From Eledone cirrhosa (lineage: Eukaryota), in the NCBI GenBank assembly GCA_964016885.1, contig OZ024743.1:264120001-264184000 (forward strand): DNA of 64,000 nucleotides, in the 5' to 3' direction. A program made the translations under genes and the position numbers. The notes under the pieces were generated by a model that was not told where the DNA came from, searched no databases, and worked only from the letters and a program-made list of their open reading frames with translations. This document shows positions 1-64,000 of this stretch, in pieces (position 1 is the stretch's first letter; each line of letters begins with the position of its first letter).

Positions 1-67
1 GATCAGGAACAACGTCCATAAGAAATCTACAAATTTGTCATAGTTTACAAATCATTAAAAAGAAAAT

Positions 68-205
68 AGCGGCAAATTGGCAGAGCCATTTGTGGTATTG
101 GTCCCGGCTCGCTGCACTCTGAGTTCAAAACCCGTGGATGTCAACTATGCCTTTCTTCCTTTCAATGTCGATAAATAGATTGCAAGTCCAATGCTGACGT
201 CAATC
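68..205 (+). mobile_element. Degenerate tRNA-type SINE copy
   Basis: B-box-like CTGAGTTCAAAACCC followed by TGCCTTTCTTCCTTTC-GTCGATAAA, matching the SINE at 18683. Confidence 0.6.
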
Positions 206-1789
206 TTTCCTCTGTATCTCTTTCTCCTTTCCCTTCTATCTCCCTCACACCTTCTCTCCAGACATGGAGAAGAGATGAGCCTCACTAGGTTTTAAAACTG
301 CCCAAGAAACGATGTATATCACTACGGCATCCTATGACTCCAGCAGGTGTTACGAGTTAACGGTAGAGTTTTTATCATAAATATTATATCGTTGTCAAAT
401 TGCAGGGAACATGGGCAAACGATTAAAACAACCCAGGGCATTAACTGGGACATCAACAAACCATGAATAGATGAGTATCAAAACCGTTTTTGACTAGATT
501 TAAACTATAAGAAAACAATGCGAAGTAATGCACCATCGAATGAGTATTACAGAATGCGTTATAAATGCCTCTAGCAATATTAAATTATCAATATTGCTGC
601 AGATGTAGGATAATGAATGATATAATCTGGACAAAAGAGCATCGGAAAGATAAATAGACATTATTTAATTACATTACTGTATGCTCGGAGTACAATTCCC
701 GCCGGAGGAAATATAACTTTTTATTACGGTGTCAATAGAATGAGGTCTACTTTGGGATCAATTCAATAACTTAGTCAGACAAAATAAATCTTTTTCTGTG
801 CTTCCGAGACTGACGAGAGCAAGCGGTAAAGTTATCCTCGAATGGTAGGCCTGAACCGAATACTTTATATTAGAGTTTTGAGTTTAAACCACGAAAAAAG
901 ATACGGGCTGACACAGTTTCCGTTAAGGAAATGTTTGTAAAATATTTTCTTGACCTAAATCTACGATAGAAGACACTTTTCCAATGTTCTATCTAGTGAA
1001 ATAGAACCCACAACCTCATCGTTGTGAACCAACCTTCTTTGCCACACTGCCAAACATAGAAATAAATATTTCTAACATAGTTACTCATCTTGCTAGACAT
1101 CCCTGACCAGTCAACTCTCCCCGTCCAACGGGGAGATTTTCATAGCCTTTCGCGGGGGCGAGAGATGTCTTCCCTTGTGAAAATGGGTATAGCTTTCATT
1201 ACCTAAAATCTCTCCATTGTGCCTCATTTCTCCACGGCTGGGGGCACGTTTTTATGGTACTCTCAGTTTGGGTTTTAAGAGTCTGGCAGGTCTGAAAGCC
1301 ACGGGATTGTGAAGCCAATTTCTTTATTACACAGTCTTGTTTGAAATAGAATGAAGAATTATATTCACATTATAAGAAAAACAAGATAAACGTGTTCTGG
1401 CTGGTGTGTATTTAACACGAAATGATGTGAAGCTAAACAGCACCAAGGGCGTCATTAAAAATGGGAACGAATGAAGAAGGGCCCACTTGGTCATTCGACT
1501 TGCTAGAAATAGCAGCCAAATCTCCTGCATGTAACATCTTGTTATCTTATGAAAAAGGATACATTGAATAATATCGTTGGAGATACACAATATAATGAAA
1601 GGAAATAAAAGACACGATGATTTTGGCTTGAATGCCTTTGACCATCAGTAGTTTAGTACGATCATCACTGAAATAGAACAAAACAGCAAATGAAAATAAC
1701 AATGTGAGCTCTTAGCTTCATCAAAATTTAGCAGATAATTTAGATTATGCATTTCTGGATATAATAATAACAATAATAATATGAATAGT

Positions 1790-1990
1790 TTTAGATTCAG
1801 ACATAAAGCCAACAGATTTGGAAGGATGGGGAAGTCAATTAAGTCGATCCCAGTTACTGGTACTTTATTTTATCGGCCGCACTCAGAAGGATGAAAGGCA
1901 AAGCCGATCTCGGTGGGATTTGATCTCAAAACGTTAATAAACGGAACACATATCGCAAGGTATTTTGTTCGACGCTCTGATGACTCTGAT
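1790..1990 (-). mobile_element. Degenerate tRNA-type SINE copy
   Basis: CTGGTACTTTATTTTATCG...GGATGAAAGGCAAAG...GGGATTTGATCTC is the reverse complement of the SINE body at 18683; (TAA)n tail at 1760-1780. Confidence 0.7.
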
Positions 1991-2634
1991 AAGTCACTTT
2001 GTGATTGTGAAGAGAACTACTTAAGCAGTCATTCATTCTGCAACAACTAACTATTCTCTATTGTTGACAATAAACACCAGAACAACGATGCGATAGGTAT
2101 AGCTGCATTACCAAGGGAAACGGATTGTATAGTGGGTGAATAAGAAATGACAGACGTTATAATTATATTAGAAAAGACCTTTACATGTAAGAATTCGCAA
2201 TAAAGCAAACCGAATTAAATAATACCGCAGCGGAGTGGAGATTCAGCAATATTACATTACATAGGATTTTAGTGTGTTCGTTCAGCTAATGCTCATTCCA
2301 TTATACATGAAATAATCAGCAGATACATACTTACAGGGTAAACATGTGAATGTGGTGGAGGCGGCTGATATATACCTGCACACACACACATACATGGTCA
2401 TAAACAAAAACAGACAGGCAAATATATACATACTTACATGCATGAAGACCAACACACACATTCATATATACATATAGATGTATCTATATAATTTTATTTA
2501 CATATATATGTATGTATATTAAGAAACCCCCCCCCCCACACATATATATATATGTATATATACACGTCATACATATTTATATGAATGCATACGCACACAG
2601 AAACACATATGCACAAAACAAACACACACACACA

Positions 2635-2637
<3 letters not shown>

Positions 2638-2719
<82 letters not shown>

Positions 2720-2736
2720 GTATATATATATATATG

Positions 2737-2817
<81 letters not shown>
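2638..2817. repeat. Compound (TA)n-(GA)n microsatellite
   Basis: Seen directly; source of the YIYI/ERER ORFs in the track. Confidence 0.95.
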
Positions 2818-2819
<2 letters not shown>

Positions 2820-3038
2820 ATTTTAGTAAGAATTTCAGTGTACTTTGCATTACAAGCAGTTTCGAAATGTAAACGCATGCATCTTATGAGATGCATTAAA
2901 AAAATGTGCGCATTCTCAAATGTTTCTGATGAGATATTATGTGTTATGCTGGGGTTAAGTCAAAATATTAATAAAATACACTTAATGTCCAAATTAGTTA
3001 TTGATTACTATTTTCTTCCATTTGTACCCACATTTATG

Positions 3039-3106
<68 letters not shown>

Positions 3107-3750
3107 CAGAGAGAGAGAGAGAGAGAAAGAGACAAAGACAGCTAGATAGATGGACAGATAGATAGAGAGTGAGTATGTTAATCTGAAGCGAAAATCACAA
3201 CTTATGGGGATATAAGCTAGACCGGTTAAAATAAGTCGGTTCTACTCATGCACGTTGCCGGTTATGGTCTATCGAACTAAAAAAACAACATAAATTATTC
3301 CAAGACATTGAAACAATTAAATTTCCTTCACTGGGAGGATAATTTTTGGAATAAGGTGAAACGTTCAAATACCTTGTATGATGTGGCCAGACAGCATGGT
3401 GAACAACGTGTCGCATCGTTGAGTTACTATATAAATATATCCCACTCAATGTATTAGGGTAATACGACGGGCTTATACTGACATGAGCAATAGAAGTCAG
3501 AAACGTTTAAATCTGGTCAACAATGATGGAACAGTTAATATTAATTTATAAAGTTAATTGTCTTTAATACACTCCTCCCACACAAAACAAAATTACTTCT
3601 CTAAAAACCTAGCATTTCGAGCCACATTTTCCATATAAAACAAGTAACATTCAAAGACCAACCAGATGTGAGGAAAACCACAGACCCTCCATCTCAATTC
3701 TACTTTTGAAAAGCAGAAGAACTGCGAAACCGGTAAAGGAACCAAATAAA

Positions 3751-3808
<58 letters not shown>

Positions 3809-4527
3809 TGTATGTATCTATACATAAACACATACACACACACATTATACCGCTCTCGACTGCTACTGGTAACATGTAATCCAGTACAACCTGTCTCATG
3901 GTGAGGTCGTCGGCGACTAAACCGGTAATCCCACCAAGCTTTCTTGGAGACGAGGGTGATATTTTGACACCCTGCGGGATGAAATACAAGAACCGGCAAA
4001 GGGCGGAGGAACTTCAAGATTCAACGGCCATCCAAATAGTATTTTTATTTTTATTTTTTTTATACGTAGAGGTAAAACTCCGAGGTATAAAAAGCTGGGG
4101 GATGTCACTGTATTTTCCGTGGCAAACTTTGCACCGATATGTGTCGGCAGTTCCAAAACGTGTGGTTGGTTCTACACAAGCCTTCACTACGTAAAACAAA
4201 ACTTTGTGTGGGTAGTTCAACACCAGTTCTCTTTTTCACGTCAACTGTTGTTGGACACTCATACGTCGGATATCGACGGGAGAGTCCATCATATATATAT
4301 ACATATATAACAAAGAGGGTGTGCTAAGATACCACGTGTACCATAAGTAACCAGAGTTCTCGATACTCGCATCTAGCTGTCGAAATGGCCGGAGCCTAGC
4401 CGTCGGAGTCCTGAATCATTTCATATATATATATATATAGTAATAATAAAAATGTGAAGACTAAAATCCAAAGAGGGATCGATAAGGATAAATATATATC
4501 AAATATATAAGAACCGTAGAGCAAATA

Positions 4528-5108
4528 TTTATTAAAATAACAGATTAAAGTTTAAGCAAAGAGTCGCTGCTTTCACCCTTAATGGGATCTTCTGAAACTA
4601 AAAAAATCAATCTGTGAACGCAGAAGTAAATATTTCGAAAAACGTTGCAACCGAAGGAAGAGAGGAAGACGATACTTAGGTTCGTGGAGACGTTCCCTGG
4701 CAAAGAACGGAAAAAAACGAAGATAATACGTTATTATTTGGTGCGAGAAAACACGCAAAGATAAAACCACGTTTATGGTATAGATGGTTCGTTTTTTCCA
4801 TTCATTGACTGGGAACATTTCCACGAACCATGTAATAGAATATTAGTCTACGATTTCATTTATTCCATAAACCTGGTTTTGTTTTTGCGTGTTCTGACGG
4901 CTCCACATAACGACGTATTATCTTCGTTTTTTACGTCCTTTGCCAGGGAACGTCTCCACGAACTAAACTATCGTCTTCCTGTCTTCCTTCGGCTGCAACG
5001 TTTTTCGAAATATTTACTTCTGCGTTCACAGATTGATTTTTTTTTTAATTTCAGAAGATCCCGTTAACGGTGAAAGCAGCTATTCTTTGCTTAAACTTTA
5101 ATCTGGTA

Positions 5109-5117
<9 letters not shown>
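4528..5117. repeat. ~250-bp imperfect inverted repeat (arms 4528-4778 and 4866-5117), probably Penelope pLTR-derived
   Basis: Arms are diverged reverse complements; ORFs 4579-4824(-) and 4879-5067(+) share FARERLHE..YRLP.FLRLQRFSKYLLLRSQIDFF; right end abuts (TA)n. Confidence 0.85.
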
Positions 5118-5157
<40 letters not shown>

Positions 5158-5303
5158 AATATAGAAATGGCTTCTACAGGACTAGAACTGTTTCATTCAA
5201 AGGAAATCACCAGGGAAACCTGATATTTATACTTTGCTATGTATTGAATACCTTACTTACTGTGGTTACCCCCGATTGAACCCGACACACACACACACAC
5301 ACA

Positions 5304-5385
<82 letters not shown>

Positions 5386-5562
5386 CACATATATATATAT
5401 ATATATCTGTGTGTGTGTATGTATGGACCCGTACCTCCTCATAGAGTCGTAGGGGCACCGTAGTGTCATACGGCGATCTTGGGTATTTTAAGCCTGGCGG
5501 AGCTCATCCCTCTCCAGGCAGATTTCTTCCAGAGAAAGACAGAAAGTGAGAGATATAGAAGT

Positions 5563-5721
5563 AGAATCGACCCCAGTACTAGATAGGTACTATTTTATCG
5601 ACTTCTAAAATATGGAAGGCAAAGTTGACCCTGGCGGTATTTGAACTCAGAGAGCAGAGTGCCGGTACAAATACCATAAAACATTCTATCCGAGGTTCTA
5701 ACGACTGCCAAATCGCCGCCT
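5563..5721 (-). mobile_element. Degenerate tRNA-type SINE copy
   Basis: GTACTATTTTATCGAC...GAAGGCAAAGTTGACCCTGGCGGTATTTGAACTCAG...CTGCCAAATCGCCGCC matches the SINE at 27285-27470. Confidence 0.75.
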
Positions 5722-6943
5722 ATATACACGTCATATACATATGTTTGTTTCAGAAGTTTTATTCTTATTTTCTTTCACTGCACACGTAGACCTCCACGAG
5801 TTTAAGACGTTTCATGTTATAAATAGTGATGATATGTTTTATTTTATATTCAAAGAATTTATTCATCAGCGTAATATATCCACGTCAGTGATACCTTGCC
5901 GTATATTACTAAAAAGATATGCTTTCCGAAAAAACTCTTTCAAGATTTTTGATTTGCATAGTATTAGAGCTATGTCTTATCCCTCTTGTCACAAAAATGT
6001 GTTTCGTCGATGCGTAGTTCGTTGTAAACCTACGACTATCGGTGGCAAATGTGGCATAGTGTATTTCCACGAACTTCCTGTGTTTATATATAAAGAATTT
6101 TATAACATGGTTTATACCCATTATAATACGCCCAGCAATACTTATATTATCTACTGAAGCCATGTTATTTAAAATTTCAAATAATCAGCAACAATTAACA
6201 GTTATTTGTCCAGCAAAAAACTTTATTTTATCCCTCCTCTATCATTATTGTTTCCAGCAGCTTGCTCTTTTTGATAACACTACCAAATAGCTACCATTGT
6301 CAATATTTTCACAATAGCATTGAACGTCCGAGTTTAACAAAGTATTAGAGATAAAATAACGGCACGTTTTGGGAAATATCTAACAGTTAAAATAGTTTTA
6401 CTGAAAATAGATCTTACTGTCCTGCAGCATAATCTATGTCGAAAAATATAGTTTTGATACGAATTTCTTATCCACAAGCCGATATCTATAATGTATTCAA
6501 ACGTAAACCAAATTAATGAAAAATACACCATTTTGCTCGCCATAAATAAAGGGAAAATATATACCATCATTAACAATTTTGGCTGTTGCCAATTTATTAT
6601 AAATGTTGATATTCAGCGTTAGATTATTTCCTGAAATATTTTCGGTATTGCTTTCAAATTTATTCTAAATATATTCACATTTAATCCCGATAAACGATCG
6701 CAGCAAGAACTAGATATCAATAAAGATCACACTGTTTCTATTTTCTTTATACAATTACGGGTCATTCTTTTACTTTTCCTCATATTAAGGCGTAATAGAA
6801 TCATTGTTGTAATTATGTGCCGTAGTGTTATTGCTCACACAATATATATATATATATGTATAAATATATATATACATATATATATATATGTGTGTGTGTG
6901 TATGTGTGTATATGTATATAAATAAATAAATAAATAAATAAAT

Positions 6944-7058
<115 letters not shown>

Positions 7059-7775
7059 TGAAAAGCAATAATTGCGCTCAGTGAATGTTATTCATTTATT
7101 CGAAATGGCTACTTACTTAGCTTTTCCTGCAGCCACACCGTAACATTTTCACGACTCTAGAACCAATAAGATGAGTAAAGCTTAACGGATCGTTATTTGG
7201 GTCAGAGTTAACTGAATTGGTACATCGCTTGTCTATTGACTGATGGATGGACGGTTTCAACTGTTTAACCATCAGTGAACAGTATACGTATGAAAAACAT
7301 TTAAATTTCGGTAGCAATCTAACTAGATGTATATATGTTTCATATTGATTTGGAAGCTGCTGCTGTGAGGAATATCATAGCGTCATTTTGTTGTTACTAT
7401 AGAAGTATTAGATAGAACCAATATCTGTATCGGATTCCCCAAAATTTAAGAGATGGGTTCGTTATCACAGCTCCTTGAAACCCTATAAGCAATATCTTTC
7501 GTCCATTCTAAGATAAAAATGAAATATACTGGTTGCATTTGATCAAATTATTATTATTATTGGCGACCTACGTAGGAAATCGTATTATCGTAAGCTCTGC
7601 AAAGGTTTGTTGTTTTCCGTTGTTTCAAATTGCCAGTTATGGAAAAATTTTGTGGTTAAGTGTTTATAAGTTCACATATATTGCTTTCTGAAGAGGACAC
7701 TCAAAAAGATTGGGGCCTTGAGCCCAAAATTTAAACTTTTATAATTATGAAATAAAATCTTTCTTTGAAAAAAAC

Positions 7776-9035
7776 ATGGATGACTCACAGCCACACGAAG
7801 CTGACAGCCTTCCTCACAAACTAACACCTCACACCAACACCACCATTGTAAATATTACTACGTTTGCCAACACTAAAAATATAAGCAGTAGCAATAATTT
7901 AAATTTGTCTCATGCAGACATTCATTTCCCGCCATTACCAATAACTACAGGTGTTAAAGCCGATACCCCCACCACCACAGCGACAACAGAAAAGAAAAAA
8001 AAAATTATTATCTCGTGACAGCGAAATGGATTCACCCAGAATCGACTCTTCCACACCGAACACCACTGACGCCACCACCACCACAACTGGAACTAAAAAT
8101 AACAATAACAAAAATAAGAATAACAACAACAGCAACAACAACAATGAGAATAACAACAAAAACATCAAGACCCGTGCAGCCAAGAAAAGCGAAACAATCC
8201 AGGTAAGCCAGGATGAATTAAATGAATCCAAGAGAATGGTAAAAAAAGATAGGTACAGTGTTAGCCCCCCCCACCCCCCCACCCCCAATAAAATGGAGCA
8301 TCGGCGCCTATGCACCGTGTCTTATCGGACGATAAACACAAAATCACACCGAGTGGAACGGGCATCCGAGTACCAAATACAAAAAACATTTGGGACATGT
8401 GTGGGCGACAAAAACCCACATCAGACGTGGGCAGAAATATGGAACCATTGGCCCATTAAGAAGCGACGACTTCACACTCGTCTCAAGCTATTGTGACCAC
8501 AGGCCATCGAAATTCCCTGGCTAATGGCTCCCGTCTTCGCCGGCATCGAGCCCAACACGAAAATAATTGAAATAACAAAAGAAAAGCAGGAGAACTGGTC
8601 CGGATCTAGGATGGAGCACTTGATCCAAGCGGACCAGAAAAGCACTGAGGAAATCCCAGAGGTGATAGACCTCACTGACGGCAGCCACCTCACCGTAATC
8701 TGCCCTCAGACTAAAAGGTTGAGGCCACCTCTCTTACCCACCTCAGTGAGTCAACCATCAACACCACCAGCAGCAGAAATGGCAGCAACAACTGTAGCAA
8801 CAACAGAAGCAACTGTAGCAGCAACAACCCCAGCAACAGTAGCAAAACCAATACCACCACCACTCACCGCACCAGAACTAGCACCAACGTCTCCATCATC
8901 CACCACGCCACAACCAAAACCCACGCCTGTGGACGATTTTCCACTCCAGGGGGATTTATAAGGACATCCTTCCGAAGGAGGCCACAAGCAGTGATAAAGA
9001 TGGAGAATCCATCCTTCTTCTACAAGAAGTAAGTA
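7776..9035 (+). pseudogene. Tx1 copy A ORF1 (frameshifted, Asn/Thr/Pro-rich)
   Basis: Fragments 7776-8018, 7951-8496, 8524-8961; TVSYRTI..SHRVERA.E.QIQK and ENWSG..MEHLIQ.D match ORF1 of copy C. Confidence 0.75.
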
Positions 9036-9070
9036 AGTGGTCTTTCTTATCTTTTCCATTCCTTTTCAAC

Positions 9071-12000
9071 ATGACCTCACTCAGAATAGGCAGCATAAAT
9101 ATGCGTGGCTTGGGGTCGTCATGGAAGGAGTGCCACCTGCTCAACGACCTCAGGTCACTAAACATAGATGTAGTGGCCATCAGCGAGACCAGAATCTCCG
9201 AAGCACGGGCATTCGCACCGATCTTCGGCGGTTACGATTTGTACGCATCTCCCAGTCGTCCTGGATCGGGGGGAGGAGTTGCGGTTCTTTTTCGGAGAGG
9301 TTTGGATCTCGCCATACGGGCCATCTTCCTGGACCCAGAAGGCAGGTTGGTGGTGCTGGACGTAACCAGCGGAGACGGGCAAGCTTTCAGGCTAGTGGTC
9401 GTCTATGCCCCGACAGGAGCAGTGCGGCCTGATTTCTTCCGGCGTCTGGAGACCTTTCTTGGAATGTCCCGCTCTTTAGTGTTAGTGGGAGACTGGAACG
9501 GGATCTTAGATGCACGCTGGGACTGTGTGGGATTAGCGGATAGGGAAGGAGGGTGCAAGAGACTCAACAACCTGCTCAGGCGTTTTGAAATGTGTGAGAG
9601 TTACCAATTGGATTTCCCAAATGTGCCAATGTGGACTTGGACAAACCGTATCGGGTCATCCGGATCATATCTAGATAGAGTATTTTGTAGGGAAATAGAT
9701 AGATCTAGCATAGGCTGTCCACAATTGAAGATAGTCAGCTACACGGACCACAAATTCGTGATCTGTGTGCTTGACTTAGATAGACTTCATAGACAAGGAC
9801 CCGGCTACTGGAAGCTAAACGCGTCCTGACCAGCGCGCATAGCCTACAGAGACCGGATTAGCGAACTAGTTAAGCGGGCGTTGATGGGGGCCATCGTCAA
9901 CAAGTGGTGGTTTGCTCTGAAAAGAGCGATAGAATAGAGTTCATTAGGTTTAGTAAGGCTTTAGCAATAGAGAAAAATAGAGCAGAGGGAGAACTAGTTA
10001 GAAAATTAGACGAGGCGCTTAGCAAAGGCGCCATTGCTGCGAAATTGGCCCTTGACCAATTCTTCAATGCAAAGCACGAAGGCTGCGTTGTCTACGCTAG
10101 GGTGCGTGCTCTCAGACACGAGGGGACGAAATATGTTTAATGGGCCTGAGTGGCGGAGGCGCGTCGTGGCAACAATGTCACGATCCGGTCTTTGGTGGAC
10201 CACGACGGGCGCATGCTACTCGATCCCGGGCAAATGTGTGAAGCTTTTCAGCGACACTTCGCTCAGCTGTTCGGGGGCAGCGGCGGGCCGGATCGAGAGA
10301 TGGACTTTAGTGTCTACCTCGATGGACTGCCGCGGCTCTCGGCCACTGAGGCGGAGTGTTGCGAAAACCCGATAACAGCAGCTGAGGTAAGGTAGGCAAT
10401 GACTGGCTGTACAAGGGGTAAATCGCCTGGTTTGGATGGTCTGCCCTATGAATTTTACGTAGAGATGCCAGACTTGTTTGAGGCCTCTTGGCGGATGTCT
10501 ACTGCAACTGTCAACAGAACGGGAGAATTCCCGGCTTTGTGAGCCGAGGAGCAATGGAGCTGCTGAGAAAGGATCCGAACAAGGAGGATAACATAGATAA
10601 TTTTAGGCCCATAACTCTGCTAAACACAGAGTTCAAAATTTAGGCGATGGAGCTGTTGAGAAAGGATCCGAACAAGGAGGATAACATAGATAATTTTAGG
10701 CCCATAACTCTGCTAAACACAGAGTTCAAAATTTAGGCCAAGGTGCAAGCAAAGAGGTTGGCGTTGCCGTTGGTGGGCTGGTGGGAGACTCGCAGACATG
10801 CGCCATTCCCCACAGATCCATCCACGACAACCTCCACATCATACGTTATATCGTGGAGAGGGTAGCTAGGGAACCTGGCACGGGTGGGTCCTTGATCAAT
10901 TTAGATCAGTCGAAAGCCCTCGATAGGGTCGACCATCGTTATCTGGCGGCAGTCCTGAGGGCGGCTGGCTTTGGGCCCGTCTTCAGAGGCTGGATTGCTG
11001 CCATGCACAGCGACATCTGCTCTGTGGTGAGAATGAACGGTCCACTTTCGGAACCGTTCAACATCAAGCGCTCGGTCCGCCAAGGATGTCCCCTCTCGTC
11101 GCTTTTGTACGTATTGACACTCGAGCCATTACTGCACAAACTGGAGACGTCGAGGGGGGTCCCGCGCGAACTAGGATGAGGAATATCCGTGTCAGCATAT
11201 GCGGACGATGTAACCGTAGTGGTGTCGAACGCCAAACACATCGAGACGATCGACACTACACTAAGAGAATACGAAGCGGTGACAGGAGCAATGATCAACC
11301 AGGAAAAGTCAGTGGGCCTGCAGCTCGGCACCTGGAGAGGCAGGTCCATGCCGTCAAACAACGTCGTCGGACGCTGGACGGACGGACCGGTTAAATTACT
11401 AGGGGTCTGGTTCGGTTCGGACCTCCAGACGGACAAAAACTGGGACGAGGTGACGAGCAGGGTGGCTTCTCTCACACAGAAATGGGCAGAGAAGAAGCTA
11501 TCCCTGAAAGGTCGAGCGGAGGTGGCTAACGCGTACATCGCGTCCGTCATCTACTACCATCTAACCGTCTTACCTTGTCCTAAGCCCCGCCTGAATGCGC
11601 TGGAGCGTTTGCTCTTTCGTTTTTCGTGGAAGGGACGCGCTCCGATGGTCAGGTGGTCCATCTGCTGTCAACACCCGCTACGTGGAGGGATGGGCATCCC
11701 GTTGCTGATGATGCGCAGACACCCATCAGGCTACGACATCTCCACCTCTTCCTCGACGGTGATCAGGTGTGGTCGCCGTTTCCTACATGCTTCTTTCCCC
11801 AGCTCGTCTCCTTGACGGATCTGCAGTCCTGGGTCAAGCGAAGACCGAGAGGGAGCGCTTGGAGACTGGAATGTCTCCAGGCGCTGACAGCCCTCGACCA
11901 ATCGGGCGTTCTATAGAGGATTAGTTGAGGGGAAGAGCGACGACGTACTTGGAGAAACTCTAGAAGTCAACTAGCCAATCTCTTCGGAAGGACTTTCGGG

Positions 12001-12525
12001 CCGGGGCCTATGGACAACTTCCAGAAATCCCTGGCCTGGCAGTGCTACCGAGGAGCTTTGCTAGTTCTGGATAAACTCTACAGGCATGGAGGTGCCGTCA
12101 GCCGGGCATGTCCGAGGTGCGCGCAGGGCGACGTAACCGTCCTGCACGCACTCGTCCAGTGTCCGAGCATTGCTGACTTGTGGGTTTATGTCGAACACCT
12201 GCTGTCACGTGTAGAACGGATCCAGCTATCAACTCAGTCCATCGTGAGGATTGCCCCGCCCTCTTCATTTAGCCGGGAAGGGCAGGCAGTTTTTATCTGT
12301 ATGGTGGCCATGGCGAAATAGATAGTATGGTGGACACGTTTGAAAGGGCTGAAGACGAGCACTTACCTCTTCGGTGATGCCCTGATTAACTTTTTCAAAT
12401 TTCATTTGAAAAGGAAAATCAGGGTAGAGAGGGAAGTGCTCTCTTCCCAGCATTTTGTTGAAAGATGGCTGAGAGAAGCAAGTATGGCCCGAGTGAATGG
12501 GCCTACTCTGAGTATGTGTCTGTAA
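9071..12525 (+). pseudogene. Tx1 copy A ORF2: APE endonuclease, reverse transcriptase, C-terminal zinc finger (stops and frameshifts)
   Basis: SINMRGL, SET, VYAP, GDWN, YLDR, TDH (APE); SPGLDG, QGCPLS, AYADD (RT); CPRC..TVLHALVQC. Confidence 0.93.
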
Positions 12526-12984
12526 ATTAAAGGTGGAAAACTGGGAGAGGGCATTTGCCCTGGTGGTCAGGGTCACAGTGGCCTTTTAATGGGTTTCTCC
12601 ACAAATGTCCCACGGAAGTCTCCCTCCTATTGGTGAATTTTTCATTGTTACTTTTGTTACATCCTCTTTTTTGTTTGTTTTACACGCAGAAATGCCCATT
12701 TGTACCGTCATGTATAGTCCTTAATGTCTACTTTATGTAAACCCTTGTGGTTAATAAAGAAAGCATTATTATTATTATTGGTCTAAGCGGACGTATTTTG
12801 CTCGCTCACAGTAAGTCGCTTTATTTGCCTGTTTAAATTATTTGTTGTTAAATATTTCTTGTTGTGTAAGGGATATAAGCCCTTAGACTTTGCCCCGTGA
12901 AGGGGAAAGTATAATATTTGGGCCTTTTGGCCCAAATATTTGAACTTTTTTTTACATGTTAAAAAATTTACGAAGAAAAAAAAC

Positions 12985-14950
12985 ATGGCTGAGCCACGCC
13001 CCCCAGCGATATGTCGGCTGTCGTGTGACAACGACGTAGAAGTTGAGTGGAGCGCTACAGCGAAATTAACACACATTGATAACACAAACACCACCACAAA
13101 CAAGGCAAACAAAGACACCAATGATACCAATAAGAACTCTAATTTTGAAAAAAACGACAGTAACAGCGACAACGAAAATACAGATAAAAAAACAAAAAAT
13201 AACAAATACAACAACAATATCAACACCACGAACATGAGAACAAATAGCGACAACACCAACAGCAACAATACCAACTGCACCGAGAACAACGGTGGCAACA
13301 AAGACAACACTGATAACAGCGACAGTGCTAACAACGACACCAACAAGAACAACGTCAACAACACCCCCAACGTAAACAAGACCACTTTCGCTGCGACACC
13401 AGCAAAAAAGAGGCCATGCTTCAACATGGACCTCTCAAACAAAGATGAAAAGTTGGCCCAGGCATGGAAGCTCATCAAGAAAGAGCAAACTTGGGCCAAC
13501 TTAACTGTCCCGGTAGAAGCTATTGAGGCAGTGGAGCGCAAAACGGTGCATTATAGATGCATCTCAGCACAAACCAAAAGGGTAGCGTTAATCCCACAAG
13601 AAGATGTCGAAGTCGCGCTGAGGTGCATAAAAAAAAAACACCCAGTACATAGAGAGGGGCAGACAGTACGGCACCATTTCGGTGTTGTTCAAGTCAGAAA
13701 CCCTCGCTATGAAACACGCTATGACTCCTTGCAAAACCAGCAAGGTCATAATGTACCCCTCCCACATGGGAAAAAGGACGGCCCGTCTCCGCATTCCCAG
13801 AATCCCACCAGGACTTGGCATATGGTGGCTTCTGGGATGTGTCATTGTGGAGGGGACGGATACAGTCCCTATAGAAGTGACCAGATCGGCCAGAGAGGAC
13901 TCGTCTGGGGTTGACCTGGATATCCTTCTGGAGATCAGGCCCGAGAATGTGAAGACAATCCCAGACCACATCCGCCTTCAGAATGGGACTGTCATTCACA
14001 TTATGACCGAAGGCAAAATGCCGCAGTGTTTTGTTTGTGGGGAAAAAACCTATTTGCGAGCCTTCTGCCCTCAACTGCTGAAAGAGGCAAGGGGTCGAAA
14101 GGCTCCACTGCTGCCGACACCGGGGCGAGGACCACAACCAACACCTGCACCGGCAAAACCACCAACAGCAACACCAATAGGAAGACCACCACCAACATTG
14201 ACCACCCAGGGGGGAAACGAGGAAAGCTGTCAAATTCCCCCCCCCCCCCCAATACACACACCAATAAAACCTTAAACATACATATAGACACAGACCCCTC
14301 ATCTACCAGTAGTGAAAATGAGGGAAATCCCAAATCCCCCAAAATACAAAAAAGGAAACACAAAAAGAAAAAAAAAACTCAACAAAGCACAAAAGCACCC
14401 ACAATAAAAAACGCAGACACCACCCACGCAAACATCTCTCCAATAACACCAACATCAACACCACCATCACCATCACCAGAATCCCACAAACGCAAACAAC
14501 CGAAACAGACGCAGGAACAAATATACACACAAACATCTGAAACCACAGACACCGCACTCACAACAAAACACAGATACAACCGAAACAACACCACGAAAAC
14601 CATCACCACAATAGCCACGCAAACAAATAAAATCACACCCACAAAACATACAAAACTTCGTGCTCGTCAGGAGGGCCAAAAAGGAACTGATGGCCCTCGT
14701 AGCACGAAGTGAAAATATACAAAAAGAGGGGGAAACTTTAAAATCGAGCACATTTCGCTTGCCGGAAGATTTGGTTCTGGTGCGAATGTCGCTCGACATA
14801 TTCAAAGAAATACGAGACAGCTTTCCTCGGGACGTGGGAACCCCGAACGTAAAACCCACTTCAAGACTTTTAAAGGGGTTCCCAAAAGAAACCCCACTAA
14901 CTATGGAGGTCGAACAACCCGACCTTCACAAGAGCCCGGAAGGTAAGTAA
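12985..14950 (+). pseudogene. Tx1 copy B ORF1 with zinc-knuckle remnant
   Basis: Frameshifted ORFs; CFVCGEKTYLRAFC is a CCHC knuckle with H replaced by Y; Asn-rich N-terminus. Confidence 0.75.
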
Positions 14951-14981
14951 ACCTTCCTCTCTCTCTGTTTAACCTGCCAAC

Positions 14982-17900
14982 ATGGCCGTATTAAGAGTAG
15001 GATGTTTAAATGTTCGAGGCCTGGGATCGTTCTGGAAGCAGGGTCACCTGTTCAACGACCTTAGGTCTATAGAAATGGATGTAATTGCAGTCAGCGAGAC
15101 CAGGATTTCCGACACGACGCACTAGCCCCCATTTTCGACGACTATCAGATGTTTGCATCTGTTAGCCGGCCGGGAATGGGAGGCGGGGTAGCAGTGCTGG
15201 TTTGGAAAGGCCTGGATCTCGCGGTAAGGTCGATCTTCCGGGACCCGGACGGAAAATTGGTGGTCCTGGACGTGAACAATAATGAAGGTGGTGCCTTTAG
15301 ACTGGTGGCCGTCTATGCTCCTACTGGGGCAGGACGGCCGGACTTCTTTAGACGCCTGGAAGCCTTTCTGGGTACGGCTCGCCCTTTACTGTTAGCGGGG
15401 GACTGGAACGGCATCTTAGATGCACGCTGGGACTGTGTGGGAGTATCCGATAGGAGCGGGGGTGCAAAAGCCTCAAGAACCTGATCAGCCAGTTCCAACT
15501 GTCTGACAGGTACTTACTAGATTTCCCTAATGCGCCAGTGTGGACCTGGGCTAACCGCATAGAGTCATCTAGATCGTATATAGACAGGATATTCATTAGG
15601 AAAATAGACAGAAATAGTGTAAGCTGTCCACGTTTTGAAACGGTCGCCTATTCAGATCACAAGTTTGTGATCTGTATGGTCGACCTAGATAAGACGCGTA
15701 GGTTAGGGCCTGGTTACTGGAAGCTAAACATGTCATTTCCGGCACGTAAGGCTTACAGGGACCAGGTCAACAATTTAGTTAAGAAAAAGTTGACAGGGGG
15801 AGTCGTCAACAATAGATGGTGGGGGGCTCTCAAAAGAGAGATTAGAGTAATGTTGATAGAGTTTAGCAAAGAAATAGCATTAGAGAAAAATAGAAAGGAG
15901 GGAGAGTTGGTAGATAAGTTAGACGAGACTATTGGTAGTGGCATTGCAACTGATGTGCTAGCGGCGAGAATGGCATTAGACCATTTCTTCAATGCGATAG
16001 ACGAAGGTTGCATTGTCAGAGCTAAGGCGCGTGCTCTGAGAAACGAGGGAACTAAAGCTGTTCGATGGGCCCGCGTGGCAGAGGCGCAGCGTGGTAATAA
16101 AACCACGATTCGGTCTTTGACAGACCGAGATGGGCTCGAGCTGAGCGATTCCAAGAGGATGTGTGAGGCCTTTCGCCAACATTTTGCTCGGTTGTTCGAG
16201 GGAAGTGGCGAGTCAGAGATGGTGGCGGACTTCAGTCCCTACCTCGATGGCTTGCCGCAACTCTCGACGGCTGATGCTGGGCGTTGCGAAAGGCCAATTA
16301 CTTCAGCCGGAGATTCAGGATGCCCTTGTAGGCTGCATGAGGTGCAAGTCACCCGGTTTGGATGGTCTGCCCTACGTGCTTTACGTAAACATGCCAGACT
16401 TGTTCTCCAATCTCCTCGAAACCCTCTACTGCAACTGGCAGCAAAACGGAAGTATTCCCAGTTCTGTGAGCCGGGGCGTAGTGACGCTGATAAGGAAAGA
16501 CGAGAACAAGAGGGTCACATTAGACAATTTCAGGCCCATAACTCTGCTCAACACAGAGTTTAAGATTTTGGCCAGGGTGTTAGCGAAGAGGTTGGCGCTT
16601 GTCGTCGGGGATTTGGTTGGGAAGGCGCAAACTTGCGCAATCACAACCAGGACCATACACGACAACCTCCACCTAATGCGATACATCATAGAGAGGGTAA
16701 TGTGTAAACCTGGCTTCGGTGGATCAATCGAAAGCATTCGATAGGGTCGACCATCGGTACCTGGAGGCTGTCCTCAAGGCGGCTGGCTTTGGCACCGTCT
16801 TCGGAAGCTGGATCGCTGCAATGCACAGCGGCACCTGCGCGATGGTCAAAATTAATGGCCACCACTCAGAACCGTTTTAGGTCTCCCGATCGGTCCGTCA
16901 AGGGTGCCTTCTCTCCTCCCTTCTGTACGTATTGACTCTCGAGCCTTTACTGCGGAAGCTGGAGCTGTTGCAGGGCATCCCGCTCGAACCGGGACGCGAA
17001 AAGGCTGTGTCGGCTTATGCGGACGACATCACCGTGATGGTGTCGGACACCTCAGAAATCGAGGTGGTCGGCAACTTATTGGAGGAATATGAAAGGTTGA
17101 CGGAAGCAAAACTTAACCCGGAAAAAGTCAGTAGGCTTGCAACTCGCCACCCGGAGAGGCAAGTCCATGCCGTCCAACAGCGTCGTTAGGCGCTGGACGG
17201 ACGGACAGTAAAGTTGCTAGGGGTTTGGTTCGGGCCAGATCTCCAGGTTGATAAGAATTGGTACGAGGTGACGGGCAGGGTAGTCAGTCTCACCCAGAAA
17301 TGGGCTGGGATAAAGCTATCACTGAAAGGTCGGGCGGAGGTGGCGAACGCGTACATCGCGTCCGTCATCTACTACCGTCTGACTGTCTTCCCTTTCCCCC
17401 GATCGCGCCTCGCCATCTTGGAGCGGCTCCTCTTCAAATTCTTGTGGAGGGGTCAGTTTCCGCTGGTGAGGCGGTCCATCTGCTGCCAGCACCCTCTACG
17501 TGGAGGGCTGGGCATGCCGTGGCTAATGATGAGCAGGCACGCGCTGAGGCAGCGGCATCTCCAGATATTCTGCCTAAACGGTGAACAGGTGTGGTCGCCG
17601 TATGTCAGACGGGCCTTTCCGCAGCTCGTTTCTTTGACTGAGTTGAAGTCCTGGGTCAAGAAGAGACCGAGACTGGGTGACTGGCATCTGTAATGTTGCC
17701 AGGCACTTACTGCCCTCTACCACGCGGGCAATGTGGTCAGTGGAACTTCCACTCTCGAGTTCTATAGAGGATTAGTGGTGGGCAGTGCGACGACGCACTC
17801 AGAGAGGCTTTGGGAGTCAACGAAATCGAATTAATCAGTCTGTACCGGAGGACTTTCGAGCCGGGGACGATGGATAATTTCCAAAAATCCCTCGCTTGGA

Positions 17901-18393
17901 AGTGCTACCGGGGGGCACTGCCGGTTCGAGATAAACTCTACAGGCACGGAAGTGCTGTCAGACGGACCTGCCCGAGATGCGCGCAGAGCGACGAAACCGT
18001 TCTGCACGCACTCGTCTAGTGTCCGTGCATTACTGACTTGTGGAGTTATGTTCAACAGCTGTTGTCGCGTGTAGAACGGATCCGGCTATCGGCCGAGTCC
18101 ATAGTGAAGATCAACCCGCCGCCTTCTTTTGGCTAGCAATTTTCTTTTGGCAGGCAATTTTCCTCTGTCTGGTGGCAGTAGCGAAAGAGGTTGTATGGTG
18201 GACGAGGTTGAAAGGACTGAAGACAGACACTTTTCTCTTCGGCCAATCCCTCATCAACCTTTTCAAGTTTCACTTGGAAAGGAAGGTGAGGGTGGAGAGA
18301 GAAGTGCTGCCCCCCAGTACATTTGCTGAAAGGTGGGTGAATGTGGCGAGAATGGCCCGTGTGAGTGGGCCTAATCTGGTCATGCGGCTGTAG
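14982..18393 (+). pseudogene. Tx1 copy B ORF2 (APE-RT-ZF), disrupted
   Basis: MAVLRVGCLNVRGL start; GDWN, SDH, SPGLDG, NFRPITLLN, AYADD, CPRC..H. Confidence 0.93.
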
Positions 18394-18682
18394 GTAGGTA
18401 AATTTGAAGAGGAGAGGGGTACTCTTCCAGGGTGCTCTCGAAGCGTCGGGTCGTTCAGGACTGGTGGGATACCTGGGCGAACCCTAGGTGGTCATTACCC
18501 CTATTGGGGGATTTTTTCTTGTTGTAATTTTACTGTTACTTTATTGTTACTTTGTTATTGTTACTTTTTTTATTCATATTGTTTACTCGATTTTTCTGTA
18601 AAACCCCACTGTCCCAGTCTTTTGTATTGTCCCCTATATGTCGGCCCTTGTGGCCAATAAATGAAATCATTATTATTAATAT

Positions 18683-18880
18683 TGGTGGATTGGCAGTATC
18701 GGTAGAGGGTCGGACGCCATGCTTTGACGTATGGAGTTACGGCCCTTGCCATTCTGAGTTCAAATCCCGTCGAGGTTAACTTTGCCTTTCATCCTTACGG
18801 GGTCGATAAAATAAAGTACCAGTAATGCACTAGGTAATTGCTGGCCTTGTGCCAAAAGTAGAAGCAATTATTATTATTAT
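18683..18880 (+). mobile_element. tRNA-type SINE with (ATT)n tail
   Basis: A-box-like TGGCAGTATCGGTAG, B-box-like GAGTTCAAATCC, ATT tail; close reverse copy at 27285-27470. Confidence 0.85.
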
Positions 18881-18889
18881 TGTTATTGT

Positions 18890-21800
18890 ACTTTGAGTCT
18901 CAGTCATTGATGTTAGTTAACTGGAAAGTTTGTTGAAATACATATCAAGCCGCTACCTGCAGCCTCAGATATTCAGGACGTATCGGAGGGTTCTTGCTGT
19001 TCCCAGCAAGCATGCCTTTTGAAGTGTTCCAAAAAGCGGGCAGGGCCCAATTTTCTATAACCATTCCTGGAAACTTTTTGAGATAGTACCTAGTGCGCCT
19101 ATGACAATCGGGAACACTTTGACTTCATGGCAGTTCCAAATCCTTTTTACCCCCCACTTTAAGTCCTGGTATCGGTTAATTTTCTCCCTCTCCTTCTCTT
19201 GCACTCTCGTGTCGAATGGGCAGGCCAAATCCACAATCAGGCACGATCTTTTTTTCTTGTCCAAAACCACCAGGTCAGGTCTATTGTTTTCTAATTTCTT
19301 ACCCGTCTGTATCCTAAAATCCCACAGCACTTTCACCTGATCGTTTTCTATCACCGACTCTGGCTTATGCTCATACCACTTCTCAGAATGTGGTAAATTG
19401 TTTACTTTGCATAGGTGCCAGTGGATCACCCTGCCCATCACATCATGTCTGCAGCCCTTATAGTGAGTCTGGGCTAGGTGTTTACACTCGGATACAATGT
19501 GAGCCACAGTCTCCTCTCTCTCTCCACAGATCTTGCACAGTGGGATAGCCTCCTCCTTGTAAATATGGTGTTTCAACCACTTCGTTTTGAGGGCCTGCAC
19601 TTGCGCAGCCATTAGCATTCCTTCTGTAGCCTTTGTAACGTCTCCTCTTTTCAACCAGTTCCATGTCTGTGGATCTCTGAATTCAGTTTTCTCCAAGAAG
19701 GTACTATGAAGGGATTTTTCATGAAGGCTGCTCTTTCTCCACTTTCTTATTTCCTCCTTGGACATCCTCTGGTCTATTGTCCTCTCATTCAGTACAACTC
19801 TAAGCATTGGCTACTTACTATCAGTCACGTATTTGTGTGGGTTGTTTTTCTCCATCTGAACACAGTCCTCTATGCTGATAAGACCTCTTCCATCTTCAGA
19901 TCTCCTTAAGTAGAGTCTATCGACATCACTCCTCTTGTGGAACATGTTGTAGATAGTCAATAGCTTCCTAGTCTTCCTATCCATTTCTTTTTGTTCAGCA
20001 ACATTCCATCTCAGAATTCCAGCACTGTACCTAATAATAGACACAGCTCGGGAATTTACTGCTCTTATGGCATTCCTACTGTTCAGATGTGACTTTAATA
20101 CGCTCCTTACTCTCCGAATGTATTCACATCTTATCAATTCCTTCATTTTTTTGTTCTTGATGTCATCAGCCTCCAGATCACCCAAATACTTGTATACTTC
20201 TTCAGTGTCAATTTCCTTTATCATCTCACCTGTTGGTACCTGGATTCCGTTGCTTCATCTGAATTTACCCCTCTTCATCACAAGGACTCAACACTTACTA
20301 ATACCAAATTGCATACATATATCATTGCTGAAAATACGGACAGTCTCAACAAGCACATCCAACTCCTTCTCACGCTTCCCGAAGAGCTTAAGATCGTCCA
20401 TAAAGAGGAGGTAATTGATGGTAAGCTCTCCCTTTCCCAACTTGTATCCTGCTCTCACTTTTCGCAGTATAATGGTCAGGAGCATCAGGGCAAGGACAAA
20501 CAACAGAGGGGACAGACTATCTCCCTGTAAGATACCTCTCTTGATCTTCCCGCCTCCTAATGATTCTCCAGCTGATCTTAACTCTGTTTTCCAGGACTTC
20601 ATACTTTTGCCCAACAACTGTCTGATGTTATCTGCCACCTTGAAGGTCTCTAGGCTTTTGGTGCTCCAAGAATGAGACACCATGTCAAATGCCTTTTTGA
20701 AGTCTATCCATCCCATGACAAGACCAGTGTGTCTCCTCTTGCAATTCCTCATTACCATCTTATCAATAAGTAACTGGTCCTTTGTACCACGGGACTTCTT
20801 TCTGCATACTTTCTGTTCGTCCGGTAACAAGTTGTTTGTGTGGAGGTGATGGTAGATTTCCTCAGACATAATGCTTGTCAACAGTTTCCACATTACGGAC
20901 AGACATTTGATAGGTCTATAGTTGGTAACATCATTACCCTTGATTCGGTCTTTCATTATCAGAACTGTGGTACCTTTTGTCAACCACTCTGGTACCTCAC
21001 CTGACATCAAGCAGTCATTGAACATGGTTGGCAGTTTCGGGTGGAGGGATGTTATATTTTTAATCCAATACCCCTGCACACCATCTGGGCCTGGTAATTT
21101 CCAGTTGGTTAGTTCTTTGGCCTGCCCCTTAAGAGTTTCAACTGTGATACTCAAATCAGTTTGTTGGTGTGCCTGTTCACTAACCTCCTTCTGTACTGCC
21201 TCAATCCACACTGCCTGGTCATCCTGCTCTCATATTCCTCTCCAGAATGTCTTAGTTTGTTCCGCCTCAGGGATCAAGTCGTTGTCTCTTTCTTTCCCTT
21301 CAAGCTGTCCAAACAGCATCTTCTGGTTGTTGTCAAATATGCGGTTCTATCTATACTGACTGACTCTGCTCTCGTTTCGCCTAATTCTTGCACTCTTTGC
21401 TACAATGCGTTGCTTCAGTTCCTCTATGATAATATTTAGCTTTTTCCTCCTAGTTTTGTAATTTATTTCCATTTTTAGTGTCTATGTGTTTTAGTGTCCC
21501 ATTCAGTAGGGACTCAAGCTTTCCAATTTCATTTCTCATTTACCTGATTTGTCCATTCAGTCGTTTCTTCCACCAAGGTTCTGATCTTTCTTGTTTGTTG
21601 TTTCCTCTCGCTTTTATGCCAAGTAATTTCCTCACCGCATTTGCTGTTGCTTTGAGGATATTGTTGCACTGGTGAAGGCTCCTCGCCTCAAGGTATGGGA
21701 TGACTTTGTTTACCTTAGCTGTTGTTTCTTTTAACTTTTTCCTGTCTACAAATCTTAATTTCATAGGTTTCCCATTATCATTGTCCAATTCATCTACCAC

Positions 21801-22742
21801 TAAGTTTAGGATATCAACCAAATCTTGTCCTAGCCCGTCAGCATTCATCTCCTCAAAGTCCGTATCTTTGTTCCAGGTTTTATTTATTTCAGCGTTCAGA
21901 TCATTGTCTGCTTCGGATGGTTCCTCCGTTCTATAAACCTCTTCACCTTCATTTCCCTCTGGCTTGTTTGCCTGGCATACTCCAGTCTCTATTTCCAACC
22001 TAATCTCTCTGCTCAGTTCCTCCAGTTCCAGCTCGCTTATCCACTCATTAGTTCTTATTACCCGAGCCTGCCCGGCCAATTTTTGTTCATCTAATTTAAA
22101 TAGACCAATCTCGTTCCAGATGTTATGCATCCGTTTCCTATAGCCTTTTTCCTTGGGGTTACTCTTCAGGTAACATTGCATAACAGTTCTATTCAATTCT
22201 TTCGTCCAGTTGGTTCTGGTCCCTTTCCTTCTTCTTCTTCCCCCGACACCAGGAGTACTTGGTTGACAACCAGGTCCCTGCTGCTGAGCCAGGGGGCATC
22301 TGCTGGGTGAGAGTCTGTCACATGACATTCCAGTCTCCACTTCACCGTTATTCGAACTGTTTAGGTTCGACATTTAAACACTCCTATCGAGGATTGGTGA
22401 ATGTATGGTTACATAACCACCGGTGATTTCATCAACTCCGGTGATTTCATCACCCCCGGTGATTTTAGTGTAGACGAACATAAATAAACAAACAAACAAA
22501 TAGGTAACCCCCCCCCCCCAAAAAAAAAAGAAAAAGTATATTTTCATTGTAATGTAATGTTTGAATGTCTGACTTAGTTTGTTTTTTTCCTTCTCTGTCT
22601 GTCTCTTTGTTTTTCTTTTCATTTTTCTTTTCTTTACGTTTTTCGTTGTTGCTGTGCTGTTTTGATTTTGATTTTTGGTTTTATTGATTTTTTGACCGGG
22701 TCATCAAATCAGTCTATTTATATCTTTTGATGCCTTCCTCTT
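18890..22742 (-). mobile_element. R4/Dong-type non-LTR retrotransposon (RT + CCHC + restriction-like endonuclease), full length, decayed
   Basis: PGPDG, QGDSLSP, LFMDD, CKICGE.EETVAHIVSEC, RPDLVV..IVDLACPFD..EK; flanked by TAA/ATT repeats on both sides. Confidence 0.93.
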
Positions 22743-22779
22743 ATTATTATTATTATTATTATGATTATTATTATTATTG

Positions 22780-23467
22780 TTCTTTGAGTCTCAGTCATTG
22801 ATGTTATTTAACTGGAAAGTTTGTTGAAATGAATATCAAGCCGCTACCTGCAGCCTCACATATTCAGGACGTATCGGAGGGTTCTTGCTGTTCCCAGCAA
22901 GCATGCCTTTTAAAGTGTTTCAAAAAGCGGGGCTGGACTAATCTTCTTTAACCATCCTTGGAAACTCTTTGAGATAGTACCTAGTGCGCCTATAACAATC
23001 GGGATGACCTTGTCTTCATGGTAGTTCCAAATCCTTTTTAACTCCCACTTTAAGTCCTGGTATCGCTTAATTTTCTCCTTCTCCTTTTCTTGCACTCACG
23101 TGTCAAATGGGCAGGCTACATCTACAATCACGCACGATCTTTTTTTCTTGTCCCAAACCACCAGGTTAGGCTTATTGTTTTCTAATTTCTTCTTCGTCTG
23201 TATCATAAAATCCCATAACACCTTCACCTGATCGTTTTCTATCACCCACTCTGGCTTATGCTCATACCATTTTTCACAATGTGGTAAATTGTTTACTTTG
23301 CATAGATGCCAGTGGATCACCCTGCCCATCACATCATGTCTCCAGCCTTTATAGTGAGTCTGGGCTAGGTGTTTACACTCGGATACAATGTGAGCCACAG
23401 TCTCCGCTCTCTCCACAGATCTTACACAGGGAGCTAGCCTCCTCCTTGTAAATATGGTGTTTCACCC

Positions 23468-23469
<2 letters not shown>
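22780..23469 (-). mobile_element. 5'-truncated copy of the same Dong-type family
   Basis: CCHC + RLE region and the same 3' UTR as 18890; 5' end abuts (CTT)n. Confidence 0.9.
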
Positions 23470-23498
<29 letters not shown>

Positions 23499-23540
23499 CT
23501 TCTTCTTCTTCTTCTTCTTCTTCTTCTTCTTCTTCTTCTT

Positions 23541-23570
<30 letters not shown>
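23469..23570. repeat. (CTT)n/(GAA)n microsatellite
   Basis: Seen directly. Confidence 0.95.
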
Positions 23571-23571
<1 letters not shown>

Positions 23572-23650
23572 ACATATTCCAAACAACGTGACGTATTGTC
23601 ATTATAGAAGTAATATTATTTCCCGACCACACACACACACACTGATTGTG

Positions 23651-23725
<75 letters not shown>

Positions 23726-24981
23726 AATCAGTTGGAGTGCATTTTATATAGTAATTTATTTTTACCTGAATAGCGATGAAATGATTATGAAAACAAGATT
23801 CTTCTTCTTTGGAAATTATTGATATTAAGACACGTTAATACTCTTTACTTTTCCCAAATATTACCAGCAGATTTCTTCAAATAAAAATAACAAAGCACAA
23901 CTAAATCTTTTTATCTATACTAATACTCTCTACTATATTGCTGAAGAGCTAACAAAGGCGTCTTGACGTGGTTTTAAACGTCATGTTAGAAATAGCATAC
24001 TACCATTTTAAAATATTATACTACCATTTTAAAATAAATGGATACATTATATAATTTAATTTTAGGTGCAGTATATGAAAAATGAATGACTCGGTGGTTA
24101 CAACTGGAATAAACGTTGATCATAGTTATGCTGTATCAGAGCGGAATTTTTCATAAAATATGACATAAACTTATTTATTGTACAGAGGATAATGTATATA
24201 AGAGTTATAGATACCAACATTATTAATGTACTCAAAATATGTAATGTAATGTCGTTAGCGCGTAGGATAGAACGTATTACTGCATTCAGTTAGACTTCCT
24301 GAACGCGGAATTTCAATCCTGTTTAACTTAATGTTTTATCATTTTGAGGTAGGTAAATTAACAATGCAAGGCTGTAGATTGGCTGAAATGTTGCAGCAAA
24401 AAAAGAGTTTTATAATGGTGTCTGTTCCCCTGATCTTGTTCTGAATTCAAATTCTGTCCTTTTCTAACCACCATATGCGATCAGGGACAGGTATGTCTAT
24501 ATTAACATATTGCTGATACTTGATCAAGCTGTGGATCTACAATGGCCGAGTAGAAAACCATATGTACATAGAATAACAGTTTACGTCGGAGTCATGTGTA
24601 CTGCAGTTGTGAATATTGAATACAAATACGTATTATTCTATAACACATCAATTCTCTTGGTCCCTTTATTTCGGTAAAGAGTGAGGTTAATATACATTGA
24701 GAAACTGGGTGCATAGTACCATGTTATACTGGTCATTGTTCAGAGTGAGCTAAAATGTTCTGTGTAGAAGCAATTAATAAAATATGCTTAAACCTCAAAT
24801 TTCTTGCTGCTCAATAAAACAATTTAATACCAGCAAGAATTATTGTACATCAACGATAAATCTCATAGAGTCTCATCCAGTGTCATAAGAACATTTTCAA
24901 GAAACTGTGATCATCCAGACATTTAAAAAAGATGTAAATCTTCACAGATTATGTATATATTTCTTTTTTTCTTAAAATATA

Positions 24982-25366
24982 AGGGTTCCATTTATTGGTA
25001 ACAAGAGCCCACATGTAGGGGACAATACAAAGACAGTGGGATTTTACAACAAAAATACACTATAACAAACACAATTCGCAATGAAAATATATAGAAATAT
25101 AAAATATATAAAATATATAAAAACATAACAAAATAAAGTCACCATTTGGGGTCCAACCACCCAGGAGACTGAGGTACCACACAAATCCTAAACTACTCGA
25201 GGGTTCCAGGGCATCTGGGAAGGGCACCCCTCACGTCTAGTATCAAGCCTACGGTCACATTCACGAGAGCCATTCCATTCTCGTCACATTCACCCAATTT
25301 TTAAAAAATTTGCTGGAGCGTCAGCACTTCTTTCCCCACAATCACCTTCTTTTCCAAGTGAAATAT
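24982..25366 (-). mobile_element. 3' fragment of a Tx1-clade LINE
   Basis: Minus strand gives FHLEKKVIVGKEVL (copy B has FHLERKVRVEREVL) and the 3' UTR CCCACTGTC-TTTGTATTGTCCCCTA...CCAATAAATG as in copy B. Confidence 0.8.
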
Positions 25367-25470
25367 AATGACTTCAATGTAATCAAATAGTTATTTCAAA
25401 GTAAAATGAATAATATGATGGCGATTTACCAAATGCACTGATTCTTAGTTCTTATTCCAAAATGGTGGTG

Positions 25471-25593
<123 letters not shown>

Positions 25594-25689
25594 GTAGAAC
25601 ACTGGAAGGTAATATCTGTAGTGGTAGAGCACTCAGTCCATGGGACGAGTTAGGTAGAAGTGCTTACACAACAGTAAGTTCACCATACC

Positions 25690-25725
25690 GAGAACAATTG
25701 TTTCACCTTAGCGGATCCTCAGCTC
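25690..25725 (-). ncRNA. Type I hammerhead ribozyme (inverted pLTR copy)
   Basis: Reverse strand GAG-CTGAGGA-TCCGCTAAGGT-GAAA-CAATTG-TT-CTC. Confidence 0.7.
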
Positions 25726-25782
25726 GTAATGGACATGGTTATACAGAACAGGAAGGACAACCGTACGAACGCGCATACGCAG

Positions 25783-26516
25783 AAACGGCGTTAGCTAACA
25801 GCGGCTTCTCGCAACCTATCACTTACTCTCCCACTAACAACAACAGCAATAAGAAAAGAAAGCGTAATAATAGACAAACTATCTGGTTCTGGCCTCCCTT
25901 CTCACTCAACGTTAAAACAGATATAGGCAAAACATTTCTAGCCCTCTTAGATAGATACTTTCCCATAGGTCATAAATACCGACACAAAGTAAAACTAGGA
26001 TACTCCTGCGCTAAGAACATGAAGACCCACATCACCAACAGCCCTAAGAGCAACGCCCCACCAGGGTGCTCTTACCGTAAGCCCGAAGCTTGTCGCCTTC
26101 AACAGCAATGCAACACATCTGCTGTAGTTTATGAAGCTGTGATCACTTCCAACCGACCAAATCAACCACAGGAGGTCAAATCATATGTGGGTATGGGCGA
26201 GGGCCGATTTAAGGAACGCTTCCTGAACTACCAGTTGACCTTTAGATACCCGGACAGACGTTCATCCACGCAACTCGCGGGCCACGTATGGTCCCTCAAG
26301 GACTCAAGTATATACTGCTCCATTCAATGGAAAGCCATCACGAAGTCCAAGCCATATGCAAGGGGAAATCTGTCGTGTGGACTATGTATTGATGAACGAT
26401 TAAATATTCAAAAGAGATTACATAATAGTGATTGCCTAAACTCGAGGATTGAATTCTTGACACGTTGTCCACACGTCTGGAAACACCTCTTACATAACTA
26501 CAAAGCTCCGCATTGA
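25783..26516 (+). pseudogene. PLE linker + GIY-YIG endonuclease
   Basis: [60 protein letters not shown]. Confidence 0.88.
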
Positions 26517-26685
26517 ATTACAACAACATCGTAATTTTCTTATCAACTAGAAACTTTCGGACTTTCGCAGTTATCTCCCTTACAACTCTCGCACGCAATT
26601 TAGTATTGCCTGTGTGAAGTGATCGTGTGTGCGCTTGCACGTTCGTACGGTTGTCCTTCCTGTTCCGTATAACCATGTCCATTAA

Positions 26686-26721
26686 GAGCTGAGGAACCGC
26701 TAAGGTGAAACAATTGTTCTC
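26686..26721 (+). ncRNA. Minimal type I hammerhead ribozyme in the PLE 3' pLTR
   Basis: Stem I GAG/CTC, core CTGAGGA, stem II ACC-GCTAA-GGT, GAAA, palindromic stem III CAATTG, GUU site. Confidence 0.82.
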
Positions 26722-26750
26722 GGTATGGTGAAGTAACTGTTGTGTAACCA

Positions 26751-26817
<67 letters not shown>

Positions 26818-26855
26818 AACAAATTCATAAACACACACTCTCTCTCGTGTATTAT

Positions 26856-26928
<73 letters not shown>

Positions 26929-27124
26929 ACAGGGAGAAGGAGACGATTATGGGAGAGAAACATATTTTTTTTTCCTTTTTTGTTTCTCTCTCTCTTTTTT
27001 CTGGGTTAGAAAATGACTAAAACGAAATGTTTTACTTTGTGTGAAGTGTTAATATATTAGTGGATCTATTTATTATTTATCAATGGCATTTATTTATCTA
27101 TTTATATTTTTTATTATTGTCTAT

Positions 27125-27214
<90 letters not shown>

Positions 27215-27284
27215 GAAAACAGGGAGAAGGAGACGATTATGGGGGAGAAAAAATATATATATATATAATAATAATAATAATAAT

Positions 27285-27470
27285 TGTTTCTACGTTAGGC
27301 ACAAGACCAGCAATTATCCAGTGCATTACTGGTACTTTATTTTATCGACCCCGTAAGGATGAAAGGCAAAGTCAACCCCGGCGGGATTTGAACTCAGATC
27401 GTAAAGGGACGTAACTATGCTGGAAAGCATGGCGTCCGACCCTCTACCGATACTGCCAATCCACCGCCCT
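27285..27470 (-). mobile_element. tRNA-type SINE
   Basis: Reverse complement of 18683-18880; (TAA)n on both sides. Confidence 0.85.
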
Positions 27471-27492
27471 AATAATAATAATAATAATAATA

Positions 27493-29385
27493 AGTCCCGT
27501 GGTACAAAAGACCAGTTACTTATTGATAATAATTGTAATGAGTAATTGCAGGAGGAGGCACACTGGTCTTGCCATGGAATGGATAGATTACAAAAAAGCA
27601 TTCGACATGGTACCTCATTCTTGGATAACCAAAAGCCTAGAGATCTTCAAGGTGGCAGACAACATCAGACAGTTGTTGAGCAAAAGTATGAAGTTCTGGA
27701 AAACAGAGTTAACATCAGGTGGAGAATCCTTGGGAGACGTGAAGATCAAGAGAGGTATCTTCCAGGGAGATAGTTTGTCCCCTCTGCTGTTTGTCCTTGC
27801 CCTGATAACCTGTCCGTTATATTGCGAAAAGTGAGAGCAGGATACAAGTTGAGAAGAGGAGAGATTACCATCAATCACCTCCTCTTCATGGACGATCTTA
27901 AACTCTTTGGGAAGAGTGAGAAGGAGATGGATGTACTTGTTGACACTGTTCGTGTTTTCAGCAATTATATATGTATGGAATTCGGTATTAATAAGTGTGG
28001 AGTCCTAGTGATGAAGTGGGGCAAATTGAGCAGAAGCAACGGAATCCAGGTACAACAGTTGAGATGATAAAGAAAATTGACACTGAAGAGGGCTATAAAT
28101 ATTTAGGTGTTCTGGAGACAGCTGACATCAAAACAAAAAAATGAAGGAATCGATAAGATCTGTGTATATAAGGAGAGTAAGGAGCGTATTAAAATAATAT
28201 GTAAATAGTAGGAATGTCATAAGTGCAGTAAATTCCCGAGCTGTGTTTATTATTAGGTAGAGTGCGGGAATTCTGAAATCGAATGCTGCTGAACAAAAAG
28301 AAATGGATAGGAAGACAAGGAAACTATTGACTATCTACATGTCCCACAAGAGGAGTGATGTCGATAGACTCTACTTAAAGAGATCTGAAGGTGTGAGTGG
28401 TCTTATCAGCATAGAGGACTGTGTTCAGATGGAGAAAAACACCCTACATAAATATGTGACTGACAGTAGGGCGCGATACTCAAAATTGTACTGAGTAGAC
28501 AATAGACCAGGGGATGTCCAAGGAGGAAATAACAATAAGGAGGAAGAGAAACCTTCATGAAAAACCCATTCATAGCACCTTCTTTAAGAAAACGGAATTT
28601 AGAGATCCACAGACATGGAACTGGTTAAAAAGGGGAGACGTTAAAAAGGTACTGAAGGAATGCTAATGGCTGCGCAAGAGCAAGGTCTCAGAATGAAGTG
28701 GGTGAAACACCATAATGACAAGGAAGCTAGGTCACTGTGTAGGATCTGTGGAGAGAGAGAGCGGAGACTGTGGCTCACATTGTATCCGAGTGTAAACACC
28801 TAGCCCAGACTGACTATGAAGGCTGGAGATCAGATGTGATAGGCAGGGTGATCCAGTGGCATCTATGCAAAGTAAACAATTGACCACATTGTGAGAAGTG
28901 GTATGAGCATAAGCCATAGTCGCTCATAGAAAACGATCAGGTGAAGTTGGTAGGGGATTTTAGGATACAGGCGGACAAGAAATTAGAACACAATAGGCCT
29001 GATCTGGTGGTTTTGGACAAGGAAAAAGATCATGCCTGATTGTAGATGTAACCTGCCCATTTGACACGGGAGTGCAAGAAAAGGAAAGAGAGAAAATTAA
29101 CCGATACCACCAAGATTTAAAGAGGGTGTTAAAAATGATTTGGAACTGCCATGTAATCAAGGCTGTCACGATTGTCATTGGCGCAATAGGTACTATCTCA
29201 AAGAGTTTCCAAGGATGGTAAAAGAAGATTAGTCCAGCGCCGCTTTTTGGAACACTTCAAAAGGCATGCTTGCTGGGAACAGCAAGAACCCTCCGATACG
29301 TCCTGAATGTCTGAGGCTGCAGGTAGCGACTTGATATTCATTTCAACAAACTTTCCCGTTAAATAACATCAATGACTGAGACTCA
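27493..29385 (+). mobile_element. 5'-truncated, more decayed Dong-type copy
   Basis: WIDYKKAFD, QGDSLSP, LFMDD, RLE remnants; same 3' UTR ...GACTGAGACTCAAA-(TAA)n. Confidence 0.9.
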
Positions 29386-30497
29386 AATAATAATAATTAT
29401 AATAATAATAATAATAATAATAATAATTAGGGAAGAAGACGCATGTGGTGGATAGAAGGTCATGAAATCGCTCCCGTAAGTTTTTGATTTTTAACATATT
29501 TAAATCAATTGTGAAATAACAATTCTTAGTACAAATGATACATAAAGTACCAGACTCAAGTCTCAGAAAAATTCGGATCCACAATATATTGTTTTATCGC
29601 TCAAATATTCAATTTTGTATTATACATTTTCAAAAAAGAAAATGGTTATAAATGGAAGAAAACCCCCTCTGTCTACACTATATAGAACAGCCAAATAACA
29701 GCAATTTCACCAACACCACCTATCCCATCACTCCTCTGTGTACACTAAATACAACAACCAGATAATGGCAATTTCACCACCACCACCACCAACCCCAGCA
29801 TAATAATTATAATTACTATTATTATTGTCTCAAGTTTTCACAAAATGTTTAATTCCAATATTAAGTAAAAATATGTCAACACATATATTAAACATACGCG
29901 ACTAACCGCATAGATTCACCGATCAAACAAACTACAGTCTATTCAACAAAACTCAGTAACGACAACGCAATCACTATAGTCACCGCCGCCACCACTCCAT
30001 CCATCATTGCTGCCACTATCCCATCACCGCCGCCACCACTCCTTCATTGCTACCACTGCTATTCCCCCATTACCTTCTGTTAACTTACGAAAGGGGAAGG
30101 TGCGGTATCACTAGACAATATTAATAAACAATATTAATATTTAATTTTGGATCAGGAATGTTGGAGTCGAAAAGGAGGAAAATGGCAAAATGACTAAATA
30201 GCTAAATAGCTAAAGATAATTTTACCACCAACACCACCACCCGACCACGCTAAAAATTCTGGTCAAGTTGCCTCAACCTTTATTTCTACTTCAACTTCAG
30301 CACCATCACTACAGTACTACGATCACATCACCACCACCACTGCCTCATTATCGCTACCGCCGCTATTCTCTCCCACTACCTCCTGCTAGGGACTACTAGC
30401 ACAGCACCACCACCACAACCACCACCACTGCCTCATTATCACTACCGCCGCTAATATCTCCCACTACCTCCTGCTACATCGTAGTGTCCCCACTAAA

Positions 30498-33400
30498 AGA
30501 GGAAGGCATCAAAATATATAAATAGACTGAATTGATGACCCGGTCAAAATCAAAAAACCAAAATCAAAATCAAAGCAGCACAGCAACAACGAAAAACGTA
30601 AAGAAAAGAAAAATGAAGAGAAGAACAAACAGACGGACAGAGAAGGAAAAAAACAAACTAAGTCAAACATTCAAACATTACATTACAATGAAACATGCTT
30701 ATTCATTTTTTTTTTTTGCCTGTTTGTTTGTTTGTTTGTTCGTCTACAGCGTGATAATGCCACACAAAAATCACCGGGAGTGAAGAAATCACCGGAGGTG
30801 ATGAAATCACCAGTGGTTATATAACCATACATTCGTCAATCCTCGATAAGAGTGTTTAAATGTCGAACCTAAACAGTTCGAATAACGGTGAAGTGGAGAC
30901 TGGAATGTCATGTGACAGACTCTCACCCAACAGGTGCTCCCTGGCTCAGCAGCAGGGACCTGGCTGTCAACCAAATACTGCTGGTGTCGGAGGAAGAAGA
31001 AGAAGGAAAGGGACCAGAACCAACTGGACGAAAGCATTGAATAGAACTGTTATGCAATGTTACCTGAAGAGTAACCACCAAGAAGAAAGGCTATAGCAAA
31101 CGGATGCATAACATCTGGAACGAGATTGGTCTATTTAAATTAGATGAACAAAAATTGGCTGGGCAGGCTCGGGTAATAAGAACTAATGGGTGGATAAGCG
31201 AGCTGAAACTGGAGGAACTGAGCAGAGAGATTAAGTTGGAAATGGAGAGTGGAGTATGCCAGGCAAACGAGCCAGTGGGAAAGGAAGGTGAAGAGGTCGA
31301 GAGAACGGAGGAACCATCCGAAGCAGACAATGATCTGAATGCTGAAATAAATAATACCTGGAACAGAGATACGGCCACTGTGGAGATTAATGCTGACGGG
31401 CTAGGACAAGATTTGATGATATCCTAAACTTAGTGGTAGAAGAATTGAACAATGATAGTGGGAAACCTATGAACCTAAGATTTGTAGACAGGAAAATGTT
31501 AAAAGAAACAACAGCTAAGGTAAACAAAGTCATCCCATACATTGAAGCGAGGAGCCTTCACCAGTGCAACAATATCCTCAAAGCAACAGCAAATGCGGTG
31601 AGGAAATTACTTGGTATAAAAGCGAGAGGAAACAACAAACAAGAAAGATCAGAACCTTGGTGGAAGAAACGACTGAGTGGTCAAATCAGGTAAATGAGAA
31701 ATGACATTGGAAAGCTTGAGTCCCTACTGAATGGGACACTAAAAAACATAGACACTAAAAATAGACTGCAAATAATGTACAAAACTTGGAGGAAAAAGCT
31801 AATTATTATCATAGAGGAACTGAAGCAACGCATTGTAGCAAAGAGTGCAAAAATCAGGCGATACGAGAACAGAGTCAGTCAGTATAGACATAACCACATG
31901 TTTGACAACAACCAGAAGATGCTGTTTGGACAGCTTGAAGGGAAAGAAAGAGGCAACGACTTGATCTCTGAGGCGGAACAAACAAAAACATTCTGGAGAG
32001 GAATATGGGAGCAGGATGTTCAACATAATGACCAGGCAGTGTGGATTGAGACAGTACAGAAGGAGATTAGTGAACAGGCACACCAACACACTGATTTGAG
32101 TATCACAGTTGAAACTCTTAAGAGGCAGGCCAAAAAACTAACCAACTGGAAATCACCAGGCCCAGATGGTGTGCAGGGGTATTGGATTAAAAATATAACA
32201 CCCCTCCACCCGAAACTGCCAACCATGTTCAATGACTGCTTGATGTCAGGTGAGGTACCAGAGTGGTTGACAAAAGGTACCATAGTTCTGATAATGAAAG
32301 ACCGAATCAGGGGTAATGATGTTTCCAACTATAGACCTATCACATGTCTGTCCGTAATGTGGAAACTGTTGACAAGCATTATGTCTGAGGAAATCTACCA
32401 TCACCTCCACACAAACAACCTGTTACCGGACGAACAGAAAGTATACCGAAAGAAGTCCCGTGGTACAAAGGACCAGTTACTTATTGATAAGATGGTAATG
32501 AGGAATTGCAAGAGGAGACACACTGGTCTTGGCATGGGATGGATAGACTACGAAAAAAGGCATTTGACATGGTGTCTCATACTTGGACCACCAAAAGCCT
32601 GGAGATCTTCAAGGTGGCAGATAATATCAGACAGTTGTTGGGCAAAAGTATGAAGTCCTGGGAAACAGAGTTAACATCAGCTGGAGAATCCTTGGGAAGC
32701 GTGAAGATCAAGAGATGTAACTTCCAGGGAGATAGTCTGTCCCCTCTGTTGTTTGTCCTTGCCCTGATGCCCCTGACCAGTATACTGCGAAAAGTGAGAG
32801 CAGGATACAGGTTGGGAAAGGGAGAGCTTACCATCAATCACGACCTCTTCATGGACGATCTTAAGCACTTCGGGAAGAGTGAGAAGGAGTTGGATGTGCT
32901 TGTTGACACTGTCCGTATTTTCAGCAATGATATATGTATGCAATTTGGTATTAATAAGTGTGGAACCCTTGTGATGAAGAGGGGTAAATTGAGCAGGAGT
33001 AACGGAATCCAGGTACGAACAGGTGAGATGATAAAGGAAATTGACACTGAAGAAGGATACAAGTAATTGGGTGTTCTGGAGGCTGATGACATCAAGAACA
33101 AAAAAAATGAAGGAATTAATAAGAACTGAATACATTCGGAGAATAAGGAGCGTATTAAAGTCACATCTGAACAGTAGGAATGCCATAAGTGCAGTAAATT
33201 CCCGAGCTGTGTCTATTATTAGGTACAGTGCGGGAATTCTGAGATGGAATGTTGCTGAACAAAAAGAAATGGAAGCTATTGAGTATCTACAACATGTTCC
33301 ACAAGAGGAGTGATGTCGATAGATTCTACTTAAGGAGATCTGAGGGTGGAAGAGGTCTTATCAGCATAGAGGCCTGTGTTCAGATGGAAAAAAACAACCT

Positions 33401-34342
33401 ACACAAATACGTGACTGATAGTAAGGAGCCAATGCTCAGAGTTGTACTGAAGGAGAGGACAATAGTCCAGGGGATGTCCAAGGAGGAAATAACATCAAGG
33501 AGAAAGAGCAGCCTTCATGAAAAATCCCTTCATAGTACCTTCTTTGAGAAAACTGAATTCAGAGATCCACAGACATGGAACTGGTTGAAAAGAGGAGACC
33601 TTAAAAAGGCTACAGAAGGAATCTTAATGGCTGCGCAAGAGCAGGCCCTCAAAAGGAAGTGGTTGAAACACCATATTTACAAGGAGGAGGCTAGCCCACT
33701 GTGCAGCATCTGTGGAGAGAGAGAGGAGTCTGTGGCTCACATTGTATCCGAGTGTAAACACCTAGCCCAGACTCACTATAAGGGCTGGAGACCTGATGGG
33801 CAGGGTGATCCACTGGCACCTATGCAAAGTAAACAATTTACAACATTCTGAGAAGTGGTATGAGCATAAGCCAGAGTCGGTGATAGAAAACGATCAGGTG
33901 AAAGTGCTGTGGGATTTTAGGATACAGACGGACAAGAAACTGTAACACAATAGACCTGACCTGGTGGTTGTGAACAAAGAAAAAAGATCGTGCCTGATTG
34001 TGGATGTGGCCAGCCCATTCGACTCGAGAGTGCAAGAGAAGGAGAGGGAGAAAATTAACCGATACCAGGACTTAAAGTGGGAGGTAAAAAGGATTTGGAA
34101 CTGCCATGAAGTCAAAGTGGTCCCGATTGTCATAGGCGCACTAGGTACTATCTCAAAAAGTTTCCAGGGATGGTTAAAGAAAATTTGCCCCTTCACGCTT
34201 TTTGGAACGCTTCAAAAGGCATGGTTGTTGGGAACAGCAAGAACGCTCCGATACGTCCTGAACATCTGAGGCTGCAGGTAGTGGCTTGATATTCATTTCG
34301 ACAAACTTTCCAGTTAAATAACATCAATGACTGAGACTCAAA

Positions 34343-34344
<2 letters not shown>
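30498..34344 (+). mobile_element. Full-length Dong-type element (coding region 30860-34269, disrupted)
   Basis: Same 5' end (AGAGGAAGGCATCAAAA), coding sequence and 3' UTR as 18890-22742; (TAA)n then (GAA)n tail. Confidence 0.93.
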
Positions 34345-34427
<83 letters not shown>

Positions 34428-34839
34428 AAGAAGAAACTATTCTTAGTACAAATGGGACATAAAGCACCAGGCTTCGCTCTCAGGAAATGTACACGAATAA
34501 TATCCTGATATATCGCTCAAATATTCGATTTTGTATTATGAATTTTATATTGAAAAAAGTAAATGGTTATAAATGGAAGAAAACCCCCTCTGTCTACACT
34601 ATATAGAACAGCCAAATAACAACAATTTCACCACAACAACAACCTAGATACACCACCTATCCCACCACCCCTCTGTGTACACTAAATACAACAGCCAGAT
34701 AACGGCAATTTCACCACCAGCACCACCAATCCCAGCATAATAATAATAATTACTATTATTGTATCTCAAGGTTTCTCAAAATGTTTAATTCAAATATTAT
34801 GGAAATATGTCAACACATATATTAAACATACGCGACATA

Positions 34840-37288
34840 CGTGGAGTGAAAATGAAAAAACAAAGGAATTCCCACAAGAAATATACTTGGCAAGAGAACA
34901 TCAATTGCCAAATAAACCTTCTCCGATCTGACATAGAAATTTTAACAAACTACAATGTAGGTGATCATGTTAAACAAACTAAACTTAGAAAATTGAAAAG
35001 AAAATACAGTATAAAATCAAAAAGTGACATAGACATGCTGATAGAAATAATCAAGCAAAAAGTGTCGGCCAAAGCTGCTCGTATAAGGCGCTTTGAAAAA
35101 CGATCTAGATTCTATAAGGACAATAACATGTTCAAAAACAACCTAAGAAACTTCTACAGAAAAATTGGCAAGTCAACAATAACTGCTAAATCAATACCAC
35201 CCAAGGAGGAAATGCAATAATTCTTTGAAAAAATATGGGCCGAAGAAAAAGTTCATAATATACATGCTCCATGGATAGACAGACAAATGAAAGATACAGC
35301 TCATCTTGAGCAACAAACATGGGAAAATATAACAGTTGAACAGTTGCGTTTGGCTCTTAGAAAAACCAGAAAATTGAAATCCCCAGGAAAAGACAAAATA
35401 CCAAATTTTGGGATAAATGCCAACACAGAGTCTCATGAGCTGTTAGCCCTACTTTACAATGAAATAGTTAAGGAGACAGAAAAGATACCATCATGGCTAG
35501 TTAACGGCATTACATTCCTACTTCCGAAGAATGATGAGACAAACAATCCCAAAAATTACAGACCGATAACTTACTTGACCACAATGTATAACATTTTTAG
35601 ATCAGTCCTAACTGAATATACATATGACTACCTGAGAACAAATGATCTATTTCTCAATGAGCAGAAAGCGTGTAAACGAGGCTCATATGGCTGGAAAGGT
35701 CAGCTTTTGGTTAACAAAATGATACTGGAAGATTGTCATAATAGACACAAAATCTATCAATTGCATGGATAGATTATAAAAAAGCATTCGATAGTTTGCC
35801 ACACAGTTGGATTGAAAAATGTTTAGAGATTTTCAAAATATCCCCCGTTGTCAGGAGGTTCCTGTCATTCAGTATGAAGACATGGAAAACGACAATCCTT
35901 TTGAATAGTGAAAAAAAATCACTGGAATCTGGAGAAGTTAATATTAATTGTGGAATGTTTCAGGGTGACTCTTTATCACCGCTTTTATTCTGCATCGCAC
36001 TTATACCATTAAGTAAAATGCTCAATGAAACAAAACATGAATATAAAGTCTATGACAAAACCATTAATCACTGTTCTACATGGATGACCTGAAACTATTT
36101 GCAAAAAATGATGAACAATTGCAAGGGCCATTATCCACTGTGGAGCAGTTCATTGAGGACATTAAAATGGAGATTGGACTAGATAAATGCGCCAAAGCAA
36201 TGTCCACCAGAGAAAAGCTGCTGAAAAGTTCAGACATTAATCTTGATCGGGGGAATGTGATAAGAGAACTTGATCAAGATGAAAGATTTCAAATATCTAA
36301 GTGTTTGTGAAGGAGACGGAATCAAGCACTCAACAATGAGGGAAAGGATAAGGAAGGAATGTTACCGCATAGTAAGAGCAATCTTAAGAACGGAATTGAA
36401 TGCAAGGAATAGGATCGATGCATTAAACACGCTTGCCATACCAGTAGTAACCTACAGTTACAATGTCATCAACTGGTGAAATCGGAGACTGAAGGACTGA
36501 TTATATCAGCACAAGATCAGTGTCTGCCAACAAAAAAATTACCAAGCCAACATAATAAAAAATGGATGCAGCCCATTATGCCGTGTATGCAAAAAACAAC
36601 CAGAGACCATTGACCATATAATTTCAATGTGCAGTCCTATAGCTCCAACCGAATACCTAAACAGGCATGACAGAGCTGCACAATACATACATTGGATAAT
36701 GTGTAAGCATTTTGACCTGCCCCATCAAAAGAATTGGTGGGAGCATCAACCACCTCCCATACTTGAAAAAGATCACATCTCAATCTTGTGGAACTTTAGC
36801 ATCCAAACAGACCGAACAATAGATGCAAATAGACCTGATATAATACTGAACGACTTTAAAACGAGGATATGCCTGCTAATTGATATGTCCGTTCTAATAG
36901 ACAAGAATGTATCTATAAAAGCATTTGAAAAATTGAGCAAGTATAAGACTTGGAGATTGAAATTGGAAAAATTTGGAAATTGAGAACTAAAACAATACCA
37001 TTGGTTGTAGGCGCTCTGGGAATGATACCTAAGGGGTCTAATGATTACTTATCGCAAATCCCAGAAACCCGCGAATAGGAGAAATACAAAAGATAGTACT
37101 AATGGGAACTGCCCATATACTAAGGAAGATTCTGTCAATATAAGTACATCACAAGTCTAAACACTAAAGATGCATGTGTGAGTATGTATGTTCTTTCTTG
37201 AACATGGCGGACCTTGTTGTCTCTTGAGGTCACTGGTTGTGACTTACTGATAACTCGTATGAACATAAAGCAAGATAAATGCAACTGT
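34840..37288 (+). mobile_element. Second, divergent R4/Dong-type family; 5'-truncated with an internal deletion
   Basis: SPGKDKI, NYRPIT, QGDSLSP, MDDLKLF, RHD, WNFSIQTDRTIDANRPDI..IDMSV..EK; (TAA)n tail. Confidence 0.88.
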
Positions 37289-37304
37289 AATAATAATAAT
37301 AATA

Positions 37305-40300
37305 ATGATTTCTTTATTGGCCACAAGGGCTGATATCAAGAAAAACATCACAGACGGAACAGGACGGTACGGTGTGGGTTTTGTGCGTGTAAATATTTTT
37401 ATTATTTATATAAGAAAAGAAAAAAGACATAAAACATATATATATATAAACAATAAAATGAAAATTGAAACAATGAAAAATTCCCCAATAGGGGGGAAAC
37501 CTCCGAGGGTTACTCGTGGCGAAAACCACACAAAAGAACACGGCCACCCTGAGGGCAAGCGCCCTCTCTCAATTTTTCCATCTCTCAAACTACAGACGTA
37601 TATTCACTCGGACCATTCTCACTACATTCACCCACCTTTCAACAAACTTGCTAGAAAGCAGCACTTGCCTCTCCACCCTGATTTTCCTCTTCAAGTAAAC
37701 TTGAAAAAGTTAATTAGGGATTCGCCGAAGAGAAAAGTGTTTGTCTTTAATCCTTTTAACTTTGTCCACCACACAATCTCTTTCGCCATGGCCACCAGGC
37801 AGATGAAAACCGCCTGCCCTTCCTCCTCAAAGGAAGACGGTGAGACCATCTGCACAATGGACTCAGTCGACAACCGGATCAGTCCCACGCGACAGCAACT
37901 GTTCGACATAGCTCCACAAGTCAGCAATACTCGGGCACTGAACGAGTGCGTGCACAACGGTTTCGTCGCTATGCGCGAATCTCGGACAGGCTCGGCTGAC
38001 GGCACTTCCGTGCCTGTAGAGCTCATCTCGAACCGACAGCGCTCCCCGGTAGCACTGCCAGGCCAGGGATTTTTGGAAGTTATACATAGGCCCCGGAAGA
38101 GAGCAAACAGCTGATCTTCTTCGACGCCCAGGATCTCTCCGAGAATGTCGTCGCTCTTCCCCTCCACTAGTCCTCTATAGAACGCCGAGGTGGATGTTCC
38201 ACCGATATTGGTGCCCAACTGGGAGAGGGCAGTGAGCGCCTGGAGACATTCCAGTTTCCAAGCGCTATCCCTCGGTCTTTTTCTGACCCAGGACTGCAGA
38301 TCCGTCAAGGAGACGAGCTGTGGGAAAATGTGCCTGGCGAACGGCGACCACACCCGTTCACCATCAAAGAAGCACCAGAGATGTCGCAGCCTCAGCGCAT
38401 GTTTCCGCATCATCAGCCATGGCATGCCCAGTCATCCACGCAACGGGTGTTGACAGCAGATGGATCGTCTGACCACGGGAGCGCGTCCCTTCCACAAAAA
38501 GCGGAAGAGGAGGCGCTCCATTTTGGTGAGAGTTGGGCTGGAGCAAGTGACGACGGTCAGGCGGTAGCAGATAACGGATGCGATGTACACATTCGCCACC
38601 TCCGCCCGGCTTTTCAGGGACAGCTTCCTCTCAGCCCATTTCTGGGTGAGGGAGGCCACCCTGCTCGTCACCTCGTTTCAGTTTTTCTCCATCTGGAGGT
38701 CCGGTCCGAACCAGACCCCGAGCAATTTAACCGGTCCCTCCGTCCAACGGCCCACGACGCTGTCGGACGGCATGGACTTGCCTCTCCAGGAGCCTAGCTG
38801 CAAGCCCACCGACTTTTCCTGGTCTATCTTTGCTCCTGTCACCGCTTCGTATTCCTTGAGAGTGGTGCCGAGTATCTGGACGTGTCTGGTGCCCGACACC
38901 ACCACGGTGACGTCGTCAGCGTAAGCCGACTCGGATTTCCCGCCTCCTAGTTCGCGTGGGACGACCCTCATCACCCCAGTTTGTGCAGTAACGGCTCGAG
39001 AGCCTATATGTACAAGAGGGACGAGAGGGGACAACCCTGGCGGACTGAGCGCATGATGCTGAACGGCTGCGACAGGTGACCGTTCACCCTCACAACTGAG
39101 CAGATGTCGCTGTACTTTGCTGCGATCCAACCCCTGAAAACGGGCCCAAAACCGGCTGCCTCGAGGGGCGCCGCCAGGTACCGATAGCCGACCCTATTGA
39201 ATGCTTTGGATTGATCCAAGTTGATCAGGGCCCCACCCTTGCCAGGTTCCTTAACCACCCTCTCTACGATGTATCGCATGAGGTGGAGGTTGTCGTGTAT
39301 GGATCTGTCCGGAATGGCGCATGTCTGCGCCTCTCCCACCCGACCCTTGACGACAAGCGCCAACCTTGTTGCTAACACCTTGGCCAAAATTTTGAACTCT
39401 GTGTTTAGCAGGATTATGGGCCTGAAATTATCAATAACATCCCCCTTGTTCGGGTCTTTTCTCAGCAGCGCCACTGCTCCCCAGCTCACAAAGTTGGGAA
39501 TGCTCCCGTTCTGCTGCCAGTTGCAGTAGACGTCTGCCAAGAGGTCACCGAACAAGTCTGGCCTAAATGCATTAAGCTCGTAGAGCAGACCTTCTAAACC
39601 TGGCGATTTACCTCTTGTGCAGTTAGCCATCGCTTCCTGTATTTCACCGGCTGTTATTGGCTTTTCGGAACACTGTGCTGCGGTCGTCGGAGCCGAGGCG
39701 GTCCGTCGGGGTATGCACTGAAATGCATGCCCCTATCCGGGTCGCCGCCGCTCCCGAATAGTTCAGCAAAGTGCTGCTGAAAAGCTTGACACATCCGCTC
39801 GGGTTCGAGCATCACGCACCCGTTTTGGTCAGGCAAAGACCGAATTGTGGCTTTGTTGCCACGTCGCGCCTCGGCCACCCGGGCCCATTGGACGGCTTTT
39901 GTCCCCTCGTGTTTCAGAGCACGCGCTCTAGATCTGACAACGCAGCCTTCGTGTTTTGCGTTGAAGAATTGGTCAAGTGCCAATCTCACCGCTAGCACAT
40001 CGGTTGCGATGCCTGTCCTAAACGCCTCTTCTAGCTTTCTGACTAGCTCTCCCTCTACTCTATTTTCCTCTATCACTACTCCTTTGCTAAACCTAATCGA
40101 CTCTACTTTAATTGCCCTTTTCAGGGCGAACCACCACCTGTTGTTGACGACCGCTCCCGTCAACGCCCGCTTAACTAATACGCTAATCCGGTCTCTGTAG
40201 GCCTTGCGCGCCGGGATAGACGCGTTCAGCTTCCAGTAACCAGGCCCTTGTCTATGAAGTCTGTCTATGTCGATCTACAGATCACAAATTTGTGGTCTGT

Positions 40301-43165
40301 GTAGTCGACTATTTTAAATTTTGGACAACTTATACTAGCCTTATCTAGTTCCCTGCAGAATACCCTATCTAGATACGATCTGGATGACCCGATACGGTTT
40401 GTCCATGTCCACATTGGCACATTCGGGTGATCCAGTCGATACCTGTCAGACAGTTCAAAACGTCTGAGCAGGTTGTTGAGGCTCTTGCACCCTCCTCCCC
40501 TATCCACTAGCCCCACACGATCCCAGCGTGCATCCAAGATACCGTTCCAGTCGCCCACTAACACTAAAGAGCAGGACGTTCCAAGAAAGGTCTCTAGACG
40601 TCTGAAGAAATCTGGCCGTCCTGCCCCTGTTGGGACGTAGACGGATACTAGCCTGAAAGCATTGCCTTCGCTGCCGGTCACGTCCAGCACCACCGACTTA
40701 CCTTCTGGGTCCAGGAAGATGGCCCGTATCGCGAGATCCAAGCCTCTCCGAAAAAGGACGGCAAACCCTCCCCCCGATCCTGGACGGCTGGGAGATGCGT
40801 ATACATCGTAGCCGCCGAAGTTCGGTGCGAAGGCCCGTGTTTTGGAGATTCTGGTTTCACTGATGGCCACCACATCTATATTTAGTGACCTGAGGTCATT
40901 GAGCAGGTGACCCTGCTTCCAAAATGACCCCAGGCCACGTGCATTTATACTGCCTATTCTGAGTACAGCCATGTTGGATGAGAAACGGGGCAAATGAGAA
41001 AGGTCACTTACCTTGTTCGTGTGGTGAAGGGACAGTAGAAACGTCCCTTTCGCTGGTCATGGGTGTTTCCAAGAGGATGTCAGTGTATATCCTCTTGGTA
41101 ACCGTCCCTCTGAAGTCTCCAACTGCGCTGGTGAATTTTTGTTTTAAAGGTTTTTATTGTTCTATTGAGATTTCGATGATGCTTATGTTTGTCGGGAGAG
41201 TTCTTGGTGTTGTTTTTTTCCGTGACGTCTGTGTGCTGCTTTATATATATTATGAGTTCTTTTTTTGCTATGTTTATGGCTGTGTACATTTTGGGGGGGA
41301 AGGGTGATTTTGTTGCCGTTTTCTTCTTGTTGCTGTTTGGTGTGTGTGTCTTGTGTTTGCGTTGTTGGTGTTTATGGTGGTGCTGCTGCAAGTACCCTTG
41401 CTGCCTTTACCCTTCTTTGTATGTCTTCGCTTCTGGGGGGTGAATCTAAGGGTTTTTTTGTTTTTTGTTTTCCCGCCTCAAACTCCATGTCGGATTCTGT
41501 GGCGTCTGGGAGGGGTATTTGCTCCACGGCTGTTGGTGGTGGTAGTGGAGCCCTCTTCGGCAATTTTGTTGCTGGTGTAGCTATTTCAAATGTAGCTATT
41601 GGTGTTGCCGCTACTGATGATGCTGCTTACTTATCCGTGGCCTTGGTACGGGTGCTACGGACGTTGCCCTCCTACACACCGTGAAAGGGGATTATTCGTT
41701 TGTTGCCTGTCCTGCTCTTGGTAGCAGCGGACCAGGTATTGGAAGGAGAGGGGCCCTCTTCGGTGTCTTCTGCGGGCAAAAGGCCCTGAGGTGACCTTTC
41801 GACCCACAGAGATAACATTTTGGCCGTCTTCCTTCTACACTTATAGGGAGTTGGAGTCCTTCCTCGAAGTCTATGATATCGGGGATAGCCTCGATACATT
41901 CCTTGTCAGTTTGTATAAGCATGTGCATGCCTATACCTGACCAGTTCTCTCTCCCTATTTTTTCTACATGCAGCATGGTCGCCCTGTTCTCAATTCCAGC
42001 AAGGACAGGCGCGGCCAGCCAAGGTATGTGCACTTCGGGTGGGACCTGGGTCATTTTGACCCTCACAATTTTCTGCCCGAAGTAGGAGGGCACCAAAACT
42101 AACTCCTCACTCTTTACGGTTTCCAAAGAGTGAGACTTTGCTTCCTGGGGTGTGGCGAAAATACGTCTACTGTGGCGTACTTTCTGCCTCGGGTGATGTG
42201 GGTTTTGCGTGCCCAGACGCACCCCAAGGCCTTTTGGATTTGAGCCTCCGTGGCTCTCTCCACTCGATGTGAGATTTTGCTTACGGTGCGGTAAGTCACC
42301 GTCCGTAGCTGCTGGTCCTTGAAAAAATAGGGTGGGGGTTTCAGGGAAACTCTATTTACGCTTCTTGTCACCATGGTCCTTGCGACTGCCATCTCCTCCT
42401 CTGTGACTAACACTGTCTCGATATTTCGGGCGACACCTGCAAAAGAAGTGGTCCCTTTTTCAGCAGCACCACTATTGCTGCCGCTACTGGTCTTACTGGT
42501 GATGCTGGGGTCGCTCTTACATGTATCGGTGTCATTGTTGTTGTTTTCGCTGGTACAGTTGTTGGTGTTGTTTTCGTTGATACTGTTGCTGCTGTAACTG
42601 TTATTGTGGCTGTTGTTATTATTGTTGCTTTTGTTGATACTGTTCCTACTATTATTGTTGTTGTGGCTGTTGTATTTGTCATTGTTATTGTCGTTCTCGA
42701 CCTTACTGCTGTTATTTTTGTTATTGTCGTTCTCGACTTTACCGCTGTTATTTTTGGTGTTGTTTTTGGTATTATTGTTGGTGTTGTTTGTGTTAGAAAT
42801 ATTTGGTAATTTTAAATCTGTAACAATCTTTTTTTACTTTGTAATATTTTCGTATATATTTACCTCCGCTGGAACGCTGTCTTGTTGACATGCTGATAAA
42901 GTCTCCCTCTCTCTGTGTTGTCTGACAGAGCTCTCTCTCTTTCTTGTATTATCCATGTTGAAATTTAAAAAAAAAATATTTTTACACAAATACGAATACG
43001 ACACCCCGTAAAGGGGTGCCGTATTATTTACTAGTGAACCCCTGTATTAGGTGGGTCACTTCTAAACTTTTATCAAATTTAAAACTTGAATAAAAGGTTT
43101 AGAACGGTTGAAAAAGAGGTAAAACGTTGAAAAAGACTGGAGGCGATAAGAAGCGTGGCTTCACC
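37305..43165 (-). mobile_element. Tx1/L1-clade LINE, copy C
   Basis: ORF2 ~40972-37589 (APE, RT, ZF); ORF1 ~42956-41003 with CYLCGSKGHLRAFC knuckle; ATT tail shared tail-to-tail with the Dong element. Confidence 0.92.
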
Positions 43166-43174
43166 ACCAACAAC

Positions 43175-43215
<41 letters not shown>

Positions 43216-43217
<2 letters not shown>

Positions 43218-43503
43218 CTTTCTTTATTAACCACAAGGGTTTATAGAAAGTAGACATTAAGGACAGTAATGGACAATACAGGACGGTGCAAATGGGCATT
43301 TCTGCGTGTAAAAAAAACAAAAAACAGAGGATGTAACAAAAAAAGATCAATGAAGAATTCCCCATAGGGAGGAGACTTCCGAGGGCAATCGTGGAGAAAA
43401 CCCATTAAAAAGAAGCCACGGTGAACCTGAGCACCAGGGCAAGTTCCCTCTACCAGTGTTCCACCTTCAATGTACAGGCATATACTCGGGCCATTCTTGC
43501 TTC
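43216..43503 (-). mobile_element. 3' fragment of the Tx1 copy A subfamily
   Basis: Reverse complement of ~12476-12765 (GCTTTCTTTATTAACCACAAGGGTTT...); ATT tail at 43176-43216. Confidence 0.85.
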
Positions 43504-43523
43504 TTATATATATATAAATATAT

Positions 43524-44232
43524 CACTCACTACACCCTCCCTTCACTCCCTGTTACCCTCACTCACAACACCACCCCTTCACTCTCTGTTACTCTCACTC
43601 ACAACACCACCCCTTCACTACTTGTTGCCCTCACTCACTACACATTCCCTTCACTTCATGTTACTCTCACTCACAACACCACCCCTTCACTACTTGTTGC
43701 CCTCACTCACTACACATTCCCTTCACCTCATGTTACTCTCACTCACAACACCACCCCTTCACTACTTGTTGCCCTCACTCACTACACATTCCCTTTACTT
43801 CATGTTACTCTCACTCACAACACCACCCCTTCACTACTTGTTGCCCTCACTCACTACACATTCCCTTCACCTCATGTTACTCTCACTCACAACACCACCC
43901 CTTCACTACTTGTTGCCCTCACTCACTACACATTCCCTTCACCTCATGTTACTCTCACTCACAACACCACCTCTTCACTACTTGTTGCCCTCACTCACTA
44001 CACATTCCCTTCACCTCATGTTACTCTCACTCACAACACCACCCCTTCACTACTTGTTGCCCTCACTCACTACACATTCCCTTCACCTCATGTTACTCTC
44101 ACTCACAACACCACCTCTTCACTACTTGTTGCCCTCACTCACTACACATTCCCTTCACCTCATGTTACTCTCACTCACAACACCACCCCTTCACTACTTG
44201 TTGCCCTCACTCACTACACATTCCCTTCACTC
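43524..44232. repeat. 72-bp minisatellite (~10 units) built from two alternating 36-bp monomers
   Basis: CACTCACTACACATTCCCTTCACCTCATGTTACTCT + CACTCACAACACCACCCCTTCACTACTTGTTGCCCT; 24-aa periodicity in the ORF track. Confidence 0.95.
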
Positions 44233-47004
44233 TCATTTCTCCCCCTCCTACCCTCTCAACATCCATCCCAAAGTAATTAAAAAAACAATACCAAACAATT
44301 TTATCTGACTATTTCACACGAATGAAACAGTTTGTATTCCACCAGCCGAGAGGTTGGGGCCATGGTGGTGCACCACCCCCATATATATATATATTGTTTT
44401 ACTTTGGTGGGTTGTGGAGGACAGCTACGTTACTCTAGTGTACACTGAGCGACCTTTTCGTCTCCAATACAAACCCATATATGCGCGAAAAGGTTTGATT
44501 ACCCATTAATCAATCACTAATTTCCTTTCGCGAATCTTTGACATTAGTATTATAATTAACCCCGTTTGTCACTGTACACTATCAACACTATAATATTTAT
44601 ATTTCTTCACAATTTATTTACTTAATTCATTTTTCTTAATTTCACGTAATTTCACGTAACACTAACACCTATTCTTTATTTCTTTTGTAATTTTTTGTAA
44701 TCTCTATCAATTTTATAATTTTTGTAAACTTTATAATTTTTATAACTGTTTATAACTTTTAATTTGTTTTATTTTTGATACAATTTATAGCGCTTAAACA
44801 CGTTACGTTTTCGCCGTCACGCTACGCTGGTTTTCCGCCAATGTCTACTGACACATAGTTTAACACCCTAGTCTTCTGTAGCAGCGGAGTTCTTCGTTGT
44901 GATTAATGATTGACATTTTCTGAGGACAACAGAATTCTGTCACCACCTACCAAACCCCAGCTACCATGCCACAATGCTAAAACATTGACGCCTGCGTGAC
45001 ATTCGGGGTTGATTTGCAGTTGCCATAACACTAAAATGGCTTACCATCACCAAACCAAATCTACCCTCTATTCTCTGTATGTGTTCACTGCAATCCTCTT
45101 ATCTTATATAGCCAATTGTGCAAGCAAAACCCGAGAATATCGCATAAGTTTTGCATCATGATCGGATGATAACATTGGGCCATTGCAATATGTTTAGTAT
45201 TTTCGCAGAATAAAAATTTTAAAGAACGTTTCCAGGCCGATCTTTAGTGGGTTTTAATGAATATTTAGTTCCATTCTTGCACCAGCCACGGGATACCACA
45301 TCTACGATGGATGATTTGTATAACGTTGAGTGCTTTAATTTGAGCACCATCGTTTACTAACTGGAATCACTAGTTCTATCCATTGGTAAAAAAACATAAC
45401 ATAAATGAAACACAGCTCCTGTTACAGTCGGGTGCTTTGTGATGTAATGAAGAATAGAGACCCTGACCCAATATAAGAGTAACTACCACCTCATTACCTG
45501 CTAAAACTGAGTCTCCCTCAAAACATGGACCCGATCGTACAGGACTCCTCACGGAACAGCGAGAAATTTGACGGACTCTCTAGATTGTAGGTTACGTGAT
45601 ATGGTTTAAAGTTTATTAGGTATTTATTTTGTGTAAGCCATTTTACACCTTACATTACATTTCATTCCATTTTATTTGCTTCTGATTCTATACCATATGA
45701 TTTATGTAAGTGGAGTACATCTTAATTTATAGTTTAATGTTTATTATAATTCATGTGTGATATGTATAATTCTGATATCACATATCTCAATATGGTCTCC
45801 ATACCAATAGCAAATGACTCAATCTCTTCAGCTATATATTGCATATTATATATCAATTATCAATCATTAATCGTTTCTCGCTATCTCTCTTACTTCCTTG
45901 CTAAATTAATATTTAATTAACCAGAGCCGTAATTTATTTACCCCTTAACCTTCGTTATAGTTCATTTATACTGCATCTACATCTACACCCTATTTTTATA
46001 TTTTTCATATTCAACTTATCGCATATATTTAAATTAACTACATTATATTACATTCCATATGTAATTTAATAAACGACTCCTTCTATTTAATAATAGTCAC
46101 CTCTACCATTTACTTTACCATACCATGGTGAAAATTGAGAATATATCATGTGTTATCTATCATCATCGTTGGTAGGGTTAGCATTATCTGGTGCGCGTTA
46201 ATCCATCGACTGACCACCTGTGACTCTCTGAGTAACACGCAAGTCACACAAATTTGGTTCCTAGCGAAACTGGTCAATTATAAAAATATAAAAAGAAACT
46301 ATTATTTTTGATGTTAGAAAACATTTTCCATTGTGTACTATACAAGTAACATATAAATGAAAACACATTATTTCCTTTTTTTTTCAAATCTGTATTATAT
46401 TTTTCAGTACATATGATTCCAATATAAAATATGATATTCTAGATGTCGTAACTTGAATACATAACACTTGTATTCGTAAACATAAACATAACTAAATATT
46501 TTGTTTCTTTAATATCACCAAAAGATCTCGGATCAAAAGTTATTCTTTCTCTGACTACCTCATCTCTTTTGTCTTTCAGACATTGCTTATAGAAAAGAAA
46601 AAGACATTACATAAGGTAATATTCCAGGAAGACAGGCGTGCTATTTCTAGCATGGTCTGTGATCAAATACAATTTCCCTTGTTCGCTTGCACACAACAAA
46701 TTGTTTTCATGTAGATAAAGGAAATTTGACGCGTTTCCTTCATCTGATAATATTAGTCTGTTACAATTTTGAAATTCAGAGATCAATGCTGCTTAATATA
46801 AGTAATTATTTGGAAGTATAATTCATATTTATCTTTACTTTAGATGATATAAATGTAGTTTAAAATATAATACTGCTAAATAGAGACGTCATAGAAGAGC
46901 CCTGATATTTAAGATATAAATATATATATATATATAGTTCAAAATGACAAACAAACAAACAATGTACCATTGACTCCTGCGTTTGTTTGTTTGTAATTTT
47001 GAAC

Positions 47005-47047
<43 letters not shown>

Positions 47048-47055
47048 GCATACGT

Positions 47056-47835
47056 ATAATCACTTATTTCCTAATGTTTGTTGAGTGAGTTGGAATTTGG
47101 CCGGAGTATCGGTCAAAAGCTTTCTCCGATATTGTATTTATTTATTTAATCTTGGTCCAACAGATTTGAATTTCCCGGTATAAGGTTAGACTTTCTTTGT
47201 TTATTTTTTTATATATGAATATTGATTGTTCCTTATATCTCATTCTGTTATTTTGCCCGAGAAAATATCTGTGTGTGTCATCAAATGTTGTTCACACATA
47301 GATTTTTTTCAATTTCCAATTGAGTTTTAGCACGTGGCCTGAATTCCTTTTAGAATTCATTGCCTTGCGCATGTATTGTTTTTTTGGCGGTAATTTACTT
47401 CCTCATTTTTGAATCAGTTTGAGCATTTCTTTCAGAACTGCTGGACTGGCAACCTGACAGATACCTCAGGCACTGATGAGGATTATCGCTAAATACTGAT
47501 GTTGGTTCAATATTAATATTATTGGGGCACCCACAGATGAATTATAGGAGCCCACTTGAATATATATCTATTGATGGTATACAAGCTCCTACATAAATTA
47601 GTATAATTTAACCCAAATTGTAGGAATCCTATAATGAAACGAGACGTCCGTCTGGGAAGAGATATATTCGATATGTCTCATATGAAATAATACAGCCAAT
47701 TTGCCACGCAATACTTTTAGTTAGCACCCCGAACGCATAATTAGGAATATAATCACTTATTTCCTAATGTTTGTTGAGTGAGTTGGAATTTGGACAGAGT
47801 ATCGCTAAAAAGCTTTCTCCGATATTGAATTTATT
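47056..47835 (+). mobile_element. PLE pLTR-like unit with an ~85-bp terminal direct repeat (period ~690)
   Basis: TATAATCACTTATTTCCTAATGTTTGTTGAGTGAGTTGGAATTTGG occurs at ~47057 and ~47748; (TA)n on both sides; internal hammerhead fold. Confidence 0.65.
47530..47656 (+). ncRNA. Hammerhead-like fold with variant core CAGAUGA
   Basis: Stem I CCCA/TGGG, CAGATGA, stem II ATTATAGGA/TCCTATAAT, GAAA, near-palindromic CGAGACGTCCG, GUC site. Confidence 0.68.
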
Positions 47836-47969
<134 letters not shown>

Positions 47970-48053
47970 GGAGGTGAGTTTTATTGTAGTACAATAAAGC
48001 AATGCAGATATCGGATAAGAAGCACTCTACAGTTTGTAGGACTGGAGTATACA

Positions 48054-48390
48054 TAATATAAGATCAAAAGATGGTTAAAGGAGTTCCATGTATTTTATTA
48101 TGCGCATTTCAAAAACAAACATCATCATGCAATAATATTTGTGTTTTCATCAGATAAAACAGGAGAACATGATATGAAGGCTAAAAAACACTTGTGGATA
48201 GTGCAGTTTTAAATCAACATATATGTTGATATGTTGATTTAAAACTGCACTATCCACAAGTGTTTTTTAGCCTTCATATCATGTTCTCCTGTTTTATCTG
48301 ATGAAAACACAAATATTATTGTATGATGATGTTTGTTTTTGAAATGCGCATAATAAAATACATGGAACTCCTTTAACCATCTTTTGATCT

Positions 48391-48398
<8 letters not shown>
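48054..48398. repeat. Near-perfect ~170-bp-arm palindrome carrying a hammerhead on each strand
   Basis: 48054-48221 is the reverse complement of 48230-48398 (one mismatch seen); abuts (TA)n. Confidence 0.9.
48292..48358 (+). ncRNA. Type I hammerhead ribozyme (mirror copy at 48093-48159, minus)
   Basis: Stem I TTTTAT/ATAAAA, CTGATGA, ~12-bp stem II, GAAA, palindromic TGCGCA, AUA site. Confidence 0.82.
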
Positions 48399-48432
<34 letters not shown>

Positions 48433-48691
48433 GAGATGTATAGAGATTGTTTTAGCAAGAAGCTAACGGCATTCTATAACATATATGCGACTATAACGTC
48501 AAGATGGGAAAAGTAGTTAACGAAAGATTTAGGAAAAATAACTCAAACTCATCTCAAAAGAGAATCAGGATACAAATTCATCCACAGAATTTAGTAAAAT
48601 CCATGGAAAAATCTATAGACCTTTAACTCATGATAAAACAAAGTTTGAAACACTTATCCTTCAATATATATGTTACTAGATATTAATTCTT

Positions 48692-48758
<67 letters not shown>

Positions 48759-48761
48759 TAT

Positions 48762-48847
<86 letters not shown>

Positions 48848-49191
48848 AAGAATTAATATCTAGTAACATATATATACATACAGATGCATATCAATGCTAG
48901 CAAATATATACGTTTTGTCTTAATAACAGTGTAGTTCAATGCATGGGGTTGCAGAACAATAATATAAGAGACGTAAAATAAGAAAATTATAAAATTAACT
49001 TACTTACTAAAATATCACTTCCAACTAATTAGTTTCTGGAATGGAGTAAATATATTTTCCGTAGACGTAGAGGCAGTGATTTTCTCAATGGCTAGGAATT
49101 CAGTCCACGCTTCGCTATTTCCTATCCACTGAATTATTTTTTAATAAGTTTCCAGTGTCCTCGCTTTGCCTGGAAAGTTACTTGAGAATAG

Positions 49192-49274
49192 ACTTTCCTG
49201 ACGACGGAATGCTTCTCCATATTATTCTTCGGAAAATATATTTACTCCATTCCAGAAACTAATTAGTTGGAAGT
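49192..49274 (+). ncRNA. Type I hammerhead ribozyme
   Basis: ACTTTC/GGAAGT, CTGACGA, GGAATG/CATTCC, GAAA, palindromic CTAATTAG, GUU site. Confidence 0.8.
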
Positions 49275-49714
49275 GATATTTTAGTAAGTAAGTTAATTTT
49301 ATAATTTTCTTATTTTACGTCTCTTATATTATTGTTCTGCAACCCCATGCATTGAACCACACTGTTATTAAGACAAAACCTATATATTTGCTAGCATTGA
49401 TATGCATCTGTATGTAAATATATGTTACTAGATATGAATTCTTTATTATTATCTCCAAATTATTTGTCGAGCAATATTGGCCATGACTGCTGCTACGGTT
49501 GTAGGCAGGCCGCTGTCTTATTAGCCAACCACTTTCCACTGATTGACCTCGATGTCACGTGTTCGATTCTTTTTGAATTTGCCACAGACGTAGAGGCAGT
49601 GATTTTCTCAATGGCTTGGAATTCAGTCCACGCTTCGCTATTTCCTATCCACTGAATTATTTTTTAATAAGTTTCCAGTGTCCTCGCTTTGCCTGGAAAC
49701 TTACATGAGAATAG

Positions 49715-49797
49715 ACTTTCCTGACGACGGAATGCTTCTCCATATTATTCTTCGGAAAATATATTTACTCCATTCCAGAAACTAATTAGTTGGAAGT
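49715..49797 (+). ncRNA. Type I hammerhead ribozyme (second copy)
   Basis: Same sequence as 49192-49274. Confidence 0.8.
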
Positions 49798-49836
49798 GAT
49801 AATTTAGTAAGTAAGTTATTTTCTTAATTTACGTCT

Positions 49837-49886
<50 letters not shown>

Positions 49887-50517
49887 CAATGAATCTTACT
49901 TTATTAACAAATACGGACCCCGTCTAAACACCTCTCCCTAAGACGAACCCACAGCATACACACGTCAACATACATACCTACATCAGCATACATCTCTACC
50001 CATATATAAACACAATGACATACGTAAACACACATGTTCTATGGTGCAACACAAATTTACACAAATTTGTATACCTTTTGATATCTATAGATATAAACGT
50101 GCCGACACACACGCATACATAAACGCACACATGCATTGCACACTGATGGGCACATACATATTTGTACACAAGCATTCCAATACGGCAAGGCCTAATGGAT
50201 TCCCCTCGCAGTACGTACAATCTGGACACACTCACACACACCTTGGTATTATGCCAATACTATATATCATTTCACACCTTTTTTTATTAAGGTTTTTGAT
50301 GTTCTATTGAGAGAATCGATTTTACTGAAAATATCGAATAATGTACACCATTTCACCAGTACCACAAAAATAATTACTGGTCCACACACACACACATTCT
50401 CACACACACACAAAACACACGTGTATGTGCACACACGCACATATATACACACACACATACACACGCGTACATTAACATACAAAGAGACATACACACGCGT
50501 ACATTAACATACAAAGA

Positions 50518-50590
<73 letters not shown>

Positions 50591-50697
50591 CTCCGTATAA
50601 GACAAGAGCTGAAAAATATCTTTTAACATGTTAAAATATCCCCCACACACTTACAGACACATTCCTACTGACCATCCCTCTACCACGAATTACTCTG

Positions 50698-50733
<36 letters not shown>

Positions 50734-51247
50734 TTTTCTTAATAGGAATTTGAACTGTCAACAGGCTGCGGTTCGCATACACATCCCTGCTGACCATTAT
50801 CACAACAACGAACCTCTTTACTACTACTACACACACACACACATATTTGTTTTGAAATACTTATTTTTCAGTGACTTCTCAATCAGCCGACACACACCTA
50901 CATTTGGCACAAAATCATTTTTTAACATTCGCATGACCTCTACCGACCAATCAAAATTGTTTTGACCACAATAATTTTTGCAACACGAATTGGCGCAAAA
51001 CTTATTTTAATACCGCTGGAGCCACTTTTTTAACAAAAACAGATCGAATTTCCAAAACTAATCAGATTAGAGCAAACATCACGGACGCTCTATCTCAAAA
51101 TTATTTTTGAAAAGCATTAGAAATGCGCAACCGGTAAAACTTAAAACCAAAACTGAATACTAACCAATACTATTACTAATTCTCACTTATTCCTAATTAA
51201 ACTATTTTTCACTGTGAACAATTTGTCAGCATTTTCTTTTCCGTTTA

Positions 51248-51303
<56 letters not shown>

Positions 51304-51308
<5 letters not shown>

Positions 51309-51347
51309 CTGCTAAATAGAGACGTCGTGAGAGACCGCTGATATTCA

Positions 51348-51403
<56 letters not shown>

Positions 51404-51519
51404 CACTATGTACCATCGACTCCTGCGTTTGTTTGTTCGTCATTTTGAACTATATATATATATATATATATATCATAAATATCAGGGCTCTCCCACGACG
51501 TCTCTATTTAGCAGTATTA
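51304..51519. mobile_element. Short TA-embedded element with ~40-bp terminal inverted repeats (MITE-like); related copy at 46868-47008
   Basis: TAATACTGCTAAATAGAGACGTCGTG... / ...CACGACGTCTCTATTTAGCAGTATTA. Confidence 0.6.
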
Positions 51520-52990
51520 TTATATATATTTATATATATATATATCAATTTCGTCACTTTGATATTCCAGTTATGCTTTCTTTGTTTCGTGTCGATCGGA
51601 AATGGTGTAAACTGGGGAGTGTTGAAAATAAAGAAGAAAGTATTCATGTTATGAATATGACATCCATTAACTTGCAAACGTTTGTCATTCTGTTAATTGT
51701 TTCAAAGAAATAACGCTTACGGTGATACATCACATTAACATAAGAATAAGAATGATAAATATCAACCGGTCTGGGAGATACTAAAGAGTGTTAAGTTTCG
51801 ATAAGCATGAAAGAGAGTGAATATGATAATCATGTATTTATGTAAATAGCTCAGGACAACGGACTGTTTGTTTCCTGTAATCAAATTGCAATGTATAGCA
51901 GAATGAAGTGGTTTCGAGTTCCTGTACTCTTTCTATAGTTATTGTTTCGAATTTTAAGCTAAATATATTAGATGTTTCCATGGGAATATATGAAGGAGTT
52001 TGGCTGCAAGGCTACAAAGAATTGACGCTTTACTTAGATAAATTCTTAATTTGAACTAATATATACGGTCCAATTTGACCATGCACATTTAAAGAGAATA
52101 ATTTAAATATTATAATTAGAAAATGAAAACCTTTCTAAAAATAGATGATTTATCTCTTAGAAACAATGTTTTAGTGGAATCTGTTTACAGAAAACAAAAC
52201 GTTCCCACAATTTGAACCGTACATAAAACTGAAATGGACAACAACTTGATATGTTAATGAAACTCTAAGTTCACTACCAAAGGATTGGTCAAATATAACT
52301 AACCAAGATGTACGCAATAACTAAATGGCTTTTAGCATTGCAACAAGTGAATATTTACACAGTCACCTGATCTGCTAGATATAGTTGGCAAGTTTCCTTA
52401 ATTCACATGTTAGTTTGTTAATGTTAGATATTGATTAGTTGACTTGATTTATGTAAATCGTATTTCACAAATCCATCTCGGATAATGCGTTTCTTCTGTA
52501 GAATTCATTTTGATGTGAAATAAATCATGTAATTTACCTAATTAGTACATTGCTTAATATATTAAATGGGAACGGAATATTTCGTGACAATATTTAAAAT
52601 CTGCATATGTGCATCAGCTAATGGTATTTCGTGATGTAAACTAGGTGGAAGACACGATCTGATGTTGACTGGGGTGGGGATGAGAATTAAGAGGGCGAGA
52701 AAAAAAGGTCCTCTTATGCTGTTGGAGGGCCTCAGCCATGTAGATCTCCGTGCGCCATACCATTATGGTGCCACCTTTGTAGGTATTTCTAACGACAATA
52801 TCACTACTACACCGTAGCATGCAGAGTGGGGAGAGCTCAGCTCAAGGGTGATTGGAGCGACAAGAACGCTTACGAAAATTGAAATGGTTCAAGCAGCGGC
52901 AGCAGGTGTCCCCAAAAGAGTAGAGAGCGTAAAACAGGCCATACGTAGATCCCCACTGGCAAGTTCGATGGCCTGTTCATGTGAAGCATC

Positions 52991-53107
<117 letters not shown>

Positions 53108-53389
53108 GTGTGTGTGTGTCTGATGGTAGCTAAGATGCTTCCATAGGCGGTATGCCGGTTGAGCACTCTATGCTCTTACAGAGCAGAGTATAATAGAATA
53201 GAAAACTAAAAATCAGTGATGCATCTCAGTGAGAGAATATGCTCCAAAATCATTAGACGTGTCCATTGAGCTTGCGGGTCCAGAATCAGACAGATCCATA
53301 CAATGATCGCGTCTGGAGCCGTCCGCCGACGAAACAATTCTAACACACAATAAATTGAGTTCAGATGCCTCACTGATTTTTCGTTTGCT

Positions 53390-53429
<40 letters not shown>

Positions 53430-53431
53430 TA

Positions 53432-54840
53432 AGTGGTTACACAACAGTTACTTCACCGACCCGAGAACAATTGTTTCACATTAGCGGATCGTGAGCTCGT
53501 AATGGACATGGTTATACGGAACAGGAAGGACAACCGTAAGAACGCGCATACGCAGGAACGATCACTTCACACACGCAATACTAAATTGCGTGCGAGAGAT
53601 GTAAGGGAGATAACTGAGAATGTCCGAAAGTTTCTAGTTGATAGGAAAATTAGGATGTTGTTGTAATTCAATCCGGAGCTTTGTAGTTATGTAAGAGGTA
53701 TTTCCAGACTTGGGGACAGCGTGTGAAGAATTAATTTCTCGTGTTTAGGCAATCACTATTGCGTAATCTCTTTAGAATATTTATTCGTTCAACAATACAT
53801 AGTCCGCACGACGGATTGCCCCTTGCGTATGGCTTGGACTTACTGATGGCTTTCCATTGAATGGAGTAATCTATACTTGAGTCCTTGAGTGACCATACGA
53901 GGCTCGTGAGTTTCGTGGATGAACGTCTGTCCGGGTAACTAAAGGTCGACTAGTGGTTCAGGAAGCGTTCCTTAAATCGGACCTCCGCCATACCCACATA
54001 GGATTTGACCTCCTGTGGTTGATTTGGTCAGATGGAAGTGACCACAGCTTCATAAACTACAGCGGGTGTGTTGCATTGCTGTTGAAGGGGACAAGCTTCG
54101 GGCTTACGGCAAGAGCACCCTGGTGGGGTGTTGCTCTTAAAGCGGTTGGTGATGTGGGCCTTCATGTTCTTAGCGCAGGAGTATCCTAGTTTTACTTTGT
54201 GTCGGTTAAAGATGGAGCGGTCTTTATGACCTATGGGAAAGTATCTATCTAAGAGGGCTAGAAACCTTTTGCCTTCATTGGTTTTAACGTTGAGTGAGAA
54301 GTGAGGAGAGAACCAGATAGTTTGTCTATTGTTACGCTTTCTTTTCTTATTGCTGTTGTTGTTAGTGGGAGAGTAAGTGATAGGTTGCGAGAAGCCTCTA
54401 TTAGCTAACGCCGTGTTATAGCAGGGTGCCGCCCTGTCAAAGATAGCCTTATTAGAGGATAGGTTTGAGATTCTAGTACTGATATTATTTACGAAGTTTC
54501 TAAAGACAGTGGGAGGGTGGCATGAGTCCTTGTGAATGTAATTGAGCTTTTCGTTAGAGCTTATAGAAGGGACTGTAGGTGTGTGTGTGCGAAAGTCTAA
54601 ATTAATGTCTAAGAAATCTACGCTAGAGAGGTTGGTAGTTACTGTTATCCTAAGTCCTAACTCATTGAAGGTAGAAGCTAAGTCTTTTTTAAACTTGTCG
54701 AGGTCGTGACCACTTTTATGGCTTGATAAGGTCAGTCCATCGTCGCGGTATATTCCCGTGTGGAACTCCGGGAATCGGACTTTCGCTGTTATCCCCATTA
54801 CATCTCTCGCACGCTATTTAGTATTGCCTGTGAAGTGATC
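53432..54840 (-). mobile_element. 5'-truncated Penelope-like element, same family as 25660-26752
   Basis: GIYRDDGL, VDFLDINL, linker CSC..CPL..C, GIY-YIG to 53668; pLTR 53432-53667 with mutated hammerhead (53463-53498); short inverted pLTR piece at 54775-54840. Confidence 0.9.
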
Positions 54841-55565
54841 ATCATACACTTTCATCGGGAACAGTTCTGTATGGCGCCAGTTCGTGATTTGAACTCGAGA
54901 ATTTTATATTCTCCGAGTGAGAAGAACCCTCTAACGAAATTCTTCTTCTCAATGGATTTCCGCATGGATTATCCATTTATTTTGAGACTTGAAACCGCGC
55001 GGTAAGGGTAATTATAGCAGGTACAGTGAACTTTTTAAAATTTATTTTAAAACTTGTTCTTATTTGCTAAACCTTGATTATATATGTTCTGGCTCTTTAC
55101 TTTATTAACCTGACATAGAACCACATTGGCATACAGTTGGATAATACATGTGTCCCTATATGCATTTTGCATCTAGGGAAACATATTTTATTATTATTAA
55201 TCTCCCCTGCTCGAGATAACATTTTTGTCGTTTTGACTGCTGCAATTTCTAGTGGCAGTACATTGACCTTTCCGCCCCTGCCTTCTATCTTTACACATGG
55301 CAGTAGACAACATTGTTTCAACATCATACACTCTCATCCGGGAACAGTTCTGTATGGCGCCAGTTCGTGATTTGAACTCGGGAAATTTATATTCTCCGAA
55401 TGAGAAGAACCCTCTGACGAAAGTCTTCTTCTCAATGGATTTCCGCATGGATTATCCATTTAATTTGAGACTTGAAACCGCGCGGTAAGGGTAATTATAG
55501 CAGGTACAGTGAACTTTTTAAATTTTATTTTAAAACTTGTCCTTATTTGCTAAACCCTAATTATA
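54841..55565 (+). mobile_element. pLTR/retrozyme-like partial tandem dimer (period 483)
   Basis: 54841-55082 repeats at 55323-55565; ends in (TA)n. Confidence 0.78.
55409..55492 (+). ncRNA. Type I hammerhead ribozyme, canonical (core-mutated copy at 54926-55009)
   Basis: ACCCT/AGGGT, CTGACGA, AAGTCT/AGACTT, GAAA, palindromic CCGCGCGG, GUA site. Confidence 0.9.
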
Positions 55566-55866
55566 TATATATATATATATATACAAAGATCGGAATTAAG
55601 AGTATTCCGCAGTTCACTGTAATAATAATAATAATAGTATTAGCTCAAAGAAGAATAGAGAATTTCCTTCTGAGCTCAAATGCAAGTATATATTACACAA
55701 AGAGAAGTGTGTTACACAGTGAGATGTGTGTAAAGAATTATTACAAGTGATTTTACCGTTACTGTATACGGAAAAATATCTACAGGTTAGCAATTAAATA
55801 GAAAAAAACCAATTCAGAATCAAATCTCTGGATTAGAGTTTTAAATCACAAACCTTAATACTATAT

Positions 55867-55941
55867 TTTGCTGATACGAATCTAGCTTCGTTTCACCACT
55901 TATATGTGCAGTATCAGTTCACAGGATCCTCAGTCAGCAAA
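55867..55941 (-). ncRNA. Type I hammerhead ribozyme
   Basis: Reverse strand TTTGCTGA-CTGAGGA-(weak stem II)-GAAA-CGAAGCTAGATTCG-TA-TCAGCAAA. Confidence 0.8.
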
Positions 55942-56415
55942 TGCGAACACTGAACACTACATATCTAACCTCATGGAGAGAGAGATTGCAAATAGACACG
56001 CTGGCCAGAGTAGGGCGAAATCACGTGTTATTTGCATCAAATAACGGCTCTCATGGATTGGGGAAGATGCTAGAAAGTACAGCCCAACCATTCGAATTTA
56101 TTCGCTCAACAATTTGGAGCTCATTAAATATACAAAGATCGGAATTAAGAGTATTCCGCAGTTCACTGTAATAATAATAATAATAGTATTAGCTCAAAGA
56201 AGAATAGAGAATTTCCTTCTGAGCTCAAATGCAAGTATATATTACACAAAGAGAAGTTTGTTACACAGTGAGATGTGTGTAAAGAATTATTACAAGTGAT
56301 TTTACCGTTACTGTATAGGGAACAATATCTACAGGTTAGCAATTAAATAGAAAAAAAACAATTCAGAATCAAATCTCTGGATTAGAGTTTTAAATCACAA
56401 ACCTTATAACTATAT

Positions 56416-56490
56416 TTTGCTGATACGAATCTAGCTTCGTTTCACCACTTATATGTGCAGTATCAGTTCACAGGATCCTCAGTCAGCAAA
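56416..56490 (-). ncRNA. Type I hammerhead ribozyme (second copy)
   Basis: Same sequence as 55867-55941. Confidence 0.8.
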
Positions 56491-56695
56491 TGCGAACACT
56501 GAACACTACACATCTAACCTCATGGATAGAGAGATTGCAAATAGACACGCTGGCCATTGTAGGGCGAAATCACGTGTTATTTGCATCATGGATTGGGGAA
56601 GATATTGTTCCCTATACGGTAAAATCACTTGTAATAATTCTTTACACACATCTCACTGTGTAACACACTTCTCTTTGTATAATATATACATATAC

Positions 56696-56815
<120 letters not shown>

Positions 56816-58383
56816 GTATATATATACATATATATAACGGGCTGCCTACATTCTCATTACACGATAATGTTTAACAAGTCTGTCGCAGTAGTACGATATC
56901 ATTTTCTAATTTACTGAGAATTAACATGCAGTACAACACCATTTGTTTGTGACGTTATTGTCTTTGCAATACAACAATAGATTGGTATATTTCTCATTTA
57001 TTTTTGCTTCTGTGGTCAAAATTCTATTTGGTCTTTATTGCATTTTCTGTAATTTGAGATGGTAAAACCACTACTTGAATAAATTTAAACCACATGGCTA
57101 TTTAAAATTTCTATCGTATCAGAGATTACTTTCGAGAACCAAAGGTATGTGTTACAGTTATGTATTAATTTACATCAATAATGACGTTTTAACAACGCAG
57201 TTGATTTGACGATGGATATAATAGAACTATGTATAGTTGTCTAATTAATGCAGAGATCCCACCCCCTTCTAACAGCAATTAGTGAGTGTTCGAGTCTCGA
57301 AATATTCTGGAAGTAGCAAGGATGATGCCTTCCTCAGAGTACTACACCTAACCCTAAAAATACATATAACATAATCTTACATACCCTCATCACTCTGGGT
57401 TGTCACGGCTGATCATTCTTCTGCTCAGTCAGCGTTGAGCTAGGGCTAAACGTCTACTTTAACAAATGATGAATATCTTGGTATATATTAGTATCAAGTT
57501 CAGAAACCTGCCGTCACTTTTGCTAGAAAAGGTCATCTTCGGAACCTCTGTTCTCATCTATAATCGGCTTGAGGTGAAGGCATATGACAGCAGTAACAAT
57601 GGTGTAACAATGTCTCTAATGTAACAATAGAATGATATTGGAGAATGGAAAGAGTTTGGGTTTTCTTGTTATCTACGTTGATAGAAATGTAAAAGTTCAA
57701 ATTAATTGTCCTGAAAACACATTAAACTTTTATAAATGAGAAATTTATATAAAATATTATCATTGAAAGACACAAAAAAGAATAAAAAAATTATATAAAA
57801 TAACAAAAATTAAACCATTATGCATAAAAGCAGAGCAACATTTAATAATAATTGGGAAAATATGAGCAACAATTAAATATCTCTAAACCACCCTCACACA
57901 ATGTAAAACTAGAAAACGGACATATCCCAATACAATATCCTACATTAATCTCTATTTAATTATTGCTCTTATATATGTAGTCTCATCTATTAATTACATT
58001 TTCCTTCCAGGTTATTGTAGAAACCTCGAGTTTAATTAGGAATGTGATGGGCTCGGGGCGGTTATGGTGAATTTAAGAAGAGGCAATTTAACAATAAATT
58101 CATATTTATTTATTTATTTATTTATTTAATCAACTGTTTTGTATTTTCTGTCTCCTGTTCAGTGAGATATCTTACAATAGATTGTTAAAATGAATTATCA
58201 AGCAAGAAACGTCAGCCGTGTAAATCTGACATATCCTAAGAGAATTCACTTTTGCTGTCTGATATTTCATCTTTAAAATCATGTATATATGTCTTGTATA
58301 ACGAACGAATAAGAATAATTCAATATCTTCGCCGGAACATGCTTACACGCACACATGCTCAGACACAGGTATATATATATATA

Positions 58384-60565
58384 TATTCAGTTCGATATTG
58401 ATGAATATTATTCCTCAATTTCACCTGATACTCTACATGAAGCTCTTTCGTTTGCTAAGGCTAATTCCGACCTTACGGATGCTGAAATTAAAATTATTAT
58501 GGAAGCGAGGAAAACTATTGCTAAAGTTGATGATAGCTACTGGGTTCGCAAATATAGACCTTCTAATTTTGATATTACTATGGGTTCCAATGATTCGGCG
58601 GAAGTAACTGATCTTGTGGGAATTTATATCACCCACAAACTACAAGGAAAATTCAAGGATCTCCACGGTAGAATCTACCGTGACGATGCGCTCCTATTAG
58701 TTAAGCATATGAATAACCAGAATTTAGAAAGGATGCGTAAAAATATCAGAAAGCTTTTTAAGGAACTAGGATTAAATATTACATTTGAATATAACCTCAA
58801 AGAGGTTAATTTCCTTGATGTTACTTTGAATCTCAATACAGAAACGATTAAACCGTTCCATAAACTAAATGAGAACCTTAAATATGTAAATACGAGTTCT
58901 AACCATCCCTAGAAATATTTCCCTTAGAATCTCCCACCTGTCGTCCAACCAGCAAACCTTCAAAGAACATGCCGAATATTATGATGATGCACTTAGGAAG
59001 GCTGGACACCTAGATAATATAGAGTATATAGTCGACGATCACCAAAACACCCAAAATAAATCTCATAGGGGTAGAAATAGCATAGAATCACCACCATACA
59101 TACACTACCGCAATAGACACACTATTAGTCGCACACCACCAAACAGATGGCGATGTAAAGTGTATATATGGTACAACACGGTCTATAACAACTCTATTAA
59201 AACCAATCTACCCTCACAATTCTTTCGATTAGTTAAAAAACACTTTCCAACATCACATAAATATAATAAAATCTTAAACCCTAACACTATTCGACTTCAT
59301 ATTCAACTTCATATTCAACTAATATTGAACAACATATAAAAAAGCTTAACGCAAAACGGTTGTATAAACGCCTTCCAACACATAACAATACACGTAAAAC
59401 ATCAGCTATAACATCACAAAACAACAAACAACATCCCGTACTACCTAAGCAACCTCATCAACCCATCCATGCCAATACAACAACGCAAAATTATAACTGT
59501 AACTGTGTCCAACCAGGAATGTGTCCGTTGAACAATCAGTGTCTTGAACGCAACATCATATAAAAATGTACTATCGAATCGGATAGCCAAAAGTGGTACT
59601 ATGTGGTGTCTACAGCCACCTCCTTCAAATCTCGCCTTTATAGACATCATTACTCGATAAAACATGAAAACCAGCGTTATGTAACAACACTCGCAGACAA
59701 GGCTTGGCAGCTGCGCGAAAATAACCAACAATTTAACCTAAAATGGGATATAATAGTGTCTGCCCCTGCATTCCCACGGACAGGAATTTTGTAAATTGTT
59801 TAATATGGAATTATTTTGTATTATGAAATCCAAAAATATTTTATTAAATAACAGAATAGAGCGATCGTTATACTGTAACCATCGCTTAAAATCTACATTT
59901 TCATATTACAAACACTACCAGGATTGAACACCTGTCTCCATTTCCGTTTGATTGTCAAAATACATATTAACATTCTCTATTAGTCTTAATTCTATCAACT
60001 CTTCTAGTCTTTACCATTTAATATAAACTGCTATAGATAAAATGAGATTTCTTAATTCAATTCCCTAATGCACATACCAGCAGGCTACCAGCATTGTTGT
60101 TATTCAGTAGCAGTGAAAATCTCCCGCTTCCTTAATTGACACTTTGTAATTAATACTACTACACCAAACGACCAGCCCTGTCCATTGTTCAATTGGTCAA
60201 GTATAGATTAAAATAGGCACTCCCAAAAATTCTGATTTAGATAAAATAAACCGTATACTCGTTGTATTCTTATTAGAAACCCTTTATATACTGGTTTACC
60301 AGTAAATTGAATTGCCATCTGTCATATACTATCCCCTCTCTTCTTCCTTTATTACAACTAATATAAATACTTCAATTGTTCTGATTGTTTCCAATGTATC
60401 CAATATCGCTGAAGAAGTGACAACTAATTATACATTTGCTATCGAATACTTGCTAACATTATATGATTACGCAAGCAGCGATACATAGGTATTCCGTCTG
60501 TTACAGAAACATATGTCAATACCTAATAAATTCCTTTTTAATCACTTTCATTTTATATTCATTTT

Positions 60566-60570
<5 letters not shown>
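58384..60570 (+). mobile_element. 5'-truncated Penelope-like element of a second family (RT + GIY-YIG to ~59926, long 3' UTR)
   Basis: QFDIDEYYSSI, FDITMGSNDSAEV.DLVG, IYRDD, VNFLDVTL, SNHP, CNC..CPL..CL, FKSRLYRH, W.I; both ends in (TA)n. Confidence 0.9.
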
Positions 60571-61410
<840 letters not shown>

Positions 61411-61427
61411 TATATGTATATATATAT

Positions 61428-61459
<32 letters not shown>

Positions 61460-62264
61460 TTACTATATACATATAAATCTATATTTAACGAAGGAAGTTA
61501 ATAGTTTTGTCTTGAGCTGATTTTAGAGCCAAAATTAATGGACTTACAAACGTGATTTCATCTCACTTTCATTTTCTCTCTTCCGTATTCATAAAACAAA
61601 AATCATATTTCACACATGCTATGTGTCATGCAAGCAAATCTGATTTTAAATCATATCTATAGAATACACTGTGCATTGCGTCCGAAGATTACTATATTTA
61701 TAATTAATTTTAATATCCATTTTTCAATTTAGCATAGATCTTTTCCGTCCTCTTATATTGAATACGCTTTTTCCGTAAAACATTTTCAATTGTGAATTTT
61801 GTCCTTCCATAATTTGAAACACGAATCAGGGTACATTGATAATAATCAGAATGCATTTTATACACAGAATTAGCGACTGGTTTTATGAAAATTGTGAAGC
61901 GGAACCCCCCACCCCCAACACACACTCAAAAAGCATCAGCTGACCTAAGTTATTGGATCAATTAAAGACAATGCAGGGCATTGATCTTGTCTATAAGCAA
62001 TATTGCTAAAACAGCGGTCATATTCCGATATTATTAGATATTCTCAGCGAAGAGTATTTACTGAACAAATTAGTTAGACGAAAACTTCCATATAGGTATC
62101 GGAAAGTGGAACGAAGTTATGCATTGATTATGTGTATCAATACAGACTGGATGTGAAACATCCCAAAGGAGTTTAGATTTCGATAAAAGTATGAGACGAG
62201 TTGCAAGAGAAAAGTAGAAATGAATCCAGTTGAAAAGCAAAATGACAGGTGATAATGTAAGGCA

Positions 62265-62316
<52 letters not shown>

Positions 62317-62355
62317 ATAACATTAAGAAAGATACTGATGTTACATAACCGTGTA

Positions 62356-62446
62356 TTCATAATAATTATTTCAACGGTTCTCTTATGCAATCCAAGATGA
62401 AATTTATGAATTTTTTGATGCTATGAGAACGGTATCTTCAGATGAA
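62356..62446 (-). ncRNA. Type I hammerhead ribozyme
   Basis: Reverse strand TTCAT-CTGAAGA-TACCGTTCTC...GAGAACCGTT-GAAA-TAATTA-TT-ATGAA. Confidence 0.72.
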
Positions 62447-62696
62447 AATCCGATATTGTTATATGTCGCAGGCAGAAAACAGGTCCCTCTACACGTGCAC
62501 CCGGTTGACATATAGTCTCTTCCAGTATTATAGGCTTTCTGATGAAGTGAAAAAAATAATTAAGTATTGCATATGATTGAACAATATATATTGTAGTCAG
62601 TATATGTAGACGATTATAATAGACACAGAAACGTGTTAAAGCAAATAAATTCCTTATCTCCGCAGATGTTTATATTTTCCATGGTGCAATAGTTGC

Positions 62697-63566
<870 letters not shown>

Positions 63567-64000
63567 AACATACATTGCTATTATAGAAGTTCATAGTTTT
63601 CCTCCCCTTTTATAAAACCCATGCCCCTTTTAATCACCCTCCCAGCATCCATTATACGGTAATTACAAATACAGAAGCTGATAACAATTGTATGATATTT
63701 CTATTGATTTCCTACGAATGAAACAGTACTAGAACTGTATAAATAATTTCAATAATAAAATAAGTTTGCCTATATTCTCCTAACATCTCCAAAACAGTGT
63801 ATGACAACTGATAAAAATCGCCAACTCATTATCTACAACCAGCAAATTGATCACTTTATAGAGTTTGTATATCTCGGTCACAAACTATCATCAAACAACA
63901 ATAGAATGGTTGTGGTACAGTATCACATCTCTTTAGGTTGGGAAGCTTTCAACAAGAACAAGGAAGTACTAACATCAAAACGAGTTTCCTATAATTTGAA

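Follow-up and report, generated by a model that had tools for sequence, protein, structure and literature searches.

Two truncated copies of a Hydra-like element in the window

The window, the whole stretch of 64,000 nucleotides of Eledone cirrhosa contig OZ024743.1 that was analysed, contains two 5'-truncated copies of one retroelement family. Copy 1, on the plus strand, consists of a 3' remnant of the ORF with the linker, the CxCX5C region, the endonuclease and the stop codon (25785–26516), followed by a 3' UTR, or pLTR, that ends in (TA)n (26517–26752). An inverted 5' arm on the minus strand (25590–25787), made up of the last ~128 nt of the pLTR and a 74-nt tail, precedes the remnant and adjoins (TA)n. 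Copy 2 belongs to the same subfamily and lies on the minus strand (53432–54772), where it retains the 3' half of the RT, the endonuclease and the 3' UTR, with a mutated hammerhead core. At its 5' junction an inverted 68-nt piece of UTR (54775–54840, plus strand) is fused in frame to the RT by chance. The chimeric frame of 261 codons found there (54028–54813, minus strand), in which the end of the antisense peptide discussed below heads the RT via the inverted UTR piece, was likewise taken as a chance junction. The two copies begin at element positions 1587 and 1232 of 2571, respectively, and the 5' part of the ORF is missing from both, as had been predicted. An A-to-G burst was looked for in both copies and none was found.

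Several other repeats were observed in the window. Beside the 5' junction of copy 2, and outside the element, is a 247-bp direct repeat of 95% identity (54840–55085 and 55322–55568), and a second direct repeat pair occupies 55576–55875 and 56125–56424. A third, different Hydra-like family is represented at 58388–60570 (plus strand) by an element whose stem II is unusually long and whose core, CUGAAGA, is at 60409; the genome contains at least 150 matches, and open frames of 740–780 aa occur in many of them. Remnants of at least two types of non-LTR retrotransposon were recognised by eye from translations (7700–18400, 18800–23500, 27400–37000 and 37700–42900), and a tandem array with a 36/72-nt period lies at 43451–44326.

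A first look at the 3.0-Gb genome gave 1979 candidates for the family of copies 1 and 2, and 84 further loci were retrieved as a sample. The full unit is 2571 nt long, with a 224-nt 5' UTR, a 702-aa ORF and a 238-nt 3' UTR, and the optional tail is the first 74 nt of the 5' UTR. The unit is therefore less than 3 kb, and its single ORF encodes an RT and then a C-terminal endonuclease. The endonuclease was called by eye from VIY..YVG and Cys/His motifs; Pfam gave no GIY-YIG match in the family's own 702-aa protein and matched GIY-YIG only for homolog P0002. The family protein has RWR at aa 37 and DKT at aa 113, the latter also present in most homologs displayed, and contains no DKG or DKA. A CxCX5C linker, CxxC and CxH surround conserved E and N residues (aa 554, 657 and 687). 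The targets are (TA)n, as 73 of 111 pLTR ends pass into TA either directly or after the tail. Inverted 5' arms are made often by these elements, and no relatives of the element were found in viral contigs.

Based on the C-terminal endonuclease, RWR, DKT, CxCX5C and TA targets, we assign the element to the Hydra clade of PLEs, by motifs and architecture matched to the available part of Craig et al. (2021, PMC8557442). The original prediction had called the element Naiad-type. Naiads share with it microsatellite targets, pLTRs and an occurrence in cephalopods, but in the accessible portion of PMC8557442 they are described as having an N-terminal endonuclease, DKA and no canonical hammerhead, none of which fits an element that has a C-terminal endonuclease and DKT instead. 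Neptune was rejected as well, as DKG and a CX2-5CxxC finger would be expected and DKT and CxCX5C were present.

Hammerhead-like motif and 3' ends of the element

The UTR of copy 1 contains a minimal type I hammerhead-like motif (26686–26721, plus strand), with a CUGAGGA core from 26689, GAAA and a palindromic loop III. It is sense to the real ORF, in agreement with the original prediction. At the gathering threshold Rfam gave no matches within the 64-kb window, the MFE fold of the hammerhead-like region differs from the hammerhead layout, and folding of the whole pLTR gave no signal (z −0.52). By analogy with the layout published in PMC4209133, as far as the accessible text gives it, the cut is predicted after about 26718.

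The 3' ends of the pLTR (n = 111) were of several kinds: 44 ran directly into TA, 29 did so after the 74-nt tail, 25 continued into the 5' UTR and 13 were other. Genomic 3' ends of the family thereby lie at two positions beyond the predicted cut, one about 30 nt and the other about 105 nt away.

Some further motifs were seen in the junctions of relatives. Two GCUC..GAGC hairpins and a GAGCAC motif lie between the hammerhead and the start codon in the L120, L123, L132, L149, L161, L179 and L205 junctions, and a related motif is present in the tail of this family (25627–25634). In most lineages (junction loci L109–L212) about 200–250 nt separate the hammerhead core from the KNIP motif that follows it, and in most families of this genome about 300–350 nt.

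The antisense frame of the pLTR is not a gene

Both UTRs carry a 77-codon stop-to-stop frame antisense to the element (26518–26751, minus strand, in copy 1 and 53433–53666, plus strand, in copy 2), and the peptide quoted in the original prediction is present. That prediction held the frame to be conserved between diverged copies and its peptide to resemble the pre-RT segment. The copies are in fact 91% identical (21 of 234 nt differ), with 18 non-synonymous codon differences versus one synonymous. Because the differences are few and of this kind, the shared open frame represents inheritance, not conservation. In simulations a frame survived 10 random substitutions 68% of the time. By chance, the antisense strand showed a frame of 77 codons or longer in 3.2% of 5000 dinucleotide shuffles, and such a frame in any of the six reading frames in 7.3%; with trinucleotide shuffles the length of the antisense frame had a p value of 0.089.

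Among 76 whole pLTR copies, a sample that includes 9 loci chosen for likeness to copy 1, the antisense frame reached at least 70 codons in 25. On a tree of 55 copies, 10 of the 14 that belong to the window's subclade had a frame of at least 72 codons, and so did 2 of 41 others. Five shared indels lie inside the frame, each common to 13–30 of the 55 copies, with sizes of 1 nt (15 copies), 1 nt (24), 1–2 nt (30), 1–2 nt (18) and 12–14 nt (13), so that the frame is frequently broken by frameshifts shared in sister subfamilies. By contrast, no shared indels occurred among the same 55 copies in the final 1030 nt of the real ORF. Shared variants in that region were 38 synonymous to 21 non-synonymous, and singletons 161 to 519; the region is under purifying selection. 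The comparison of synonymous and non-synonymous changes that the original prediction had proposed for the antisense frame came out neutral in the 21 in-frame copies, with 30 synonymous changes, 104 non-synonymous changes and 6 stops versus 36, 97 and 6.5 expected, which is a weak test, since inserted copies drift regardless.

The motif named in the original prediction, DM..NI.F with DKT, does exist in the homologs of this clade. The resemblance of the antisense peptides to it was not borne out: on a profile of the pre-RT segment built from 119 proteins the true segment reaches 93.3 bits and the antisense peptides −1.3 and 0.1 bits (p 0.94 and 0.48 against shuffles), and frameshift-tolerant matching to the profile gave z values of −0.4 and 0.7. 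Searches with the antisense peptide gave nothing in Pfam and no significant match to the element's own protein. A sense-frame match to aa 12–33 (p = 0.003 uncorrected, the best of 12 tests) was taken as chance. For 32 relatives, the antisense match to the pre-RT profile had a mean z of 0.25 ± 0.20, and no antisense peptide was common to their UTRs. Their antisense frames were somewhat long, p falling below 0.05 for 5 of 32; the Fisher p was 0.0014 for dinucleotide and 0.079 for trinucleotide shuffles. We infer that complementarity to coding sequence lengthens them as a side effect.

Together, the shared frameshifts in sister subfamilies, with none in the real ORF, and profile scores at the level of shuffles indicate that the antisense frame is not a gene; it is non-coding, and an accident of one subfamily. 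The peptide MDMVIRN is the antisense reading of the UTR strand predicted to pair with the ORF start (26658–26683), and it echoes the sequence MDLYELD of the ORF itself. This echo probably explains the coding-like look of the antisense peptide.

Complementarity between the UTR and the ORF start across the clade

The original prediction had also proposed that the UTR is complementary to the 5' part of the ORF. This was supported for codons ~1–35, and clade-wide, but not for the pre-RT segment. The alignment it had suggested, of the reverse-complemented UTR of this family to its own ORF, returned nothing (p = 0.79), and in a duplex scan of the whole UTR against 11 ORF windows the pre-RT segment was no better than shuffles.

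The relatives comprised 98 loci, 20 from the same genome and 78 from metagenomes, of which 49 combined a complete ORF with a hammerhead core; 32 were distinct and 3 lacked an anchor. Hydra-like elements in contigs filed as bacterial (L204–L216) came from sponge and bivalve symbiont bins, and are probably host contamination. The UTRs of the relatives are unrelated to each other in sequence and length. In the five best alignments of reversed UTRs, the ORF match always starts within the first ~45 nt. When own and other ORFs were permuted (30 sequences, 34 windows), the ORF-start windows had excesses of 19.1 and 16.6 (p = 0.0002), and the excess in the remaining 32 antisense windows was at most 6.3. 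The matching stretch of UTR lies directly 5' of the hammerhead core.

Fixed windows, chosen after seeing the discovery data, were then defined as UTR −70 to −3 from the core and ORF nt ~1–110, with one sequence per cluster and with loci that had no core, or less than 70 nt before it, excluded. The UTRs matched their own ORF start better than those of other lineages with a Z of 9.1 in the discovery set (n = 22) and of 4.4 (p = 5e-5) in 12 previously unused, held-out lineages. Shuffling of both strands at the ORF start gave Stouffer values of 9.8 and 4.2 for the two sets, and four other ORF windows, including the pre-RT segment, at most 1.6 in size. The held-out permutation also raised two control windows, to Z 2.8 (pre-RT) and 1.9; these were not repeated by the shuffles, in which the held-out pre-RT window reached only 1.3. 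In 13 of 34 lineages the ORF start was the best partner of the 14–18 windows compared, where 1.9 were expected. In addition, within 10 clusters of close relatives a UTR's own partner beat swapped partners (Z 4.1, with control windows at 1.3, −0.4 and −2.0), and junction folds beat all 6 shuffles in 12 of 22 lineages.

The signal was uneven between lineages, with z above 2 in 16 of 34 and at most 2 in 18. Changes on both sides of a pair were few (4/34, 4/26 and 1/18 pairs), an alignment of 7 sequences contained no double changes within the helix, and one change from G-C to A-U was seen between the own-genome relatives L091 and L096. A G-U strand test did not tell the folding strand apart (p = 0.27–0.73), and a comparison of duplexes by strand gave excesses of 7.9 and 4.9 for sense and 6.4 and 4.7 for antisense. 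A sense-strand excess was also present at ORF offsets 540–780; in the windows checked (660 and 720) it was driven by one locus, L119, whose 'UTR' contains a duplicate of the ORF and which stayed in every test. The lesser excesses of the sense strand at other places may reflect common composition.

These comparisons of sequence lead us to consider the long-range complementarity between UTR and ORF start very probably real for the clade. It is specific to each lineage, occupies a fixed place and recurs in the held-out set.

The predicted helix in this family

The predicted partner of the UTR strand at 26658–26683 (plus strand) is ORF nt −1 to +20, which covers the start codon and codons 1–7; pair probabilities were mostly 0.7–0.94 in one junction fold. 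The ORF partner is absent from the truncated copy 1; copy 2 carries an identical UTR strand (53501–53526, minus strand). The helix of this family is short and its support moderate (z 2.5 by double shuffles). By alignment the family ranks 6 of 30, its two duplex windows had z values of 1.7 and −0.2, and 1 of 6 shuffles outdid a longer junction fold. Here the ORF start comes second among the partners in the element, at −19.2 kcal/mol versus −20.8 for a site in the endonuclease region. Between subfamilies, changes in the UTR strand weaken the duplex, which persists at about −14 kcal/mol instead of about −19, and seven other own-genome copies from four further groups had z values of −0.4 to 1.8. 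Among real junctions, the start codon was paired at 0.69 at least in 15 of 23. On balance, we lean towards the complementarity being present in this family also.

A possible clamp of the cleaved RNA ends

The reading we prefer is that the antisense frame is a non-coding accident, that the UTR 5' of the hammerhead is complementary to the first codons and that the predicted helix likely clamps the cleaved ends; taken as a whole, we regard it as evenly balanced between right and wrong. For the role as an end clamp in itself, which we put forward as a hypothesis, our confidence falls somewhat short of even. If the RNA is cut at both hammerheads, the observed 3'-end points would sit near its 5' end, and a reverse transcriptase starting there would have to cross to the 3' end, either around a ligated circle or by an end-to-end jump, because those start points are near the 5' end of a doubly cut RNA. 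The predicted helix, which would join the UTR to the ORF start next to hammerhead helix I, could hold both RNA ends together, and copying of more than one unit would then yield the direct 5' pLTR and the optional tail. The full model, in which Hydra-clade PLEs copy via end-joined or circular RNA, a UTR strand co-evolving with the first codons clamps the hammerhead-cut ends, and the RT rounds the junction to build the tandem pLTR and tail, is more tentative still, and we think it has the lesser chance of being correct.

A clamp fits the available account in PMC4209133, where the RNA is proposed to be cleaved, ligated into circles and copied for more than one unit. It also fits the internal start sites reported in the accessible part of Frangieh et al. 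(2024, PMC11167929). Counting against it, the same portion of PMC11167929 describes hammerhead cleavage as dispensable for insertion of the Poseidon PAc in vitro. The clamp is also weakened because many full-length copies of our family have a 5' pLTR too short to contain the predicted ORF-pairing UTR strand.

The helix may instead be real and control translation or the timing of the ribozyme, an explanation that we consider unlikely, though not remotely so. In a tandem read-through RNA it would enclose the hammerhead and the 5' UTR, and would hide the first codons until cleavage or protein binding. Its cover of the start codon in this family and in L091/L096 would suit such a role, as would the helix abutting or overlapping hammerhead helix I in several lineages and the need of the PAc hammerhead for protein in cleavage (PMC11167929, in the part available). 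It accords less well with the paired stretch lying 40–110 nt downstream of the start codon in many lineages, and with the ORF +10 window being stronger than the −30 window in the duplex test.

That the complementarity is a by-product of replication is less probable again. Template switching would repeatedly place a reversed copy of the ORF start in the UTR, and the copy would then decay without function. The frequency of inverted 5' arms in these elements and the lack of a G-U strand bias are in keeping with this, and the advantage of own over swapped partners would also be expected from recent copying. However, no lineage has a fresh copy, the longest perfect complementary run among 34 lineages being 15 nt and the median 7, and the stretch occupies the same place beside the hammerhead in UTRs that are otherwise unrelated. 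Finally, a functional antisense peptide, or a relic of one, related to the pre-RT segment is very improbable, as the open frame in the window's subclade and the long frames of relatives (with the Fisher values given above) stand against its near absence from the other copies, the frameshifts shared by sister subfamilies, pre-RT scores at shuffle level whether or not frameshifts are allowed, neutral change in the weak test of in-frame copies and nothing common among the relatives' peptides.

Comparison with known systems

Like the Hydra clade, as characterised in the available part of PMC8557442, the element has less than 3 kb, one ORF, a C-terminal endonuclease, an RWK-like motif, DKT, CxCX5C, CxxC and CxH, a hammerhead-like motif, (TA)n targets and tandem and inverted pLTRs with a tail. 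It differs in the length of the tail, 74 nt here versus 30–40 in that clade, for which the same text describes no pairing between UTR and ORF start. The hammerhead-like motif shares its type I core and palindromic helix III with the hammerheads of PMC4209133, whose accessible sections name no end-joining structure; the descriptor used there leaves out loop 1 as well as the closing stems. As in the Poseidon PAc, two start sites downstream of the hammerhead define the tail, but that element's hammerhead overlaps with the start of the ORF, its main substrate was uncut RNA, and no long-range UTR helix is described in the portion of PMC11167929 at hand. Pairing of the UTR with the ORF start was not found described in the available parts of PMC8557442, PMC4209133, PMC11167929, PMC3846280 and bioRxiv 10.64898/2026.07.22.740005; Hydra hammerheads are drawn in the supplements of PMC8557442, which could bear on whether the pairing is new. 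The origin of the tandem pLTRs and tails of PLEs and the purpose of the hammerhead are treated as open in PMC4209133 and PMC11167929, as far as these texts were accessible.

With a helix that links the ORF start to the 3' UTR, a circular or end-jumping template model could be tested on a concrete, mutable structure, and if the clamp is true, it would supply the structural part that the circular-template model of PLE transposition lacks. More generally, a coding-looking antisense frame in such UTRs can be the shadow of RNA pairing and not a gene.

In flaviviruses, 5'-3' cyclisation brings a stretch of the 3' UTR into pairing with the start of the coding region, and the polymerase thereby reaches across the ends. 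The predicted helix would be alike in joining a 3' UTR to the start of its coding region. The two systems differ in that flaviviruses are RNA viruses with conserved short motifs and an RNA-dependent polymerase, whereas here the pairing sequence is lineage-specific and imperfect, and lies beside a ribozyme motif.
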